Shown here: positions 1 to 64,000 of the stretch, one piece after another
Layout of the letters: the number at the start of each line of letters is the position of its first letter
How positions within the stretch are numbered: position 1 is the first letter of the stretch
NCBI GenBank assembly: GCA_036004685.1
Contig: DASYRE010000024.1
Span: 234 to 64,233 of the forward strand
Length of the DNA stretch: 64,000 nucleotides
DNA from: Candidatus Polarisedimenticolia bacterium
GTDB taxonomy: Bacteria; Acidobacteriota; Polarisedimenticolia; Gp22-AA2; AA152
Direction of reading: 5' to 3'
The notes under the pieces: generated by a model
Told to the model about the DNA's origin: nothing
What the model saw: the letters and a program-made list of their open reading frames with translations, nothing else
Database searches by the model: none
Translations under genes and position numbers: made by a program

Positions 1-61
1 CGGCCTGTTTTCCGCGACGCGCTGCCGGAGCTCGCTGCGTCCGTCGTGGAAAGCCGCCGTC

Positions 62-1120
62 TCAGCGGCTGCCGCGTCCTGGCATCCAATCGAGACAGAA
101 CCGCGCCAGGGCTTCGGCGGCGGCGCGGCATCCGGCCGGGTTGGCATGGACGTGATCGAAGAAGAGCGGCTCGGGGTGCTCCGTAAAGCTCTTCACGAGG
201 TTCACGACCGGTACTCCCTGGCGGGCGCCGAAGGCTTCGACGAGCGGCTGGTAGATCACGAGCCGGTCGCCGCCGGAGCGCATCTGATTGGCGTACGGCC
301 AAATCACCAGGACCAGCGGGATCCGGCGCGCGGAGCACTCGTCCCGCAGCCGCGACAGGGCGAACTGGAATTCCCGGGGCGACAAGCGCGGCCGCCTCGC
401 GGCCGGAGAAGCGGCCGGCACCTCCCTCCGCGCGAGCTGCTTCAGTCCCCCGTACAGCCGGCTGGCCAGAAAAGGCTTCTCCCAGCGGCGAATCCGGAGC
501 ATCCAGGCGGTCTGGAAGTCGGAGCGCGAGCCCCACGAGTCGGCATCGTTGAATCCGAACGTCGCCAGCACCAGGTCGGGCCGGAGCGACGCAGCGTGCA
601 TCTCGAAGTAGCGAAGTCCCTGATAGGCGGTATAGCCGGGGACGCCGGCGTTGATCACCTCCACGCCGCCCGGGAGCTCCGCCCGCAGCCGCTGTTGCAG
701 GATCGCCGGCCAGGTTTGATCGTCCTCCACTCCCAGGCCGAAGGTGGTGGAGTCGCCCAGGGCCAGGATTCTCAGGCCGCGCTTGGCGGGCGGGATCTCG
801 GAGCCCCGCAGGCCGTCGTGGTTGGTCGAAACCGTGAACCCGATCGGGGTTTCGCGGATCCGTCCGGTGATCCGCCGGCCCTTCAAATCGGGCTTCAGCT
901 TCCAGAAGAGGGCCGGGTCGGCGATCATGGTATCGTTCAGGGAAGGCAGGCCGAGAGTCTGGATGATCTGCTCGTGCTCGCGGTGGCGCGAGACGTCCGG
1001 GGGAGGGAAGACGAGGCGGGCGACTCCCTCGGCGACGGCGCAGAACAGGAGCAGCGAGACCATTGAGAAGAGGAGCTTCCGGGCAAGGCTCACGGCGCGA
1101 TTATAGACTTCCGCCGCCAT
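62..1120 (-). CDS. SGNH/GDSL-family hydrolase (lipase/esterase), secreted or membrane-anchored
   Basis: ORF 62..1291 contains the GDSL block LALGDSTTFGLG shortly after a hydrophobic N-terminal segment (MAAEVYNRAVSLARKLLFSMVSLLLFCAV). Start placed at the internal ATG (MAAEV) because the upstream 57 residues are Pro/Arg-rich and look like non-coding high-GC sequence. Confidence 0.6.
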   Translation of the reverse strand: MAAEVYNRAVSLARKLLFSMVSLLLFCAVAEGVARLVFPPPDVSRHREHEQIIQTLGLPSLNDTMIADPALFWKLKPDLKGRRITGRIRETPIGFTVSTNHDGLRGSEIPPAKRGLRILALGDSTTFGLGVEDDQTWPAILQQRLRAELPGGVEVINAGVPGYTAYQGLRYFEMHAASLRPDLVLATFGFNDADSWGSRSDFQTAWMLRIRRWEKPFLASRLYGGLKQLARREVPAASPAARRPRLSPREFQFALSRLRDECSARRIPLVLVIWPYANQMRSGGDRLVIYQPLVEAFGARQGVPVVNLVKSFTEHPEPLFFDHVHANPAGCRAAAEALARFCLDWMPGRGSR

Positions 1121-1289
1121 TCCGGAAATCCGGGGGAAGTCCGGGAGGTCCCGCCGCCTTCCCGCCGGGGCCGCCGATGGACGCGAGCCGGCCGGTTGGC
1201 TATGCTGCCGAATCCGATTCCCCGGAAGGGAACGCCAGCTCCCGCGGCGCGCGGGCGGAGAGCCTGAAGTGAGCGGAGGAGGAGGGCCC

Positions 1290-1952
1290 ATGGCCGGCGA
1301 CCCGGTTCTCTATATCGGCGAGAAGAACATCTCGTCCTGGTCGATGCGCGCCTGGCTCGGGATGCAGGTCAAGGGGCTGCGCTTCGAAGAGCGGACGATC
1401 GAGCTGCGGCGAGACCAGGATCGGCGCCGGCGGCGCGCCGTTTCGCCGACAGGGAGGGTGCCGGTGCTGCATCACGGCGATCGGATCGTCCCCGATTCGC
1501 TCGCCATCCTCGAGTACCTGGAGGAGACCTTTCCGCCGCCGCTGCATCCGCCTCTTTGGCCTTCCGCCTCTCAGCCGCGCGCCCACGCGCGCTGGCTGGC
1601 GGCCTCGATGCATGCGGGATTCGCGAAGCTGCGCGAAGGAATGTCTTTCAACCACTGTTTCCTTCCCGAGCCCCCGGCGCCGCCGCCGGAGGCTCGAGAG
1701 GAGGCGGCCGAGATGCTGCGATTTTTCGAGGACGCCCTGGAACGGAAGAACGCCCCGGGCGAATTCCTTTTCGGCGGATTCGGCGGCGTCGACGCGATGT
1801 TCGCCCCGGCGGTGGTGCGTCTCGTCTCGTTCGGCGTGCCGACGGCCGCGACGCCCCGGGCGGAAAGCTACCTCTCGGCGGTCCTGGGGCATGCGCCGGT
1901 CGAGCGCTGGCTGAAGGAGGCGCGCGCGCTGCCGCCGCGCGAGACCTATTGA
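1290..1952 (+). CDS. Glutathione S-transferase family protein
   Basis: GST N-terminal thioredoxin-like signature (VPVLHHGDRIVPDSLAILEYLEE) and C-terminal helical domain. ATG at 1290 is preceded by GGAGGAGG at 1274-1281; the ORF track start at 1269 is GTG. Confidence 0.6.
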   Translation: MAGDPVLYIGEKNISSWSMRAWLGMQVKGLRFEERTIELRRDQDRRRRRAVSPTGRVPVLHHGDRIVPDSLAILEYLEETFPPPLHPPLWPSASQPRAHARWLAASMHAGFAKLREGMSFNHCFLPEPPAPPPEAREEAAEMLRFFEDALERKNAPGEFLFGGFGGVDAMFAPAVVRLVSFGVPTAATPRAESYLSAVLGHAPVERWLKEARALPPRETY

Positions 1953-1987
1953 CCGCCGGGCGGCCGGACCAAGGGAAGAGGCGCTCC

Positions 1988-3412
1988 GTGAAGAAAAAAT
2001 CGTCAGAGGACGCGCCGGGATTCCGGAAAGAGACCGATTCCCTCGGGGAGGTGCTCGTCCCGTCCGACGCCTACTTCGGGGCGCAAACGCAGAGGGCCGT
2101 GGAAAATTTCCCGATCAGCGGCATCCGGTTCCCGCGCCGCTTCGTCGAGGCCCTGGGGCGGATCAAGCGCGCCGCGGCGCGGGCCAACCAGGAGCTCGGC
2201 CTGCTCTCCCCGCGTCTCGCCGAAGCGATCGCGCAGGCGGCGACGGAGGTCGTGGACGGCAAGCTGGACGCGCATTTCGTCGTCGACGTCTTCCAGACCG
2301 GGTCGGGCACCTCGACGAACATGAACGCCAACGAGGTGATTGCGAACCGCGCGAACGAGATCCTGGAGGCCCCTCGGGGAGCGAAGACGCCCGTCCATCC
2401 CAACGACATGGTGAACCGCGGCCAGTCCTCGAACGACGTCATCCCGACGGCGATGCACCTCGCGTCGCTCCAGTCCCTGGAGGGCGACCTGCTGCCGCCG
2501 CTGCGCCGCCTCGAGAAGGCGCTGACGGCGAAATCGGAGGAGTTCGGCGGGATCGTCAAAATCGGACGGACGCATCTCCAGGACGCCACGCCGATCCTCC
2601 TCGGCCAGGAATTCTCCGGCTACGCCAGCCAGGTCGGTCATTCGATCCGGCGGATCGAAGCGCTGCGAAGTCCGCTCGGGGAGCTGGCCCTCGGAGGCAC
2701 GGCGGTCGGGACCGGAATCAACACGCATCCCCGGTTCGCCGGCCTCGCGATCGAGCGCCTGGCCGCCGAGACGGGACTGCCTCTGCGCGAGGCGGAGAAT
2801 CACTTCGAAGCGCAGGCGGCGAAGGACGCGATGGTCGAATCCTCGGGAGCGCTCCGCTCGGTCGCCACGAGCCTTTGGAAGATCGCGCAGGACTTGAGAT
2901 TCCTCGCCAGCGGACCGCGATGCGGGATCGGGGAGATTGTCCTGCCGGCGACCCAGCCCGGCTCCTCGATCATGCCGGGCAAGGTGAACCCGGTAATGGC
3001 GGAGGCGCTCCTGCAGGCCTGCGCCCAGGTCCATGGCAACGACCTGGCGATCGTCGTCGCCGCGCAGGGCTCCAATTTCGAATTGAACGTCATGATGCCC
3101 GTCATGGCGCACAATTTCCTGCAGGGCGTCGCGATCCTGGGCAAGGCCGTCGACCTCTTCACGCGGAAGTGCGTGGAGGGGGTGCGGGCCGACGAGAGGC
3201 GCTGCGCCGAGCTGGTCGAGAAGAGCCTGGCGCTGGTGACGCCGCTGGCGTTGCGGATCGGCTACGACCGTGCCGCCGAGATCGCCAAGGAGGCGCACGC
3301 GACCGGGCGGAGCGTCCGGCAAGTGGCGCTGGAGAGAAAGGTCCTTCCCGAGGAGGAGCTCGATCGGGTCCTCGACCCGCGGCGGATGACCGGACCGCCG
3401 GCCGAAGGATGA
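1988..3412 (+). CDS. fumC: Class II fumarate hydratase (fumarase C)
   Basis: Fumarase/aspartase family motifs GSGTSTNMNANEV and GSSIMPGKVNP; QSSNDVIPTAMH matches fumC rather than aspartase (QSTND). The N-terminus FRKETDSLGEVLVPSDAYFGAQTQRAVENF aligns with the E. coli FumC N-terminus. GTG start at 1988 chosen; the upstream part of ORF 1556..3412 is Arg/Pro-rich and looks like non-coding high-GC sequence. Confidence 0.8.
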   Translation: MKKKSSEDAPGFRKETDSLGEVLVPSDAYFGAQTQRAVENFPISGIRFPRRFVEALGRIKRAAARANQELGLLSPRLAEAIAQAATEVVDGKLDAHFVVDVFQTGSGTSTNMNANEVIANRANEILEAPRGAKTPVHPNDMVNRGQSSNDVIPTAMHLASLQSLEGDLLPPLRRLEKALTAKSEEFGGIVKIGRTHLQDATPILLGQEFSGYASQVGHSIRRIEALRSPLGELALGGTAVGTGINTHPRFAGLAIERLAAETGLPLREAENHFEAQAAKDAMVESSGALRSVATSLWKIAQDLRFLASGPRCGIGEIVLPATQPGSSIMPGKVNPVMAEALLQACAQVHGNDLAIVVAAQGSNFELNVMMPVMAHNFLQGVAILGKAVDLFTRKCVEGVRADERRCAELVEKSLALVTPLALRIGYDRAAEIAKEAHATGRSVRQVALERKVLPEEELDRVLDPRRMTGPPAEG

Positions 3413-3596
3413 CCTGGAGCCCCAGCGCGCCTCTGCCGATCGGCGCGGCGGGCGGGAGGCGGCCCGCCGGGACGGCCGCCACGCGGGCGCGGAGCCGAAA
3501 TGGGTTACGATGTCCGAGGCCGGGGCGGCGGCTTCCCGGGATCCCGAAAGGCCCGGCAGCCGGCGCGCCGCATGATTTCGCGACAGGAGGACCACG

Positions 3597-5960
3597 GTGA
3601 ATCGTGGAGGCCGACAGCAGGTGGAACGGCTCCTGCGTGAGGCGCAGGATTCGTTCGGCCGCTGGGAGGTGATCAAGGATCTGATCGACGAGATGATCGA
3701 CCTCTCGCTGAACTACCGCCAAAGCGGGCACCCCGGGGGCTCGCGCTCGAAAGTCCACGCTCTCGTCGCCACGCTGCTGTCGGGAGCCATGCGGTGGGAC
3801 ATCCTGCGCCCGTGGCGCCGGTTCTCGGATCGTTTCGTCCTCTCCGCCGGGCACACCGTGCCCCTCGTCTACGCCACGCTGGCGGTTCTGAACGAAGCGC
3901 TCCGCCTGCGTCATCGCAGGAGCCGCGAGAGCGCGTTCGCCTTCCCCGACGAAGGCCGGTTCGCGTTGACCTGGGAGGACCTGCTCGGCTTGCGGCGGAA
4001 CCGGGGACTGCCGGGCCATGCCGAAATGGAAGGCAAGACGCTCTTCCTGAAATGGAACACCGGGCCCTCAGGGCACGGCATGCCGCCGGCGGCCGGCCAG
4101 GCTCTGGCGCTCAAGCGCGCCGGCGCGGGAGAAGTGAAGGTCTTCGTCATGGAAGGGGAGGGGGGGCTGACGCCGGGAGCCAGCCACGAGACCCGGAACT
4201 CGGCCTGGGGTCTGGGGCTGGACAACCTCGTCTTCCTGATCGATTGGAACGACTTCGGCATCGACGACAACGCGATTTCCTCCGTCGTCCACGGCACCCC
4301 GCCCGAATGGTTCGCCCCCTACGGCTGGCGGATCGTCGGCACCGAGCAGGGCTCGGAATGGGGGGAGACGACCCGCGTGATGCTGGAAGCCGCGCTGGGG
4401 GAGAATCGGGATCACGTCCCCTCCTGCGGCTGGTTCAAGACGCGCAAGGGGCGGGGCTATCTCGTCTATGACAACAAGTCCCACGGCACGCCGCACAAGA
4501 TGAACAGCGAGAAGTTCTGGGAGCTGCGCCGGCAGTTCATGGACAAGTATGGGGTGAAATACGCGGGTTTCGGGGAAGGCGCGCCGGCCGGAGCGGCGGC
4601 CGTCCGGGGCCAGGCGGAGACGAATCTGGGCCGGGCGCTCGGCGTGATGCGCGATCAGGCAGGGCTCGTCGATTACCTCAGCGATCGGCTCGTCGAGCTG
4701 GCCGGGTCGGTCCCGGACGAGATCGACGGGTTTCGGCTGGGAGGCAGGCGGGCGACGATCTTCAACGATTCGAGACTCACCGATTTCCGTGCCTATCCCG
4801 CGTCGATCTGGGCGAAGCCGGGCGACTCGCAGCCGAACCGCGCGGCGCTCGCCGCCTGGGGTTCCTGGATCAACTCGTACGCCCGCCAGGAGTACGGCCG
4901 GCCCTTGTTCCTGGCGATGTCGGCCGATCTCGCCGCGTCGACCAACATCATCGGCTTTTCGAAGGGGTTCGAGGAAATCGAGGGATGGGGGTGGTACGAG
5001 CGCGACAAGAACCCCGAGGGAACCCTCCTGCCGCAGCAGATCACCGAGTTCTCGAACGCCGGAATCGCCGCCGGCGCGGCTTCGGTCAACCTCGCGGCGG
5101 ATCCCCGGAACGAGTTCGACGGATTCTGGACGGCGTGCTCGACGTACGGATCCTTTTCGTATCTGAAGTACGGGCCGATGCGCCTGTTCAGCCAGCTGGC
5201 GCAGGACTGCGATCTCAAGGTCGGGAAAGTCATCTGGGTCGCGGGCCATTCCGGGCCGGAGACGGCGGAGGACTCGCGAACGCACTTCGGCATCTTCGCC
5301 CCGGGAGTCACGCAGCTCTTCCCGGAGGGCCACGTCATCGACCTGCACCCTTGGGAGTATAACGAGGTCCCGGTGGTGCTGGCGGCGGCGCTCGCCACGG
5401 ACGCCCCGATCATCGCGCTGCACCTGACCCGGCCGAACATCACGATACCCGACCGGGCCGCGCTCGGCCTGGGCTCGCACTTCGACGCGGCGCGCGGCGC
5501 GTACATCCTGCGTGACTACAAGCCCGGCGTCCCGCGCGCCGGAACCGTGTTCGTGCAGGGCACGATGACGACCTACAATCTCCTCAAGGTGCTGCCGGCG
5601 CTGGACGAGGCGGGGATCAACGTCAAGATCATCGCCGCCATCAGCCCCCAGCTCTTTCGCTTGCAGGACGCCGCGTACCGCGAGCGGGTCTGCGCGGCGC
5701 CGGAGCGCTTGGACGCGATGGTGATCAGCAATCGGGCGCTGCGGGTGACGCGCGACTGGGTGGACAGCCCGATCGTGGCCGAATACTCCCTCACCTCCGA
5801 TTGGGACGACCGATGGCGCACCGGAGGCACGGTCGAGGAGGTGATCGAAGAGGCGCACCTGTCTCCCGAGCACATCCGGCGCGGCATCGAGCGGTTCGCG
5901 CGCGAGCGCGGCAAGCGCCTGGCCGCCTATCGCAGCGTGCTCGAGGCGATGGAGCGCTGA
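3597..5960 (+). CDS. Transketolase-family thiamine-diphosphate enzyme (divergent, 787 aa)
   Basis: SGHPGGS and DRFVLSAGH N-terminal TPP-binding signatures, GPSGHGMPPAAGQALA, and the EGEGGLTPGASHE...LIDWNDFGIDDN block resembling transketolase GDGxxMEG...DxNxxSIDG. It is longer than canonical Tkt (about 660 aa). Confidence 0.55.
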   Translation: MNRGGRQQVERLLREAQDSFGRWEVIKDLIDEMIDLSLNYRQSGHPGGSRSKVHALVATLLSGAMRWDILRPWRRFSDRFVLSAGHTVPLVYATLAVLNEALRLRHRRSRESAFAFPDEGRFALTWEDLLGLRRNRGLPGHAEMEGKTLFLKWNTGPSGHGMPPAAGQALALKRAGAGEVKVFVMEGEGGLTPGASHETRNSAWGLGLDNLVFLIDWNDFGIDDNAISSVVHGTPPEWFAPYGWRIVGTEQGSEWGETTRVMLEAALGENRDHVPSCGWFKTRKGRGYLVYDNKSHGTPHKMNSEKFWELRRQFMDKYGVKYAGFGEGAPAGAAAVRGQAETNLGRALGVMRDQAGLVDYLSDRLVELAGSVPDEIDGFRLGGRRATIFNDSRLTDFRAYPASIWAKPGDSQPNRAALAAWGSWINSYARQEYGRPLFLAMSADLAASTNIIGFSKGFEEIEGWGWYERDKNPEGTLLPQQITEFSNAGIAAGAASVNLAADPRNEFDGFWTACSTYGSFSYLKYGPMRLFSQLAQDCDLKVGKVIWVAGHSGPETAEDSRTHFGIFAPGVTQLFPEGHVIDLHPWEYNEVPVVLAAALATDAPIIALHLTRPNITIPDRAALGLGSHFDAARGAYILRDYKPGVPRAGTVFVQGTMTTYNLLKVLPALDEAGINVKIIAAISPQLFRLQDAAYRERVCAAPERLDAMVISNRALRVTRDWVDSPIVAEYSLTSDWDDRWRTGGTVEEVIEEAHLSPEHIRRGIERFARERGKRLAAYRSVLEAMER

Positions 5961-5966
5961 GGAGCG

Positions 5967-7673
5967 GTGGGCGCCCCGGTCGCCGCGCCGCGCCGTCCCG
6001 CCCACAAGGCTCCAAGACTCCGAATCCCGCGGGGCGCAGGGGCGGCCGCTCTGGCGCTCTCCCTGGCGGCGTCGCAGGCGCTCGGCTCGGCGGCGATCAT
6101 CCGGGAGGCCGGCGCCGTCGCGATTCTCGATCCTGGCGCGATCCCCGCCCGCAAGCCGGTCTTTCGCGAGGACGAGCTGCGGGAATTCCTCTCCAAGTTC
6201 ATCGGATCCCCTTGCCGTCCCGAGGCGATCGGGGAAGCGCTCGCCGCGCGCTACCGGTTTCTCGGATACGTCCCCTCCGTCGACATCGCCTGCGATTCCG
6301 GGACGATTACCGCCGTCGTCCGGGAAAGCAACCAGACGATCGACTTGATCACGTTCGATCCGGCCGACCTTTCCCGGCTCGGCATCGCGCCTGATCCCGC
6401 TTTCCGTGAGAGCCGCGGCCTCTATCCGGTCCCGCGCGAGGCGCCTCGGGCCGTGCTGCTCGGCCTGTTGCAAACGCGCCCGGGCGATCTCTACAACTTC
6501 GAGCGGTATCGCGACGAGAACGAGGCGTTGCGGCGTCTCGGATACGCCATCGCGGTCATCCCGGGAACTCCCCGCGAGCTGGGCGGAATTCGGCGCGCGG
6601 CTTACCTGCTGATGAGCCTGCGGCCGGACACCCGCGGCGCGCGGACGCGCCGAAAAGCGAATTATTTCGGGGGAACCGGGACTTACGAGCCGCGGCAAGG
6701 AAGCTCGATCGGGCTTCTTTATCAGAGAGATTCCCTCCTCACGGCGCTCGATCGCCTCAGCGTCGCTCCGAGCTACAACGCCTCGGCCGGCGGGGAGCTC
6801 TCGTACCGGGCTCCTCTGCTGGCCCGCAAGGAGGCGCCTCGCCGCCTGTACGACTTGGATCTCGGCCTGTTCTCCAATTACCGGCACGACAGGTTGCTCC
6901 AGGGCGTCGAGACGGACGAAAGGCGCTCCGGGGCGGCGGCGACGATCGGCATGCGGCCGCTGGGGCTGGAAGCGCCCCACACGTTCCGCTTGAGCCTGGG
7001 GATCCGTCATGAGCGCACCGACTTGCAGGAAGCGATCCCCCCTCCCGGCGAGTCACGCCTCACGTTCCTCCGGCTCGGGGCGGAGTACGACTGGAGGCAC
7101 ATGGAGCGCTGGCCGAGTGTTTCGATCCGGATTGCGCCGGCGCTCGATTTCGCGTTCACCGCGCTGGGAGGGGAGCGCACGTTCGTGCGCGCCGGGTTCG
7201 ACGGCAGGCTGCACCAGCGTTTCTCCGGGGCCGTAGAAGCCGATTTCCATTTGCTGGGCGGCTTCATCGATCGAGCGGTTCCGGCGACTGAGCTCTGGAG
7301 CCTCGGCGGGGCCGCGAGCTTGCGAGGATTTCGGGAAGACTCGTTCCTGGGCAGGCATTTCGCGGCTCTGCAGTCGGAGCTCTGGCTGCCTCTGTTCCGC
7401 AACGCGCCGCCGGCGGCCGGGAGCGCCGAGGAGCTTCCCGAGGAGCCATTCCGCCCCCGCCGGATCGCGCACCTGCTGAAAGGAGCCTTGTTCGCGGACA
7501 CCGGAGAGGTCTCCGGTTCGGACGCGGGGGTGGAGCGAGCCGCCGGCGCCGGGGTGGGATTGCGGTTCCTGGTTCCGCGCCAGCCGCTCGTGATCCGCCT
7601 GGATTATGGCGCCGGGTTCGGAGCCCCCGGCGGGGACCGCCTTTTCTATCTGTCGCTCGCCCTCCACCGCTGA
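5967..7673 (+). CDS. Omp85/ShlB(TpsB)-family outer-membrane beta-barrel protein
   Basis: Signal-peptide-like N-terminus (GAGAAALALSLAASQALG), a POTRA-like region, then C-terminal barrel with typical blocks (SLRGFREDSFLGRHFAALQSELWLPLF; GAGVGLRFLVPRQPLVIRLDYGAGF). GTG start. Confidence 0.45.
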   Translation: MGAPVAAPRRPAHKAPRLRIPRGAGAAALALSLAASQALGSAAIIREAGAVAILDPGAIPARKPVFREDELREFLSKFIGSPCRPEAIGEALAARYRFLGYVPSVDIACDSGTITAVVRESNQTIDLITFDPADLSRLGIAPDPAFRESRGLYPVPREAPRAVLLGLLQTRPGDLYNFERYRDENEALRRLGYAIAVIPGTPRELGGIRRAAYLLMSLRPDTRGARTRRKANYFGGTGTYEPRQGSSIGLLYQRDSLLTALDRLSVAPSYNASAGGELSYRAPLLARKEAPRRLYDLDLGLFSNYRHDRLLQGVETDERRSGAAATIGMRPLGLEAPHTFRLSLGIRHERTDLQEAIPPPGESRLTFLRLGAEYDWRHMERWPSVSIRIAPALDFAFTALGGERTFVRAGFDGRLHQRFSGAVEADFHLLGGFIDRAVPATELWSLGGAASLRGFREDSFLGRHFAALQSELWLPLFRNAPPAAGSAEELPEEPFRPRRIAHLLKGALFADTGEVSGSDAGVERAAGAGVGLRFLVPRQPLVIRLDYGAGFGAPGGDRLFYLSLALHR

Positions 7674-7742
7674 GTAACCATGTCCGATTTCGTCCAATCC
7701 AGCCCCCTGGGGCATGGTATAACTGCCGGCCAAGGAGCGACC

Positions 7743-9230
7743 ATGATCCCGGATCCCGCAACGCTCGACGCCGAAGCCTGCTACCGCGCGGTGCGCAACC
7801 GGGACGGCCGGTTCGAAGGACGTTTCGTCATCGGCGTCACGACGACCGGCATCTATTGCCGTCCCGGCTGTCCGGCGAGAATTCCGGCGAGACGGAACAT
7901 CCGCTTCCTGCCCGGCCCGGCGGCCGCCGAGCTGGCCGGCTTCCGTCCTTGCCGGAGGTGCCGCCCCGACGCCTCGCCCGACTCCGCCGTGTGGAAAGGG
8001 ACGGGTGCGACGATCGCCCGCGCGTTGCGGCTGATCGACGAGGGGGCGCTCGACCGGGGCGGAGTCGAAAGGCTGGGCGCGCAGCTCGGGATGGGCGCGC
8101 GGCATCTCCGCCGTCTCTTCCTGGAGCGCCTCGGCGCCCCTCCGAAGGCGGTCGCCCTGACCCGCCGGGCGCACTTCGCCCGCCAGCTGATCGAAGAGAC
8201 CGATCTCCCGATGTCGGCCGTCGCGGCGGCGTCGGGATTCGGCAGCATCCGGCGCTTCAACGGCGCCATGAGCCGGACGTTTCGTTGCGCGCCGCGCGAG
8301 TTCCGCCGCGCCGCCCCACGCGTCCGGGCGACGGAGCCTCTCACGCTTCGCCTGCCGTACCGCGCTCCTCTCGATTGGGAGTCGCTCCTGGCGTTTCTGG
8401 CGGGGCGCGCCATCCCCGGCGTCGAAGCGGTGGCCGGGGGCCGCTACCGGCGCACGATACGCTCGGCCGCGGGACCGGCGACGATCGAGGTCGGCCCCGC
8501 GGCGGGATCGCCGGAAATGCTTCTGCGCGTCGGGGCTCCGCCCGGCGCGGATCTCGAGCGCATCGTGCGGCGCGTCCGCCGTCTCCTGGATCTGGATTGC
8601 GATCCGGTGCGGATCGGCCAGGATCTGGGAACCGATCCGATGCTCGCCCCGATCGTGCGCGCCCACCCGGGATTGCGGGTCCCCGGCTGCTGGGACGGGT
8701 TCGAGATGGCGGTTCGCGCGGTGCTGGGCCAGCAGGTGAGCGTCCGAGCGGCGTCGACGATGGCGGGACGGCTCGCCGAGGCGTTCGGCGATCCCCTTCC
8801 CGCGGCGCAAGAGGGTTTGACGCGCCTCTTTCCGCTCCCGGAGATCCTGGCCCGCGCCGATCTGTCCCGCCTCGGTCTGCCCGGCGCGCGCTCGCTCTGC
8901 CTCACCGCGCTCGCGCAGGCCGTCGCGGCCGGGTCGCTTCCCCTGGACGGATCGGCATCGCTTCCGGGGGCTCTGACGCGCCTCATGGCGCTGCCGGGGG
9001 TGGGACCGTGGACGGCCCATTACGTCGCCATGCGCGCTCTCGGGGAGCCGGACGCGTTTCCAGCCGAGGACTTGGTCCTGAAGCGGGCGATGGGCCTGGA
9101 GGGAGATCGCCTGCTGAAGCGGGCTGAAAGGTGGCGCCCCTGGCGGGCCTATGCAGCCGTGCATCTCTGGCGCCGCCATGCCGGCGCCGCGCCCAAGCCG
9201 GCGAAGAAGCCCCGGCGGAGATCGCGATGA
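7743..9230 (+). CDS. alkA: Ada regulatory domain fused to DNA-3-methyladenine glycosylase II (AdaA-AlkA)
   Basis: Ada Zn-binding Cys cluster (YCRPGCPARIP...FRPCRRCRPD), AraC-type HTH, then AlkA_N/HhH-GPD with the LPGVGPWTAHYVAMRALGEPDAFPAEDL hallmark. ATG 7743 preceded by AAGGAG. Confidence 0.8.
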   Translation: MIPDPATLDAEACYRAVRNRDGRFEGRFVIGVTTTGIYCRPGCPARIPARRNIRFLPGPAAAELAGFRPCRRCRPDASPDSAVWKGTGATIARALRLIDEGALDRGGVERLGAQLGMGARHLRRLFLERLGAPPKAVALTRRAHFARQLIEETDLPMSAVAAASGFGSIRRFNGAMSRTFRCAPREFRRAAPRVRATEPLTLRLPYRAPLDWESLLAFLAGRAIPGVEAVAGGRYRRTIRSAAGPATIEVGPAAGSPEMLLRVGAPPGADLERIVRRVRRLLDLDCDPVRIGQDLGTDPMLAPIVRAHPGLRVPGCWDGFEMAVRAVLGQQVSVRAASTMAGRLAEAFGDPLPAAQEGLTRLFPLPEILARADLSRLGLPGARSLCLTALAQAVAAGSLPLDGSASLPGALTRLMALPGVGPWTAHYVAMRALGEPDAFPAEDLVLKRAMGLEGDRLLKRAERWRPWRAYAAVHLWRRHAGAAPKPAKKPRRRSR

Positions 9231-9799
9231 TCGTTCAAAGGTCGGTCCTGAGGACGCCGATTGGCCGTCTGACCCTGTACGCGAAGGGCGGCGCGCTGGC
9301 CGCCGTCTTCTTCGAGAAAGGCGAGGAGCAGGAGCGGCTCCGCTTCACGCGCCGGCTGGGGGAAGTCCGCATCGAAACCCATCCCGATCCGGCCGGGGCC
9401 GTCGCGGCGCTGCGGGACTATTTCGCAGGAGATCTGGGGGCGCTCGATCGGATCCCGGTCGTTCCGGCGGGGACCGAATTCCAGCGCGCCGTCTGGTCGG
9501 CGCTCCGAGAAATCCCGGCGGGCGCGACGATGTCGTATTCGGGGCTGGCGGCCCGGCTGAACCGGCCTTCGGCCGTGCGCGCGGTGGGCGCCGCGAACGG
9601 CGGCAACCCCGTCCCGGTCGTCATTCCATGTCACCGCGTGGTCGCCGCGAACGGCGCGCTCTGGGGGTACGGGGGCGGTCTGGCGATCAAGAGGTGGCTC
9701 TTGACCCACGAGAAGGCGCTGCCGCGCGGCGTCGAAAGGGTCCCGGCAAGTCCGAGGCTCGACGGGGAGCGACCCCCTCGGCTTCCCTTTGAAGCGTGA
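9227..9799 (+). CDS. ogt: Methylated-DNA-protein-cysteine methyltransferase
   Basis: Active-site PCHRVV motif and C-terminal helix (GYGGGLAIKRWLLTHE). ATG overlaps the alkA TGA in an ATGA arrangement, suggesting translational coupling. Confidence 0.85.
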   Translation: MIVQRSVLRTPIGRLTLYAKGGALAAVFFEKGEEQERLRFTRRLGEVRIETHPDPAGAVAALRDYFAGDLGALDRIPVVPAGTEFQRAVWSALREIPAGATMSYSGLAARLNRPSAVRAVGAANGGNPVPVVIPCHRVVAANGALWGYGGGLAIKRWLLTHEKALPRGVERVPASPRLDGERPPRLPFEA

Positions 9800-9929
9800 T
9801 CCCGCCGCCGCGTCGCTTATGGGACCGCCGAGGGACCAGGGCCCGGGCCCGAATCGAGCCGGCCGAAACGGAGTGCGGCCCCGCGCGCCGCGCGCCGCGG
9901 GTGCCGCGTCCCGCTCCCACACCAGCCCG

Positions 9930-11840
9930 ATGAAGAGCCGCTCCGTCGCAGGCCTCGGCCTGGCGGGGATCGCCTTCCTGGCGATCGCCTTGCTCCTGGC
10001 GGCGCTTTCCTTCCGGCAGGTCGGAAATCCCGACACCGGCTTTCATCTCCGGGCCGGGGAATCGATCCTCTCGGGGAACGGCTGGCCCGTCACCGACACC
10101 TTCACCTTCACGCTGCGGGGGCACCCGTATGTGGACACCAGCTGGGGCTATCAAGTCCTGGCGGCGGCGGTCTTGGGGGCGGGCGGCGTCCAGGGCCTCG
10201 TCCTTTTCCACGCGTTTCTGATCCTCGCCGCCTTCACGATCCTCTGGCGGACGACGCGCCTGGAAGCGGCCGATCGGCTGTCCTTCGCGGCGTTTCTCCT
10301 CCTCGGCATTCTGGCCTCGGAGATGCGGTTCGAGGCGCGCCCCGAGCTGCTCTCCTACGCCTTCCTCGCCGTCGTCCTGCATCTGCTCCACCGGCATGCC
10401 CACGGGAGGCCGGCCCCTCTCTGGCTCCTGCCGCTAATTCACCTGATCTGGGCGAATTCCCATAGCCTCTTCATCCTGGGATGGGGAGCCTTGGCGTGCT
10501 TCCTCGTCGGATTGCGAATCCGGGACGGCCAAGTCGATCGCCGGCTGCTGGGCACGAGCGCCGGGTCCGTGGCGGTGACGTTGCTGAATCCCTACGGGTG
10601 GCGCGGGGCTCTGTTTCCGTTCACCCTGGCGACCCGGCTCCGCCCGGGCAATGCCTTCGCGGACTCGATCGGGGAGTTCGTCTCCCCGTTCCGGCTCCAG
10701 ATCCCCGAGGCATTCCCTTTCTATCCCAAGCTTCCCATCTTCTCCTTCAGGATTCTGGCCGTCCTGCTCCTCCTAAGCTTGCCGCTGCTCTTCCGAAGAA
10801 AGCGATGGGATCTTCTGATCCTGGCGCTGGCCTATTTCCCGCTCGCCGCCGGAATGATCCGCAACATGCCGATTCTGGTCCTGGTCGCGCTGCCGGGGCT
10901 GGTTTGGTCCTTGCCGGCGGAGGGGCTGATCGCCCGCGCCGGCCGGGGAGAAACGGCGAAATCGAGGATCCGGAAGGCCCTCTTCTGCCTGCTCGCGCTG
11001 TTGGCGCTCGCCCTCGGACTGCGCGTCGTCCACGACTCGTACTACGTTGCCGCCCGCCGGCCGACGCGCTTCGGGCTCGGCTGGAATCGCCTGATTCTTC
11101 CTCTCGACGCCGCGGAGTTCGCGGTGCGGGCCGGGCTCCGTGGGCGGATGCTCAACCACCTCAATTTCGGGGGGACGCTGCTGTGGGCCCTTCCCCAGCC
11201 GGTTTTCATCGATGGGCGGCTGGAGGTCGTCGGCGAGGAGTTCTACGAGGAATACCGAAGGCTCTTCGATTCGGAGGACGCCCTCGAGGAGGCGGTAGGA
11301 CGTTACGATCTTCGTTGGGTCGTCTTCCCCTACGCCACCAACCCGGCGGCGCTGGGCCGCATGAGCCGCGATCCGCGATGGACGCTGGCCTACGTGGACG
11401 GATTATCGGTGATCTTCGTCCGGCAGGAGGATGCCGGCTCGCTCGTGGATCCGCGGCTGCCGTCTCGAATCGGAGAAGCTCCCGGCCGCCAGGACTTCCG
11501 CTCCCTCCCGGGACTGGGGGGGCCGCCCCGCCCGGGCCGGCTCGGGGGATGGCTCGCGGGGCTCGTCCGGCGGGAGCGCTACCCCTCCGAGGATTTCGGC
11601 CTCGGGCTCTTCCACTTCTACCGCGGCGAGCCGCTTCGGGCCGAGCGCCGGTTCTGCGAAGCGATCCGAAAAAGCGGCGGCGCCTATTTCGAGATGTACG
11701 CCGACCTCGCCGCCGCCTTGTACCGCCAGGGGCGCATCGAAGAGGGCCGAGCCTGCGACCGGGTGGTCCTGGAGGCCGATCCCGGCAATCGCCTGGCCCT
11801 CGAAAGGCTCTCGACCCACGCCGTCCCGACCCGCAGATAA
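9930..11840 (+). CDS. Polytopic membrane protein (GT-C glycosyltransferase-like) with C-terminal TPR repeats
   Basis: More than 10 predicted TM helices. A conserved first periplasmic loop (NPDTGFHLRAGESILSGNGWPVTDTFTF...GHPYVDTSWGYQVL) is shared with the paralog at 15387. The C-terminal TPR-like helices (AYFEMYADLAAALYRQGRIEEGRACDRVVLEADPGN) are unique to this copy. Start at ATG 9930 (MKSRSV). Confidence 0.5.
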   Translation: MKSRSVAGLGLAGIAFLAIALLLAALSFRQVGNPDTGFHLRAGESILSGNGWPVTDTFTFTLRGHPYVDTSWGYQVLAAAVLGAGGVQGLVLFHAFLILAAFTILWRTTRLEAADRLSFAAFLLLGILASEMRFEARPELLSYAFLAVVLHLLHRHAHGRPAPLWLLPLIHLIWANSHSLFILGWGALACFLVGLRIRDGQVDRRLLGTSAGSVAVTLLNPYGWRGALFPFTLATRLRPGNAFADSIGEFVSPFRLQIPEAFPFYPKLPIFSFRILAVLLLLSLPLLFRRKRWDLLILALAYFPLAAGMIRNMPILVLVALPGLVWSLPAEGLIARAGRGETAKSRIRKALFCLLALLALALGLRVVHDSYYVAARRPTRFGLGWNRLILPLDAAEFAVRAGLRGRMLNHLNFGGTLLWALPQPVFIDGRLEVVGEEFYEEYRRLFDSEDALEEAVGRYDLRWVVFPYATNPAALGRMSRDPRWTLAYVDGLSVIFVRQEDAGSLVDPRLPSRIGEAPGRQDFRSLPGLGGPPRPGRLGGWLAGLVRRERYPSEDFGLGLFHFYRGEPLRAERRFCEAIRKSGGAYFEMYADLAAALYRQGRIEEGRACDRVVLEADPGNRLALERLSTHAVPTRR

Positions 11841-11865
11841 CCCCAAGGAATGACCGAAACTCGCT

Positions 11866-13983
11866 TTGGAGACAAAGGGTTGCCTCCTCGGTTGCGCCGC
11901 GCGGAGAGGGAGCTTGCTGGAGGGATCGCCGGACCCTATATTCCCAGGGGTCTGGAGGTGTCCCCTGAGTCTGTCGCGCTGGCGCAAAGCGACGCTGGAA
12001 GGAGCGCTCGTGCTGGTGGCGTGCCTCGCCGCGCTCGCCTGGCAGAGCTCCCGTCAAAAAGCCTCGCGGCAGGCCGATTTGGACCGCGAAACCCGTGTCG
12101 TGGCGAGCCAGGTGGCGAGCCGGATCCGCGGGGGCCTGGAAAAGCAGCTGATCAGCCTCCAGCAAATGGCGAATTTCTGGGCGAACAGCGAGGAGGTCAC
12201 GCACCAGGAGTTCGAGAGCTTCGCCTCGACCACCTTCCGGCTCATTCCGCTTTGCCTGAGGATCAGCGCCATCGACTCGACGCTGAAGGTCCGGTGGGTC
12301 TATCCCGTGGAGATCAACCGCGCGCTCGTCGGCTTCGACGTCCGGACGCATGCTCGCGGCTACGAGACGCTGCTCCGCGCCCAGCAGGCGGCGGCGCCGG
12401 TCCTCTCGGCTCCGCTGAACCTGATCGGCGGCGCCCAAGGCTTCGTGCTCACCGTGCCGATCTTCCACCGGGGAGAGTTCCAGGGAGCGATCGTCGGGTC
12501 GTTCCGCAGCGCCGATTTCTTCGAGGCGCTGTTCCATCCGCAAGTCCTCGCCAGCTACGACGAGATGGTGCTGGACTTGGGGACGCCGCTTTACGCCAGC
12601 GGGAGCTTCGGCTCCTCGAAGACCCCGAGCTCGGCGCCCACGGAGAGATTCACCCTGGGGGGCCGGACGTGGGAGATCTGGGTGAAACCCCGGCCCGAAG
12701 TGATCGATCGGCGCCTGAGCTCCGGCCAGGTCGCGTTCTGGCTCCTCGGATCGATCCTGGCGTTGGTGGCGGCGGGGGCGGCTTGGGCGCGCAGCTATCG
12801 GGGGACGAAGGAGGCCCTGCGTCTCAGGAGCCAAGGGGCGGCCTTGCAGGAGACCCGGGTCCGGCTCGACGACGCGAATCGGCAGCTCGTCCAGTCGGAG
12901 AAGATGGCCGCGATGGGAGAGCTGGTCGCGGGAGTCGCGCAGGAAGTGAACAACCCTCTGACCAGCATCATGGGGTACACGCAGCTGGCCCTGAGCCGGA
13001 ATCCTTCCCCCGAGATTCGCAGGTACCTCGAGACGGCCTGCTCGGAGACCGAAAGGGCCGGGAAGATCGTCCGCAACCTCCTCGCCTTCGCCCGCCGGCA
13101 GCCCCCCGAAAAAAAGCTCCTGGGCTTGAACGGAATCATCGGCAAGACCTTGGAGATCAAGTCCTATTCGTTCAAGACGAACGCCATCGAGGTCTCCCAG
13201 GATCTCGATCCGGACCTTCCGTTGACGATGATCGATTTCCAACAGATGCAGCAGGTGCTCCTCAATCTGCTCAACGACGCCGAGCAGGCGATGCTCGAGA
13301 CGGGACGGGGCGGGAAGCTGCACGTCGGCACCCGGCGGGCCGGGGACCGCATCGAGGCGCGCCTGACGGACAGCGGCCGCGGCATTCCGGAGGAGATACG
13401 CGACCGCATCTTCGAGCCGTTCTTCACGACGAAGAAGGAGGGGAGCGGCCCGGGGCTGGGACTCTCCCTGTGCTACGGGATCCTGCAGGAGCACGGGGGA
13501 TCGATCCGCGCCGAGAGCGCGAGGGGCGGAGGGACGACGTTCGTCCTCGATCTCCCGATCGCCCGCGGCGAGGAAAAGCGCCCCGCGCCGGCGGCGGATC
13601 TCTCCGGCGCGCCCGGCCGCCTCCGGGTCCTCGTCGTCGACGATGAGCCGAGCCTTCAGGCATTCCTGGTCGAGCTCCTCGGCTCGATGGGCCACAGCGC
13701 CGACACCGCCTCCGACGTTCCCGAGGCCGTGAGGAAGATCTCGGGAAACGGCCATGACCTCGTGATCACCGACATGAGAATGCCGCGGGGGACCGGCAAG
13801 GACGTCTATCGCGCCGTGATGGAAAAATCGCCTCGCCTTGCACGGCGGGTGATCTTCACGACGGGCGACGGAGAAACCGGCGAGATCCGGCAGTTCTTCC
13901 AGGAGACCGGCAACGAGATCCTGATGAAGCCCTGGAAGATCGAGGAAATCGAGCAGGCGATCGCGAAGGCCATGAGGAACTGA
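11866..13983 (+). CDS. Hybrid sensor histidine kinase with periplasmic CHASE-like domain, HisKA, HATPase_c and receiver domain
   Basis: TM segment, then a periplasmic sensor region, H-box ([25 protein letters not shown]), G1/G2 boxes (DSGRGIPEE; [10 protein letters not shown]), and a C-terminal REC domain ([11 protein letters not shown]...ITDMRMP). The exact start is uncertain (TTG at 11866 or downstream codons). Confidence 0.8.
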
Positions 13984-14090
13984 TTCACTCCCGCCCGCCC
14001 CCCGGGCAGCCCTCCGCACCCGCCCGCCATTGACGCGCCTGGTGAAATCCAAGAGAATCGACGGCCACGTGCCCTTCCGGAGGAGGAACC

Positions 14091-15380
14091 GTGGAACTTT
14101 CCGCCCGGCTGACGCAGCTTCGCACCGGCTTTTCCAGGACGTTCTGGATCGCGAACACGCTGGAGCTCTTCGAGCGCCTCGCCTTCTACGGCTCCAAAGC
14201 GATCCTGGCCGTCTACCTGGTCGAGAAGGTGGGCCTCGGCACGACCGGCAACACGCTGGTCGGACTATACGGTTTCGCCATCTTCTTTCTTCCGATCCTG
14301 GCGGGGACCGTGGTCGACCGATACGGCTTCAAGAAGAGTCTCGCCGCCTGTTTTACCATTTTCTCCCTGGGCTATTTTTCGGTGGGGCTCGCGGGGCTTT
14401 CGGCGGGGCGCCGGATCGTGGAGTCGGTCGGGAGCCTGCCCTACGTGGTCGGCGCCCTACTCCTGACGGCGATCGGCGGCTCGCTCATCAAGCCCTGCAT
14501 CGTCGGAGTCGTCGCCCGCACGACGACCGAGACCACGAAGTCGCTCGGCTATTCGATCTATTACACGCTGGTGAACCTGGGCGGAGCGCTGGGGCCGGTG
14601 CTCGCGCTGCAGGTACGCGAGGGACTGGGGATCGAGTACGTCCTCGTCATGTCGGCGCTCGTGTCGCTCGCCAACCTGCTGGCCACCTTGGTCTTTTTCA
14701 AGGAGCCCGGCCTCGTCGGCCAGGCCGGGCCGCGACGGACCTTCGGTCGGGTGCTCCGCGACATGTTCGTCGTCTTCGGGAACTTCCGGTTCATCAGCTT
14801 CCTGATTATCTTCTCGGGCTTCTGGATCATGTTCTGGCAGATCTTCTTCTCGCTACCGTTCTACGTGCGGGACGTCCTGCATTTCCCTCGCTTCGAATGG
14901 TTCGAAACGGTGGGTCCTTGTGTGATCATCACCATGACGGTTCCGGTGACGGCGCTGATGAAGAAGATCCGGCCAATCACGGCGATGACAATGGGTTTCG
15001 CAGTGGCCAGCGCCTCGTGGCTCTTGGTCGCCGCGTCGCCGACCATCCCTCTGACCGTCTTCGCCATTGCCTGCTTTGCGCTCGGCGAGGCGATGCAGGC
15101 GCCGCGGTTCTACGAATACGTCGCCGACCTGGCGCCGAAGGAGCAGGTCGGCACGTTCATGGGGTTCGCCTTCCTGCCGGTCGCAGTCGGGTCGCTGGTG
15201 GGGGGCTGGCTTTCAGGCTGGCTCGTGCAGCACTACCTGAAGGAGGGCGGGAGACGGCCCGAGGGGATGTGGATCGTCTTGGCCGTCATCGGCCTGATCT
15301 CGACCCTCCTGATGATCGCGCACGACCGGTTCTTCAGCGATCGAAAACCGGCGAAGCCTTCCCCCCCCGCGCTCTCCTGA
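14091..15380 (+). CDS. MFS transporter, POT/PTR2-like
   Basis: 12-TM profile; the N-terminal block FWIANTLELFERLAFYGSKAILAVYL resembles the POT-family ExxERFxYYG motif. The real frame was chosen over overlapping ORF 14030..16150, which is Arg/Gly-rich and looks like non-coding high-GC sequence. Confidence 0.6.
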   Translation: MELSARLTQLRTGFSRTFWIANTLELFERLAFYGSKAILAVYLVEKVGLGTTGNTLVGLYGFAIFFLPILAGTVVDRYGFKKSLAACFTIFSLGYFSVGLAGLSAGRRIVESVGSLPYVVGALLLTAIGGSLIKPCIVGVVARTTTETTKSLGYSIYYTLVNLGGALGPVLALQVREGLGIEYVLVMSALVSLANLLATLVFFKEPGLVGQAGPRRTFGRVLRDMFVVFGNFRFISFLIIFSGFWIMFWQIFFSLPFYVRDVLHFPRFEWFETVGPCVIITMTVPVTALMKKIRPITAMTMGFAVASASWLLVAASPTIPLTVFAIACFALGEAMQAPRFYEYVADLAPKEQVGTFMGFAFLPVAVGSLVGGWLSGWLVQHYLKEGGRRPEGMWIVLAVIGLISTLLMIAHDRFFSDRKPAKPSPPALS

Positions 15381-15386
15381 GCGCCG

Positions 15387-16955
15387 ATGCCGAAGCTCCG
15401 GCGCCTTTTCCAGCCGACGCTCACGGATCTCTTGGGACTCCTCCTGCTGGTTCTGGTCATCGTCACGGGGAGCCGGCGGCTCTTCGGCGACGCCGACGTG
15501 GCGACCCACGTGGCGACGGGGCGGTGGATCCTCGACCATCGGAGCGTCCCGACGACCGATCCCTTCCCGGGGCCTTTCCAGGGCCACGAGTGGTTCGCCC
15601 ACGAATGGCTCACCGACCTCCTGATGGGCGCCATCCACGCCGCCGCCGGGTGGCCGGGGATCGTCTGGCTCTCCGCGCTCCTGATCGCCGCGGCGCACGT
15701 CATCCTCTACCGGCACCTCCTGCGCCGCGGCGACGACGCGGTCGCCGCCTTCGGGGCGACGATGGCCGCCGCTTCGACCGCCAGCATGCACTGGCTCGCC
15801 CGCCCGCACCTGGTGACGGTGCTGTTCCTCGTGATCTGGACGGCCGTGCTGGAGGGAGTGACGCGTGGCGCGCTGCCGCCGCGCCGCCTCTTCCTCCTGC
15901 CGCCGCTGGCCCTGCTCTGGGCGAACCTCCACGGCGGGTTCCTGATGGCCCTGGTGATCCTCGGCTGCTACGGAGCGGGGGTCGTCATTCAGATGGCGCT
16001 GAGCCGGGGGAGCCGACGCGAGCCCGTCCGGCCGCCCGGGCTCGCTTCCTGGACGATCGTAACGCTCCTGACCGCGGGCGCGGTCCTGATCAACCCCTGG
16101 GGCTACCGGCTGCCGCTGCACGAAATCGCCTACATCGCTTTGCACGGTGAGGCGATTGCCCACACGGCGGAGTTCGAGTCTCCCAGCCTGCTGGATCGCG
16201 CCGGGGTGGCGACGGCCGGATTCCTTGTGCTCTGCCTGGCCGGTCTCGCACTGGGCCTGGTCGCAGCGAGGCGTGCGCAACGCCGCGGCGGCCCCCACTG
16301 GACCACCCGGTTCCACCCGGGCACGCTCCTCGCGTTCCTGGTGACGACCGCCATGGCCTTACGCTCGATCCGGCACGTCGAGCTCATGGTGATTTTCGGG
16401 GCCATCCTTCTCGCCGATGGGGTCTCGATCGGGATCGCGCAGAAAGCACCCCGGGACCTGCAAGCGCTGCTGGAGCCCTGGCGCCGCCGCGAGCGCCGAG
16501 CGGGAGGAGGGTGGTTTCTCGCGGGTCTTCTGATCGCGGCTCTTCTCGCGGTGAGCGGCCGTTTTCCGGAATCGGGGTTCGACGCATCGCTCTTCCCGGT
16601 GAAGCAGGTCCGGGCGCTGCGGGAGACGGGCGTGAGGCCTCGAGGCCCCGTGTTCACCCCCGACGTCTGGGGAGGCTATCTGCTGCTCGAGTGGCCTGAA
16701 GCGCCGATCTTGGTGGACGGCCGCTGGGACATGCGCGGCGACGCTTTCTACCTGCGATATGTCGGCACGCTGGGGGCGGGGCCGGGATGGGCAACGAACC
16801 TGGCCGAGGATCGCGTCGATTGGGTCCTGGTTCCCCCGGAAGCTCCGCTCGCGCGGGCCCTTCACGCCAGCCCGGAATGGGACTTCCGGGGCGGCGACGC
16901 CACCGCGGAAGTGTTCCAGCGGAAGCCGGAAGCGGCCGGCCCGGACTCCCGGTGA
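15387..16955 (+). CDS. Polytopic membrane protein, paralog of 9930..11840 (GT-C-like), lacking TPR tail
   Basis: Same N-terminal loop architecture as the 9930 copy (DADVATHVATGRWILDHRSVPTTDPF...HEWFAHEWL) and a shared C-terminal periplasmic block (ILVDGRWDMRGDAFYLRYV versus FIDGRLEVVGEEFYEEY). Confidence 0.5.
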   Translation: MPKLRRLFQPTLTDLLGLLLLVLVIVTGSRRLFGDADVATHVATGRWILDHRSVPTTDPFPGPFQGHEWFAHEWLTDLLMGAIHAAAGWPGIVWLSALLIAAAHVILYRHLLRRGDDAVAAFGATMAAASTASMHWLARPHLVTVLFLVIWTAVLEGVTRGALPPRRLFLLPPLALLWANLHGGFLMALVILGCYGAGVVIQMALSRGSRREPVRPPGLASWTIVTLLTAGAVLINPWGYRLPLHEIAYIALHGEAIAHTAEFESPSLLDRAGVATAGFLVLCLAGLALGLVAARRAQRRGGPHWTTRFHPGTLLAFLVTTAMALRSIRHVELMVIFGAILLADGVSIGIAQKAPRDLQALLEPWRRRERRAGGGWFLAGLLIAALLAVSGRFPESGFDASLFPVKQVRALRETGVRPRGPVFTPDVWGGYLLLEWPEAPILVDGRWDMRGDAFYLRYVGTLGAGPGWATNLAEDRVDWVLVPPEAPLARALHASPEWDFRGGDATAEVFQRKPEAAGPDSR

Positions 16956-16996
16956 GCGACCGGCGACACAAACTTCCCACGATCGCATTCTAGTTT

Positions 16997-17013
16997 GGGA
17001 TCGGCCCGATCCC
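16997..17013. promoter_or_regulatory. Perfect 8-1-8 palindrome GGGATCGG-C-CCGATCCC immediately upstream of the Rieske gene start
   Basis: Seen directly in sequence. Position is consistent with an operator or small hairpin at the 5' end of the 17015 gene. Confidence 0.3.
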
Positions 17014-17014
17014 G

Positions 17015-18148
17015 ATGGAGGAGACCATGGCTGACGAGCGATGGACGGACCTCGGCCCCGCCGGAAGCTTCGAAGAGGGGACGGTGAGGGTGGCGACCGC
17101 CGGGACGGTCCGGCTGGCGGTGAGCTGTCGAGAGGGAGAATTCGGCGCCCTGTCCAATGCCTGCAATCACGTCGGAGGTCCCCTGGGACAGGGGCGGCTG
17201 GACGGAGAGTATCTGGTGTGCCCGTAGCACGCCTGGAAATTCCACTTCCAGACCGGAGCCGGCGAGCCGGGATTCGAGGAAGATCAGGTTCCGGCCTATC
17301 GAGTCGAAGTCCGCGAAGGGCGTCTGTTCGTGGACCTGCAATCCGCGACGCCGCGCCGGAAGAAGCCTCACACGCCCCACCCGCTCGAGCGTCCGGTCGT
17401 CCGGGCCGAGGGCCGGATTCGGGTGGCCGGGCTCTCGACCACCGCCATGGACCGGGACAATCCGCGCTACTCGACGTCCGAGGCGCTGCTTGCGGAGGCG
17501 CTCGAGCACGCCGGATCGACGCTGCAGTGCGAGACGCGGCTCATCCAGCTGGCTCGACTCCGTTTCCGAAACTGCGAGGGGTACTACTCCAAGAGCGCCC
17601 GCGCGTGCACCTGGCCATGCTCGATCACGCAAATGGACGAGCGGGACGAGATGACCGAAGTCTACGAGGCGCTCATCCACTGGAGCGATGTAGTACTCCT
17701 TGCCACGTCGATCCGCTGGGGGGCGGCGAGCTCCATCTACTACAAGATGGCGGAGCGGCTGAACTGCGTCCAAAACCAGACCACCATCCGGGATCGAGTC
17801 CTGATCCGCAACAAGGTTGCGGCGTTCATCATCACCGGCGGGCAGGACAACGTGCAGGCCGTGGCCGGACAGCTCCCTGGGTTCTTCGCGGAGCTGGGTT
17901 TTCGGTCCCCCCGGTTTCCGTACATTGCCCACTCCCGGGGATGGTCGGCCGAAGACATGGAGAACAACGTGCTCGAAGTCCAGGAGAGTGAAGAGCTGCG
18001 GGCGGGGGCGCGCCAGCTCGCGGTCCGGGCGGCAACGCTGGCCCGGACTCTGATCGAGAGCGGACGGGCGGCCGAGAAGACCGCGCGGGGCGGGCGCAAA
18101 GCCCATGCTTTCGAGATGGAGAAGCCGGCTCCGCGCCCTCAGAGGTAA
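17015..18148 (+). pseudogene. Rieske [2Fe-2S] domain fused to NADPH-dependent FMN reductase/iron-sulfur flavoprotein-like domain, interrupted by one in-frame TAG (17225-17227)
   Basis: ORF 17015..17227 ends CNHVGGPL...LVCP-TAG, and the same frame continues HAWKFHFQTGAGEP, so both Rieske boxes (CxH; CPxH) are intact around the stop. Frame is unbroken to 18148 and encodes a flavodoxin-like reductase domain (VLLATSIRWGAASSIYYKMAERLN; FIITGGQDN). Confidence 0.5.
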
Positions 18149-20190
18149 CCGAGCGCCTTCAGCTCGCGGAGCATCTCGTCGTTCAGCTCCTGGCGGGGAA
18201 AGCGGCCGGTCTCTCCGGGCATTTCGGACGAGAGAGCATCCAGCGCGTCGCGCATCCTGGAGAGGGCGCCTGGATCGGTCTGGGCCCGGTCGTTACGCTC
18301 GCCCGGATCGCCGGTGAGATCGAAAAGCGATTCGCTTCCGGACCGGTGGTCCCGGATGATCTTCCAGTCCTGACCGCGGAGAGAGGAAAGCTGGACCCGG
18401 GTTCCCGATTCAAGGGGGGCGTCGGGCAGCCACACCTCCGAATAAGCCACGGCGGCTCTCGGTGCCGCCGCCCGGCCCTCACGGCCGGGATCGATCCGGG
18501 CCAGGAGGCCGCTGAGCTCGGGCGGCGGGCTCCAGCGGATCCCCAGGTAGCCCAGGAGCATCGCGAAGATTCCGCGGGTCTCGACGACCTCGGCCACCTC
18601 CCTTTTGGCGCCGGGCGTCCCGGGCAGCGCCACGACCAGCGGGACGTGAATCGCCTCCTCGTACAAAGTGGTGGTGTGGCTCAGGCCGCCGTGCTCCATG
18701 AACTCCTCTCCATGATCCCCGACCACGACGACGGCCGTCTTCGCGTCGAGCCCCTGGTCCTTCAGCTCCCGGAGGAGCCGGCCGATTTGAGAATCGGTGA
18801 AGGCGATCTCCTCGTCGTACAGATCCTTCAGATAGCCGACGTCCGCCGGGGAGAGCCGGTGGCGATTCTTCAGGAGGTTGTCGATGCTCAGGCGATCGCG
18901 CCGCAGCCAGCCCCGATAGCCGTGCGCGAAGCTCCATCCGGGATGATGGCGGTATTCGAAGTGAGGATCGAAATAATGAACGAACAGGAAAAAGGGGCTG
19001 CCGCCGCGCCGGCGGAGGAACCGCAGCGACTCCTCCGTCACCGAGCCCGACGTGATCGCCCAATGCCCGCGGGCGTTGTCTTCCTGGAAGGAGTCGACTC
19101 CCTGGGCGAACCCGGCCCGAGAGTCGACGTACCAATGGCTCACCACGGCCCCGGTCCGGTAGCCGGCCTCGCGCAGGATCTCCGGGAGGGTCGCGTCGGC
19201 CGGCCGCAAGGCCCCCCAATAGGAGACCGCCCCGTGCTGCCGCGGATAAAGCCCGGTGAGGATCGAGCCGAATGCCGGCTTGGTCCAGGGCGCCTGGGAG
19301 ATGGCGTTCCGGAAGATCGTGCCGCGGCGGGCCAGCGACCGCAGGGAAGGGGTCAGGTCCCGCGTTCCCGGAGGCGGCGGGTCGAGCGAGACGTGATCCC
19401 AACGGAGGGTGTCGATGCCGATCAGGACGACGTTCTCCGGGCGGGCGGCGCGCAGCTTGCCGGCGGGAAGACAGCTCACGGCGATCCCGAGCGCGGCGGC
19501 GAGCGCCGGACCCGCCGCGAGAAGCAGGCCGGCCGGCCGGAGGCCGGAGGACGCGTGGCGCGACGCCGCCTCCCAGGCGAGCAAGCCGGCCCAGATCGTC
19601 ATGGCTATCAGAACCGCGGGACGGGACAGAATCGCGTAATCGGAGCGGTGGGGGGCGAAGACGATGCAGGCCGTGAGAGCCGGGAGGGCCGCCAGCACGA
19701 GGAAGCGGTGGACGGCGAAAGCGGCGGGCAGCCGCCGGGAGACCGCGAAGAGACCGCCCCAGAGAAACGCCGCTCCCGTCACGAAGAAGATCAGTGAGTT
19801 CGAGACGCTGTCACGGCGGAGCGCGTAGACCGCCAGGATCAGCAGCGCTCCCGAGCCGGCGGCGAGAAGAGGGAGGACGGCGCCGGAAGCGAAAGTCGTC
19901 CCTTCACGATGGAAGAGCCCGGCCCGGGGGAAGCGCCCGACGACGGCGCGCCCCAGTCCGCGAAGCAGAAGGCACGCCAGGGCGAAAAGGAGCCCGGCGA
20001 GCAGGGCCTGGAGAATCGCCTGACGCAGCGTCAACAGCGCGTTGCGGAAAAAGCCGAGGGAAACGTAGCGATTCTCGCCGATGCGCGCCGCGGCGATCGC
20101 GAATCCGGCCAGGAGGGAGGTCGAGACGGAGATCAGGACGAGGTCGAGGGTTTCGAATCCCCTTCTTCTGCCCGGCCCCGGATCGTTCAT
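18139..20190 (-). CDS. Membrane-anchored sulfatase/alkaline-phosphatase-superfamily enzyme (LtaS/EptA/MdoB-like)
   Basis: About 250 aa N-terminal multi-TM region followed by a sulfatase-domain core (LIGIDTLRWDHV; TKPAFGSILTGLYPRQHG; VVVVGDHGEEFMEHGGLSHTTTLYEEAIHVPLVV). Start set at ATG 20190 (MNDPGPG); the upstream 790 aa of ORF 18139..22560 lie in a different frame from the overlapping MMPL gene and look like non-coding high-GC sequence. Confidence 0.65.
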   Translation of the reverse strand: MNDPGPGRRRGFETLDLVLISVSTSLLAGFAIAAARIGENRYVSLGFFRNALLTLRQAILQALLAGLLFALACLLLRGLGRAVVGRFPRAGLFHREGTTFASGAVLPLLAAGSGALLILAVYALRRDSVSNSLIFFVTGAAFLWGGLFAVSRRLPAAFAVHRFLVLAALPALTACIVFAPHRSDYAILSRPAVLIAMTIWAGLLAWEAASRHASSGLRPAGLLLAAGPALAAALGIAVSCLPAGKLRAARPENVVLIGIDTLRWDHVSLDPPPPGTRDLTPSLRSLARRGTIFRNAISQAPWTKPAFGSILTGLYPRQHGAVSYWGALRPADATLPEILREAGYRTGAVVSHWYVDSRAGFAQGVDSFQEDNARGHWAITSGSVTEESLRFLRRRGGSPFFLFVHYFDPHFEYRHHPGWSFAHGYRGWLRRDRLSIDNLLKNRHRLSPADVGYLKDLYDEEIAFTDSQIGRLLRELKDQGLDAKTAVVVVGDHGEEFMEHGGLSHTTTLYEEAIHVPLVVALPGTPGAKREVAEVVETRGIFAMLLGYLGIRWSPPPELSGLLARIDPGREGRAAAPRAAVAYSEVWLPDAPLESGTRVQLSSLRGQDWKIIRDHRSGSESLFDLTGDPGERNDRAQTDPGALSRMRDALDALSSEMPGETGRFPRQELNDEMLRELKALGYL

Positions 20191-20294
20191 CGGCTCGTCG
20201 CGCGCTCCCACGCGCCGGCGGGGCCGTTTCGGCGCGGGAGCAGGGGCGAAACGGCGCGGCGCGCGGCGAGTTTCGCAGGTCGCCTCTTCCCGTG

Positions 20295-22622
20295 TCAACG
20301 AGGGGACGCGGCGCGGCTCCCGGAGTCCTGCGCCGGCAGGCCCGGGACCTCCCGGAAGAAAATCCACAAAGCGGCAGGGACCGCGGTGAAGCTGGCGATC
20401 ATGGAGAGGACGAAGGCGCTGGAGGAGACGAGGCCGAACTGGCGCATCGGCGGCAGGCCCGACAGCGACAGCGTGAGAAAGCCGCCCGCGTTGATGAGGG
20501 TCGCAAACAGAATCGCCCGTCCGGCGATGACCAGGGAATGGCGCAGCGCCTCCTCGGTCCCGGCCGAGCGCCGCTTCTCCTGAAAGTGGTAGAAGAAATG
20601 GATCTGATCGTTCTCCGAGGCTCCCAGGACCGTCGAGGCGATGAGAATCGTGGCGACGTTCAGCGGGATGGAGGTCAGCCGCATCACCAGGAACATCACG
20701 AGGATGGCGAACAGGGAGGGAATCATCGCCATCAGCCGGGCCGCCGTGCTCCGGAAGACGAGCAGGAACGCCACGAAAATCACCGAGGCCGTCAGCAGGA
20801 AGCTCTCGGTCAGCGTGGGCACGAGGTATTCGGCGATCTTCGCCTGCAGCAGCCCCTGGCCGACGACCATCATCCGGCATTCCCCGAGCGCGCGATGGCG
20901 CGCCGCCGATATCCTCCAGCTCGCCCGGATGAAGTCCTTGATCTCCTCGACGTGGGCGAAACCCTGCCCGTGATGAACCACCGTCATCCGCGCGTGGCGC
21001 AGGGAGCCGACGTCGACGTACGCCCGCAAGGCCGGCTCTCGCAAAAGGAGCTGCTCGAGCTGGGCGGCGAGCCCCTCCCAGGCCGAGGGCTCGTCGCTGA
21101 GCCGGTCCCCGTGGCCGGCGACGTAGCTGGACCAGCGCAGGAGCGTCGTCGGGCCCAGGACCGATCCGATCCGGGGATCGGCCTCGAGATTCCGCGCGAA
21201 CCCTTCGAGCCCCCGCAGCACCTCCGGCTCGACCACCGTCCCTCGGGTCGACTTGATCCAGATCTGGATGACCGAAAGCCCCGAGATCGCTTTTTCGAAC
21301 CGGCGGGTGTCCCGGTAGATCGGCTCGTTCTTGTCGATGTACGCCAGCGTGTCGGTCTCCGGGCGCATCGGGGCCAGGCGTCCGGGAATCCCCGTCAAGG
21401 CCGCCACGCCCGCCAGCATCAAGAAGGCGGTGGCGGGAAGGATGACGCGCCGATAGCGATAGGAGAAGGCGGGAAGCCGGTCGATCAGGCGCAGGACGAG
21501 CCGTCCCGCGGAGGTGCGCCGCCGCAGGACGGGAGTCGCGAGGGTCTTTTGCAGGGCGGGGAAGAGCGTGAACACGACGATCCAGGTCATCAGCAGGCCC
21601 GCGGCGACCCAGAGGCCCATTTCCCGAATCGGGCGGATGCCCGAGACGGCCAGCGCGCCGAAGCCGATTGCCGTCGCGAAGATCGAGGCGGTGGTCGCGA
21701 GGAACTTGTTGGAGAGGGTGAATATCTGGTGCTCGTCGACCGATCCCGCACCGGCGTGCTCGACGAACCGGGATTGGATGTACACGAGCGCGGCGGTCGC
21801 GGTGATGAGGATCGTGACCGGCACGAGGGAAGAGACGATGGTGAACGGAAATCCCGCGAGCCGCGCGAACCCGACGGTCAGCGAGACGCACACCAGCAGC
21901 GTGACGAGAAAGGCGGCCAGGGTCCTCAGCGAGCGGTAGAGGACGAAATTGATGACGACGACGAAGAGGCCGAAAAGCGGAAAGTACCGGAGGCTGGCCC
22001 GGGCGGTCTCCGATTCCAGATAGGCGTCGACGTAGGGGGATCCGACTTTGCGGATCCCCGCCAGAGGGCCCGGCGCCGCTTCCAGCGGAGCGAGCGCCCG
22101 ATCGATCGCGGCGAGCGTCTCGTTCCGCTGTCGCGCCGTTCGGACGTCGAGATCCACGACGATCCCCAGGAAGTCGGCGCCGGCGAGCCCTTGCTTTCGG
22201 AAGAGATCGGTGCCGCTCACGAACCGCCGGAACTCCTCCGGAAACCCGGGGCTCGCGGCGGAGCCGGGGTGAGCCCGGTCGTAGATGTCCAGGGCGGAGG
22301 CGCTCCGGACCCGGGGAACCCGCCCGAGGCGATCCTGGATTTCGCGGGCTCTCGAAAGCGCCGCGGGAGAAAAGGGATCCTTCGCCTCCGCGAGCAGAAC
22401 CACCTGCTCGCCTTCGGCGAAAAGACGCTGGAAAGCGATCGTGTTCCGATAGTCGGGATCGCTCTGCACGATCAGGCGGGCGATGGAATTGTCGTGCGGC
22501 ACGCGGAGGGCCAGCCCGATCGCGAACGGAACGAGGAGGGCGTAGAGCGCGAAGAACCAACCCCGCATCGCGACGACGCGGCGAAAGAGGGCCTCCAGTC
22601 TCGGAGACGAAGATCCCTTCAT
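20295..22622 (-). CDS. MMPL/RND-superfamily exporter (HpnN-like)
   Basis: 775 aa, two 6-TM bundles with intervening soluble domains, and a typical MMPL N-terminus (MRGWFFALYALLVPFAIGLALRVPHDNSIARLIV). Directly upstream of, and co-oriented with, the sulfatase-family gene. Confidence 0.75.
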   Translation of the reverse strand: MKGSSSPRLEALFRRVVAMRGWFFALYALLVPFAIGLALRVPHDNSIARLIVQSDPDYRNTIAFQRLFAEGEQVVLLAEAKDPFSPAALSRAREIQDRLGRVPRVRSASALDIYDRAHPGSAASPGFPEEFRRFVSGTDLFRKQGLAGADFLGIVVDLDVRTARQRNETLAAIDRALAPLEAAPGPLAGIRKVGSPYVDAYLESETARASLRYFPLFGLFVVVINFVLYRSLRTLAAFLVTLLVCVSLTVGFARLAGFPFTIVSSLVPVTILITATAALVYIQSRFVEHAGAGSVDEHQIFTLSNKFLATTASIFATAIGFGALAVSGIRPIREMGLWVAAGLLMTWIVVFTLFPALQKTLATPVLRRRTSAGRLVLRLIDRLPAFSYRYRRVILPATAFLMLAGVAALTGIPGRLAPMRPETDTLAYIDKNEPIYRDTRRFEKAISGLSVIQIWIKSTRGTVVEPEVLRGLEGFARNLEADPRIGSVLGPTTLLRWSSYVAGHGDRLSDEPSAWEGLAAQLEQLLLREPALRAYVDVGSLRHARMTVVHHGQGFAHVEEIKDFIRASWRISAARHRALGECRMMVVGQGLLQAKIAEYLVPTLTESFLLTASVIFVAFLLVFRSTAARLMAMIPSLFAILVMFLVMRLTSIPLNVATILIASTVLGASENDQIHFFYHFQEKRRSAGTEEALRHSLVIAGRAILFATLINAGGFLTLSLSGLPPMRQFGLVSSSAFVLSMIASFTAVPAALWIFFREVPGLPAQDSGSRAASPR

Positions 22623-22783
22623 GGGAGGGGAAGATTACACCACCGTCCCGGCGCTGTCAGGCCGGGAGGCCCGCTGTGCTAGAGTGCGCTTCGCCGCCGC
22701 GTCGGCGGCGGACTTGGCACGGGGCAGGCGATGGAGCGCTCAGGACCCGGGCGGCGCGGTCCTCGATTCGATCGGGAGCGGGG

Positions 22784-24526
22784 ATGAAGCCCCCCGGCGC
22801 CGGCCTCCCGCCCCGGCCCGACCTCGCCGCGGCGCTGCTGGCGCTCTTCGCCGCCGTGGTCCTGTTTGCCGGGCGGGCGGCGCAGCAAACCGCCGACAGC
22901 CTCGATTACGCCCTGTCAGCCCGGACGGGGCGTGAGATCTTCCATCCCCACCACCTTCTGTTCACCCCCATGATCCGGCTCACGCGCCTGCTGGTGGCGC
23001 GCGCCGGCGGCGGCGAGGATCCCGTGCTGGCCGGACAGCTTCACAATATCGTCGCGTCGGTCGTCGTCCTGCTCGCCTGCCATGCGATCGTCCGCCGATG
23101 GACCGGCTCGTCCTTCGGAGGCGTGGCCGCCGCGCTCTTGCTTCTGGCGTGCCGCGGATTCTGGCTGTATTCGACCCTGGTGGAGGTGTATCTCCCCGCC
23201 ACGGCCTGCCTCGCGCTGCTGGTCGTTCTCGTGACTCGGGAAGAGCGGCGGCCCTCCGCCGGCCGCGTCCTCGCGGGCGGCGCGTTGTTGGCGCTCGCGG
23301 TCCTGTATCACCAGCCCAGCGTGCTCTTTTGCGTCCCGCTCGGATACTGGCTCTTCGTTGCGCCGAGAGGAAAAGGATGGAAGGAAGGGGCCTGGATGCT
23401 GGGCATCGCAGGCCTGCTCGCGGCGACGGCCTACCTGCTCGCCTTTCTCGGCCCCGCCGCGCTGCGGGGAGGAGGCGAGAGTCTCGACCCCGGTCCGCCG
23501 ACGGCGGCGCGCTTCGTCCGCTTCTGCCTCGCCTATGCCTTCCATCCGGTGGCCGGATGGGGGACGGCCCGGAATCTCAGCGTCCTCGGGATAGGCCGCC
23601 TGCTGCATAGCCAATTGCGCAACGTCACCACCTTCCCGTGGTCGCTGCGCGCGCTTTTCATTCCGGGAACGGGCGTCTTCCTTCTCCTCCTCGGCGGCTG
23701 GCATCTGCGCTCGATTCGCGCCGATCGCCCCCTCAGGAGGCAACGCATCTTCCTGCTCGTCTGGATCGTCTCCTACTACCTCTTCTTTCTCTGGTGGTTT
23801 CCGGGAGAGAAGGAGTTCTTCATCACCCCGCTCCTGCCGCTCGCGCTGTTGATCGCGCTGGCGGCCATGGATCTGCGGGATCATTCCGGGGGATGGAGCC
23901 GGAGCCGAAGCCGGCTACTGATCCCGTTGAGCCTGCTTCCCGCTCTCCTGCTGGGAGCGTTGAACCTCCGCGGCACGATACTTCCCTATCACCGCTCGCG
24001 CGGCCCGGCCTATCGGGAAGCTTCCGATCTCGCCCGCGCGGGGGTGCCGGAGGATTGCTGGCTGTTCGCGGACTACACGGTCGCGGAAAACCTCCGCTAC
24101 TACTTCGCACGGGAGAAGGCGAGAGAAGGCGTGATGCCTCTTTATCATTTCTATGAGGGGCGCTCTCTTCCGCGCGAGCTCGCGGAAGCCGCCCGAGGCT
24201 GCCTCGCCATCGATCTGGAGTACGTGAATCCGGAGTTTTCCGCCGGCGACGTGGACGGGGCCCGCCAGCCGGAACAATGGTTCAGCTACCTGACATGGCT
24301 CCTCGGCGCGGAAAGGGTAGGCGGCGGCATGGCGATTCGGTCGTTCAAGATCCTGGACCTTGAAGAGGGGAAGCGATACCTGCTCCTTGCCGCCTCCCGG
24401 GAGATCGCGGAGGGCTGGCCCGGCGTCTTCCGGCGCCTCGATGCGGGCCTCCCGGGAAGGAAGGAGGGCGACGGACCGTTCTCGAGATGGCTCGAGAGAT
24501 TTTCCCGTGTCGTGTCTCGGAAATGA
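22784..24526 (+). CDS. Polytopic membrane protein, possible GT-C-type glycosyl/arabinosyltransferase (function unknown)
   Basis: About 580 aa, more than 10 hydrophobic helices, no soluble catalytic signature recognisable. Start at ATG 22784 (MKPPGAG); the upstream 36 residues of ORF 22676 are Arg-rich. Confidence 0.4.
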   Translation: MKPPGAGLPPRPDLAAALLALFAAVVLFAGRAAQQTADSLDYALSARTGREIFHPHHLLFTPMIRLTRLLVARAGGGEDPVLAGQLHNIVASVVVLLACHAIVRRWTGSSFGGVAAALLLLACRGFWLYSTLVEVYLPATACLALLVVLVTREERRPSAGRVLAGGALLALAVLYHQPSVLFCVPLGYWLFVAPRGKGWKEGAWMLGIAGLLAATAYLLAFLGPAALRGGGESLDPGPPTAARFVRFCLAYAFHPVAGWGTARNLSVLGIGRLLHSQLRNVTTFPWSLRALFIPGTGVFLLLLGGWHLRSIRADRPLRRQRIFLLVWIVSYYLFFLWWFPGEKEFFITPLLPLALLIALAAMDLRDHSGGWSRSRSRLLIPLSLLPALLLGALNLRGTILPYHRSRGPAYREASDLARAGVPEDCWLFADYTVAENLRYYFAREKAREGVMPLYHFYEGRSLPRELAEAARGCLAIDLEYVNPEFSAGDVDGARQPEQWFSYLTWLLGAERVGGGMAIRSFKILDLEEGKRYLLLAASREIAEGWPGVFRRLDAGLPGRKEGDGPFSRWLERFSRVVSRK

Positions 24527-24666
24527 CGCAGGCCGTCGGGCCGGGATGGATCGGGGGCCGAATGTAACATGATTTTTGAGACGCGACACTAGGCGGGCCA
24601 GGCGAGGCGCCACGCAGCGAGCCGTGATGCATCAAGGCCTCAAGCATGAAGATTCCGGATGCGACA

Positions 24667-27312
24667 CTAACGCGGCGGCGCAGCGGTCTTTTCGGAAAAG
24701 CGTCCGGACTCCCAATCCTCCAGCTCCCTGACCGCCTTCTCCAGGCGGCGCGTCGTCTCGGCGGGATCGGCTGCGGGATCGATGCACAGGGGCTCGCCCA
24801 GGACGAGGCGCGTCCTGCCCCGTCGCATCCACCGGGCCCCGTCGGGAAGCACTCGCGCCGTTCCTTCCACCCAGGCGGGAACCACCGGCGCGCGCAGCTC
24901 GCGGGCCAGAATGCCGATCCCTCCCCGAAACGGCGCGAGACCTCCCTCGGGAACGTGCCTTCCTTCGGGAAAGACGAGCAGCGAGAAGCCGGCGTCCGCC
25001 AGCTCTCCCGCGTAACCGAGGCTCTGGCGGAAGCCGGCGGTCTCCGGCAGCGGCCAGGCGCCGAAAAGCAGCTCCACGAGCCGCACCTGCATCGACTCGA
25101 GTGCGTAGCGGGTCCGGCCGCCGCCGGTTTCCCCGAAGAAGACGCGGTGGTGGCGCGTCGTCATCGCCGGAGCGATCCTTCCCCTCAGCAGGCGGGGAAG
25201 CGTCGCCTTGAAGAGGCCGGTGTCCAGATAGCTCCGATGATTGCAGACGAAGAGGTAGGGCGGGTCGGCCGAGCCGAGCCGTTCGAGTCCGACGACCTCC
25301 GGTCTTGCCTGCAGCAGAACGATCGGGCGGAAGACCGCCTCTTCCAGCAAGCGCCTGAACTGATGGAATGGAGAGACTCGTGCCCATCGAGGCATCCGCA
25401 AGGCGCCCGGGCGCGGCGGAGAGGGTTTCGCCGACGAAAGGGGCGCTTCGGCGTGCGCGGCTTCCGAGACACGGTCGCCTTCGGGGCGGACCGGGACACG
25501 GCCGGCGGCCTGCCGGACCGCCCGCTCCAGATCTCCCACCGTCGCCGAGGCGAGCGCCGCATCTGCCAGGACCACCCCGAATCTCTCTTCCAGCCGCACG
25601 CCCAGCTCGACGAGATCGAGGCTCGACAGGCCGAGCGCCTCGACCAGGAGCGTTCCCTCCTCGAGGCGCTCCATCCGGCTGCGGGCCACTTGCGCCACCA
25701 GACGGCGAACCTCGGCGGTGAGGCCGAACGCGCCCCCGGCGCCTTGCCCGCCGGGCGCGCGCCGCAGAGCTTCCTCCCGGACGAGGCCCTTCTTCACCTT
25801 CCCGGTGGAAGTTCGTGGAAAATCGCTCCCGGCCCAGACGGTGAAATCGCGGACCCTTTGTCTGGGCTGTAGGCGCTCGTTGGCGGCCACCACCGCCTCC
25901 TCGGCATGGCAGCCCTGCTCCATCAGAAGGACGGCATGGACGTGCTCCGCGGCCCCCTCCGAGACCCCGAGCACGCAGGCCTCGCGGACGCCCTCGGAGG
26001 GGCGGAACGCCGCTTCGACGTCGGCCGGAAAAACGTTCTCTCCTTCGGGAGTGACGATGACGTCCTTGAGCCGCCCGCGGATTCGCAGCCGTCCTTCCGG
26101 GTCGAGCTCGCCCACGTCCCCCGTGCGCAGCCATCCGTCGGGGTTCCGCGCCGCGGCCTCTCCGAAGTAGCCTTGAGTCACGTTCGGCCCGCGCACCAGG
26201 ATCTCCCCTTCGGCGCCCAGGGAGACCTCCTGGATACCGAGCGGCCGGCCGACGCCGCCAGGCCGGCGATCGAATGGATTCGAAATCGACACGATCGGCG
26301 CGGTTTCCGTCAGTCCATATCCCTGAATCACGAGATATCCGAGGCTCTCCCAGAATCGCTGGACTTCTTCCGCAAGGGGAGCGCCGCCGGAGACCAGGAG
26401 CCGGAACCGGCGCCCGAAGATTCCCGCCAGGCGCGGGAAGAGGAGGGCCTGAATCATGAAAGGCCAGCGCTCGAAGCGGGCCTGGCGCTTCTGAATCTTC
26501 TCGAGCGCCCCTTCCTCGCGCAGGAGGCGCCGGACTTCAAGTCCGAGAAGATCGAGAAGCCGGGGAACGGTGAAGAGTCCCCAGGCGCCAAGACGCCGGG
26601 CGGCCTCCCGGACCTCCGCGGGCCGCGGCGGGACGAACGCCACGCTGAGACCCATGAACAACGGCAGGAAGACGTTCATCGCCTGGCCGAACATGTGGGA
26701 CAGGGGAAGCGTGGTGAGAAAGGGAAGCGTGCCGAGGGGGCGAATCCAGCGCTCCCGCCGCTCGAACGCCCTCTCGATCGGAGCGAAGTCGGAGGCGAGG
26801 TTGCGGTGAGTGAGCACTACGCCCCGGGGCTGCCCCGTGGTTCCGGAGGTGAACACGATTTCCGCGGTTGAATCGCCCGGGGGATCGGCCCACGAAGGGG
26901 AAGAGGCTGCGTCCGGGTCCCCCCAGGAGTCCCACTCGATCCGCCGGCATCCGGGCGGCGGCGAGACGCCGGCAGGCGCCACGAGAAGGCGGCTCTTGCA
27001 GCGCCTCGCCACTTCCTCCCGGAACGAGTCGGGGGCCGACTCCTCCAGGGGGACCGCGACGCCGCCGGCGAGAAGGATTCCGGCCAGCGCTTCGACCCAG
27101 GAGGGATGGCCGGGGCCCTGAATCAGGACCGGGGCGTCGAGGCCTTCGCGGGCCAGCGTCGCCGCGCAGGACACCATGCGATCGTGGAGACAGGCGTAGG
27201 TCCGGCGGCGCCAGCGCACGCCGTCTTTCCAGAAATAGGCGGGTCGATCCGCGAAGCGGCGCAGTCGTGCCAGGCGGGCGCCGAGGGAGGTCAAGGAGGT
27301 CTCGGAAGGCAA
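24667..27312 (-). CDS. Tri-domain acyl-AMP ligase (AMP-binding) - acyl carrier protein - lysophospholipid acyltransferase (PlsC-type) fusion; Aas-like
   Basis: AMP-binding motifs (TSGTTGQPRGV; GYGLTE; TGD; TSTGKVKK), PP-binding Ser motif (EALGLSSLDLVELG), then the HX4D acyltransferase motif (FVCNHRSYLDTG) and FPEGRH block. TTG start at 27312 with GGGAGAG 8 nt upstream. Confidence 0.8.
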   Translation of the reverse strand: MPSETSLTSLGARLARLRRFADRPAYFWKDGVRWRRRTYACLHDRMVSCAATLAREGLDAPVLIQGPGHPSWVEALAGILLAGGVAVPLEESAPDSFREEVARRCKSRLLVAPAGVSPPPGCRRIEWDSWGDPDAASSPSWADPPGDSTAEIVFTSGTTGQPRGVVLTHRNLASDFAPIERAFERRERWIRPLGTLPFLTTLPLSHMFGQAMNVFLPLFMGLSVAFVPPRPAEVREAARRLGAWGLFTVPRLLDLLGLEVRRLLREEGALEKIQKRQARFERWPFMIQALLFPRLAGIFGRRFRLLVSGGAPLAEEVQRFWESLGYLVIQGYGLTETAPIVSISNPFDRRPGGVGRPLGIQEVSLGAEGEILVRGPNVTQGYFGEAAARNPDGWLRTGDVGELDPEGRLRIRGRLKDVIVTPEGENVFPADVEAAFRPSEGVREACVLGVSEGAAEHVHAVLLMEQGCHAEEAVVAANERLQPRQRVRDFTVWAGSDFPRTSTGKVKKGLVREEALRRAPGGQGAGGAFGLTAEVRRLVAQVARSRMERLEEGTLLVEALGLSSLDLVELGVRLEERFGVVLADAALASATVGDLERAVRQAAGRVPVRPEGDRVSEAAHAEAPLSSAKPSPPRPGALRMPRWARVSPFHQFRRLLEEAVFRPIVLLQARPEVVGLERLGSADPPYLFVCNHRSYLDTGLFKATLPRLLRGRIAPAMTTRHHRVFFGETGGGRTRYALESMQVRLVELLFGAWPLPETAGFRQSLGYAGELADAGFSLLVFPEGRHVPEGGLAPFRGGIGILARELRAPVVPAWVEGTARVLPDGARWMRRGRTRLVLGEPLCIDPAADPAETTRRLEKAVRELEDWESGRFSEKTAAPPR

Positions 27313-27437
27313 GCGGATTCTCTCCCGCCGCTATTCTTCCGCACCTCGCGAACGGCAGCAAGGAGGACGGGAGGGCGGCAGGGCCGGGCGCGGCCTCTTC
27401 CGGGGGCCGCGGAGCCGCGCGGCCGGACGATCCTTCC

Positions 27438-27869
27438 CTACCTGCCCGCGGCGAACTTGGAGACCTGGATCGAGTCGTCGATCACCGCGAAGCGCAGCGC
27501 CGTGTCTCCCACCCGGATGACGTCCCAATGATTCAGCTTCGATTTTTCGGAGATGCGCTTGCCGTTCAGCCGCGTGCCGTTGGTGCTCGCCAGATCGCGG
27601 AGGACGAACGCTTCCGGTCCGTACAATCCGATCTCGGCGTGCTTGCGCGAGACCTTTTCGTCCTCCAGGACGATGTCCGCGCCGGCGCGTCCGATCAGAT
27701 AGACTCCCCCGGAGGAAAGCGTGTAGACGCGGCCGCTTCCCGGCCCTTCCTCGATCCGGAGGAAGATGCCGGTGGCCGGCGAGATCAGGCCTTCCTTGAG
27801 CCGCGGGCGCGCCAAGGCGGAGTCGAGCTTCGTGCTGGCGGCGAATTCCGATTTCTTGTCTCCCATCAT
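27438..27869 (-). CDS. FHA-domain protein
   Basis: C-terminal FHA fold signature (GRAGADIVLEDEKVSRKHAEI...LRDLASTNGTRLNGKRI). GAGGAG RBS before tandem ATG ATG. Confidence 0.75.
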   Translation of the reverse strand: MMGDKKSEFAASTKLDSALARPRLKEGLISPATGIFLRIEEGPGSGRVYTLSSGGVYLIGRAGADIVLEDEKVSRKHAEIGLYGPEAFVLRDLASTNGTRLNGKRISEKSKLNHWDVIRVGDTALRFAVIDDSIQVSKFAAGR

Positions 27870-27930
27870 CCTCTCCTCATGAAGGTTGAGATTCTCTTCC
27901 CTGCGAGGCAGCGGCGCGATCGAAAGACGC

Positions 27931-29295
27931 TCAGTCCATCCTGAGCGAGACCGGGGCGCCGAGGGATCGTCCCGCGATCATCTTCAGCGTCCGGGTCTCG
28001 CCCGACCTGAGGTCGACGACGATCGAATCCTGGAAAGGAGAAGAAGCTCCCTCGGGAAGCACGCGGGCGGCCACTTCGTGCTTGCCGGGCGAGAGCCGAA
28101 TCCATCCCTCGAAAGTCTCCTGGTCGCGCCCGAGGATCTTGTTGAAGATGCCCTTCCTCGCGGCCGGCGCCAGATGCCGGGAGTAGACCTCACGCCCGTC
28201 CACCCGGAGGCTCAGGGTCCCGGCCCCGATGCTGCTGCGGGCGTCCAGCCTCAGGTGAGCGGGCCGGGAGAGATAGAAGTACCCGGTCGCGATGAGCAGA
28301 AGCGAGAAGATCGCGGCCGCCCCGAATTTCAACCCCAGGAACCTGCCGCGGCCCTTTGTCGGCTTCCTCCGGTGGGAGGCAGGCTCTGTGGCGCCGGCGG
28401 GCGCCGGAGCGGCCTGAGCCCCCTTTCCGGCCAAGTCGGGCGGCGCGGCCGGCGCCGCGGAGGCGCGCCGCTTGCGGCCGGCCTCGCGGAAGGCATCGCG
28501 AAACTCAGCGCCGTTCTTGAAGCGCTTTCCCGGATCTTTCGCCAGGGCCTGGTCGAAGAAGTCGTTGAGACGATCCGGAAAGCCGCGAACGCGGCGGGTG
28601 ATCGGGATCGGCGCGTCGTGGGCGATCGAATAAACCAAGGCGGGAAGATCCTTTCCTTCGAAGGGGCGCTCCCCGCAGAGCGCCTCGTACAGCACCGCCG
28701 CCAGCGAAAAGAGATCGCTCCGGCCGTCCAGGTCCCCTCCGCGGATCTGCTCGGGGGACATGTATGCGGGGGAGCCGAGAGACGCTCCCGATTGCGTCAG
28801 CTCGGAAGTCGAGAGCCGGGCCACTCCGAAATCGGCGATCTTCGCCGCCCCATCGGGGGCCCGCAGGAGGATGTTCGCGGGCTTGATGTCGCGGTGGATG
28901 ATTCCGGCCTGGTGCGCGACGTGGAGGGCCTCGGCCAGGAGGGCCCCGAAGCTCATGACCCAGCCCGGCTCGAGCCGATCCCCCTGCTCGAGAACCTGCC
29001 GGAGGCTGCGCCCCGGAACGTACTCCATGGCGATGTAGGAGAGGCCCAGCGAAGCGTCGTCGCCGGCGTCGTAGATCGTGACGATTCCGGGGTGGGAGAG
29101 GGAAGCGGCGGCCTGCGCCTCGCGCAAGAAACGCTCGTGGAACTCGGCGATCAGCTCCTCGGAAATGCCGTCCGGCAGAATGTAGGTTTTCAGCGCCACG
29201 CGGCGCTGCAGCCGGGGATCCTGGGCCAGATAGACGACTCCCATGGCGCCCCGCCCGATCTCGCCCTGGATGACGTAGCGTCCGATTCGCGACAT
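27931..29295 (-). CDS. Hanks-type Ser/Thr protein kinase with TM and extracytoplasmic C-terminal domain
   Basis: GxGxxG (GEIGRGAMGVV), VALK, HRDIKPANILL, DFG and SPEQ subdomains; a TM helix (AAAIFSLLLIATGYFYL) then a roughly 120 aa outside domain. Start at ATG 29295 with AAGGG RBS; the upstream 115 aa of ORF 27931..29640 are discounted. Confidence 0.8.
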   Translation of the reverse strand: MSRIGRYVIQGEIGRGAMGVVYLAQDPRLQRRVALKTYILPDGISEELIAEFHERFLREAQAAASLSHPGIVTIYDAGDDASLGLSYIAMEYVPGRSLRQVLEQGDRLEPGWVMSFGALLAEALHVAHQAGIIHRDIKPANILLRAPDGAAKIADFGVARLSTSELTQSGASLGSPAYMSPEQIRGGDLDGRSDLFSLAAVLYEALCGERPFEGKDLPALVYSIAHDAPIPITRRVRGFPDRLNDFFDQALAKDPGKRFKNGAEFRDAFREAGRKRRASAAPAAPPDLAGKGAQAAPAPAGATEPASHRRKPTKGRGRFLGLKFGAAAIFSLLLIATGYFYLSRPAHLRLDARSSIGAGTLSLRVDGREVYSRHLAPAARKGIFNKILGRDQETFEGWIRLSPGKHEVAARVLPEGASSPFQDSIVVDLRSGETRTLKMIAGRSLGAPVSLRMD

Positions 29296-29434
29296 GCCCT
29301 TAAATATAGGTTTGAGGTGAGCTTCCGCAACGATCCCGGATGAAACAAGTCGCGCCGGAATGGGAGGAGCCGAACGCGATTCTCGTGCCGGCTCCGGGAA
29401 GGGGACACCTCCCCCGGCGGGCCGCCGGGAAAGA

Positions 29435-29461
29435 CCCCATGTCCACCGCATGGACATGGGG
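29435..29461. promoter_or_regulatory. Perfect inverted repeat CCCCATGTCCA-ccgca-TGGACATGGGG (11 bp arms) in the divergent intergenic region
   Basis: Seen directly. Lies between the kinase start (29295, minus strand) and the membrane-protein/LMF operon start (29576, plus strand). No T-tract follows, so it is more likely an operator than a terminator. Confidence 0.4.
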
Positions 29462-29575
29462 AACCGCGGCGGCGTCAGGGAATCATCCATCGTCCGGGGC
29501 GATGGATGACTTCGAGGACCGGATCCCGATCCTCTTTGGGCAGGCCGCGCCGCGCGACGCTCGGCGGCCTTCGCT

Positions 29576-30265
29576 GTGCTAACCTTGCTTCCGATGGAAA
29601 CCGGCAAGCTCCGGTGGGTGTCGATCTTCGCCGTGGCCATGGCCTACTTGGAAGCGGCCACCGTCGTCTATCTCCGCCGCGTTTTCGGAATCACCGACCT
29701 CATCCGGGACACTTCGCCCTACGATCCCGCGATCGCGGCGGTGGAGCTCGGCCGGGAGCTGGCGACGCTGATCATGCTGCTGGCGCTCGGCTGGGCGGCC
29801 GGGAAATCCAGGCAGTCGCGCCTGGGCTTCGCCTTTTTCGCCTTCGGCCTGTGGGACATCGCCTATTACGCGTGGCTCCGGCTCCTGCTCGCCTGGCCCG
29901 CCTCGCTGCTCTCCTTCGACCTGCTGTTCCTCATTCCGCTGCCGTGGTGGGGGCCCGTCCTCAGCCCCGTTCTGATCGCGCTGCTGTGCATGGCGGGCGG
30001 GGCCCTGACGGTTCGGGCCGAGGATCGGGGCCGGCGGTTGCGACCGCACCTGCCGGAGGGGATTGCCGCGGCGGCCGGGACGCTCGCCGTGCTCTATGCT
30101 TTCATGGCCGACGCCCTTTCCGCCCTGCCGGCCGACGCCGAGACGCTGGATCGGCTGCGGCCGGCGCCGTTCCGGTGGCCCATTTACCTGGCGGGTTTGG
30201 GGCTGCTGGCGTGGGCCGTGTGGAGAATCGTCCGACCCGCGACGCAGCCGGCCGCGGAGCGCTGA
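29576..30265 (+). CDS. Small polytopic membrane protein (6 TM), unknown function
   Basis: Strongly hydrophobic with Trp-rich helices. The stop abuts the LMF gene start (TGA-TTG), which suggests an operon. Confidence 0.4.
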   Translation: MLTLLPMETGKLRWVSIFAVAMAYLEAATVVYLRRVFGITDLIRDTSPYDPAIAAVELGRELATLIMLLALGWAAGKSRQSRLGFAFFAFGLWDIAYYAWLRLLLAWPASLLSFDLLFLIPLPWWGPVLSPVLIALLCMAGGALTVRAEDRGRRLRPHLPEGIAAAAGTLAVLYAFMADALSALPADAETLDRLRPAPFRWPIYLAGLGLLAWAVWRIVRPATQPAAER

Positions 30266-31792
30266 TTGACGCGGGGCGAGCCCTCCTCGTACTGGCTCAC
30301 CCGGTTCTTTATCCTGCGTCTGCTCGGTCTCGTCTACCTGGTCGCGTTTCTGGGCCTCGCGCTTCAGCTCGTCCCTCTGTTGGGAGAGCATGGTCTCTTG
30401 CCGATCGGCCTCTTCCTCGGCCGGGCGGAAGCCGCGTACGGAAGCCGTCTGGGGGGATTCCTCCAGTTCCCCAGCGTCTTCTGGCTCGCCTCCTCCGATC
30501 GAATCCTGCTCGGCGGGGCCTGGCTGGGCGCCGCGCTCTCGCTGGCCGTGCTTCTCGGATACGCCAACGGGATCATGCTGGCGATCCTGTGGGCCCTCTA
30601 CCTCTCGTTCGTCCACGTCGGCCAGGACTGGTACGGCTACGGCTGGGAGATTCAGCTCCTCGAGACCGGCTTTCTGGCCATCTTTCTCTGCCCGCTGCTG
30701 GACGGGCGCCCCTTTCCGCGGCGCGAGCCGGCGGCCCCCGTGCTCTGGCTCTTCCGGTGGCTGGCGTTCCGCATCATGCTTGGCGCCGGCCTGATCAAGC
30801 TGCGCGGCGATTCCTGCTGGAGGGATTTGACCTGCCTCGATTATCACTACGAGACGCAGCCGATCCCCAATCCGCTGAGCCGGACGCTGCACTTCATGCC
30901 CCGCGGATTCCAGAAGCTGGGAGTGCTGTTCAATCACCTCAACGAGCTGGTCGCTCCGTGGTTCGTCTTCGGCCCGCGCCTCGCGCGGCATGCCGCCGGC
31001 TGCCTTCTGGTCGCCTTCCAGATCACGCTGATTCTCAGCGGCAACCTCTCCTTCCTGAACTACCTCACGATCATCCCGATCCTGGCCTGCTTCGACGATT
31101 CCTTGTTTCGCAGGGTCGTTCCGGCGCGGCTGGCGGAGAAGGCGGCGCACTCCGCGGCGCGGGCGGAGGCCTCCCCGGCGCAGCGCGTCGCGGCCGTCGC
31201 GCTGGTGGCGCTGGTCGCCGTCCTGAGCATCGATCCCATCCGCAATCTCCTGTCCTCCCGTCAGGCGATGAACACCTCCTTCAACCGCCTCGATCTCGTG
31301 AACACCTACGGCGCCTTCGGCAGCGTCGGCCGTGAGCGGAACGAGATCGTCTTCGAAGGCACGAAGGATCCGATCCTCACCGACCAGACGGTCTGGAGGG
31401 AATACGAATTCAAGTGCAAGCCCGGGGATCCAAAGCGCCGTCCGTGCATCGTCTCCCCGTACCATTACCGCCTGGACTGGCAGATATGGTTCGCCGCGAT
31501 GTCGCGGCCGGAGCGCTATCCATGGACGATTCACCTGATCTGGAAGCTCCTTCACAACGATCCGGAGACCCTGGGCCTGCTCGCGGGGAATCCCTTTCCC
31601 GAGTCGCCCCCGCGCTGGATTCGGGCCGTCCTGTATCGCTACCGGTTCGCTCCGCCGGGCGATCCCGAGGGAGGCTGGTGGCGGCGGACCCTTCTCGGGG
31701 CGTGGATTCAGCCGCTGCAGTCGGAGGATCCGCGCCTGCGCCGTTTTCTCGCGGCGCACGGCTGGCTCGATCCGGAGGAAGGAGAACCGTAA
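30266..31792 (+). CDS. Lipase maturation factor (LMF1-like, DUF1222) family membrane protein
   Basis: Characteristic block YLSFVHVGQDWYGYGWEIQLLETGFLAIFLCP and C-terminal conserved region (NTYGAFGSVG...YEFKCKPGDPKRRPCIVSPYHYRLDWQIWFAA). The family assignment is from memory of LMF1 homologs. Confidence 0.6.
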   Translation: MTRGEPSSYWLTRFFILRLLGLVYLVAFLGLALQLVPLLGEHGLLPIGLFLGRAEAAYGSRLGGFLQFPSVFWLASSDRILLGGAWLGAALSLAVLLGYANGIMLAILWALYLSFVHVGQDWYGYGWEIQLLETGFLAIFLCPLLDGRPFPRREPAAPVLWLFRWLAFRIMLGAGLIKLRGDSCWRDLTCLDYHYETQPIPNPLSRTLHFMPRGFQKLGVLFNHLNELVAPWFVFGPRLARHAAGCLLVAFQITLILSGNLSFLNYLTIIPILACFDDSLFRRVVPARLAEKAAHSAARAEASPAQRVAAVALVALVAVLSIDPIRNLLSSRQAMNTSFNRLDLVNTYGAFGSVGRERNEIVFEGTKDPILTDQTVWREYEFKCKPGDPKRRPCIVSPYHYRLDWQIWFAAMSRPERYPWTIHLIWKLLHNDPETLGLLAGNPFPESPPRWIRAVLYRYRFAPPGDPEGGWWRRTLLGAWIQPLQSEDPRLRRFLAAHGWLDPEEGEP

Positions 31793-31937
31793 GGCGCGAA
31801 GGGGCGGGACGGCCTCGCGGCGCGGTTGACATTCCGGGGAAGCGCCTTGATGATCGCGCCGCCGGCGCGGCGGCGTCGCGCGGTCTCTTGACGCTCGGGC
31901 GCGCAAGCCCGGAGAACGAGGCACGAAGGAGGGCGGA

Positions 31938-33725
31938 GTGGAGATCCGGGTTCTGGGCGACATCCTGACGCAGCTGGAGCGGGATCACCCGCGGAGCGAT
32001 CTCTTCCGCTACAAGTCGGCCGGCTCGTGGCACGACATCTCCACCGAGGATTTCTTCTCGACGGTCAGGTCCCTCGCCCTGGGGCTCGAGACGCTCGGAG
32101 TCGTGAAGGGGGAGCGCGTCGCGATCCTGTCCGAAAACCGGCCCGAGTGGACCGCCTTCGATCACGCGCTGCTCAGCCTGGGCGCCGTCGTGGTGCCGAT
32201 CTACGCGTCGCTTCTCACCGAGCAGGTCCGCTTCATCCTGGAGAACAGCGAGGCGCGCGCGGTGGTCGTCTCCGGAGCCGCCCAGCTGGGGAAGCTGCGC
32301 CCCGCCCTGCCCTCCCTTCCCGCTCTCGCGCAGATCCTCATCCTGGACGCCGGCGAGACGCCGCCGGGGGACGCCGTTTCCTGGACGGCGGTCCTGGCGG
32401 CGGGCGAGGCGGCGCATCGAGCGGAGCCGGAGCGGTTCGAGGCCCGCCGCGCGGCGATCCGGCCGGAGGATCCGGCGAGCATCCTCTACACCTCGGGGAC
32501 CACCGGGGAGCCGAAGGGAGTGGTGCTCACGCACGGCAACTTCGCCTTCAACGTCAACGCGACGCTCAAGCTGATCCCCTTCTCCTCGGACGACGTCACC
32601 CTGTCGTTCCTGCCGCTGACGCACGTCTTCGAGCGCATGGTGGAATTCGCCTATTTGTCGGCGGGAGCGAGCATCGCCTACGCGGAGTCGATCGAGGCGG
32701 TTCCCCAGAACATGGCCGAGGTGCGCCCGACCGTGGTGTCGAGCGTCCCGCGCTTCTTCGAGAAAGCCCACGACCGTATCGTCTCCAACGTCCGCTCCTT
32801 GCCCTGGCCGCGCCGGCTCCTCGCCGGGCTCCTGCTGCGGGAGGCGCGCCGCCGGGCGCGCGCCCTGCTGGAGAAGCACCCGGTGCCGCCCCTCGCTCGC
32901 CTGCTCCATCCCCTCGCCGATCGCCGCATCTTCGCTCCCATCCGGGAGAAGATGGGCGGGCGGATCCGGTTCTTCGTCTCGGGCGGCGCCCCGCTCGCCC
33001 CGCGCATCGCCGAGTTTTTCTACGCCGCCGGGATCCCGATCCTCGAGGGGTACGGCTTGACGGAAACCTCGCCGGTCGTCGCCGTCAACACGCTGGAAAA
33101 GATCCGTCTCGGCACGGTCGGCCCGGTGATCCCGGGCGTGGAAGTCCGGATCGCCGAGGACGGCGAGATCCTGGTCCGCGGCCCCAACGTGATGCAGGGC
33201 TACTTCCGGAACGAGGCGGCGACCCGGGAGGCGATGAAGGACGGTTGGTTCCACACGGGGGACATCGGCGTCATCGATCCCGACGGCTTCCTGCGGATCA
33301 CCGACCGCAAGAAGGAGGTTCTCAAGACGTCCGGAGGCAAGATGGTCGCCCCCCAGCCTCTGGAGAACCTCCTGAAGTCCGACCGGGCGATCAGCCAGGC
33401 GGTCGTCCTGGGAGACCGTCGCAAGTTCGTCTCGGCCTTGATCGTTCCCGATTTCGACTGGCTTGCCTCCTTCGCCCGCGCCAAGCAGATCTCCACCAGG
33501 AGCCTGGACGAGCTCCTGCGCGATCCCCGCGTCCTCGATCTCTACCGCGCCCGGATCCGCGCGAAGATGGCGGGGCTGCCGTCCTACGAGACGGTGAAGA
33601 AATTCCGGCTCCTTCCCCGGGAGCTTTCCCAGGAGGCGGGCGAGCTGACCCCGACCTTGAAGGTGAAGCGGCGGGTCATCGAGCAGAAGTACGCGGATTT
33701 GATCGAATCGATCTACAAGGAGTGA
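31938..33725 (+). CDS. Long-chain-fatty-acid-CoA ligase (AMP-binding, FadD-like)
   Basis: YTSGTTGEPKGVVLTHGN; GYGLTETSP; TGDIG; GGKMVAPQP motifs. GTG start. Confidence 0.8.
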   Translation: MEIRVLGDILTQLERDHPRSDLFRYKSAGSWHDISTEDFFSTVRSLALGLETLGVVKGERVAILSENRPEWTAFDHALLSLGAVVVPIYASLLTEQVRFILENSEARAVVVSGAAQLGKLRPALPSLPALAQILILDAGETPPGDAVSWTAVLAAGEAAHRAEPERFEARRAAIRPEDPASILYTSGTTGEPKGVVLTHGNFAFNVNATLKLIPFSSDDVTLSFLPLTHVFERMVEFAYLSAGASIAYAESIEAVPQNMAEVRPTVVSSVPRFFEKAHDRIVSNVRSLPWPRRLLAGLLLREARRRARALLEKHPVPPLARLLHPLADRRIFAPIREKMGGRIRFFVSGGAPLAPRIAEFFYAAGIPILEGYGLTETSPVVAVNTLEKIRLGTVGPVIPGVEVRIAEDGEILVRGPNVMQGYFRNEAATREAMKDGWFHTGDIGVIDPDGFLRITDRKKEVLKTSGGKMVAPQPLENLLKSDRAISQAVVLGDRRKFVSALIVPDFDWLASFARAKQISTRSLDELLRDPRVLDLYRARIRAKMAGLPSYETVKKFRLLPRELSQEAGELTPTLKVKRRVIEQKYADLIESIYKE

Positions 33726-33748
33726 GCTTGGAGTCGAAATTGCTCGAC

Positions 33749-34516
33749 ATGCGGGAATGTGCCCGGCGGGAATTCCGGGAGATCCACAGCGAGATGCTCC
33801 GCCTGTCGCTGCTCCAACAGCCGTCGTGGTTCCGGCCGCTGCTCCACCGGAGCCGCCGTCTCAAGAGCTACACGGGACACGATCACTGGTCCCGGGCCTG
33901 GGAGTATCCGTGGGCGATCCTGGCGGCCGATCTGGGCGGCCGGCCCTTGAGGGTGGCGGACATCGGGGGCGGCGGCAGTCCTTTCGCGCTCTATCTGGCC
34001 CGGCACGGCCACGACTGCTCGGTCGTCGACCCTTCGCTGAACGAAGGGGCGGGATGCGTCTACGACCAGCGAAAGAGCCTCGGCGCGAACCTCCGCTCGA
34101 TGAGCAAGAAAGTCCTGTTCCGCGCCGCCGGAATCAACTCGGTCTGGGGACTCCCCGAGGCGGGCGGCGACGATCGCATCCGGTATCACGCCGATCCGGC
34201 CGAGGCCCTGCCCTTTCCCGACGGCCATTTCGATCGCGTCTTCTGCCTGAGCGTCATCGAACACATTCCCTCCGAGCTCTGGGCCGGATGCGTGAAGGAG
34301 TTCCAAAGGGTTCTGCGCCCGGGCGGCCGGCTCGTGATCACGCAGGACATGACGCCCGAGGAGGCCAACGCGCGCGTCTATCTGAAGCTGGTGGAGGCTT
34401 GCTCCCTCGAGCTCGTCGGCGACCCCCATTATCCGGTCCCTCTCGACCCGGGACAGCAGAGGCTCCGGCATCCCGGACAGGGATACGAGACGATCGGCCT
34501 CGTCTGGCGGAGCTGA
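33749..34516 (+). CDS. Class I SAM-dependent methyltransferase
   Basis: Motif I (VADIGGGGSPFALYLARHGHDCSVVD), acidic loop, motif (FDRVFCLSVIEHI) and (PGGRLVIT). The start could also be GTG 33722 overlapping the ligase stop (GTGA). Confidence 0.65.
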   Translation: MRECARREFREIHSEMLRLSLLQQPSWFRPLLHRSRRLKSYTGHDHWSRAWEYPWAILAADLGGRPLRVADIGGGGSPFALYLARHGHDCSVVDPSLNEGAGCVYDQRKSLGANLRSMSKKVLFRAAGINSVWGLPEAGGDDRIRYHADPAEALPFPDGHFDRVFCLSVIEHIPSELWAGCVKEFQRVLRPGGRLVITQDMTPEEANARVYLKLVEACSLELVGDPHYPVPLDPGQQRLRHPGQGYETIGLVWRS

Positions 34517-34691
34517 TTGCCCGGCGCCAGGCTCCTCGAGACGCCCGCGCACGATCCGCTCCTCAGGATGCCGCGCGCGGCATACCCTCACGACGTCCCG
34601 GGCTCTGAGGTATACAATGACTCCCCTTCGGCCGGAGGATCGGTCGATCACGTAGTCACCTCCGCGGGGCGACCCGCATCGAAAGGAGATT

Positions 34692-35387
34692 ATGAAACCC
34701 ACCGTCGGCTCGCTGGTCCTCACGGCGATCCTTGCCCTCTTTGGATGCGGATCCGGCTCGCATAGCACGAAGGGTTCGGATCCGAAAACGGAGCAGGACA
34801 AGACCTTCTACGCTCTCGGCCTTCTGGTTGGCGCCAATCTGACCCAGTTTTCGCTCACGCCCGAGGAGATGGAGTTCGTCAGCAAAGGCGTGGCGGACGC
34901 CGCCGCCCATGCCAAGCCCCAGGTCGATCTCCATGTCTACGGCCCCAAAGTCCAGGAGCTGATGAAGGCGCGGGCCGGAGCCTCGCTGGCCGCCGAAAAA
35001 CAGAAAGCCGCCGCCTTCCGCGAAGGCGCTGCGAAGGAGGAGGGCGCGCAGAAAAGCCCGTCGGGCCTCGTCTACCGGACGCTCAAGCCGGGCACCGGCG
35101 CGACTCCCACGATGACCGACACGGTCAAAGTCCATTATCAAGGCGCGCTCCCGGACGGCACGGTCTTCGACAGCTCGATTCAGCGCGGCCAGCCGGTGGA
35201 GTTTCCGCTGAACGCCGTCATTCCCTGCTGGACGGAAGGGGTCCAGAAAATGAAGGTGGGGGAGAAGGCCAAGCTGATCTGTCCTTCGGAAATCGCCTAC
35301 GGCGATCAGGGACGTCCGCCTCAGATTCCCGGCGGGGCGACGCTGGTCTTCGAGGTCGAGCTGCTGGACATCGTCAAGAAGCAGTGA
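34692..35387 (+). CDS. FKBP-type peptidyl-prolyl cis-trans isomerase, lipoprotein
   Basis: Lipobox (LALFGCGSG), FkpA-like helical N-domain, and FKBP domain (VHYQGALPDGTVFDSS...GGATLVFEVELLD). GAAAGGAG RBS. Confidence 0.8.
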   Translation: MKPTVGSLVLTAILALFGCGSGSHSTKGSDPKTEQDKTFYALGLLVGANLTQFSLTPEEMEFVSKGVADAAAHAKPQVDLHVYGPKVQELMKARAGASLAAEKQKAAAFREGAAKEEGAQKSPSGLVYRTLKPGTGATPTMTDTVKVHYQGALPDGTVFDSSIQRGQPVEFPLNAVIPCWTEGVQKMKVGEKAKLICPSEIAYGDQGRPPQIPGGATLVFEVELLDIVKKQ

Positions 35388-36826
35388 GGTCCGGCCTCCC
35401 TCCTCTTCTGGTCCTGGTACTGCTCTTTCCCGCCGCGGGGGCGCCGGCGGCCGAGCCGGCGCCGGCCTCCCCGGCGCCGGGTGTCGTGGCTCCAAAGCTG
35501 ACGTGCACCTCCGATCCGACCCGGTCGTACGCTCTCTACCTGCCGCTCTCCTACGATCCGGCCCGCCCGGCGCCGGTCCTCTATCTCATGGACGCGCGCG
35601 GTCGGGCCCTCGCCGCTTTGGAGCGCTTCCGGGAAGGGGCAGAGCGCTTCGGCACCGTGCTGGCCAGCTCCTACGATTCCGCCAGCGATCGGCAAGTCGA
35701 TCCGAACTCCCAGGCGCTCGCCGCAATGTGGCGCGACACGCACCAGCGGCTGCGCCTGGACGATGGGCGCGTCTACCTCGGCGGTTTCTCGGGGACCGCC
35801 CGCGCCGCAATCGAGATGGCGCTCGCGGAGCGGGGCAAGATCGCCGGAGTGATCGCGGCGGGCGCGGGGTTCCCTTCTGGCAGCGCCCCGGAGGCCGGCC
35901 TCCCGTTCGTGCTTTTCGGGACCGCCGGCGACGAAGACTTCAATTACGACGAGATGCTGCAGCTGGACGAGACCCTCGATCGTCTGGGGATCGTCCATCG
36001 CATCGAAGTCTTCCGAGGAGGGCACGATTGGATGCCCGCGCGGCTCGCGAGCCGCGCCCTCGCCTGGATGGAGCTCCAGGCGATGGCCGCGGCGAAGCGG
36101 AACCGCGAGGCCTCCCTGATCAGCTCGCTTTGGACCGAAGCTCTCGGCGAGGCCCGGTCGCTCGAACAAGAGGGAAGGCCGTCGGAAGCGGCGCGGCTCT
36201 ATCGCGCCACGGCCGCCGACTTTCGGGGTCTCCTCGACGTCGCGGAGGCGTCGGAGCCGGCTCTGCGGCTGGCGGGCTCCGAGAGGGTGCGGCGTGAGAG
36301 GCGCGAGGATGAAAACCTGCGAAGGCGCGAGCGCCAGGTCCTCTCCGAAGCCTGGCGCCTCCTCGGCGCCGCGTCATCCTCTTCCTCGGTCTCGTCCGAT
36401 CCCGCGAGACTTCCGGCCGCTCTCCGGCTCGACGAATGGAAAAGGAAGAGCCGGGGAAAGGATCCGCGGCTCGCGGCGTCCGCCCGGCGGATCCTGAACG
36501 CTCTCCTGGTCCAGACCGCCTATTACCTTCCCGAAGAAGCTTCCCGCAGAAAAGACGATCGGGCCGTGATTCTCTGCCTGACCGTCGCCGCCGCCATCCG
36601 TCCGGAGGATCCGGAGCTGCTCTACCGTCTCGCCGCGGCCCGCGCCCGCGCCGGCGACAGCCGGGAGGCGCTCCGGAGCCTGGAGCGCGCGGTGCAGCGG
36701 GGATTCGCGGATCTGGAGCGGCTCAGGCAGGACGACGACTTCAAGCGGCTGCGGGGGGATCGCGCCTACCGGCGGCTGGAGGCGGAAGTGGAAGGGAGGC
36801 GGGGGGTGCGTCCCCCCGCCTCCTGA
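35384..36826 (+). CDS. Secreted alpha/beta-hydrolase (esterase/depolymerase-like) with C-terminal helical-repeat region
   Basis: Signal peptide, a GGFSGTA nucleophile-elbow-like motif, and the Ala/Arg-rich helical C-terminus. GTG overlaps the FKBP gene stop. Confidence 0.5.
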   Translation: MRSGLPPLLVLVLLFPAAGAPAAEPAPASPAPGVVAPKLTCTSDPTRSYALYLPLSYDPARPAPVLYLMDARGRALAALERFREGAERFGTVLASSYDSASDRQVDPNSQALAAMWRDTHQRLRLDDGRVYLGGFSGTARAAIEMALAERGKIAGVIAAGAGFPSGSAPEAGLPFVLFGTAGDEDFNYDEMLQLDETLDRLGIVHRIEVFRGGHDWMPARLASRALAWMELQAMAAAKRNREASLISSLWTEALGEARSLEQEGRPSEAARLYRATAADFRGLLDVAEASEPALRLAGSERVRRERREDENLRRRERQVLSEAWRLLGAASSSSSVSSDPARLPAALRLDEWKRKSRGKDPRLAASARRILNALLVQTAYYLPEEASRRKDDRAVILCLTVAAAIRPEDPELLYRLAAARARAGDSREALRSLERAVQRGFADLERLRQDDDFKRLRGDRAYRRLEAEVEGRRGVRPPAS

Positions 36827-36841
36827 GGGCGCCGAAGGAGG

Positions 36842-37273
36842 TCAGTTTTCGAGCTTCGCGTCCAGCTCGAAGACGACGTTGTTCTTGAGGGCGTTGGACA
36901 CGGGGCATCCTTCCTTCGCCTTCTCCGCGGCCTCCTGGAAGGCGTGAGCGTCGATCCCCGGCACCTTCCCCCGGACCTCCAGCCGCATCTTGGTGATGCG
37001 GAATCCCTCCCCGACCTTGTCAAGGGACGCCGAGGCTCGCGTCGAAATCTGGGTCGCCGGAGTGCCGGCGCGCTCCAGCCCGGCAGCCAGAGCCATGCTG
37101 AGGCAGCCGGCATGCGCAGCCGCAATCAGCTCTTCGGGGTTCGTCCCCTCGCCCTCCTCGAAACGGGAGGGGAAGGAATAGGCCCCTTCGAAGATGCCTT
37201 TTCCGACCGTGACGAGTCCCTTTCCGGACTTGAGGCCGCCTTTCCAGACGGCGCTTGAATGGCGAGTGGGCAT
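36842..37273 (-). CDS. OsmC/Ohr-family peroxiredoxin-like protein
   Basis: Two conserved Cys regions (AAAHAGCLSMAL; EGCPVSNAL). ATG at 37273 with GGAGA RBS. Confidence 0.75.
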   Translation of the reverse strand: MPTRHSSAVWKGGLKSGKGLVTVGKGIFEGAYSFPSRFEEGEGTNPEELIAAAHAGCLSMALAAGLERAGTPATQISTRASASLDKVGEGFRITKMRLEVRGKVPGIDAHAFQEAAEKAKEGCPVSNALKNNVVFELDAKLEN

Positions 37274-37419
37274 GGTCGTCTCCTTTGTGCAGAGTCCAAT
37301 GGCGGATTCAGATCGTCCGACGCTCGATTCCGGAGCCGTGAGGCCCCAGTTAACCATGAGACGCGCCCGCGGGACAACCTCCGGTTGACGCGCTCCTTCG
37401 AGGACGGCACACTTCCTTC

Positions 37420-38286
37420 ATGTCGAAAGATCCCGGCTCTTCTCATTCCGTGGCGGGCGTCGGGCCGGAGGAGGCGGAGCGTCGCGTCCGGGAGCAGCGC
37501 GTGAGGGTCCTGGACGTCCGCACGCCCGAGGAGTACCGGGATCTGGGGCACATCCCGGGAGCGATCCTCCTGCCCGTCGATCTAATCGCCGCGGCGCCCG
37601 CGACGCTCCCGCTTGAGGGGAAGCCCCTTCTGGTCTGTTGCGAGCACGGAGTGCGGAGCGCCGCGGCGGCGCGCTTCCTGATCGCGGCCGGCTTCGAGGG
37701 AGTGCTGAATCTCTCGGGAGGGCTGTCGCGGTGGCGCGGGCCGCGGGAGTTCTCTTCCGGCGATCCCTGTCATCCCGCCGGCCCGTCCTCCTGGCTCGTG
37801 AAGAATGCGCGCCTGCTGCCGGCGGGCGGCAACGCCCTCGACGTCGCCTGCGGCGCGGGCCGCAACGCGCTGCTGCTGGCCGCCGCGGGCTTCCGAGTTC
37901 GGGCGGTGGATCGGGACGAGCGCAAGATCCAATCCCTCGATCGGACGGCTCGGAAGCTGGGACTGCCGCTGTCGGCGGAGGTTCTCGATCTCGAAAGCGC
38001 GACCACCGATCTCGGGGACTCCGTCTACGATCTCGTTCTGGTCACCCGCTACCTGCACCGGCCTCTTTTCCCGGCCTTGATCCGGGCGCTGCGCCGGGGC
38101 GGCCTGTTGCTCTACGAGACGTTCACCGAGGAGCACGGCCGGCGCGGAGGCCCTCCCACCTGTCCCGACTTCCTTCTGGAAACCGGAGAGCTTCGCCGGC
38201 TCGCGGCGCCTCTGGAGGTTCTCCGGGAAAGGGAAGGGGAGTTCGACGGAGGAATGGTCGCCGGGATCGCGGCCCGCCGGCGGTAG
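37420..38286 (+). CDS. Rhodanese domain fused to TehB-like SAM-dependent methyltransferase
   Basis: The N-terminal rhodanese domain has a catalytic Cys loop (LLVCCEHGVRSA). The C-terminal domain has methyltransferase motif I (LDVACGAGRNALLLAAAGFRVRAVD) and downstream (VYDLVLV; GGLLLYE). Confidence 0.65.
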   Translation: MSKDPGSSHSVAGVGPEEAERRVREQRVRVLDVRTPEEYRDLGHIPGAILLPVDLIAAAPATLPLEGKPLLVCCEHGVRSAAAARFLIAAGFEGVLNLSGGLSRWRGPREFSSGDPCHPAGPSSWLVKNARLLPAGGNALDVACGAGRNALLLAAAGFRVRAVDRDERKIQSLDRTARKLGLPLSAEVLDLESATTDLGDSVYDLVLVTRYLHRPLFPALIRALRRGGLLLYETFTEEHGRRGGPPTCPDFLLETGELRRLAAPLEVLREREGEFDGGMVAGIAARRR

Positions 38287-38299
38287 GCACCAACGGAAA

Positions 38300-39211
38300 T
38301 CAGCGCGGTTTCGAGCGGTCCAGAAGATCCCGCAACGCCGTCTCCAGATCGGAATGCCGGTAGCGGTAGCCGGAGGCTTGCAGCCTCTCCGGCTTCACCC
38401 GGACGCTGGCCAGGAGGGCCGCGTCCCCCATCTCGCCGAACAACAAGCGGATGGCGAAGGCCGGAACGGGAAAGACGGCGGGCCGGCTGAGAACCGACGC
38501 GAGAACCCGGGTGAATGCGCGGTTGGTGACCGGCTGGGGAGCCACGGTGTTCAGCGGCCCGGACAGGGCTTCGGTGCGCAGAGCGTGCTGGATGGCGCCG
38601 ACGGCGTCCTGCAGGGAAATCCAGCTCATCTGCTGGTCCCCGGAGCCGACCACGCCTCCCATTCCCAGGCGGAAGGGAACCAGCATTTTCTTCAGGGCGC
38701 CGCCCGCCGGAGAGAGAATGACTCCGAATCGCGCACAGACGACGCGGATCCCCTTGCGCGCCGCCGCCTCGGTGGCTTTCTCCCACGCCTGACAGACCTC
38801 GGGCAGGAAGCCGCTCCCCGGGGGGCTGTTCTCGGTGAGGACTTCCGCCCCGCGATCGCCGTAATATCCGATCGCCGAAGCGGAGAGCAGGACGCGCGGC
38901 GGCCGCGCGAGGCTCACCAGCGCCTCGGAAAGCAGCCGGGTCCCCTCGACGCGGCTGCGACGGATGCGGCGCTTCTTGGCCTCGGTCCAGCGCCCCTCGG
39001 CGATATTCTCTCCGGCCAGGTGCACGACGGCGTCGAGCCCCTCGAGCGCGGCGGCATCCAGGCGCCCCGCTTCAGGATCCCACGAAACGGAGGGGCCTTC
39101 CGCCTTGGCGCCGGGACGGATAAGCCGGATCGCTTCGTCCCCCGCGGCGGCGAGGGACTGCCTCAGGGCCGAACCCACCAGGCCGCTCGATCCCGATATC
39201 AGCACTCTCAT
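38300..39211 (-). CDS. TIGR01777/YfcH-like NAD-dependent epimerase family protein (SDR39U1)
   Basis: N-terminal GSSGLVGSAL Rossmann motif and the C-terminal DUF1731-like region. Confidence 0.7.
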   Translation of the reverse strand: MRVLISGSSGLVGSALRQSLAAAGDEAIRLIRPGAKAEGPSVSWDPEAGRLDAAALEGLDAVVHLAGENIAEGRWTEAKKRRIRRSRVEGTRLLSEALVSLARPPRVLLSASAIGYYGDRGAEVLTENSPPGSGFLPEVCQAWEKATEAAARKGIRVVCARFGVILSPAGGALKKMLVPFRLGMGGVVGSGDQQMSWISLQDAVGAIQHALRTEALSGPLNTVAPQPVTNRAFTRVLASVLSRPAVFPVPAFAIRLLFGEMGDAALLASVRVKPERLQASGYRYRHSDLETALRDLLDRSKPR

Positions 39212-39256
39212 GCCCGCGAGGATTCCATACTCGCGCGCCGATGTCCAGGCTCGGCG

Positions 39257-40414
39257 TCAGCGGCTCTCGCCGATCAGCCGGAGATGGCTCAGGACCAGAG
39301 GGTCACGGGTCCCGGTGCCGGCGACCCGTTTCAGCAGCCGCCTGGCCTTTCCGGTCCTGCCGTTCCGGTGCAGCGCCCAGGCGAGGCGATCCATCGTCGG
39401 GACGTCCTCGCGGATCGCCGCTTCGTGACGCGCGATGGCGAGCGCGCGCGGCGGGTCGGGCCTGCGCTCGAGATAGAAAAGGACGAGATCGTGGTTCTCG
39501 TTGTCAGGGAGGTCGCGGTTCGCCAGGGCGATCCCCTCGAACCGTGCCTCCGCGCGCCGCGCCTCCTCCTCCCGTCCCAGGGCCCGCAGGCTGTCAGCCA
39601 GCAGGAGGTAGCGCTCGGCGTAAGGCGCCGCGTCGATCGCCTGCCGGGCCAGGAGCGCGGCCTCGGCGGGTCGCTGGGTCTCCAGGGCGATGGCCGCGAG
39701 CGCCGCGAGCGCGTAGTGATAGCCGGGGAAGAGGCTGAGAGCTTGGCGCAGCCTCTCCTCGGCGCCGGCGAGATCTCCCTGCTCCTGCCAAAGATGCCCG
39801 AGCTGGACCAGGAGCCACGCTCGATCCTCCGTCTCGGAAAGGGGGGTGGACTGCAGCGACATCTCCAGCAGCTCGGCAGCCCCCTCCAGATCGCCGCGCG
39901 CCTCTCTCAGATAAGCGACACGGCAGTAGGACGAGGGGCCGGGACGCAAGTCGACCATGGCCTGATAAGCCTTCTCGGCCCGGCGCGGGCGTCCCAGCTC
40001 CATGAGCGCGTCCCCCATCACGCTGAAGTTCCAGGCGTCATCCGGATGTTTTCGCGCGTAGCGGCGGGTCATCGTGTAGGTCTTCGCAAACTCGTGACGG
40101 CCGAGGGCGACCCAGGCCGAAATCCGCTGGGTGATCGGATTGCCCGGTTCCCGGCTCGAAGCCTCGCTCAGAGCCTCCGACGCCTCGGAGTAAAGGGAGA
40201 CGTCTCCGGTCTCGCGCGCCCGGCGCGTCAACCCGATGGCCAGCGCCTGGTAGGTCTTGACGTCCGGTCTTCCGGACGCGATTCTCGCCCGGGCGGCGCC
40301 GATCTGCGCCTCGGCTGGGCTGGAAACGGCGGGCCGCGCCAGAAGCATGGAGCCGGTCGCGGAAGCCGTGAGAAGAGCGAGCGCGATGATTCTTCGGAAC
40401 GGATGCGGCTGCAT
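39257..40414 (-). CDS. Secreted tetratricopeptide-repeat protein
   Basis: Signal peptide (IIALALLTASATGSMLLA) followed by multiple TPR-like helical pairs. ATG 40414 with GGGAG RBS. Confidence 0.6.
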   Translation of the reverse strand: MQPHPFRRIIALALLTASATGSMLLARPAVSSPAEAQIGAARARIASGRPDVKTYQALAIGLTRRARETGDVSLYSEASEALSEASSREPGNPITQRISAWVALGRHEFAKTYTMTRRYARKHPDDAWNFSVMGDALMELGRPRRAEKAYQAMVDLRPGPSSYCRVAYLREARGDLEGAAELLEMSLQSTPLSETEDRAWLLVQLGHLWQEQGDLAGAEERLRQALSLFPGYHYALAALAAIALETQRPAEAALLARQAIDAAPYAERYLLLADSLRALGREEEARRAEARFEGIALANRDLPDNENHDLVLFYLERRPDPPRALAIARHEAAIREDVPTMDRLAWALHRNGRTGKARRLLKRVAGTGTRDPLVLSHLRLIGESR

Positions 40415-40434
40415 CGAAAACTCCCTCGGTTGAG

Positions 40435-42060
40435 TCAATTCTGGACCGGTCCGCCGCCGGCCTCGCCCGGATCCTTGTGGCGGCGGTTGACGCCGTCATG
40501 CGCGTAGCCGACGTAAGGGAAGCTCGGAAAATAAGCGACGTCGTTGACGTTGACACCGTCCCCAAGGCGACTGTTCGGGAACCGGTTCAGGGAATTCCCG
40601 CCGGCGTCCCGTGAAAGCACGCCGCCCACCGCGACCCGCAACACGATGTCGGTGACGTCGTCGAAGACCCTCCGTCCGTTCGGGAATCCCGCCGGGTCGC
40701 CGCCGAGCACTCCAAGGCGGCTGGCGGTCGCGGACGCGGTCGGGGGAACGCCGACGTTCAGGCGCAGGAGATCCGATACGGGCCCTTCCGGCGTCCCGGG
40801 CGCGGCGATCGGCGGGAGGTACTTCACCAGCGGGAGGAGGTCGGTGCGGGGCGGTGCGGGAATGTCGAACGCGCCGCCGTAGGCGGCCTGGGCGATTCGC
40901 GCGACCAGCGGATCCAGCGCGAAACGCGCAAATTGCGTGTCGTCCTTCGGGAGCGCTCGACTCCATCGGTCCTTCATGTCGGTGCCGATGAGCAGCTCGT
41001 TGAAGAGCGGGTTTCCCATCCGCTGCACCTGCTTGAACGTTCCATGTCCCGCCTCCGGCCTCGAGCTGGATCGAACGGTGACCGCCGGCCGTGACGTGCT
41101 GCCCCAGGTCCCCAGAGTCGCGGCGGCGGTCTCCGGGCTCACCGCGGCCCGCGTGCGGGTCAGCTGCGGGATGGGAACCTCGACGGCGATGGTGTTCACG
41201 TTGTACCCGGAGACGGAATCGGTCACGAAGTTGGCGGCCGCGCGGTCCTGCAGATCGGTCATCACGGCGGGAATCCCCGTCGACCCGTAGCCGCCGTTAC
41301 CCTCCACGTCGGTCCCCGGGAGCACGCGGAAGTTCAGGGAGTCGAACGCGGCGCCGAGATCGATCCAGAAGGCATCGTCCGTCGTGCCCGCGAAGACCTT
41401 CACCCCTCCTTCGAGCTCGTAGATCCCCTGCGCGAAGAGCGCAGGGTAATCGGGCATGGTGCGCGGGCCGACGTTGCTGGGAACGGCATAGAGCCTCCGG
41501 CCGCCGGCGCCGCCCAGCGGAAGGCGCACCGCCGAGCGGCCGCTGCCGAGCACCATGCTGACGGAATAGCTCTGCCGGAGGCCCAGTCCTTCGGATCCGG
41601 GACCGTCCAGGGCGGTGATGGCGGGCGGGATCAAGGCGGTCCCTGGAGCCACCGGCGCGGGGGAGTTCGACGGAGCCGCGATGCCGCCTCCGGCGCCCGC
41701 GAAGCCCACCGGGACGCCGGGAAGCCGCTGCTCGGTCTTGAACCGGAACTCGAAAGAAACGTCCTCGACCGCGTCGTTGTTGTTGTCCACGTGGATCGCG
41801 TAAAGGATGTTGTCGTCGAAGGGAAAGTAATTGGGTCCGTTCGCGGGCTCGAGGAACGGGTCGACGCAGAGGATCAAGGTGACTCTCTTCGCCCCTTCTT
41901 CGGGCTTGTCGTAGCTCACGAAAGCGTAGAAGTCGGTGATATCCGCGGTGCGATCGATGGCGGTCAGGGGCGCTTCCCGGTGGCTGGCGGCCTGCAGTGA
42001 TCCGTGCGCCAGCAGAAGCAGGGTCAGGACGAGGAGGCGGGATCGGGTGGCAAGGGACAT
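40435..42060 (-). CDS. DUF4331-family secreted protein
   Basis: Signal peptide then the SHREAP motif at the mature N-terminus, which I recall as characteristic of DUF4331. Long Gly/Asn/Asp-rich beta-rich body. AGGAGA RBS. Confidence 0.65.
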   Translation of the reverse strand: MSLATRSRLLVLTLLLLAHGSLQAASHREAPLTAIDRTADITDFYAFVSYDKPEEGAKRVTLILCVDPFLEPANGPNYFPFDDNILYAIHVDNNNDAVEDVSFEFRFKTEQRLPGVPVGFAGAGGGIAAPSNSPAPVAPGTALIPPAITALDGPGSEGLGLRQSYSVSMVLGSGRSAVRLPLGGAGGRRLYAVPSNVGPRTMPDYPALFAQGIYELEGGVKVFAGTTDDAFWIDLGAAFDSLNFRVLPGTDVEGNGGYGSTGIPAVMTDLQDRAAANFVTDSVSGYNVNTIAVEVPIPQLTRTRAAVSPETAAATLGTWGSTSRPAVTVRSSSRPEAGHGTFKQVQRMGNPLFNELLIGTDMKDRWSRALPKDDTQFARFALDPLVARIAQAAYGGAFDIPAPPRTDLLPLVKYLPPIAAPGTPEGPVSDLLRLNVGVPPTASATASRLGVLGGDPAGFPNGRRVFDDVTDIVLRVAVGGVLSRDAGGNSLNRFPNSRLGDGVNVNDVAYFPSFPYVGYAHDGVNRRHKDPGEAGGGPVQN

Positions 42061-42217
42061 TCCATTCTCCTATTCAAACGGGCGGATGCGGCTTTCGGTC
42101 CGGTGGCTCGGTGAACTCGTCCGTCTATACGCTCGCCACCGATCGGATGGATTGCATCGTTCGGCGTGATGCCGATAAAATCGCCTGCCGGCCTTCGCAC
42201 CCATCCAAAAGGGGCCG

Positions 42218-42850
42218 ATGGGGCGTATATCCTCTTCAGGACCTTCCAAGGTGGAGCCCGCCCTGAGCATCGCGCCTTCCTCCCTTCCATCCGACGAGGC
42301 CCTCGTGATCCGCATGGCGGAAAAGGACCAGGAAGCTCTTTCGATCCTCTATGAGCGCTACCGAAGGGTCGTCTTCGGCCTTTCTGTGGGAATCCTGAGG
42401 GATCGAACCGACGCCGAGGAGGTCGTCGCCGACGTCTTCTTCCAGGCGTGGCGCGGAGCGGGCGGATACGATCGCCTGCGGGGATCGGTGTCCAGCTGGC
42501 TCGTCATGCTCTGCCGGAGCCGCTCGATCGACCGGCTGCGGGCGCGCGGCAGGCGCGAGAGCGGCCGGGAGAGGCTGCAGGTGCAGGGCACGGAGGGGAC
42601 CCCGGCGGAACGGCGCGAAGCGGGGGCGGAGGAGCTGATGGAGATGCAGCTCAAGAAGAAGCGCATCACCGACGCGCTCGGGGCGCTTCCGCTCGAGCAG
42701 CGCCGCGCCCTCGAGCTCGCCTTCTACGGAGGGCTGAGCCATTCGGAGGTGGCCGTCGAGCTGGGTGAGCCGCTCGGAACGATCAAGAGCAGGATCCGCC
42801 AGGCCCTCTCCCATCTCCGGGAAGGACTGGAGAAGGAGACAAAGGCATGA
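42218..42850 (+). CDS. ECF-type RNA polymerase sigma-70 factor
   Basis: Region 2 (LYERYRRVVFGLSVGILRDRTDAEEVVADVFFQAWRGAG) and region 4 HTH (ALELAFYGGLSHSEVAVELGEPLGTIKSRIRQAL). The true start is probably internal (GTG 42251 or the MAEKD ATG). Confidence 0.75.
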   Translation: MGRISSSGPSKVEPALSIAPSSLPSDEALVIRMAEKDQEALSILYERYRRVVFGLSVGILRDRTDAEEVVADVFFQAWRGAGGYDRLRGSVSSWLVMLCRSRSIDRLRARGRRESGRERLQVQGTEGTPAERREAGAEELMEMQLKKKRITDALGALPLEQRRALELAFYGGLSHSEVAVELGEPLGTIKSRIRQALSHLREGLEKETKA

Positions 42851-43662
42851 ATCTCGAAGGGCGCGGCGCAGAGATCATGGACTGCAAGGCGGTCCAGGAG
42901 CGGCTCGCGCTGGATGCCCTGGATCTCCTGGAATCGGACGCGGAGCGGCGGGCGCTTCGCCAGCATCTGGAGAGCGGTTGCCCCGCCTGTTCCGCCGAGC
43001 AGGCGGCCGTGCGAGAGACCCTCGGGCTGCTGCCCTATGCCCGGACGCCCGAGGAGCCTTCGCCCATGGTCAAGGCACGTCTCGTGGCGGCTGTCCGGCG
43101 TGACGCCGCGAATTCGGCCGCCGAGCCCAGAGGCTTCGGAAGATCTCGCCTCTGGGCCGTGGGGATCGCCGCAGGGGTGATCGTCGCGGTGCTGACCGGC
43201 GTGCTGGTGAGCCGCCGCGAGCGCGTCCTGGTGGCGGATCTGCATAGCCGGCTGCGCGCCCAGGAGCGGGAGCTGGCGTTACTGAAACAGCAGATGATTC
43301 GGGCCCGAGACACGCTGCAGCTCGTCAGCTCGCCCGGGGTGAGCGTGATCGACCTGGAGGGACAGGCCGACCGTTCTGAATCGCGGGCGAGAGTCTTCTG
43401 GGATCGCCGCCGGCAAACCTGGCAGATCTTCGCGGGCGGCCTGCCGCCTCCCGCGAAGGGAAGAAGCTATCAGCTGTGGATGGTGACCGCTACGGCCAAA
43501 ATCAACGCCGGTGTCTTCGATCCCGCCGCGACGGCGGAGGCCTCCGGCACGGTCGCCATCCCTCGGGACGCGGGCGCGGTCGTGGCCGCGGCCGTCACCG
43601 AAGAGCCCGAAGGAGGCTCGCCTCAGCCGACCGGCGCGATCCTCCTCCTCGGGAAGATCTGA
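42847..43662 (+). CDS. Anti-sigma factor (zinc-finger N-domain, single TM, RskA-like C-terminal domain)
   Basis: N-terminal Cys pair (ESGCPACSAEQ), one TM helix, and the periplasmic block YQLWMV. ATGA overlap with the sigma gene stop. Confidence 0.65.
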   Translation: MNLEGRGAEIMDCKAVQERLALDALDLLESDAERRALRQHLESGCPACSAEQAAVRETLGLLPYARTPEEPSPMVKARLVAAVRRDAANSAAEPRGFGRSRLWAVGIAAGVIVAVLTGVLVSRRERVLVADLHSRLRAQERELALLKQQMIRARDTLQLVSSPGVSVIDLEGQADRSESRARVFWDRRRQTWQIFAGGLPPPAKGRSYQLWMVTATAKINAGVFDPAATAEASGTVAIPRDAGAVVAAAVTEEPEGGSPQPTGAILLLGKI

Positions 43663-43739
43663 GCGACGGCGCCCAAGATTCCCCGTCCGCGTGTCCCCCC
43701 GGGCCCTCCGAGCCCCGGTTCCGGGCTCCTCGCAAGGAC

Positions 43740-44153
43740 CTAGAGCTGGCTCGTGCAGTAGCGGCATCGCTTCGCCACCGCCGGCACTCTCTCCGCGCAC
43801 TGGGGACAATCCTTCATGTCGGGACCCGGCGGGGCGGGCTTCATGGCGATCTTCGTGATCACGAAGACGCACAGGGCGATGATCAAGAAGTCGACGATGG
43901 TGTTCAAGAACAGGCCGAGGTTCAGGGTCGGGGCGCCTGCCTTCTGAGCGTCGGCGAGGGTGTCGTAATGAGTCGACCCGAGATTGACGAAGAAGTTGGA
44001 GAAGTCGACCCGCCCGATCAGAAGTCCCAAGGGAGGCATGAGGATGTCCTTGACGAGCGAGCTGACCACTTTCCCCACCGCCCCGCCGATGATCACCCCA
44101 ATCGCGAGGGCCAGAGCGTTGGTTTGGAGCAGGAAGTCTCTGAAGCCTTTCAT
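43740..44153 (-). CDS. mscL: Large-conductance mechanosensitive channel MscL with C-terminal Cys4 zinc-ribbon extension
   Basis: Near-identical to the E. coli MscL core (AIGVIIGGAVGKVVSSLVKDILMPPLGLLIG..DF), then an extra tail (DCPQCAERVPAVAKRCRYC). AGGAGG RBS 5 nt before ATG 44153. Confidence 0.85.
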   Translation of the reverse strand: MKGFRDFLLQTNALALAIGVIIGGAVGKVVSSLVKDILMPPLGLLIGRVDFSNFFVNLGSTHYDTLADAQKAGAPTLNLGLFLNTIVDFLIIALCVFVITKIAMKPAPPGPDMKDCPQCAERVPAVAKRCRYCTSQL

Positions 44154-44498
44154 GGAGCTCCTCCTTGGAAGCATGGCGGCGCGGCGCCAGGGCAGCGGCG
44201 CTTCGGGGGAATGAGGTGGCGAGAAGGCCAGAAGTCGGTCATGGAAGCAACGTCCTCCTGTGCGAAGGGGTCCCGCTCGGCGACGTTGGCGCGGATTATG
44301 GGGCAGGACTCCCAGGCCGGGCAACCGGCCCCTCGATGTGCGGGACTTTTCACCGGGTCGAGCTCCGGCTAGTACCAGACGGAAGAAGCGGATAGAATAA
44401 GGCCCTCCGAAAGGAGGCTCCGGAACCTGATCGCGCGGGACATCGTAAAGGTCCATGGGCAGAGCGATAACGGGGCCATCGCGCCGGAGCCGGATTCG

Positions 44499-45872
44499 AT
44501 GATCGGGAAGACCCTCAATAACTACAGGGTGGAAGAGCTTCTCGGCAAGGGGGGCATGGGCGAGGTCTATCGTGCCGTGGACACCCGCCTGGGACGGCCC
44601 GTGGCGCTCAAGATCCTCCGGCCCGATCTGGTGGGAGACGCTGAGCGACGCCGGCGGTTCCTGCAGGAAGCGCGGGCCGCCTCCACCGTCAACCATCCCG
44701 CCATCGCCCAAATCTACGAAATCGGCGAGTCGGACGACACGACCTTCATCACTATGGAGTACGTCGACGGGTCCACGATCCGGCAGCTCGTCTCCCGCCG
44801 GGAGCTCGACCTCCCCGCCGCCGTCGAGGTGGGGATCCAGGTGGGTGACGGGCTGGCGCGGGCGCACGAGGCGGGAATCATCCACCGCGACATCAAGTCG
44901 GACAACGTCATGGTGACCAAGGACGGGCATCCGAAAATCCTCGATTTCGGGCTCGCGAAGCTCTTGGACTCGGGCGAAGGGGAGGCGGGGTCGAGCCGCA
45001 TGGAAACGCTGACCCGCACGCATGCCGGGATGATCCTGGGAACGATCACTTACATGAGCCCGGAACAAGCCCGCGGTCTGCCGGCCGATCGCCGATCGGA
45101 CGTCTTCTCGTACGGGATCCTCTTGTACGAAATGACGGCCGGAAAGGTCCCGTTCCAAGGGGCCAGCGCGCTGGACACTCTGCACGCCATCGCCTACGAG
45201 CCGACCCAGCCCGTCACGACGATCCGGACGAACGTCCCCTATTCCCTGCAGAAAGTCATCGACCGATGCATGCAGAAAAAGCCCGAAGAGCGCTACCAGG
45301 ACCTTCGGGACGCGGTGACCGAGCTGAAGAAGGTGAAGCGCGAGATCGAGTCCGGTGCTTCCGGGGGAGTGCCCGTCCTGGATCGTTTCCGCGGGATGTT
45401 CGGCAATCTGACGTCGCGCGGCCTGCTCTGGGCGACTATCGTGGGAGCGGTCCTCGGGGCCCTGCTGATCTCCCTCGTGACCGGAAGCGAGCGCGGCAAC
45501 GTCGGGCCGCTTATCGTCGTCCTGCTCGTGGGAGTCTTTCTCTTCCGGCGGTTCCGCAACCGCGGCCAGAGGGAGATGCGGCGTTTCGTGAAGAAGGCCT
45601 CGGCCCTCAAGGAAGTCCAGACCATCCTCTTCCACCGGGGACAGTTCACCGTGGCCGCCGAGAATCCCACCGCCCGCACCTACCTGAAGCTGAATGCGCT
45701 GCTCACCGCGGCGAACGAGCGCCTCTATCATGGGGAGCCGATGACGCTGGTCGTCCGGGAAGGGCTGGACGAGGCGGAATCGCGCAGCCTCCTGTCGATG
45801 CCCGGCGTCCAGTTCGTCCGGGAGGGCCGCAGAAAGGCGGCGCGCCTCAGCTCTGCCGGAAGCGGTTCTTAG
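44499..45872 (+). CDS. Hanks-type Ser/Thr protein kinase with C-terminal TM and small domain
   Basis: GKGGMGEVY, VALK, HRDIKSDNVMV, DFG and SPEQ subdomains; TM (LLWATIVGAVLGALLISLV). Confidence 0.8.
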   Translation: MIGKTLNNYRVEELLGKGGMGEVYRAVDTRLGRPVALKILRPDLVGDAERRRRFLQEARAASTVNHPAIAQIYEIGESDDTTFITMEYVDGSTIRQLVSRRELDLPAAVEVGIQVGDGLARAHEAGIIHRDIKSDNVMVTKDGHPKILDFGLAKLLDSGEGEAGSSRMETLTRTHAGMILGTITYMSPEQARGLPADRRSDVFSYGILLYEMTAGKVPFQGASALDTLHAIAYEPTQPVTTIRTNVPYSLQKVIDRCMQKKPEERYQDLRDAVTELKKVKREIESGASGGVPVLDRFRGMFGNLTSRGLLWATIVGAVLGALLISLVTGSERGNVGPLIVVLLVGVFLFRRFRNRGQREMRRFVKKASALKEVQTILFHRGQFTVAAENPTARTYLKLNALLTAANERLYHGEPMTLVVREGLDEAESRSLLSMPGVQFVREGRRKAARLSSAGSGS

Positions 45873-45932
45873 CCGTGTTCTTCAAGGCTCGGGACGTCGC
45901 GATCGATGATTTCCCGGGGTGAAGGAGTCGAG

Positions 45933-46388
45933 ATGAACCTCAGCAGCCCGTCATTCAAGCCGAATGCGAACATCCCCTCCGTCCACACTTGTGACGGGGA
46001 AGACGTGTCGCCCGCGCTCGACTGGACCGATCCCCCGGCGGCGACGAAGAGCTTCGCGCTGATCTCGGACGACCCCGATGCGCCGTCCGGAAGCTGGGTC
46101 CACTGGGTGATCTGGAACATCCCGGCGGAGGTCCGCGGGCTGCCGGAAAACCTGCCGAAAAAGGGGGCATTGTCCGACGGAACGCGCCAGGGCGCGAACG
46201 ATTTCGGGAGGATCGGCTACGGCGGTCCCTGCCCTCCGTCCGGGACGCACCGCTACACCTTCCGCCTCTACGCTCTCGACGTGGCTTTGGAGCTTCCGGA
46301 AGGCGCCCGGAAGGCGCATCTCGAACGGGCGATGAAGGCGCATGTCCTTTCCGAAGCCGAGCTGATGGGGAAGTACCACCGGAGCTGA
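45933..46388 (+). CDS. YbhB/YbcL-family (PEBP/Raf-kinase-inhibitor-like) protein
   Basis: PEBP motifs (DPDAP; GSWVHWVIWNIP; HRYTFRLYALD). GAAGGAG RBS before ATG 45933. Confidence 0.75.
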   Translation: MNLSSPSFKPNANIPSVHTCDGEDVSPALDWTDPPAATKSFALISDDPDAPSGSWVHWVIWNIPAEVRGLPENLPKKGALSDGTRQGANDFGRIGYGGPCPPSGTHRYTFRLYALDVALELPEGARKAHLERAMKAHVLSEAELMGKYHRS

Positions 46389-46415
46389 CCGGCGATCTTT
46401 CCGGGGAGTTCAAGC

Positions 46416-47186
46416 GTGGCGGCCCCGGCAGGGGATCCCTTCGAGTCATGGTTCTCGGCGGTCGAGGCGCGCCATCTGGAGCGCCTCACGTTCCCCGAGG
46501 TCCGGCGCGGGCTGCAGGCTCTGTCTTCTCTCTACGTGCAGCGCCGAGGCCGGCTCACGGCGGGCGCGGCGCTCGACGGCGCGGGAAAGCGAGCGGCGTT
46601 CGCCCTCTTCTACGCCCCCCTCCATTTTCTTCTCGTCCGGCAGATCGTGAGATCCCTCGGCGCGGGGGGACGCCCCGGCACGATTCTCGATCTCGGATCG
46701 GGCACCGGAGCGGCCGGGGCCGCATGGGCCCTGGAATGCGACCCGCATCCGCGTCTCCTGGCCATCGATCGAAACCCCTGGGCGGTGAGCGAGGCGCGCT
46801 GGAACCTCCGGCGCCTGGGCCTGGAGGGAGAGGCGCGCCGGGCCGACTTGAACCTCCTCCATTTCCGCGGGCGGGACGAGGCGATTCTCGCGGCGTTCAC
46901 CTTGAACGAGATCCAGCCGGAGGAGCGCGAAGCGCTGCGGCCGAAGATGCTCGCGGCGGCGCGGCAGGGAAGCGACCTGCTGATCATCGAGCCGATCGCG
47001 CGCGACGTGACGCCATGGTGGGAGGACTGGTCGGCAGCCGTCCGGGAGCAGGGAGGAAGAAACGACGAATGGCGTTTCAGGCTTCCTCTCCCGGAACGTC
47101 TCCGGCTGCTGGATCGCGCCGCCAAGATGGATCATTCGGAGCTTACGGGACGAAGCCTCTGGATGCGGGGTCGAGTGAAAGCATAG
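46416..47186 (+). CDS. Putative SAM-dependent methyltransferase (Rsm22-like)
   Basis: Motif I (ILDLGSGTGAAGAAWAL) and overall class-I methyltransferase spacing. GTG start. Confidence 0.5.
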   Translation: MAAPAGDPFESWFSAVEARHLERLTFPEVRRGLQALSSLYVQRRGRLTAGAALDGAGKRAAFALFYAPLHFLLVRQIVRSLGAGGRPGTILDLGSGTGAAGAAWALECDPHPRLLAIDRNPWAVSEARWNLRRLGLEGEARRADLNLLHFRGRDEAILAAFTLNEIQPEEREALRPKMLAAARQGSDLLIIEPIARDVTPWWEDWSAAVREQGGRNDEWRFRLPLPERLRLLDRAAKMDHSELTGRSLWMRGRVKA

Positions 47187-47477
47187 CTCGTTGTGGAAAT
47201 GTCCTTTCATGATGACGCTAGCTCCGCTTCCCACCCTCGCGCAAAAACATGAATCGCCTGTCAAGAGTTTCTCTTAAGTCTCTTCCTGCAGCCAGTTAGA
47301 CCTTCGAATCCGGCACTGGCATCGTGATTGCTCTATGGGGATGCGAGTCGATTGGAGACCACCCCCTTGAGGCTCTGCGAATGAGCAAGAGAAAGGAGGT
47401 GCCCCATTGAGCAGAGAAGGAAGGTCCGCGACTCTCGCGATGATGGAAGGTGCCGCTTTTCACCTAAGGAGGTGCTT

Positions 47478-48236
47478 GTGACGAGAAAATGGCTTCAAAG
47501 AACGGTGATGGTCGCCGCTCTTTCAGCTTTGGCTTTACTCCCGGCAAGTGCCGCGACGTCGTTCGAGTTCCTTTTCAGCAGCGGCTCCGTGAGGAACGAC
47601 AACCAGTATTTCGGCCATCTGGCAGTGAACGATTACGGCTACAGCCGGCGGACGATCGAGCCGCTGCTTCCGCGGATCCGATACATCGAGGCCGATCTGC
47701 CGACGATTCTCTTCCTGGCGCACGAGTCGGGGCGATCTCCGAGTTTCATCGTCAACCTGCGCTCGCGCGGCATGGGCTGGATGGACATCTCCCGGCGCTG
47801 CGGAGTATCGGTGGACGTGCTGTTCAGCGGTTTTGATCGGGACCCAGGCCCTCCCTATGGACGTGCCTGGGGCCACTGGCGGCATCGATCAGGATTCCGC
47901 TTGAGCGACCGCGATTTCCAGGATCTGGTCCAGATCCAGCTCGGCTCCCGCTGGACAGGATACCGGCCGTACCAGGTGATTCAGTATCGGCGTCAGGGAC
48001 GGTCGGTGCCCGTCCTAGTAGCCGAGCGCCGAGGAAGGCCGTACGGCGATCATTGGAACGATCGTGACCGTCGTGACCGCCAGGGTCGCTACGATCGCGA
48101 TGACCGCTACGATCGCAGCGATCGGAGAGGAAGAGACCGCGATCGCAACGACGACGATTGGGACCGACGTCATCGCCGGGATCGGGACGATGACGACTAT
48201 GGGGACCGTGACCGCGATGACGACAACCGCAGGTAA
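47478..48236 (+). CDS. Secreted protein of unknown function with C-terminal Asp/Arg-repeat (DR/RD) tail
   Basis: Signal peptide (VMVAALSALALLPASAATS), a roughly 170 aa globular region, then about 60 aa of RDRRDRQGRYDRDDRYDRSDRRGRDRDRNDDDWDRRHRRDRDDDDYGDRDRDDDNRR. AAGGAGG RBS 10 nt before GTG 47478; TTG 47472 is the alternative start. Confidence 0.5.
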   Translation: MTRKWLQRTVMVAALSALALLPASAATSFEFLFSSGSVRNDNQYFGHLAVNDYGYSRRTIEPLLPRIRYIEADLPTILFLAHESGRSPSFIVNLRSRGMGWMDISRRCGVSVDVLFSGFDRDPGPPYGRAWGHWRHRSGFRLSDRDFQDLVQIQLGSRWTGYRPYQVIQYRRQGRSVPVLVAERRGRPYGDHWNDRDRRDRQGRYDRDDRYDRSDRRGRDRDRNDDDWDRRHRRDRDDDDYGDRDRDDDNRR

Positions 48237-48383
48237 CACGGTACCGAAGGAGACAGGGACCACGCGATGACGACCGCGAGAACGGTCGAACCCGTGATGA
48301 CGGGAAGGCGCTGAGGGCTAGGAAGGGATTCCTAGAAGGAGAAAGCGCCTTCGGATCACGGAATGCCAATCGAGGTCCCGAAG

Positions 48384-48416
48384 ATCGGCCCCCGCAAGGG
48401 GGCCGATTCATTTTTT
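48384..48416 (+). terminator. Rho-independent terminator: 10-bp GC-rich stem ATCGGCCCCC / GGGGGCCGAT, GCAA tetraloop, then TCATTTTTT
   Basis: Seen directly. Lies 150 nt downstream of the DR-tail gene and 290 nt upstream of the Mrp gene. Confidence 0.6.
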
Positions 48417-48706
48417 CGTTCATCCCCGCAAACTGCCCGGGATGACAATTCCTGATGGACGTTCCCCCCTTCTCAGACCGGCCCCTCGACAGGGGCCGGT
48501 CCTCGCTGCTGCCCTTCCACCCAGCGCCCGCAACCCAACAGCGTGCCGGACGCTCCCTCCTGATCCTCGATGCGGCGGCTCCTGGCGCGGACCAGCGCTG
48601 GTCGCCCGAGGTTGACTTTCCATCCCGCGACTGGTCTACTGGCGCCTCTTGCTCCGAACCAGCGGGAATTGCCCGGACCGACCCCTGGTCCAGATCGAAG
48701 GTGTCG

Positions 48707-49891
48707 ATGAGCGCCGTGGAAATCCAAAGCGGAATGAGCCAAGTGAAGAACGCCATCGCCATCGCGAGCGGCAAGGGGGGAGTCGGAAAATCCACCGTCG
48801 CCGCCAACCTCGCGCTGGCGCTCTCCCGCGGCGGCTCTTGCGTCGGATTGATGGACGCCGACATCTATGGACCCTCGATCCCGACCCTCCTCGGGTCGAA
48901 TCAGCCGCCCAGGCCGGGGGAGGCGGAGGGGACCCTCCTGCCGACCGAAAAATTCGGTATCAAGTTCATCTCGATGGGGCTGTTCACCGGCCGCGACACG
49001 CCGGTGATCTGGCGGGGGCCGATGGCCACCAAGATGATCCAGCAGTTCCTGGCGCAGGTCTCCTGGGGAGCGCTCGACTACCTCCTCATCGACCTGCCGC
49101 CCGGAACGGGTGACGTCCAGCTGACTTTGACGCAATCCGCTCCGCTGGTGGGGGCGGTGATCGTGACGACTCCTCAAGAAGTCGCCGTGGGCGTCACGCT
49201 CCGGGGACTGAGGATGTTCGAACAGGTGCAGGTCCCGATTCTCGGTATCGTCGAGAACATGAGCACCTTCATTTGTCCCCACTGCTCGCAGGAAACGCAG
49301 ATCTTCCGGCATGGAGGCGGCAAGCGCGCCGCGGAAGAGCTGGGGGTGCCGTTTCTGGGAGAAGTGCCGCTGGATCCCGCCCTTCCCCCTTCAGGGGATG
49401 CCGGGGTCCCCGTCGTCGGGGCGGAGGGCCCCGCTCCGGAAGCTCCCTCCGCGCGGGCCTTCGTGGAGATCGCCCGGAAGGTCTCCGACGAAGTCCGGCG
49501 GGTCAACGAAATGACTCGTTCCGTCAGCCACCGGCCGGAAGAGGTGAAGACGGAGAATGGGATGGTCGAAATTCGATGGAGCGACGGGCACCTGAGCCGC
49601 TATCCTTTCCGGGCCTTGCGCCAGGCATGTCCTTGCGCTCTGTGCGTGGATGAATGGACCGGTCAGCGGCGCATGGATCCCGAGCGCATCCTCAAGAGCG
49701 TGCGCCCCATGGAGATCCGGCGCGTCGGACGATACGCGCTGCAATTCGTCTGGTCGGACATGCACAGCAGCGGGATTTACACTTACGACCTGCTCCGATC
49801 CCTCGATCCAGCCGCTCCGCGGGACGTTGCGTCCACCGGGTCTCGCCCTTCGGCTCTTTCCCCCTCGACCCGGCCGGAAAAGACCCCGTAG
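48707..49891 (+). CDS. Mrp/ApbC/NBP35-family Fe-S cluster carrier ATPase fused to a C-terminal DUF971 domain
   Basis: Deviant Walker A (ASGKGGVGKST), the CPHC Fe-S ligand pair (FICPHCSQET), and a C-terminal about 90 aa DUF971-like block (GMVEIRWSDGHLSRYPFRALRQACPCALC). Confidence 0.8.
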   Translation: MSAVEIQSGMSQVKNAIAIASGKGGVGKSTVAANLALALSRGGSCVGLMDADIYGPSIPTLLGSNQPPRPGEAEGTLLPTEKFGIKFISMGLFTGRDTPVIWRGPMATKMIQQFLAQVSWGALDYLLIDLPPGTGDVQLTLTQSAPLVGAVIVTTPQEVAVGVTLRGLRMFEQVQVPILGIVENMSTFICPHCSQETQIFRHGGGKRAAEELGVPFLGEVPLDPALPPSGDAGVPVVGAEGPAPEAPSARAFVEIARKVSDEVRRVNEMTRSVSHRPEEVKTENGMVEIRWSDGHLSRYPFRALRQACPCALCVDEWTGQRRMDPERILKSVRPMEIRRVGRYALQFVWSDMHSSGIYTYDLLRSLDPAAPRDVASTGSRPSALSPSTRPEKTP

Positions 49892-49953
49892 AAGGTGGTC
49901 GGCAAGAGACTCCCGACTCAGGACGAACCCGCCGAAAGGACTCAAGAAATGGG

Positions 49954-49982
49954 GTTGACAAGATGGCTCCGGGCCGGTAACA
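49954..49982 (+). promoter_or_regulatory. Sigma-70-type promoter candidate TTGACA-N17-TAACAT upstream of the Rrf2-suf operon
   Basis: Consensus -35 hexamer with a 17-nt spacer to a -10-like hexamer, 75 nt upstream of the Rrf2 ATG. Seen directly. Confidence 0.45.
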
Positions 49983-50057
49983 TCGTGTCGTATACAGGAC
50001 AGGAACGGTACTGTTTCGAATCCCTGAACCGTTTGAGGAGCGATTTCCTTGATTCGC

Positions 50058-50519
50058 ATGACCCGCTTGACCGACTACGGAATAATGCTTCTCGCCCATT
50101 TCGCCCGGGATCCGGAGCATAAGCTGCACAACGCGCGCGACATCGCCTGCGCCGCGCACCTTCCCCTGCCCACCGTGAACAAGATTCTCAAAGCCCTCAC
50201 CCGCAAGGGGTTGTTGCTTTCGCATCGAGGCGTCAAGGGCGGTTACAGCCTGGCGCGCGCCCCCGAAAAAATAACCGTGGCGGACATCATCACGGCGACC
50301 GAAGGGCCCGTGGCCCTAACCGTTTGCACCGCGGCTCTTCCCGGGTCCTGCGCCCAGGAGGAGTCCTGTCCCGTTCACAACAGCTGGCAGAAGATCAACA
50401 ACGCCATCCGGACCGCTCTCGAGAGCGTTTCCCTCTCCGAGATGGCCCGGCCGATCTCTTTTCGCTCTCGAAAATCGGGCAAGCCGATCGAAATCGAGCG
50501 GAGAGCGGGAAATCCCTGA
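50058..50519 (+). CDS. Rrf2-family transcriptional regulator (IscR/SufR-like)
   Basis: wHTH N-terminus (MTRLTDYGIMLLAHFA...LPTVNKILKALTRKGLL) and three Cys (C..C.....C) typical of Fe-S-sensing Rrf2 proteins. First gene of the suf cluster. Confidence 0.8.
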   Translation: MTRLTDYGIMLLAHFARDPEHKLHNARDIACAAHLPLPTVNKILKALTRKGLLLSHRGVKGGYSLARAPEKITVADIITATEGPVALTVCTAALPGSCAQEESCPVHNSWQKINNAIRTALESVSLSEMARPISFRSRKSGKPIEIERRAGNP

Positions 50520-50528
50520 AGAGGCGCA

Positions 50529-51974
50529 ATGAAGACCACGACCAAGACAATCCAGGACCTGGCCGAGCAGGAATACAAGTACGGGTTCGTCACCGACATC
50601 GAATCGGAGACGATTCCCAAAGGCCTGAGCGAGGAGATCATCCGCATGATCTCGTCGATGAAGGGGGAGCCGGAGTTCATGCTGGAGTGGCGCCTCAAGG
50701 CCTTCCGTCACTGGCTGACGATGAAAGAGCCCCACTGGCCGAACGTTAAATACGGTCCCATCGACTACCAGGACATCAGCTATTACTCCGCGCCCAAGCA
50801 GAAGACCGGCCCGAAGAGCCTGGAGGAGGTCGATCCGGAGCTGCTGAAGACCTATGCCAAGCTGGGGATTCCGCTGGAGGAGCAGAAGCTCCTCAGCGGC
50901 GTCGCCGTCGACGCGGTGTTCGACAGCGTCTCGGTCGCCACGACCTTCAAGGCGAAGCTGAACGAGATGGGGATCATCTTTTGCTCCTTCTCCGAGGCGG
51001 TGCTGAACCATCCCAATCTCGTGAGAAAGTACCTCGGCTCGGTCGTGCCCTATTCCGACAACTTCTTCGCCACCCTGAACTCGGCGGTTTTCAGCGACGG
51101 CTCCTTCGCCTACATCCCGAAAGGAGTGCGCTGCCCGATGGAGCTTTCCACTTATTTCCGGATCAACGCCGCCAACACGGGACAGTTCGAGCGGACCCTC
51201 ATCGTCGCCGATGAAGGCGCGACCGTGAGCTACCTCGAAGGCTGCACCGCCCCCATCCGCGACACGAACCAGCTGCACGCCGCGGTCGTGGAGCTGGTGG
51301 CGCTGGACAACGCCACAATCAAGTACTCGACGGTGCAGAACTGGTACCCCGGCGACAAGGAGGGGAAGGGAGGCATCTACAACTTCGTGACCAAGCGCGG
51401 CAAGTGCCTCGGCGCGAACTCGAAGATTTCCTGGACCCAGGTAGAGACAGGCTCGGCGATCACCTGGAAATACCCGAGCTGCATCCTGCAGGGCGACAAC
51501 TCGGTCGGGGAGTTCTACTCGGTGGCGGTGACCAACAACTACCAGCAGGCCGACACCGGAACGAAGATGATCCACATCGGAAAGAACACGCGCAGCACCA
51601 TCGTCACCAAGGGGATCTCGGCCGGGCACGGGCAGAACACCTACCGCGGTCTGGTGAAAATACTGAAAGGGGCGGCGAACGCCCGCAATTACTCCCAGTG
51701 CGATTCGCTCCTGCTGGGGGACAAGTGCGGGGCGCACACCTTCCCGTACATCGAAGTGAAGAACAGCACCTCGCGCCTGGAGCACGAGGCCTCCACCTCC
51801 AAGATCGGCGAGGACCAGATTTTCTATTGCAAGCAGCGCGGGATTTCGACCGAAGACGCGGTCAACATGATCGTGAACGGCTTCTGCAAGGAAGTGTTCC
51901 GGGAGCTGCCGATGGAGTTCGCCGTCGAGGCGCAGAAGCTCCTCGGAGTCAGCCTCGAAGGAAGCGTGGGCTAG
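50529..51974 (+). CDS. sufB: Fe-S cluster assembly scaffold protein SufB
   Basis: Highly conserved SufB blocks throughout (e.g. [19 protein letters not shown]; [30 protein letters not shown]). Confidence 0.95.
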
Positions 51975-52013
51975 GTAGCGCAGGCTAAGACGACCGGAGA
52001 AGGCGGAGAGACG

Positions 52014-52772
<759 letters not shown>

Positions 52773-52820
52773 TCGGCAGCCACCTTCGCGACAACCTCAC
52801 GCAGCCACGAGCAGAGCAGA

Positions 52821-54173
52821 ATGACGAAACCGATCTCCGCGACCGATCATTACGCTTCAGAGTTCGAGCGGTTCGAGAAGACCGGCCCCCGGCACGAGCC
52901 CACTTTCCTGCCGGCCCTCCGCCGGCGCGCCTTGGATCGCTTCCTCGATCTGAAGTTCCCCACGACCCGGGACGAGGAATGGAAGTACACCAGCCTCGCT
53001 CCGATCTCCTCCACCCCGTTCAAGTCCGCCGAGCGGAACGGGAAGGGGGTGATGAGCCAGAAGCAGAAGCTCAACGTCGCCATGTTCGGGGAAGCCGAGT
53101 GTACGCACCTCGTGTTCGTGAACGGCCGCTACGTCCCGGAGCTGTCGCTGCTGCGGTCCGACGCCGACGGCGTCCGGGTAGGGAGCCTCGCGGAGTCGCT
53201 CGAGCGGGAAGGTGCGCGGGTGGAGGCCTATTTGGGCCGCCACGCATCGTTCGACTCCCAGGCGTTGGTCGCGCTGAACACCGCGTTCCTCCGCGACGGG
53301 GCGTTCGTCCACGTCCCGAGGCGCAAGGTGCTGCGCGAGCCGATCCATCTCCTCTTCGTCACCGCGCCCAACGGCCAAGGGCCGATCGTGTCGCATCCCC
53401 GGAGCCTGATCGTCGTGGAGGAGGGGAGCCAGGCCGCGATCGTGGAGAACTACTTCTCGCTCGGCGGCGGCGGGTATTTCACCAACGCCGTGACCGAGGT
53501 GGTGGCGGGTCCGGGCTGCGTCGTGGATCACTGCCGGCTCCAGAGGGAGAGCGAGGAGGCCTACCACATCTCGACCCTCCAGGCGCATCTGGAGCGCAGC
53601 GCCCGGTTCACGTCCCACTCCATCACCTTTGGAGGGGCCCTGGTCCGCAACGACCTCAACGGCGTCTTGGACGGCGAAGGCGCGGAGTGCGTCCTGAACG
53701 GCCTCTATCTCGCGACGGGCCGCCAGCACATCGACAACCACACCTTCATCGATCACGCCAAGCCCCATTGCAGCAGCCGCGAATTCTACAAGGGAGTCCT
53801 GGGCGGCTCCTCCCACGGCGTCTTCAACGGCAAGATCATGGTGCGGCCCGACGCCCAGAAGACCGACGCCAAGCAGACGAACAAGAACCTCCTCCTTTCC
53901 GAGGAGGCGCTGGTGGACACCAAGCCCCAGCTCGAAATCTACGCGGATGACGTCAAGTGCACCCACGGGGCGACGATCGGGCAGCTCGACGACGACGCCC
54001 TCTTCTACCTGCGCTCGCGCGGGATCGGCGAGGAGAAGGCGCGCGGCGTCCTGGTGCATGCCTTCGCGAGCGACGTCGTGGAGAGGATTCCCGTCGAGCC
54101 CGTGCGGATGGGACTGGAATGCGAGCTGATGACCCGCCTGCCGGTGGGGATCGAGAATTGGGGGAACGCATGA
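52821..54173 (+). CDS. sufD: Fe-S cluster assembly protein SufD
   Basis: SufB/SufD-family C-terminal beta-helix region; gene order follows sufB-sufC. Confidence 0.85.
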   Translation: MTKPISATDHYASEFERFEKTGPRHEPTFLPALRRRALDRFLDLKFPTTRDEEWKYTSLAPISSTPFKSAERNGKGVMSQKQKLNVAMFGEAECTHLVFVNGRYVPELSLLRSDADGVRVGSLAESLEREGARVEAYLGRHASFDSQALVALNTAFLRDGAFVHVPRRKVLREPIHLLFVTAPNGQGPIVSHPRSLIVVEEGSQAAIVENYFSLGGGGYFTNAVTEVVAGPGCVVDHCRLQRESEEAYHISTLQAHLERSARFTSHSITFGGALVRNDLNGVLDGEGAECVLNGLYLATGRQHIDNHTFIDHAKPHCSSREFYKGVLGGSSHGVFNGKIMVRPDAQKTDAKQTNKNLLLSEEALVDTKPQLEIYADDVKCTHGATIGQLDDDALFYLRSRGIGEEKARGVLVHAFASDVVERIPVEPVRMGLECELMTRLPVGIENWGNA

Positions 54174-55438
54174 GAGCCGCCGAAGGGACCTTGGACCCGG
54201 AGCGCCGTACGACGACGGCGCGCTTCGACGTGGAGCGCGTCCGGCGGGACTTTCCCATCCTCGACCAGAGGGTCCACAACCGCCCGCTCGTCTACCTGGA
54301 CAACGCCGCCACCAGCCAGAAGCCGCTTGCCGTCATCGACGCCGTGAGCGGCTATTACCTGCGCGACAACGCCAACATCCACCGGGGCGTCCACGAGCTG
54401 AGCCAGCGGGCCACCCGCGGCTACGAGGAGGTCCGCGCCAAGATCCGGCGGTTCATCAACGCCGGCAGCGACCGGGAGATCGTCTACGTCGGCGGCACCA
54501 CCGGCGCGATCAACCTCGTGGCCCAGAGCTACGGCCGCTCCCGAGTCGGCAGGGGCGACGAGATCATCCTCACGACGATGGAGCACCACTCCAACATCGT
54601 CCCCTGGCAGATCCTCGCCGAGGAGAAGGGAGCGCACCTGAGGATCGCTCCCGTCGACGATCGAGGCGAGCTGATCCTCGAAGATCTCGAAAAGCTTCTC
54701 GGCGAGCGGACCCGGATCGTCTCGATGGTCCACCTCTCCAACTCCCTGGGCACGGTGAACCCGGTCCGCGAGGTGATCCGGATGGCGCACGCGCGCGGCA
54801 TTCCCGTCCTGCTCGACGGCGCCCAGGCGGCCGCCCATCTCCGAATCGACGTCCAGGAGCTGGACTGCGACTTCTATGCTCTTTCCAGCCACAAGATGTA
54901 CGGTCCGACGGGGATCGGGATCCTGTACGGCAAGGAGAAGCTCCTGGAGGCGATGCCGCCGTACCAGTCGGGCGGCGACATGATCAGCTCCGTCAGCTTC
55001 GAAAAGACCCATTACAACCGCCTGCCCTTCAAGTTCGAAGCCGGAACGCCCAACATCGCCGGCGTGATCGGCCTTGGGGCCGCGATCGACTATCTGGAGG
55101 AGATTGGAATCGAAGCCGCGGCGGCCCATGAGAATGAGCTGCTCGCCTACGCGACCGAAGCGGTCTCGCAGATCCCCCGGGTCCGGATTGTCGGCACCGC
55201 GCCGGAGAAGGCCGGGATCCTCTCCTTCGTCATCGAGGGAGTGCACCCTCACGACATCGGGACGATCCTCGACGAGCAGGGGGTCGCGATTCGCGCCGGG
55301 CACCATTGCACCCAGCCGCTCATGGAGCGCTACGGGATCCCGGCGACGGCGCGCGCCTCCTTCGCGATGTACAACACTCGACAGGACGTCGACGCCCTCC
55401 TCGCCGGCATCCGGAAGGTCCTCGAGGTCTTCGGCTGA
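54170..55438 (+). CDS. sufS: Cysteine desulfurase SufS (class V aminotransferase, group II)
   Basis: PLP-lysine region (SSHKMYGPTGIG) and catalytic Cys loop (RAGHHCTQPLMERYG). ATGA overlap with sufD. Confidence 0.9.
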   Translation: MRAAEGTLDPERRTTTARFDVERVRRDFPILDQRVHNRPLVYLDNAATSQKPLAVIDAVSGYYLRDNANIHRGVHELSQRATRGYEEVRAKIRRFINAGSDREIVYVGGTTGAINLVAQSYGRSRVGRGDEIILTTMEHHSNIVPWQILAEEKGAHLRIAPVDDRGELILEDLEKLLGERTRIVSMVHLSNSLGTVNPVREVIRMAHARGIPVLLDGAQAAAHLRIDVQELDCDFYALSSHKMYGPTGIGILYGKEKLLEAMPPYQSGGDMISSVSFEKTHYNRLPFKFEAGTPNIAGVIGLGAAIDYLEEIGIEAAAAHENELLAYATEAVSQIPRVRIVGTAPEKAGILSFVIEGVHPHDIGTILDEQGVAIRAGHHCTQPLMERYGIPATARASFAMYNTRQDVDALLAGIRKVLEVFG

Positions 55439-55884
55439 TGTCCGACCTCCGCGATCTCTACCAGGAGGTCATTCTCGACCACAGCAGGAGCCCCAGGAAC
55501 TTCCGGAAGATTCCCTCGGCGAACCACAGCGCGGAAGGCTTCAACCCCCTGTGCGGCGACCGCATCACCGTGTTTCTTACCCTGCGCAACGGCAAGGTCG
55601 AGGACGTTTCCTTCCAGGGATCGGGATGCGCCATCTCCACCGCCTCGGCCTCGATGATGACCGAGAAGCTGAAGGGGAAGACCCCCGAGGAGGCGAAGGC
55701 GATCTTCGAGTCGTTCCACTCCCTCATCACGGGGAGGCAGGACTCTTCGGGGGCGGATCTGGGCAAGCTGGCGGTGTTCTCCGGAGTCTCGGAGTTCCCG
55801 ATCCGGATCAAGTGCGCCGCGCTCGCCTGGCACGCCTTGAAAGCGGCGCTGGAAGGGAAGGAACACACCGTCTCGACGGAATAG
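55438..55884 (+). CDS. sufU: SufU/IscU-like zinc-dependent sulfur-transfer protein
   Basis: NPLCGD ... GSGCAIS ... KCAALAW Cys motif pattern. Single-nucleotide overlap with the sufS stop (TGATG). Confidence 0.85.
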   Translation: MSDLRDLYQEVILDHSRSPRNFRKIPSANHSAEGFNPLCGDRITVFLTLRNGKVEDVSFQGSGCAISTASASMMTEKLKGKTPEEAKAIFESFHSLITGRQDSSGADLGKLAVFSGVSEFPIRIKCAALAWHALKAALEGKEHTVSTE

Positions 55885-56038
55885 GCGACGTGCCAGGAAG
55901 CGGCCTCCTGCCGGCGGCGGACGGACGGTCGAGGCGGGAATCGCGCGACGACCACGTTCCGATTGCCAAGAGGCTCGAGGCGAGCGATCGCGTGACCTCG
56001 AACGACGCACGGTTCGGACGATTCGAAAGGAGCGGACG

Positions 56039-56401
56039 ATGACGGAGCCAACCGGAGAGACGGCGGAGACGAAGCCGGAGGGTTCTGGGACGAGCGTCGA
56101 GGATCTCGAGAAGAAGGTCGTCGAGGTTCTCAAGACCTGCTACGATCCTGAAATCCCCGTGAACATCTACGAGCTGGGACTGATCTACAAGGTCGACGTG
56201 AACGCTCCCGGGTCGGTCGACGTCCGCATGACCCTGACCTCCCCCATGTGCCCCGTCGCGGGATCCCTCCCCCCCGAAGTCGAAGCGAAGATCCGCAACA
56301 TCCCGGGCGTCAGCTCGGCCAAGGTCGAGGTCGTCTGGGATCCCCCCTGGACTCCGGAGATGATGTCGCAGGCGGCGAAGCTCCAGCTCAACATGATGTA
56401 G
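56039..56401 (+). CDS. sufT: SufT/DUF59 (MIP18-family) Fe-S assembly factor
   Basis: DUF59 core (VLKTCYDPEIPVNIYELGLIY...MTLTSPMCPV). Confidence 0.7.
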   Translation: MTEPTGETAETKPEGSGTSVEDLEKKVVEVLKTCYDPEIPVNIYELGLIYKVDVNAPGSVDVRMTLTSPMCPVAGSLPPEVEAKIRNIPGVSSAKVEVVWDPPWTPEMMSQAAKLQLNMM

Positions 56402-56515
56402 ATTCGCCTTCGACCTTCGGCGCCGCGGCCGGCGGCAGCCCTTCCTCCCGGAGGAATTCTGCCCAACAAAAATCGTCCAGATCCATCCGCCGAGAGCGGT
56501 GACCGGCCCGGAAAG

Positions 56516-57748
56516 ATGGAGCCGCGGCGGCGCATTGCCTACCTGCTCACCGCCTACCCCACGATCACCGAGACCTTCGTCGAGGGCGAGTTCCGGGCCC
56601 TGGCGGAGCGCGGGATGGCGATCGACCTGTACGCGACCCGGAACTTCCGGGAGCTGGTGGGCGAGGATCCGGATCCCGACCGCGGACTGAGCATCAACCG
56701 GCTTCCTTATTTCTGGAGCCTGGAGGTCTGGCTCGCGTCGGGAGCTTTTCTCCTTCTCCGTCCGTGGCGCACGGTGGGCACGTTCCTGCGAGTCGTGGCC
56801 GGCAACGCCGCGAGCCCGCACTTCCTCATGCAGACGGTCGCCCTCTTTCCGAAGACCCTGGCGTTCGCGCGGCGCATGGAGCGCCGGGGAACGGCCCACG
56901 TCCACGGCACCTGGGGCCATTATCCCGCCACCTGCGCCTACGTCGCCGCCCGCCTGCTGAAGGTGCCCTTCAGCTTCACGGCGCACGCCGGGCTCGACGT
57001 CTACGCCGATCAGACCTTCCTGAAACAGAAAATCAGCTCCGCCCGCTTCGTGCTCACCTGCATGGACGGCAACCGGCGCCTGCTGGCGGAGCTCGCTCCC
57101 GAGGCGTCGGATCGCATCCACACCGTCTACCATGGCGTGACGCTCTCGGCGATTCCTCCGGCCGGGACGATGCCGCGGGCCGAGCCGCCGGAGATCGTCT
57201 CGGCGGGACGGTTGGTGCCGGAAAAGGGGTTCGTCGATCTCATCGCCGCGTGCGGCCTCTTGCGCCGGCGAGGGATCGTCTTCCGGCTGCGGATCTTCGG
57301 CGACGGACCCGAGCGCTCCCGCCTCGAGGACGCGATCCGCAGCGAGAATCTGGGCGACGCCGTGATCCTCGAAGGATTCGCGCCGCATCGCCGCATCCTC
57401 GAAGCCGCCGCGCGCGCCACGGTCGTCGCCCTGGCTTCCTTCGAGCTGCCCCAGAAATACCTCGACGGGATGGCCAACGTCCTGGTGGAGGCCATGGCCT
57501 GCGGCACCGCGGTGGTCAGCACCTCCTATTCCGGCTCTCGCGAGCTGTTGCTGGACGGGAAGGCGGGCCTTCTGGTCCCGCAGCGCGAACCGGCGCGACT
57601 GGCGGAAGCGCTCGAGACGCTCCTGACCCGTCCCGAGGTCCGTGAGGAGCTCCGGAGAAGCGGAAGCCGGCGGGCCCTGGCCGATTTCGTGCGCGAGCGC
57701 AACGTCGGACGGATCGAGGCTCTCTTCCAGGAATCGCTGGGCGGGTGA
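56516..57748 (+). CDS. GT4-family glycosyltransferase (WcaL/colanic-acid-type)
   Basis: C-terminal GT-B donor-binding region with the EX7E-like motif (EGFAPHRRILEAA...LVEAMACGTAVVST). Confidence 0.75.
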   Translation: MEPRRRIAYLLTAYPTITETFVEGEFRALAERGMAIDLYATRNFRELVGEDPDPDRGLSINRLPYFWSLEVWLASGAFLLLRPWRTVGTFLRVVAGNAASPHFLMQTVALFPKTLAFARRMERRGTAHVHGTWGHYPATCAYVAARLLKVPFSFTAHAGLDVYADQTFLKQKISSARFVLTCMDGNRRLLAELAPEASDRIHTVYHGVTLSAIPPAGTMPRAEPPEIVSAGRLVPEKGFVDLIAACGLLRRRGIVFRLRIFGDGPERSRLEDAIRSENLGDAVILEGFAPHRRILEAAARATVVALASFELPQKYLDGMANVLVEAMACGTAVVSTSYSGSRELLLDGKAGLLVPQREPARLAEALETLLTRPEVREELRRSGSRRALADFVRERNVGRIEALFQESLGG

Positions 57749-57752
57749 GGCT

Positions 57753-58712
57753 TCAGAAGTCGCCGCTTCGGTGCAGCAGGGTCGGACGACCCTGCACCTT
57801 CCTCCAAACGGCGAAGGACTCGGTGTTCCCCATCACCAGCAGGCCCCCCTCGCTGAGAGCGCCCGTGAGATTCGCGAATCCCTCCTGGATCCTCTCTTCC
57901 GGAAAATAGTTCTTCTGAAGAAGATTGAACGAGAGGATCAAGTCGAATTCCCCGCGCACCTCCGAGAACACGTCCATCTTTTCCAACGAGAAGCCGTTTG
58001 GTCCGATACGCGCCTCCACGTCCGGGTGCACCAGGGCGACGCGGTCGAGACGCCGGCTCTCGGAGGCGCGGTACTTCTTCTTGAAATAGGAGGAGACGAG
58101 ATTCAGCGGCGCGAGCAGGCTGGAGGCGGCCACCCCGTAGAGGTTGCCTGAGACCTGGGGACGGTAGACGCTGAAGAACCTGCGACCGTGGCGGACCTGG
58201 AGCAAGTTTCCCGCTTCGTCGAATACGCATCCTCGTTCCGGGTCGATCAGGACGTCCCAGGCGAGATCGGCCAGGACGTACTTCTCGATTCGGTACCGCT
58301 TCGAGAGACTCTCGTGCACGTCGAGGCTCGTCAAGCCGATTGACGAGGGGACCTCGAGGACCCGCAGCGTGTCTCTCTCGATGGCAAATTGCGGATCTTC
58401 GCCGACGATCCGCAGGATCGGATCGTGCCGCGCCGGGTAAGTCGTCTTCCGGACTCCGTTCGGCAGGACGATGGCGTCGGCGATCTCGACGAAGCGGCGC
58501 GAAATCGCCTTTCTCTCCTCGGGTCCTGCGGGGCGATATTCCGCCTTCAACGCGCTCCACTCTCCCGCGAAGTTGACCGACCTGCTTTCCGCCGAATACT
58601 TGGCCAGGAAGCTGAGAAGGTAGGGAAGTCCCGTGGGTCTCAAAGCCCGGTAAACCCGACTTTGAAACCCCGCCGGAAGCCTCTTCCAAGCGTTTCGCAG
58701 GCGGCTCAGCAT
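57753..58712 (-). CDS. Hypothetical protein, possible SAM-dependent methyltransferase fold
   Basis: A clean 319-aa ORF with ordinary composition. It has a weak motif-I-like stretch and a C-terminal FDLILSFNLL...GGLLVMG block. No confident family. Confidence 0.35.
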   Translation of the reverse strand: MLSRLRNAWKRLPAGFQSRVYRALRPTGLPYLLSFLAKYSAESRSVNFAGEWSALKAEYRPAGPEERKAISRRFVEIADAIVLPNGVRKTTYPARHDPILRIVGEDPQFAIERDTLRVLEVPSSIGLTSLDVHESLSKRYRIEKYVLADLAWDVLIDPERGCVFDEAGNLLQVRHGRRFFSVYRPQVSGNLYGVAASSLLAPLNLVSSYFKKKYRASESRRLDRVALVHPDVEARIGPNGFSLEKMDVFSEVRGEFDLILSFNLLQKNYFPEERIQEGFANLTGALSEGGLLVMGNTESFAVWRKVQGRPTLLHRSGDF

Positions 58713-58910
58713 CGTGTCGTTCCTCGAGCTTCGATCTTATCATTCCGTCTGGAATCGCCGCGGTGCCGGGGCGTCGCCAGCGCTCGCCGCGCCCCGCCGG
58801 ACGCTCGTTTCCCGGAGCTCGACCGATTCCTGGTCGAGAACACGCATCGAGGGGGGAAGCAGAGGGAAAAAAGAATGATCACCGGAGCGCCGTAGGCTGA
58901 GGGAGCGCTC

Positions 58911-61589
58911 CTACTGAAGATCCAGCTGCCAGAGGTCGGCTTCCTGCTCTCGTTCGGTAAAGTAGATCGTGCGGCCGTCTCGGGCAAGCGCTACACCGAA
59001 CTGGTCGACGTCTCCATGCAGAACAAGCGGGTACGTCCGAATCTGCCGCGATTCGATGTCCAAGACCGACAATCCCTTCTTGTCTTCGCTCGAGAAGAGC
59101 AGCCGGCGATTGTCCGGAAACCATAAGGGGAACTGGCCGCGATCGCTCAAGTGGACATAATCACGCGTCTTCAGCCGGAAGATGACCGGACCGGCCGGCC
59201 CCGAGCTCACCCGTTGCAGGTGTCCGGCAATCATCGTCCCGTCGGGCGACCAATCCCGAGGTATGAATTGAGTTTCCGGATCGGGAGGGAGAGGAATCTC
59301 CTCCGGCTTGCCCTTGGGGGGAAAAGCGCCGATGAAGTTGTGAAACCGGCCCTCGAAATCGGTGAACAGGATCCGGTCGCCGGATGGCGACCAGGCCGGA
59401 TAGATCGTGTTGGTATGATCCTCGTAAAGGACCTGCAAATCGCTGCCATCGGGCCGGACGACGTAGATGCGGTAGAAGCCGCTCCGATCGGAAGCGAACG
59501 CCAGCCGGTCGCCGGCCGGCGACCAGCGGGATATCCGATTCCGCGAATCAGACGCGGCGATCCGGCGGCGGCTCGAGCCGTCGGTGGAGCTGATGACGAT
59601 GTCCTCGCGCAGCATCCCCGGCTTGTCCCCGGCCGCGATGGTCGTATACGCGAGGAGCTTGCCGTCAGGCGAGAGAGTTGGCCAGACGATGGGACTCGAG
59701 CCGCGGATCACGGGAGCAGGATCCAGCGCGATCTTGTCGTGGGAGAGGTCGAGGATGGCCTTGCGGATTCCCGTGAATCCGACCGACGCGACGTAGACGA
59801 TCCGCCGGCCGTCGCGCGCGATGCTGGCGGAATGTATCTCGGAAGCCGAGCCGAACGTGACCGGCTCGGGCGGTCCCTGCGTCTTGCCCGTTGCCTCGTC
59901 CAGGGGAATGCGCCATAGATTCATGCTGCCGCCCCGATTGCTCGAGAAATAGAGATACTCCCCGTCCGGGGCCCACAGCGGGTTCCAGTCCAGCGCCGGA
60001 TCCTGGGTGACCGGGACCGGCGTTCCGCCCTCCGCCGGAATCGACCAGAGATCGCGCTGGCCGCCTCCACGGGACAGGGACCAGAAGGCGATGCGCGTGC
60101 CTGCGGGCGACCAGCTGGGCTGGACGGCATCCGTCGCGTAGAGCTGCCTCGTTTGTCCCGACTTCACGTCCACGACCCACAGCTCGCTCAGGTTCGGACG
60201 AGCGTAGGGTTGATCGAAATCGGACGTTTGATAGGCGATTCGCGCTCCGTCCGGCGACCAGGCCGGCCGGAAGCCTTTGTTGGTGACCCGGACGACCGAC
60301 TCGCCTGTCGCTCCCATGACGAAGATCCCTCCCTTGTCGCGGCCGGAGCGGAAAGCGATCCGCTCGCCGTCGGGAGAGAACGCCGGCTCGATGTCGTCGT
60401 CCGACGAGTCTTTCGTAAGGTTCGCCGGATTGCTGCCGCCGACCCTCTGGACGTAGATGTCCCAGTTACCGGCCGCCCGGCTCGCGTAGGCGATGAGCTT
60501 CCCGTCAGGCGAGATGCTCGGAGTGATTTCCTGTCCGGCGAAATCGGTCAGCTGGATCTGCGTGCCGATCATCGAAGCTCCGCGCCGCCCCTTCTCGGGG
60601 TTCTTTCCCGAGCGCGACAGGACAAGCGCCAGCACGCCGAGGGCCGCCAGCGCCACGACGGCGGTGACGAGACGCAACTTGCGACCGCGCGGACGCGCCA
60701 TCGCCGCGGCGACCTCGCCGGCGTCGAGCGCCCCGGAATCGATTTCCTTCCGCAAATCGGCAATCTGGTTGCGGACGTCCTGCGCGCTCTGCGTCCGCTC
60801 CTCGGGATCCTTCGCGAGGCACTGGCGGAGGATGCGGCCGAGATGGCGCGGCAGGACCGGGTTGAGCTGCGTGGCGGAGGCCGGAGCGTCCCTCAGGATC
60901 GACGAGATGATCGACGCCTTCGTGTCCCCCTGGAACGGCCGCTTGCCCGTGGCCATCTCGTACAGGACGACTCCCAGGGAGAAGATGTCGGTCCGGTGAT
61001 CCAAGGGCTTTCCTTCGACTTGCTCCGGCGACATGTAGGCGACCGTCCCGAGAATCTGCCCTTCCTCCGTCAGGTGCCGGGTCGGCATGGCGCTGGCCTC
61101 CGACACGGCCACCGGCGTGTCGCGCAGCTTCGCCAGCCCGAAATCGAGGATCTTCAGCCGCCCGTCGCTCCCCACCACGATGTTGTCTGGTTTCAGGTCG
61201 CGATGGATGATTCCCGCCCGGTGCGCCGCCGCGACGGCGTCGGAGAGAGGAATCGCCAGCTCGAAGAACGGGGCCAGAGAGAGCCCACCCTTGGGGATGA
61301 TTGCGGTGAGAGGCTTTCCGGCGATCAGCTCCATCGTGATGAAGTGGATCCCTTCGGCCTCCTCGACCGAATGGACCGTCACGATGTTCGGATGGTTCAG
61401 GGACGCCACCGCCGTCGCCTCGCGCTCGAAGCGCTCCCGGCGCGCCGCGTCCTCGGCCAGATGGTGCGGGAGGATCTTCAGCGCCACGCGGCGGTGGAGC
61501 TTCAAGTCCTCGGCGGCGTAGACTTCCCCCATCCCGCCGGAGCCGATCTTCTCAACAATCCGGTAGTGGCTGATCGTCCTGCCGATCAT
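58911..61589 (-). CDS. Hanks-type Ser/Thr protein kinase fused via a TM helix to a TolB-like (PD40/WD40-like) beta-propeller
   Basis: Kinase subdomains (GSGGMGEVY; HRDLKPDNIVV; DFG; SPEQ) followed by a TM helix. The C-terminal repeats carry SPDGKLIAYAS / SPDGERIAFRS / SPDGARIAYQT / SPAGTRIAFWS PD40 signatures. Confidence 0.8.
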   Translation of the reverse strand: MIGRTISHYRIVEKIGSGGMGEVYAAEDLKLHRRVALKILPHHLAEDAARRERFEREATAVASLNHPNIVTVHSVEEAEGIHFITMELIAGKPLTAIIPKGGLSLAPFFELAIPLSDAVAAAHRAGIIHRDLKPDNIVVGSDGRLKILDFGLAKLRDTPVAVSEASAMPTRHLTEEGQILGTVAYMSPEQVEGKPLDHRTDIFSLGVVLYEMATGKRPFQGDTKASIISSILRDAPASATQLNPVLPRHLGRILRQCLAKDPEERTQSAQDVRNQIADLRKEIDSGALDAGEVAAAMARPRGRKLRLVTAVVALAALGVLALVLSRSGKNPEKGRRGASMIGTQIQLTDFAGQEITPSISPDGKLIAYASRAAGNWDIYVQRVGGSNPANLTKDSSDDDIEPAFSPDGERIAFRSGRDKGGIFVMGATGESVVRVTNKGFRPAWSPDGARIAYQTSDFDQPYARPNLSELWVVDVKSGQTRQLYATDAVQPSWSPAGTRIAFWSLSRGGGQRDLWSIPAEGGTPVPVTQDPALDWNPLWAPDGEYLYFSSNRGGSMNLWRIPLDEATGKTQGPPEPVTFGSASEIHSASIARDGRRIVYVASVGFTGIRKAILDLSHDKIALDPAPVIRGSSPIVWPTLSPDGKLLAYTTIAAGDKPGMLREDIVISSTDGSSRRRIAASDSRNRISRWSPAGDRLAFASDRSGFYRIYVVRPDGSDLQVLYEDHTNTIYPAWSPSGDRILFTDFEGRFHNFIGAFPPKGKPEEIPLPPDPETQFIPRDWSPDGTMIAGHLQRVSSGPAGPVIFRLKTRDYVHLSDRGQFPLWFPDNRRLLFSSEDKKGLSVLDIESRQIRTYPLVLHGDVDQFGVALARDGRTIYFTEREQEADLWQLDLQ

Positions 61590-61879
61590 GGTCGCGATTC
61601 CAAGATTCCCCTCGCCCTACCCAGGAAGGGGCCGCCGGCCGACATTCTACCTGCTTTGGGACCAAGGTTGACCGGACCGCGCTGTCCTCGCCCCGTGGCT
61701 AAGACTCTTGTGTCAAAAGTGCGAGGCCAGACTCCGCTCGCCGGGGCTCACGTTTCCGATCCCAAGGCTTCCGAACGAACGGCCGAAGCGCCTCTTCCTT
61801 AGCTGCTCAAAGGGGTTGGTGTCAAGAGGATCCCTGTCCCATCCCGCCCCGGCGCCAGGAATGTGTAAGATAGGGGTCC

Positions 61880-64000
61880 ATGGATTCCGCGCCCGTCTCC
61901 AGCCTCGAAGGCGTCCTCGAGCGCATCGTCTATGCCAACGACGAGAGCGCCTGGAGCGTCGTGCGCCTCACCGTCGCGGGGCGCCACGAGCCGGTCACCG
62001 CCGTCGGGAACCTTCCCGGCGTCCAGCCGGGGGAGAGCCTGCAGCTCGAGGGCTCGTGGGTCATCGACCGGAGGTTCGGCGAGCAGTTCCGGGTCGTCTC
62101 CTACCGCATCCTCAAGCCCGCCACGCTGGTGGGAATCGAGAAATACCTCGGCTCCGGCCTGGTGCACGGGATCGGCGAGGTCATGGCGCGCCGTCTGGTC
62201 GATCACTTCGGCCTCGACACGCTGGAGATCATCGACGCCCATCCCGAGCGGCTCGCCGAGGTCGAAGGATTCGGCCCGGTCCGCCGGGCCGCCCTCGCCA
62301 AGGCCTGGGCGGAGCAGCGCGAGCTGCGGGAGCTGATGGTCCTTCTCCAGACGCTCGGCGTCTCGACCACCTTCGCCGCGCGGATCTGGAAGGCTTACGG
62401 CGACGAGGCCGCGGCTGTCGTCCGCGAGGACCCCTACCGCCTGGCCTTCGACATCTTCGGGATCGGATTCAAGACCGCCGACCGGATCGCCATGAACCTC
62501 GGCATCCCGCGGGACTCGCCGCGCCGCGCGCAGGCGGGCGTCCTGCACGTTCTCGAGACGTTTGCCGCCGAAGGGCACGTCTACGTCCCGCGGCCCATCT
62601 TGGCCGAGCACGCCGCGCGCCTCCTGGAGCTGGAGCCGGGGCTGCCGGACGAGGCGGTGGGCGATCTCGCCGCGGCGCGTCAGGTCGTCCTCGAGCCGCT
62701 CGGAGACGACGCGGCAGAGGCGGCTTTCCTTCCTGCCCTGCACACCGCCGAGATCGGCGCCGCGGCGCGCATGGAGACTCTGCTCAGCGCGCCGATCCAT
62801 CCCGTCACGATCGACGTCGAGCGCGCGCTGGAGTGGTTCGAGGCCCGTCAGGGGATCGAGCTGGCCGAGGAGCAGCGGGAGGCGATCCGCCGCGCCGTCG
62901 CGCGCAAGGTCCTGGTCATCACCGGCGGCCCAGGCACCGGCAAGACGACGCTGATCAACGCCGTGGTCGACATCCTGGAGAAGAAGAACCGCAAGATTCT
63001 GCTGGCCGCGCCGACCGGCCGAGCCGCCCGCCGCCTGGGAGACCTGACCGGCCGCGAGGCGCGGACGATCCACCGGATGCTGGAGTTCAGCCCGCGCAAC
63101 GGCAGCTTCGAGCGCAACGCCGGCCGCCCGCTGGACGCCGATGTGCTGGTCCTGGATGAAGTCTCGATGATCGACATCGTCCTCTTCCATCACGTCCTCA
63201 AGGCGCTGCCCGCCCACTGCCAGCTCATCCTGGTGGGCGACGTCGATCAGCTCCCCTCCGTCGGTCCCGGCAACGTCCTGCGCGATCTGATCGGCTCGGG
63301 GGCCGTCGACGTCGTCCGTCTCACCAAAATCTTCCGGCAGGCGCAGCAAAGCCTCATCGTCGTGAACGCTCATCGCGTGAACCGCGGCGAGATGCCGCTC
63401 CTGAACCCCCAGGACGACGGCCAAGCCGACTTCATGTTCATCGAGCGCGACGATCCTCTGGAGATCCTGGAGGAGCTGAAGCGCCTCGTCGCCGAGGAGA
63501 TTCCGCGCCGTTTCGGCCTCGATCCGATCGAGGAGATCCAGGTCCTCACCCCGATGCACAAAGGGGACGTGGGAGCGTCGAACCTCAACGAGCAGCTCGG
63601 CGCGCTCCTCAACAAGCGCCCCGAGTCGGTCTCGAAAGGCGGCCGGACGCTGCGTCTCGGCGATCGCGTGATGCAGATTCGGAACAACTACCAGGTCGAC
63701 GTGTTCAACGGCGACATCGGCCGCATCGAATCAATGAATCCGGAGAACCGCCAGGTCCACATCCGCTTCGACGACCGGCTCGTCGCCTACGACGCCGCCG
63801 AGCTCGACGAGCTGGTCCCCGCCTACGCCTGCTCCATCCACAAATCCCAAGGCAGCGAGTACCCCTGTGTCGTCGTCCCCCTGCACACCCAGCACTTCGT
63901 CATGCTCCAGCGCAACCTGATCTATACCGCCCTGACGCGCGGCAAGAAGCTCGTCGTCCTCGTCGGCAGCCGCAAAGCGCTTTCGCTGGCCGTCAGGAAT
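61880..64000 (+). CDS. recD2: RecD2-type ATP-dependent DNA helicase (3' partial, runs off window)
   Basis: N-terminal OB/HhH region, Walker A (ITGGPGTGKTT), DExx-like (LVLDEVSMID) and C-terminal SH3/UvrD_C-like blocks (IHKSQGSEYP). The open frame from ATG 61880 has no stop before the window end. Confidence 0.8.
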   Translation, partial: MDSAPVSSLEGVLERIVYANDESAWSVVRLTVAGRHEPVTAVGNLPGVQPGESLQLEGSWVIDRRFGEQFRVVSYRILKPATLVGIEKYLGSGLVHGIGEVMARRLVDHFGLDTLEIIDAHPERLAEVEGFGPVRRAALAKAWAEQRELRELMVLLQTLGVSTTFAARIWKAYGDEAAAVVREDPYRLAFDIFGIGFKTADRIAMNLGIPRDSPRRAQAGVLHVLETFAAEGHVYVPRPILAEHAARLLELEPGLPDEAVGDLAAARQVVLEPLGDDAAEAAFLPALHTAEIGAAARMETLLSAPIHPVTIDVERALEWFEARQGIELAEEQREAIRRAVARKVLVITGGPGTGKTTLINAVVDILEKKNRKILLAAPTGRAARRLGDLTGREARTIHRMLEFSPRNGSFERNAGRPLDADVLVLDEVSMIDIVLFHHVLKALPAHCQLILVGDVDQLPSVGPGNVLRDLIGSGAVDVVRLTKIFRQAQQSLIVVNAHRVNRGEMPLLNPQDDGQADFMFIERDDPLEILEELKRLVAEEIPRRFGLDPIEEIQVLTPMHKGDVGASNLNEQLGALLNKRPESVSKGGRTLRLGDRVMQIRNNYQVDVFNGDIGRIESMNPENRQVHIRFDDRLVAYDAAELDELVPAYACSIHKSQGSEYPCVVVPLHTQHFVMLQRNLIYTALTRGKKLVVLVGSRKALSLAVRN

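Follow-up and report, generated by a model that had tools for sequence, protein, structure and literature searches.

The 64,000-nucleotide stretch of DNA analysed here (the window) encodes an 881-residue protein that joins an acyl-activating domain, an acyl carrier domain and a lipid acyltransferase domain in one chain. We consider this protein, with a probability of about 60%, to be a self-contained enzyme of fatty-acid salvage and acylation. In the mechanism we propose, the N-terminal ANL domain would adenylate a free fatty acid, and the acyl group would pass, as a thioester, to the phosphopantetheine arm that the built-in carrier bears on Ser564. A 30-residue flexible linker would then allow the acyl-carrier to meet the C-terminal PlsC-type acyltransferase. 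With its HX4D dyad, this domain would esterify the acyl group, on the cytoplasmic side of the inner membrane, onto a hydroxyl of the membrane lipid that serves as acceptor. The chemistry of each domain can be read from the sequence; for the substrates we infer a fatty acid and, as the likeliest acceptor, a lysophospholipid or other glycerolipid. The first-pass annotation had described the same domains downstream of kinase and FHA genes and had proposed that these regulate the enzyme; its observation is confirmed, and its interpretation is partly supported.

Domains and conserved residues of the 881-residue protein

The ligase gene (24667..27312, minus strand) starts with a TTG codon; the sequence GGGAGAG (27320-27326, minus strand), 8 nt 5' of this codon, is its likely ribosome-binding site. 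A Pfam scan bore out the domain order read in the first pass: AMP-binding at residues 17-383 (26164..27264; E 9e-56), PP-binding at residues 534-599 (25516..25713; E 2.5e-7) and Acyltransferase PF01553, a PlsC/LPLAT-type domain, at residues 672-815 (24868..25299; E 1.2e-11). AMP-binding_C, the C-terminal subdomain of the adenylation domain, gave a weak match at residues 432-505 (25798-26019). All of these features lie on the minus strand, as do the motifs that follow.

Residue conservation was assessed in an alignment of 31 homologues, which are 36-88% identical to the protein from the window. In the adenylation P-loop TSGTTG (26833-26850), T155, S156, G157 and T159 are invariant and T158 and G160 vary; the A10 lysine, K505 (25798-25800), is invariant. 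The phosphopantetheine-attachment residue Ser564 (25621-25623), the second serine of the motif LGLSSLDLVEL, which resembles helix II of E. coli ACP, is likewise invariant in its LGLSSLD context, as are H692 and D697 of the HX4D motif (25222-25239) and E783 and G784 of the FPEG motif (24961-24972) in the acyltransferase domain. The carrier serine and the HX4D motif, on which the first-pass annotation had rested its assignment, are thus both in place.

The nearest PDB relatives of the adenylation domain are FadD13, malonyl-CoA synthetase and MenE, and those of the carrier domain are free ACPs. The acyltransferase domain, whose best solved match is Thermotoga maritima PlsC (5KYM, E 2.4e-6), belongs to the LPLATs but is divergent, with ~28-30 bits on Aas and AGPAT models alike, so that its sequence does not fix the acceptor class. 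Hydropathy analysis found no transmembrane helix in the protein, which is therefore probably peripheral, like Aas. An AlphaFold2 (AF2) model (pLDDT 80, pTM 0.82) has pLDDT <50 in a Pro/Ala-rich, putatively flexible linker between carrier and acyltransferase (residues 605-636; 25405..25500, minus strand). Among the best Foldseek matches to this model are thiolation-state A-PCP didomains (3rg2, 5es8), and the earlier idea of self-contained activation, carriage and transfer is plausible. For the related ElbD, acyltransferase activity could not be demonstrated in vitro (PMC9131029).

Family distribution and neighbouring genes

The fusion is one of many in an uncharacterised family that occurs throughout Acidobacteriota, the source of most members, and in some Geobacter-type and other bacteria. 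The three-domain architecture is common to >100 clusters, and a search with the ACP-acyltransferase module gave 1273 representatives at E≤1e-10, of which 109 reached E≤1e-30; full-length matches to the module were 800-940 residues long and carried it at the C-terminus. The architecture is not new. FAAL-like/acyltransferase fusions were noted by Patil et al. (eLife 2021; PMC8460268), and ElbD-like proteins without a reductase domain have been mentioned (PMC9131029; bioRxiv 10.64898/2026.06.23.733905). Across the phylum the ligase gene usually stands alone among unrelated genes: the most frequent neighbour family occurs in at most 15 of 89 loci, and the commoner neighbours (IF-1, a DEAD-box helicase, 2-oxoglutarate dehydrogenase E1) are unrelated to the ligase. 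One locus (L083) has a patatin phospholipase gene directly upstream.

Within the near clade, the gene that accompanies the ligase most persistently, more so than the kinase and FHA genes, is that of an MMPL/HAE3-type RND transporter. The window copy has 775 residues (20295..22622, minus strand; Pfam MMPL; NCBIfam HAE3, 162 bits). The transporter gene is directly downstream of the ligase in relatives L086, L087 and L091, and close to it in the window, L081, L088 and L092, divergently so in L088 and L092; the link is confined to relatives with ≥61% identity. The recurrence of this transporter suggests that the enzyme's substrate or product is carried through the inner membrane or released from it. 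A nearby MFS gene, compared with LplT, was not LplT-like.

Upstream of the ligase in the window lie the two genes on which the operon proposal was built, and their co-orientation and gaps were as first described: the minus strand carries all three, with 61 nt between kinase and FHA genes and 125 nt between FHA and ligase genes. The first encodes a 454-residue Hanks-type Ser/Thr kinase (27931..29295) with a Pkinase domain at residues 7-259 (28519-29277; E 8e-45), intact GxGxxG, VALK, HRD, DFG and SPE motifs, one predicted transmembrane helix (residues 320-342; 28270-28338) with a basic stretch just before it, and a 112-residue C-terminal extracytoplasmic domain (27934-28269) that has no Pfam match. 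A longer kinase open reading frame, to 29640, was rejected, since it would overlap a divergent gene and relatives have kinase calls of 454-461 residues. The second encodes a stand-alone FHA protein of 143 residues (27438..27869), with the FHA domain at residues 57-121 (E 4e-18), a 35-residue N-terminal tail and no transmembrane helix, a layout like that of GarA/OdhI or FhaB; GarA and OdhI are small FHA proteins that regulate enzymes through direct binding. NCBIfam scores of the FHA protein (FhaB/FipA 61 bits, OdhI 39 bits) were under cut-off, and no NCBIfam cut-off was reached by the kinase either. The two genes are probably co-transcribed with each other.

Comparison of the FHA-ligase gap among relatives revealed a promoter-like element (27333..27361, minus strand) consisting of TTGCTG (27356-27361), 17 nt and AAGAAT (27333-27338). 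It matches the sigma-70 consensus at 7/12 positions, below the threshold of a generic promoter scan, which hence missed it. The corresponding motif, TTGnnn-N17/18-[AG]A[GC]AAT, 27 nt upstream of the ligase start, is kept in five loci (the window, L081, L086, L087 and L091), and between the window and L081 the gap shows 91% identity in its 3' 65 nt, as against 67% in the 5' half. Because the motif is conserved, also in the two of the five loci where the gene directly preceding the ligase is read from the other strand, the ligase gene probably has its own promoter.

Alternative readings of the locus

The operon proposal of the first-pass annotation, that a membrane kinase senses the envelope through its ectodomain and switches Aas-like lysophospholipid re-acylation through the FHA adaptor, appears unlikely. 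The proteins would suit it, the kinase being catalytically intact and membrane-anchored with an ectodomain, and the FHA protein small and GarA/OdhI-like. No terminator-like site was found in either gap, so that read-through from the FHA gene into the ligase gene could occur, and in four loci (66-88% identity) a kinase-FHA pair lies no more than 2.2 kb from the ligase. However, the conserved promoter-like motif weakens the operon, and direct adjacency of the three genes is limited to the window and one 88% relative; other genes intervene in the relatives at 68% and 66% identity, and at 69% the arrangement has decayed. Two genes separate FHA and ligase in both L091 and L087; the one adjoining the ligase runs opposite to it in L091, and both do in L087. 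In L086, which keeps the ligase-MMPL link, the kinase breaks off at residue 240 and the FHA gene is missing. Seven further loci, with eight sequence records and 55-62% identity, lack an FHA gene, and so do 80 loci from distant genomes; nor was an adjacent kinase-FHA pair found at ≤62% identity or in those 80. Moreover, the kinase gene is equally consistently divergent from a conserved gene for a 229-residue membrane protein, and may therefore serve that side instead. The kinase and FHA genes are lineage-specific neighbours, not a proven regulator of the ligase; given the ligase's probable promoter and the lineage-limited adjacency, phospho-regulation of the enzyme is possible but unsupported.

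The transporter raises a different prospect. MMPL/HAE3 proteins, such as the mycobacterial MmpL proteins and HpnN, export lipids. The enzyme might accordingly make a specialised envelope lipid (an acylated glycolipid, aminolipid or hopanoid-like lipid) for MMPL/HAE3 export to the outer membrane, instead of repairing bulk phospholipid. The contiguity of ligase and transporter genes in three relatives agrees with this, as do the glycosyltransferase genes that follow the transporter in L092; in the window, a PMT_2 (GT-C) glycosyltransferase gene (22676-24526, plus strand) between transporter and ligase, and a gene for a membrane-anchored, LtaS-like sulfatase-family protein in the same cluster, would belong to the same envelope-modification locus. 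We nevertheless regard this as doubtful: the mostly solitary ligase gene suits a general membrane-lipid role better, the transporter is missing in 5 of 12 near-clade loci, and PMT_2 is restricted to the lineage of the window. Very improbable, in our estimate, is an ElbD-type enzyme for alkyl-ether or neutral lipids whose reductase is supplied in trans. Myxococcus xanthus ElbD does combine a ligase, an ACP and an AGPAT-like acyltransferase with a FAR-like reductase, and split elbD genes, like the ElbD-like proteins without FAR, have been reported in other phyla, Acidobacteriota among them (PMC9131029; bioRxiv 10.64898/2026.06.23.733905). Yet no NAD_binding_4/FAR-like, ElbB-like (HAD) or ElbE-like gene lies beside the ligase in the window and near relatives, the best 150 representatives of the ACP-acyltransferase module are all too short to hold a reductase domain, and a module without reductase is limited to making esters.

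Relation to known systems

Fatty-acid salvage and acylation, our preferred reading, can be set against several known systems. With a membrane Hanks kinase, a small FHA protein, an MMPL transporter and an acyl-activating enzyme encoded close together, the locus recalls the mycobacterial regulation of lipid enzymes and MmpL transporters by Hanks kinases and FHA proteins, and the small FHA switches of GarA/OdhI type; the resemblance is one of gene proximity alone, and the association is not conserved. ElbD, by description, has the same ligase-ACP-acyltransferase core in the same order; it is tied to ether lipids, which the window module alone could not make, and the elbB, elbC and elbE neighbours are absent around the ligase. 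Among unusual, uncharacterised architectures in bacteria, one survey (PMC8460268) counts a fatty-acid-adenylating domain joined to an LPLAT. The window adenylation domain, however, fits CoA-ligase types (FadD13, MatB, MenE; E 1e-28 to 1e-33) better than the FAALs FadD23 and olefin synthase (E ~1e-16), and the ~34-residue spacing between GYGLTE and GEILVRG would leave no room for the FAAL-specific insertion.

The predicted fold and arrangement match NRPS/PKS adenylation-carrier loading didomains (EntE-EntB, the LgrA initiation module; Foldseek E ~1e-27), with an rmsd of 5.2 Å over 653 columns between the AF2 model and LgrA in the thiolation state. They differ in that the window acceptor domain is a PlsC-type lipid acyltransferase, not a condensation or ketosynthase domain, and in that the carrier resembles the ACPs of fatty-acid synthase.

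E. coli Aas, a bifunctional 2-acyl-glycerophosphoethanolamine acyltransferase/acyl-ACP synthetase that works with the flippase LplT, is likewise a peripheral membrane protein in which a fatty-acid-activating ANL domain and an HX4D LPLAT domain are united; the adenylation domains are 27% identical (E 3e-26) and the FPEGR block is common to both. The reversed order and embedded carrier that the first pass had set against Aas were correct: our scan of Aas placed Acyltransferase at 15-137 and AMP-binding at 233-568, with no PP-binding domain. On the NCBIfam Aas equivalog models the window protein scores 110-130 bits, against cut-offs of 1221-1349. Aas takes free holo-ACP (PMC11416262), whereas the window protein has its carrier built in. 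In close relatives the ligase gene is followed by a transporter gene, as in aas-lplT, the partner being an RND/MMPL transporter in place of the MFS protein LplT.

The ligase–carrier–acyltransferase fusion and its family

Three co-oriented genes lie on the minus strand of the window, encoding a Ser/Thr kinase of 454 aa (29295-27931; Pkinase), an FHA protein of 143 aa (27869-27438; FHA) and an 881-aa fusion of ligase, ACP and acyltransferase (27312-24667; AMP-binding, PP-binding and Acyltransferase), with intergenic gaps of 61 nt (kinase-FHA) and 125 nt (FHA-ligase). ORF analysis and Pfam thus confirmed the three co-oriented genes of a first-pass annotation, which had not given the strand. Because the G+C content of the window is 65-70%, many ORFs are spurious, and real frames were distinguished by third-position G+C. 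The kinase ATG at 29295 is preceded by an AT-rich stretch and AAGGG; a longer ORF reaching 29640 was set aside because it overlaps the divergent gene at 29576 and because the gene is called at 454-461 aa in relatives.

The 881-aa protein matched AMP-binding (PF00501) at residues 17-383 with 189.8 bits, AMP-binding_C weakly at 432-505, PP-binding (PF00550) at 534-599 with 31.3 bits (Pfam gathering score 20.8) and Acyltransferase (PF01553) at 672-815 with 45 bits (gathering score 23). Residue invariance was scored in an alignment of 31 sequences. In the adenylation domain, T155, S156, G157 and T159 of the P-loop TSGTTG, GYGLTE at 331-336, TGD at 397-399, G413, R414 and K416 of the A8 motif and the A10 lysine K505 were all invariant, so that the P-loop, the A5, A7 and A8 motifs and the A10 lysine of ANL enzymes are all present. 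The carrier serine, Ser564, was likewise invariant and lies in the context LGLSS*LDLVEL (G-x-x-S-L-D), closely resembling helix II of E. coli ACP; the domain fits the acyl/peptidyl carrier type, with Ser564 as the predicted phosphopantetheinylation site. Both the HX4D dyad (H692 and D697) and the FPEG block (E783 and G784) that mark the LPLAT/PlsC-type superfamily were invariant in the acyltransferase domain. The PP-binding serine and the HX4D motif that had been read from the sequence alone are therefore both in place.

The AlphaFold2 model of the protein (pLDDT 80, pTM 0.82) has a disordered linker at 605-636, and the structures it matched best were ANL ligases and didomains of adenylation and carrier type, among them EntE-EntB and, in its thiolation state, the LgrA initiation module. 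In sequence, T. maritima PlsC (5KYM) was the nearest match of the acyltransferase part, and free ACPs were those of the carrier. Hydropathy analysis gave no transmembrane helix.

Among 5.8 billion proteins searched, over 100 clusters, 36-100% identical, shared all three Pfam domains; the named clusters were labelled Acidobacteriota and, among the matches listed, the closest were from Candidatus Polarisedimenticolia. Species-representative genomes held at least 591 relatives. The best 80 of these, which align to query residues ~20-864, came almost all from Acidobacteriota (Vicinamibacterales, Terriglobia, Bryobacterales, Thermoanaerobaculia), the others including Geobacter/Geomonas and small numbers of bins from Chloroflexota and Actinomycetota. 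With the ACP-acyltransferase half as query, 1.84 billion representatives at 50% identity gave 109 matches at E≤1e-30 and 1273 at E≤1e-10, the full-length matches being 800-940 aa with the module C-terminal. The window gene thus joins a large family, already noted in the literature and biochemically uncharacterised. Its value lies in the size of that family and in the biochemistry so far lacking, which would give a function to a gene present in a large share of Acidobacteriota genomes. Acidobacteriota are abundant soil bacteria whose membrane lipids serve as climate proxies.

The kinase, the FHA protein and the gene neighbourhood

The kinase has all the Hanks motifs (GxGxxG at residue 14, VAxK at 33, HRD at 134, DFG at 155 and an APE-like motif at 180) and a Pkinase score of 153.7 bits, as expected of a Hanks-type enzyme. 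The protein also contains a basic stretch, a single transmembrane helix (320-342) and a 112-aa ectodomain at its C-terminus, bearing out the extracytoplasmic domain claimed for it, although this ectodomain had no Pfam match even at E≤5. The FHA protein, in which no transmembrane helix is present, is like FHA proteins of the small stand-alone type; it scored 61 bits against FhaB/FipA and 39 bits against OdhI, both below the NCBIfam cut-off. The 61-nt gap and a ribosome-binding site (GAGGAGAGG) suggest that the kinase and FHA genes are co-transcribed.

The first-pass annotation had extended this unit to a kinase-FHA-ligase operon, and here comparison of 12 near-clade loci, the window counted, went against it (percentages are identities to the window protein). 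The three genes are contiguous only in the window and in L081 (88%). L091 (68%) and L087 (66%) have the kinase-FHA pair, separated from the ligase in L091 by a GGDEF-PilZ gene and an opposite-strand gene and in L087 by two opposite-strand genes. In L086 (69%) the kinase (8599-9641) shows 82% identity through residues 1-240, where the gene stops, and neither the transmembrane/ectodomain part nor an FHA gene was found there in any frame; the truncation may reflect decay of the pair or an assembly artefact. L088 (61%) and L092 (62%) have neither gene, and L093, L089, L094, L085 and L083 (55-62%) have no FHA gene and no adjacent kinase, the TPR-type kinase ~3 kb downstream of the L083 enzyme being unrelated and on the opposite strand. 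Among the 80 distant genome loci (the best 80 of at least 591 relatives), none had an FHA gene and four had kinases, all at least 6 kb from the ligase.

The FHA-ligase gap itself points the same way. Between the window and L081, its 3' 65 nt are 91% identical and its 5' half 67%. The conserved part holds TTGCTG-17 nt-AAGAAT, 27 nt before the ligase start codon, and TTGnnn-N17/18-[AG]A[GC]AAT also precedes the ligase in L086, L087 and L091; 0.006 copies of the exact heptamer GAA[GC]AAT would be expected in 260 nt. The gene immediately upstream of the ligase in L087 and L091 lies on the opposite strand, so that there the ligase must have its own promoter, and the window ligase very probably has one as well. 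Some read-through from the FHA gene may occur, because no terminator was detected in the gap. A generic scan returned neither promoters nor terminators in the intergenic gaps, and RNA structure in the FHA-ligase gap was no more stable than in shuffled sequence (z = 0.83). Just after the FHA stop codon lies a GC hairpin with a perfect 7-bp stem and no U-tract (GGCCGCG-N6-CGCGGCC; 27400-27425, minus strand); it was rejected as a conserved element because it is absent from the 88% relative.

The gene content and domain architecture of the first-pass annotation therefore stand and its operon is not supported, given contiguity in only two of 12 near-clade loci and a conserved promoter-like motif inside the gap. 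The adjacency of the kinase-FHA pair to the ligase is lineage-specific, with a probable internal promoter, and this pattern argues for a link that arose through accidental gene order within a single lineage; it would matter only if shown experimentally.

A target of the kinase could equally lie on its other side. The kinase is divergent from the gene for a 229-aa multi-pass membrane protein without a Pfam family in the window, L081, L086 and L087, and in L091 its divergent neighbour is a similar gene of 224 aa, an arrangement consistent with such a target. In the window this gene belongs to a plus-strand cluster of five (29576-35387), whose other members encode an FKBP isomerase, a SAM methyltransferase (~33728-34516), a fatty-acid-CoA ligase of FadD11-like type and a bacterial counterpart of LMF1, the lipase maturation factor of eukaryotes, to which it is homologous (PF06762 and PF25179, E 1e-60). 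A FadL-like Toluene_X gene takes the place of LMF1 in L086. At 11854-13983 (plus strand) the window encodes a hybrid histidine kinase, which combines a CHASE sensor with a receiver domain at its C-terminus and is also found near the locus in L081. Two further window genes, for a DUF4331 protein (40435-42069, minus strand; E 1e-102) and a rhodanese-methyltransferase (TehB-like) fusion (37360-38286, plus strand), are apparently unrelated to the tri-domain enzyme.

Partners were also sought by all-against-all clustering of the ORFs from 89 loci. No family occurred in more than 15 of them, and the frequent neighbours (IF-1, a DEAD-box helicase, 2-oxoglutarate dehydrogenase) were unrelated. Because of this and of the absence of FHA genes from the distant loci, the enzyme stands alone across the family, and a single partner recurs, in the near clade only: an MMPL/HAE3 RND transporter (22622-20295, minus strand, in the window; Pfam/NCBIfam). 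The transporter gene directly follows the ligase in L091, L087 and L086, is one gene away in the window and L081, is divergent in L088 and L092, and is missing from the other five loci (L093, L089, L094, L085 and L083). The intervening window gene, a PMT_2 (GT-C) glycosyltransferase (22676-24526, plus strand) found in the window lineage only, seems to have been inserted into what was once a ligase-MMPL pair, since the two are directly adjacent in relatives at 66-69%. Beyond the transporter lies a 683-aa sulfatase-family protein (20190-18139, minus strand), in which eight or nine hydrophobic segments at the N-terminus are combined with a sulfatase/phosphodiesterase domain, a layout like that of LtaS/EptA; in L092 the transporter is followed by GT4 and GT2 glycosyltransferases. 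A SAM methyltransferase directly precedes the tri-domain gene, by 11-26 nt, in L088 (9150-9989) and L092 (7135-7974). A link to the window methyltransferase was rejected, as the two share the SAM-binding motif only and are not orthologous.

Proposed reaction and lipid acceptor

As the motifs of all three domains are intact and invariant, the most likely mechanism is that the ligase would adenylate a free fatty acid, probably long-chain to judge from the nearest ligases, and load it onto the phosphopantetheine arm at Ser564; the flexible linker would then allow delivery to the HX4D acyltransferase, which would esterify it to a membrane lipid on the inner side of the cytoplasmic membrane.

A lysophospholipid is the favoured acceptor, by analogy with Aas and because of the FPEGR block, the patatin gene upstream in L083 and the solitary position of the gene in most genomes. 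This gene, for a patatin-like phospholipase of 754-770 aa (L083, 7605-9917; L084, 7653-9917; a 55% relative), ends 84 nt before the tri-domain gene and has its orientation; such a pairing would fit a cycle of deacylation and re-acylation. A serious alternative is that the product is a specialised exported lipid, as the link of the ligase gene to the MMPL transporter would suggest. A composite scheme for the near clade would have the enzyme, with its own carrier, re-acylate lysolipids independently of CoA and ACP pools in a form of membrane repair or remodelling unlike LplT/Aas, physically coupled to the MMPL/HAE3 transporter and, in the window lineage, subject to post-translational gating by a Hanks kinase that senses the envelope and works via a GarA-like FHA protein. 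Taken whole, this scheme, which includes the envelope sensing of the first-pass annotation, seems very improbable.

Comparison with Aas and ElbD

The favoured lysophospholipid acylation recalls E. coli Aas, and the differences are substantial. Pfam places Acyltransferase (15-137) before AMP-binding (233-568) in Aas, the opposite of the order in the window protein; Aas has no PP-binding match and uses free holo-ACP, whereas the window protein has a built-in carrier at 534-599. The contrast drawn at first reading, reversed order and embedded carrier, thus held for both proteins. The adenylation domains are 27% identical, and the FPEGR block is common to both enzymes. Against the NCBIfam Aas equivalogs the window protein scored 130.5 bits for PRK06814 (cut-off 1349) and 109.6 bits for PRK08633 (cut-off 1221), with only the adenylation part covered. 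The C-terminal half alone scored ~30 bits against Aas and ~28 bits against AGPAT models, and a subfamily call was rejected because these scores do not discriminate. This domain is a divergent LPLAT, whose acceptor is not readable from sequence, and the resemblance to Aas is one of shared mechanism, not of family membership. No LplT-like gene was found at the window locus; an MFS gene (14046-15380), also close to the locus in relatives, was rejected as LplT because it shows no similarity to E. coli LplT and looks like a peptide transporter.

The adenylation-ACP-acyltransferase architecture is not new and is mentioned in three sources. Patil et al. (PMC8460268) list fusions of a FAAL-like domain and a lysophospholipid acyltransferase as an unexplained bacterial architecture. 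The nearest solved relatives of the window adenylation domain are CoA ligases, not FAALs, and its motif spacing, taken by itself, suggests that the FAAL-specific insertion may be absent. In a review of myxobacterial plasmalogen synthesis (PMC9131029), ElbD is described as a FAR-like reductase, an acyl-CoA-synthetase-like ligase, an ACP and an AGPAT-like acyltransferase; nearly all ElbD-like homologues of other phyla lack the reductase, and the acyltransferase activity of ElbD could not be demonstrated in vitro. Split elbD genes (reductase and adenylation-ACP-acyltransferase) are reported from Poribacteria and soil Acidobacteria in a 2026 preprint (bioRxiv 10.64898/2026.06.23.733905).

By Pfam, a FAR-like reductase is absent from the 881-aa protein and its window neighbours, and the best 150 relatives of the ACP-acyltransferase module are at most 940 aa. 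No elb-like neighbours (elbB, elbC, elbE) were found in the window; a gene in 11 of the loci L002-L080 (for example L047, 8915-9823) shares with ElbA/ElbE of the myxobacterial ether-lipid operon an annotation class, a likeness of annotation alone. Compared by its published description only (PMC9131029), ElbD (MXAN_1528) has the same core as the window protein, ligase, ACP and AGPAT-like acyltransferase in the same order, and characterising the family would also shed light on ElbD's acyltransferase half.

Follow-up and report, generated by a model that had tools for sequence, protein, structure and literature searches.

An exported protein with an Asp/Arg-rich tail, encoded behind a sigma-54 promoter motif in a low-GC region, belongs to a widespread uncharacterised bacterial family

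Positions 47187–48416 of the window, by which we mean the whole 64,000-nt stretch of DNA analysed, contain a gene for an exported protein that is a member of a widespread uncharacterised bacterial family. The gene lies behind a sigma-54 promoter motif that recurs upstream of other family genes, ends at an intrinsic terminator of its own, and occupies a chromosomal slot shared with a sister genus. We place high confidence in this anatomy of gene, family, promoter motif and synteny. The explanation that probably accounts for the whole is a vertically inherited, sigma-54-driven exported envelope protein, preceded by what is left of a deleted BON gene and ending in a charged tail that drifts in composition. 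A role as a sigma-54-induced envelope or osmotic-stress protein, with the parts for folded domain and tail proposed below, is a tentative assignment. The features are collected in Table 1, in which L102 denotes the locus of an 86%-identical relative carrying two tandem copies of the gene.

Table 1 Features of the gene and its flanks, in positions of the window
Feature	Position	Strand	Basis or remark
Conserved upstream block GAAATGTCCTTTCATGATGACGC, candidate enhancer (UAS) for a sigma-54 activator	47196..47218	+	Kept in L102
Sigma-54 (RpoN) −24/−12 element TGGCATCGTGATTGCT	47317..47332	+	10/12 consensus positions; identical in L102
Predicted 5' UTR, ~135 nt, lineage-specific	47343..47477	+	RNA contigs (weak hint); covariance model R1
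First, decoy Shine-Dalgarno-like GAAAGGAGGT	47391..47400	+	Proposed RBS of lost dual-BON gene
Upstream ORF, 24 codons, TTG to TGA	47407..47481	+	Stop overlaps main GTG start as GTGA
Shine-Dalgarno AAGGAGG of main gene	47466..47472	+	5 nt before GTG 47478
Main CDS	47478..48236	+	252 aa plus TAA stop; GTG start
Signal peptide, residues 1–25	47478..47552	+	By inspection; predicted cleavage after A-S-A
Conserved all-alpha domain, residues 26–195	47553..48062	+	Family alignments A1, A2, A5; AlphaFold2
Asp/Arg tail, residues 196–252, predicted disordered	48063..48233	+	Composition; pLDDT 50–58
3' UTR, 146 nt	48237..48382	+	Conserved with L102; Rfam sub-threshold only
Intrinsic terminator	48383..48416	+	11-bp stem, GCAA loop, T6; conserved in L102

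The strong ribosome-binding site described in an earlier note on this DNA is present, and because the GTG at 47472 chosen by the ORF lister falls within it, the GTG at 47478 is the likelier start. Comparison with L102 leaves 32 tail codons identical, 17 changed synonymously and 10 non-synonymously, and every indel in the tail has a length divisible by 3, which shows the D/R frame to be both translated and conserved; the gene is real. Its N-terminus has an R/K n-region, a hydrophobic core and A-S-A before residue 26, the basic n-region, h-region and AxA site of a Sec (type I) signal peptide as judged by inspection and a simple heuristic rather than a trained predictor, in agreement with the secretion claimed earlier. 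By the same heuristic, a hydrophobic h-region is recognised in 95 and an AxA-like site in 93 of the 96 family members whose N-termini are complete; eight carry a lipobox-like site. The terminator previously called textbook deserves the name, with 11 pairs in the stem at 48383–48408, eight of them G-C, around a 4-nt loop and followed by T6.

Export through Sec would deliver to the cell envelope a basic, all-helical domain of ~170 residues, followed by a disordered and highly charged C-terminal tail. AlphaFold2 models residues 31–190 with pLDDT of 89–98, and the domain carries a near-invariant loop, DPGPPYG(R/K)AWG(Y/H)W. A homology search returned 94 homologues at E ≤ 1e-3, none with a Pfam domain and the nearest of them 93% identical, and the window protein itself has no match in Pfam (0 families at E ≤ 1), NCBIfam or the PDB. 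Relatives are encoded in 282 of 356 candidate stretches of species-representative genomes and form 1232 clusters at 50% identity (E ≤ 1e-3), or 767 at E ≤ 1e-10. Within the same family and order, 29 of 31 genomes carry a member, including all 13 of high quality. One member, P0163, has an N-terminal glycine-zipper outer-membrane module, and another, P0093, is a lipoprotein of the culturable Sulfurirhabdus autotrophica. Searches of the PDB by sequence profile (best E-values 0.35 and 0.73) and by fold gave nothing convincing for the domain: the best Foldseek E-value was 0.18, to designed helical toroids, and the best VIA-align Z was 4.5 over 83 residues at an rmsd of 4.0. An ESM Atlas feature search recovered unnamed "hypothetical protein" clusters only (scores 0.87–0.89), and literature searches on the sigma-54 regulon in Acidobacteria, hydrophilins/OsmY and polar zipper/Asp-Arg topics found no paper on the family.

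The tail is as extreme as it had first appeared, with 23 Asp and 22 Arg among its 57 residues (79%), one His and a net charge of −1. Of 17,869 stop-to-stop frames genome-wide that span 100 aa or more, only two contain a 50-residue segment with at least 60% R+D, and the window tail is the stronger of these at 78%. The earlier note could not place such a tail on a bacterial protein; it is indeed exceptional within the genome, but it stands at the extreme of hypervariable charged tails found throughout the family. A charged hydrophilic tail of at least 10 aa is kept in 173 of 191 distinct sequences from several phyla, and the 173 non-redundant tails have a median length of 30 aa, with 22% Gly, 26% K+R and 6% hydrophobic residues. 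Most are K/G/H-rich and some H/D-rich, intermediate H/D/R tails exist, and R+D reaches 50% in only 10 of the 173, the window and its two closest relatives being the most extreme. A charged, disordered, fast-changing tail is thus a family-wide feature, of which the D/R form is the extreme.

Two readings of the tail compete with the role that we propose for it, and we consider each unlikely. The tail may have no function at all, being a neutral low-complexity appendage generated by slippage and tolerated as disordered and exported. Its composition and length vary widely, even among tandem paralogues (the L102 paralogue has a K/A/G tail), its DNA contains short period-9 tandem repeats, and metagenome contigs hold strain variants of tail length, all of which suits neutral slippage; retention of a charged tail in 173 of 191 sequences across several phyla and the excess of synonymous over non-synonymous changes (17 to 10) point the other way. 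Alternatively, the tail would be the working part of a periplasmic metal or ion buffer, binding cations in the manner of ZnuA-, ZraP- or Hpn-like His/Asp-rich regions, with the D/R form tuned to Ca/Mg or, through Arg, to anions. ZraP is sigma-54-dependent in E. coli, which counts for this idea, as do the 23 of 173 tails with at least 40% H+D and at least 15% His (e.g. HDHDHDHDHGHDR and HGHGHDHDNDQGDHGHDHDHD), H/D-rich tails being found mostly within the orthologue clade of the window. Against it, the window tail has a single His in 57 residues and the protein gives no Pfam match to the CpxP/Spy/ZraP family; moreover, 58 of 173 tails, at 50% K+G or more, have no evident metal ligands, and 104 of the 173 carry a net positive charge, which excludes metal binding as a function shared by all. 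In the explanation that we favour, the tail would evolve fast through repeat slippage and would have drifted in this lineage from the His/Asp- and Lys/Gly-rich forms of its relatives to a near-pure, net-neutral Asp/Arg polyampholyte, which may act as a hydrophilic, self-neutralising bristle or ion buffer, and the folded basic domain would bind an envelope component.

The AT-rich region upstream of the gene, noticed by eye in the earlier note, is confirmed by sliding-window analysis. The GC content of 47187–47477 (291 nt) is 0.536, and 47241–47531 is the lowest-GC 291-nt segment in the 64 kb at 0.526, the next lowest being 0.567, against a mean of 0.672 (sd 0.038) for segments of this size. The region had been taken for a 290-nt 5' leader, which does not hold for its entire length, since a promoter lies within it and divides the 290 nt into ~130 nt of upstream regulatory DNA and ~135 nt of 5' UTR. 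Sigma-54 promoters follow the consensus TGGCAC-N5-TTGCW, with GG at −24, GC at −12 and a fixed spacing; transcription begins ~12 nt past the GC, and an activator site lies ~80–150 bp upstream. Scored by a scheme of our own against this consensus, TGGCATCGTGATTGCT matches at 10 of 12 specified positions, with GG at 47318–47319 and GC at 47330–47331. Genome-wide, 193 such sites occur in 7.68 Mb (both strands), and therefore ~0.007 would be expected in 290 nt. Motifs scoring at least 10 precede 20 of 99 family genes, many of the 20 loci being related and hence non-independent, versus 0 of 99 reverse-strand controls; in the closest orthologues TGGCATCACGTTTGCT lies 37–44 nt before the ATG, and the window's own paralogue (L002) has no strong motif, its best score being 8. 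A sigma-70 promoter scan gave 0 sites.

The genome encodes rpoN (one Sigma54_DBD match, 211.7 bits) and ~26 full-length activator domains, with 26 Sigma54_activat matches at E ≤ 1e-60 among the 31 matches listed. A candidate enhancer is the upstream block GAAATGTCCTTTCATGATGACGC, conserved between the window and L102 and spanning −121 to −99 relative to the promoter; its TGACG (47213–47217) stands 104 nt before the −24 element, and TGACA is found 102–116 nt before that element in seven other loci with a TGGCATC-type promoter. Transcription is predicted to start near 47343. RNA-library contigs from two studies begin 14–23 nt further on, at 47357 and 47366, and continue into the coding sequence, which is a weak hint, as these are assemblies from close relatives (95–99% identity) from which a 5' end is not definable; 47100–47356 has no contig cover, and such contigs cannot show absence. 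The motif suggests that the gene depends on sigma-54 in vivo. Its transcription would run from the promoter at 47317–47332 to its own terminator, and the low-GC region would then consist of activator-binding DNA, promoter and a 135-nt 5' UTR. The transcriptional insulation ascribed to the gene is borne out by a promoter region and an intrinsic terminator of its own.

The origin of the 5' UTR is suggested by gene order. In the sister genus the slot reads kinase, PEBP, methyltransferase, BON, family gene, Mrp, Rrf2 and SufB, and in the window kinase, PEBP, methyltransferase, family gene, Mrp and Rrf2, with BON absent. Three sister-genus species (L008, L006 and L094) have the succession methyltransferase, sigma-54 motif, dual-BON gene, family gene and Mrp, and their neighbour proteins match BON; the same promoter would there drive a dual-BON (OsmY/DolP-like) lipoprotein gene and then the family gene. 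Directly after this promoter the BON gene starts with the geometry GAAAGGAGG-N7-start, and where that start would be, the window has GAAAGGAGGT-N6-TTG, the 5' UTRs of the two being otherwise not alignable. We think it probable that the BON gene was deleted in the window's lineage, leaving its RBS as a decoy and a 24-codon ORF ahead of the family gene, with the BON operon known from three species of one genus and the direction of change, loss here versus gain there, read from the decoy RBS alone. The peptide of this upstream ORF is not kept in L102, where indels shift the frame, which rules out a conserved peptide, and we therefore see in the ORF a remnant, or possibly a coupling element, rather than the source of a functional peptide.

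The same leader could instead act in cis as a regulatory RNA, whether riboswitch-like, a small RNA or a switch coupled to the upstream ORF; base-pairing of the anti-SD-like CACCCCCUU would then involve either the decoy or the true Shine-Dalgarno. Three copies of the 5' UTR, that of the window gene and those of the two L102 genes, show conservation, and in their consensus fold CACC.CCUU is paired to AAGG.AGGUG, with compensatory change in 3 of 25 pairs; each of the three also has an upstream ORF that starts past the decoy and extends into the main start region. However, two of the three sequences are near-identical, the upstream peptide is unconserved, and the UTRs of other orthologues measure ~25–30 nt. 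The structure prediction proposed in the earlier note did not bring out a structured RNA: the fold z-score of the leader is only −1.33, 20 of 200 shuffles folding as well, and no Rfam family reaches threshold, the best match in 46900–48700 at E ≤ 5 having 27.3 bits versus a cut-off of 69. Covariance model R1 matched, across the whole genome and 43 loci, only before the window gene and the two L102 genes, and a widespread RNA family is thereby ruled out. We regard an RNA switch as improbable. The sub-threshold Rfam matches were to implausible miRNA and snoRNA families.

The earlier note had taken the compositional contrast as a sign of horizontal acquisition, that is, of a promoter-gene-terminator cassette received as an island from a lower-GC donor. 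The deviation of the gene is genuine, and the leader is the GC minimum of the window. The main ORF has a GC content of 0.618 and a GC3 of 0.70, versus 0.845 ± 0.033 for 32 long ORFs of the window, which places it in the lowest 2.1% of the genome (49 of 2305 ORFs of at least 200 aa), and other low-GC3 ORFs on that list have, judged by eye, the look of polysaccharide or restriction-type islands. Low GC3 is common to both L102 copies, and the similar values of the sister-genus copies (0.68–0.73) are compatible with allele replacement from a lower-GC relative; across the family (85 loci) there is no systematic GC3 deficit. Vertical descent leaves the GC3 of the main gene unexplained.

Several observations nevertheless stand against transfer. 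The gene deviates in composition, yet it is present in 29 of 31 relatives and sits in the same syntenic position as in the sister genus. The neighbours scanned include no mobile-element genes, tRNA or repeats, and intergenic regulatory DNA is usually AT-richer in high-GC genomes. In a tree of 19 rows, from which L086, L087, L096, L098 and L099 were left out for want of the strict motif pattern, the window protein groups with L102_1 and L102_2 in a separate clade (support 100/99) nested in the orthologue clade of the order; the backbone of clade A lacks resolution, and the tree accordingly points to no donor. Acquisition as an island is thus not supported and seems to us improbable; the gene would have been inherited vertically at a conserved chromosomal position. 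All-against-all clustering of neighbour ORFs from 80 loci found no neighbour conserved across the family. The largest neighbour "cluster" (30 loci) consists of ORFs antisense to the family gene, and in clade B the synteny of M16 peptidase, cysteine synthase and cystathionine lyase reflects lineage alone.

Among known systems, the dual-BON proteins OsmY, DolP/YraP and BonA come closest, being exported, small, stress-linked proteins of the outer envelope, as we propose for the window protein, and the sister genus has a gene for a dual-BON lipoprotein immediately ahead of the family gene, behind the same sigma-54 motif. The window protein differs in having no BON domain (no Pfam match), in being all-helical in the AlphaFold2 model rather than an alpha/beta sandwich, and, unlike in the sister genus, in lacking a BON neighbour. 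CpxP, Spy and ZraP are likewise small, helical, periplasmic and stress-induced, and ZraP is a sigma-54-dependent metal binder. The window protein has no match at E ≤ 1 to this Pfam family (LTXXQ), whose sequence motif differs from that of the present family and which is absent among the best 50 matches listed in each fold search. Hydrophilins and LEA-like proteins are very hydrophilic, Gly-containing, disordered and associated with water stress; only the tail fits this description, the window protein having a folded domain besides. Two-domain members contain a repeated unit, LR..G.SW..I, that gives sub-threshold Pfam matches to DUF433, HTH_68 and HTH_7; only the whole-protein score of P0106 versus DUF433 exceeds its cut-off, and no single matched stretch does. 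VIA-align also found UBA-like three-helix matches at residues 142–189 (Z 2.2–2.4). A helix-turn-helix-like DNA-binding role is disfavoured because of the predicted periplasmic location. As to tails, BonA has a disordered C-terminal extension (PMC8406262). In eukaryotic alternating-arginine domains, such as those of U1-70K-type splicing factors, Arg alternates with Asp, Glu or Ser (PMC2120486), and Perutz's "polar zipper" idea appears among the references of the same article. The window tail resembles such RS/RD/RE domains in composition without homology; it is bacterial, exported and without serine phosphorylation logic, and would have arisen by drift in a hypervariable tail.

A bolder proposal, to which we give little credence, is that the PGPPYG-loop domain represents a new periplasmic fold of a multi-phylum, sigma-54-controlled envelope family of at least 1200 clusters, in which the tails are the tunable working part and the D/R form is a bacterial "polar zipper". 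If this were true, the Asp/Arg polyampholyte would respond to water or ionic stress by self-association, or by setting into a hydrated gel or condensate within the periplasm; most descriptions of such behaviour so far concern eukaryotic RD/RS domains. Neither a low-complexity tail nor a sigma-54 promoter is out of the ordinary, and the finding is no major surprise. What had looked like an alien island gives way to a regulatory anatomy of sigma-54 promoter, probable lost-BON relic and own terminator. The unnamed family spans several phyla and is almost universal within one acidobacterial order, and its helical domain is confidently predicted without a detectable solved relative. The tails, running from K/G through H/D to D/R, amount to a natural experiment in the extent of drift open to an exported disordered tail. 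Sigma-54 regulons and envelope stress responses have hardly been studied in soil Acidobacteria, for which the gene is a testable candidate regulon member.

Behind a predicted sigma-54 promoter, the window carries a lineage-specific member of a widespread family of exported proteins that has no name. Sliding 291-nt windows over the 64 kb confirmed the GC dip described by the earlier note: its leader (47187–47477) has a GC content of 0.536, and the lowest-GC window of all falls at 47241–47531 (0.526, with a mean of 0.672 and a standard deviation of 0.038), followed by the next-lowest at 0.567. The strong ribosome-binding site and the gene's own terminator were also found as described, and the C-terminal tail (residues 196–252) is as extreme as claimed, with 23 Asp and 22 Arg among its 57 residues and a net charge of −1. 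Among the genome's 17,869 stop-to-stop frames with a length of 100 aa or more, only two contain a 50-aa stretch with at least 60% Arg+Asp, and the window gene is the stronger of them. The 146-nt 3′ UTR (48237–48382) is about as well conserved with L102, the closest relative's locus, as the coding region. Rfam returned only sub-threshold matches to this UTR, such as an archaeal C/D-box family (24.7 bits, cut-off 38) that is probably a chance match.

Coordinates of the window gene and its flanking signals
Feature	Coordinates	Strand	Description
Coding sequence	47478–48236	+	GTG 47478 to TAA 48236; product of 252 aa
Shine-Dalgarno AAGGAGG	47466–47472	+	5 nt 5′ of GTG 47478
Intrinsic terminator	48383–48416	+	11-bp stem, GCAA loop, T6

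Judged by codon comparison, the Asp/Arg (D/R) frame, on whose conservation in homologues the earlier note's reading depended, is the conserved, translated frame. In the metagenome relative L102, this gene recurs with unchanged surroundings (86% identity over residues 3–189). Between the two, domain codons are identical at 122, synonymous at 43, and non-synonymous at 27 positions, the corresponding values for the tail being 32, 17, and 10, and tail indels are multiples of three without exception. The D/R tail is also present in P0001, a 93% identical protein.

The leader appears to be mostly a sigma-54 promoter region. The consensus of the sigma-54 −24/−12 elements is TGGCAC-N5-TTGCW, and the window/L102 alignment contains a perfectly conserved CTGGCATCGTGATTGCT at 47316–47332 that agrees with it at 10 of the 12 specified positions, with GG and GC correctly spaced. 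We scanned 400 nt 5′ of 102 non-redundant family genes, 99 of which had at least 200 nt available, and obtained a motif score of at least 10 for 20/99 on the coding strand and 0/99 on the reverse strand; the 20 loci are related, a few being near-duplicates, and do not represent independent events. The closest orthologues (L087, L022, L004, L086, L003, and L005) expose TGGCATC(A/G)C(G/A)TTTGCT 37–44 nt 5′ of ATG, and the site at locus L011 matches 12/12. Genome-wide, 193 sites score at least 10 in the 7.68 Mb of both strands, so ~0.007 would be expected per 290-nt stretch. A single RpoN is encoded genome-wide, along with 26 full-length sigma-54 activator domains that all fall outside the window. 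TGACG at −104 belongs to a conserved block spanning −121 to −99, and seven loci (L003, L005, L008, L022, L086, L087, and L094) have TGACA 102–116 nt before a TGGCATC-type −24 element; this candidate site may be the half-site of a shared activator. Transcription is predicted to start near 47343, implying a 5′ UTR of ~135 nt. This much of the long 5′ leader claimed earlier would stand, the rest of the 290 nt being assigned to the promoter region. RNA-library contigs from two studies, which share 95–99% identity with the window, start at 47357 and 47366 and continue into the gene with no loose ends, and a contig from a third library, which may be RNA, ends at 48397 within the terminator; contig ends give only a weak hint to transcript ends. 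Beyond the window, on the reverse strand of contig C10 of the same genome, a signal-peptide protein with repeats of His/Arg/Gly/Ser (…SGHRGHRGGHYRSSGGHYRSSGHHGSH…) is encoded 68 nt past a sigma-54-like motif (TGGCAGCCTCTTTGCT, score 10) and may be a second exported low-complexity protein of the same regulon.

The window protein has no match at E ≤ 1 in Pfam or NCBIfam. A word-indexed search recovered 94 homologues, none with a Pfam domain and each unnamed or 'hypothetical' bar one Sulfurirhabdus lipoprotein. Scanning species-representative genomes gave 356 candidate stretches, 282 of which were confirmed as relatives; the 80 loci kept are mostly from Acidobacteriota, the rest belonging to Zixibacteria, Nitrospirae, delta-, beta-, and gammaproteobacterial MAGs, and further groups. 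The homology search proposed for the N-terminal domain, run with a domain-only profile, uncovered a widespread unnamed family: clustered at 50% identity, it has 1232 representatives at E ≤ 1e-3 and 767 at E ≤ 1e-10. Family alignments share a near-invariant loop, D-P-G-P-P-Y-G-(R/K/N)-A-(W/Y)-G-(Y/H)-(W/Y), and conserve D73, R95, W101, D144, and G174. By heuristic criteria, 96 complete N-termini comprise 95 with a hydrophobic signal core, 93 with a basic n-region, 93 with an AxA-like site, and 8 with a lipobox-like site, and one protein (P0163) carries an N-terminal glycine-zipper outer-membrane module. The signal cores, AxA-like sites, and glycine-zipper module indicate that the family is exported to the envelope. 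Some members of 355–570 aa (P0095–P0098, P0100, P0101, P0103, P0106, and P0148) contain two domain copies in one chain and long repeat tails; P0097, for example, repeats RNSEAAARRDARVREQ, and P0148 repeats KARASQAGPKAGAQRKGQAAKPRA.

AlphaFold2, run on an alignment of 95 sequences, gave a mean pLDDT of 83.5, with 10-residue block means of 89–98 for residues 31–190 and 50–58 for the tail. The modelled domain consists of helices only, about 11 within residues 31–190. Foldseek against the PDB yielded no match to it at E ≤ 0.001 (best E 0.18, a designed alpha/alpha toroid); a Foldseek-independent fold search of 48,161 chains peaked at Z 4.5 (83 aligned residues, rmsd 4.0), far under the level that the tool deems meaningful for helical proteins, and sequence profiles against the PDB gave best E-values of 0.35 and 0.73. 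The unit 'LR..G.SW..I' repeated in two-domain members has weak HTH-type Pfam matches and matches UBA-like three-helix folds at Z 2.2–2.4; the whole-protein score of P0106 against DUF433 is the sole one above cut-off, and no single stretch passes. We read the model as three-helix units without a detectable solved relative, an absence that is not proof of a new fold.

We surveyed the tails of 173 non-redundant members with the motif pattern present and a tail of at least 10 aa. Their median length is 30 aa (range 14–146) and their median composition 22% Gly, 26% Lys+Arg, 9% His, and 6% hydrophobic; 104 are net positive, 58 near neutral, and 11 net negative. Lys+Gly makes up at least 50% of 58/173 tails, 23/173 are His/Asp-rich (e.g., HDHDHDHDHGHDR), and Arg+Asp reaches at least 50% in 10/173. 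The three most extreme D/R tails are those of the window, P0001, and L102; intermediates such as DRDRDGDRDRDRDHGRPHHHGPDDHD occur in the window's own orthologue clade, and a distant member (L080) has an independent RYDRR-repeat tail. Directly 3′ of the D/R gene's terminator, L102 contains a tandem paralogue (4095–4945, gene from 4213) with its own TGGCATCGCGATTGCT motif at 4095–4110 and the same long leader. This paralogue has a K/A/G tail, yet the two genes are sisters in the tree. No second tandem copy was found in the window's genome, which gives only two family matches in total. The DNA contains short period-9 repeats. Metagenome contigs of close relatives (runs X11 and X2) have tail variants within 47869–48224, one with 109 nt replaced by 97 others, and their loose ends encode further RYDRD-type repeats; given these block replacements, tail length differs between strains. 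The range of the 173 tails, the intermediates, the paralogue tails, the repeats, and the strain variants therefore place the D/R tail at the far end of what a disordered, charged tail that evolves fast throughout the family can show; it is not a unique invention.

By Pfam, the window's gene order is Ser/Thr kinase, PEBP, methyltransferase, leader, family gene, Mrp/NUBPL-type ATPase, and Rrf2 regulator. L008 represents a species of the sister genus, which falls within the same taxonomic family; there the series runs kinase, PEBP, methyltransferase homologue, TGGCATCATACTTGCC, dual-BON (OsmY/DolP-like) lipoprotein, family gene, Mrp, Rrf2, and SufB. Two further sister-genus species (L006 and L094) have a sigma-54 motif, then a dual-BON gene, then the family gene, with Mrp adjoining as well in L094. 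Only these three species have a BON neighbour among 112 loci with the family gene (five loci, two being second copies of L006 and L008). The window has no BON gene between promoter and family gene. There, 3′ of the promoter, 6 nt separate GAAAGGAGGT (47391–47400) from TTG 47407, an arrangement that matches the ribosome-binding site and start of the BON gene in L008 and L006. This TTG opens a 24-codon upstream ORF, whose TGA overlaps the family gene's GTG and whose peptide is not conserved between the window and L102. We infer from sequence that the change ran towards BON loss: the ancestor of the taxonomic family would have had promoter, BON, and family gene, and the window's lineage would have lost the BON coding region, so that only the promoter, the 5′ UTR of BON, and a short remnant were left. 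The window and both L102 genes share a conserved leader, and the UTRs of the window and sister genus are alignable at the ribosome-binding site only. A covariance model from the three leaders had no other match in the genome or 43 loci. The structure check suggested by the earlier note gave no significant fold stability for the leader (z −1.33) and no Rfam match. In syntenic L008, Rrf2 is followed by SufB, and the window (50049–52400) probably runs on after Mrp and Rrf2 into a suf Fe-S assembly operon; the long minus-strand ORF 50316–52343 would then likely be a shadow ORF. Elsewhere on the minus strand (43740–44200), the C-terminal part of a long ORF may resemble a small mechanosensitive-channel (MscL-type) protein and precedes a Cys-x2-Cys … Cys-x2-Cys end.

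The gene's composition is deviant, as the earlier note expected: GC3 is 0.70, compared with 0.845 ± 0.033 for 32 long window ORFs, lies within the genome's lowest 2.1% (49/2305), and is similarly depressed in both L102 copies. The tree gives no resolution along the orthologue-clade backbone, so it is possible that an allele of a lower-GC relative replaced the gene. Horizontal acquisition, in whose favour the GC3 deficit speaks, is improbable. The syntenic slot is kept in the sister genus (kinase, PEBP, methyltransferase … Mrp, Rrf2), and the protein family is found in 29/31 genomes from the same taxonomic family or order, and in 13/13 with completeness of 90% or more. The window's own genome has a member in each of two ancient paralogue clades, and the window gene and the two L102 copies form one clade (support 100/99) inside the orthologue clade. 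GC3 is not depressed in the family across 85 loci (median difference −0.001, Wilcoxon p 0.82). The 29/31 tally, tree, and covariance search took in one unpublished genome (G014, locus L097), on which no conclusion rests. What this evidence leaves over is the GC3 anomaly. The earlier interpretation of a compositionally and transcriptionally insulated gene is partly supported: the gene has its own promoter region and terminator, but its reading as an acquired island is not supported.

In the working we propose, an activator near −104 and sigma-54 polymerase at 47317–47332 would switch the gene on in response to some signal, and the transcript would stop at the gene's own terminator. The protein would leave by Sec, its basic folded domain (pI about 10), with the invariant aromatic and Gly/Pro loop, would bind a component of the envelope, and the tail would remain disordered. 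The sister genus's operon link with a dual-BON lipoprotein, the known activities of OsmY, DolP, and BonA, and the glycine-zipper fusion in P0163 point, by analogy, to an envelope or osmotic-stress role. OsmY, DolP, and BonA help to maintain the envelope and are induced by stress, and some of them bind phospholipid (PMC8406262). Given the His/Asp tails of close orthologues, cation binding is suggested as a competing or further role. Eukaryotic alternating-arginine domains resemble the window's net-neutral D/R tail in composition only (PMC2120486). The D/R tail itself is ordinary low-complexity drift taken to an extreme; the overall interest is moderate, the regulatory anatomy and the history of BON loss are neat, and the family and its fold are uncharted.
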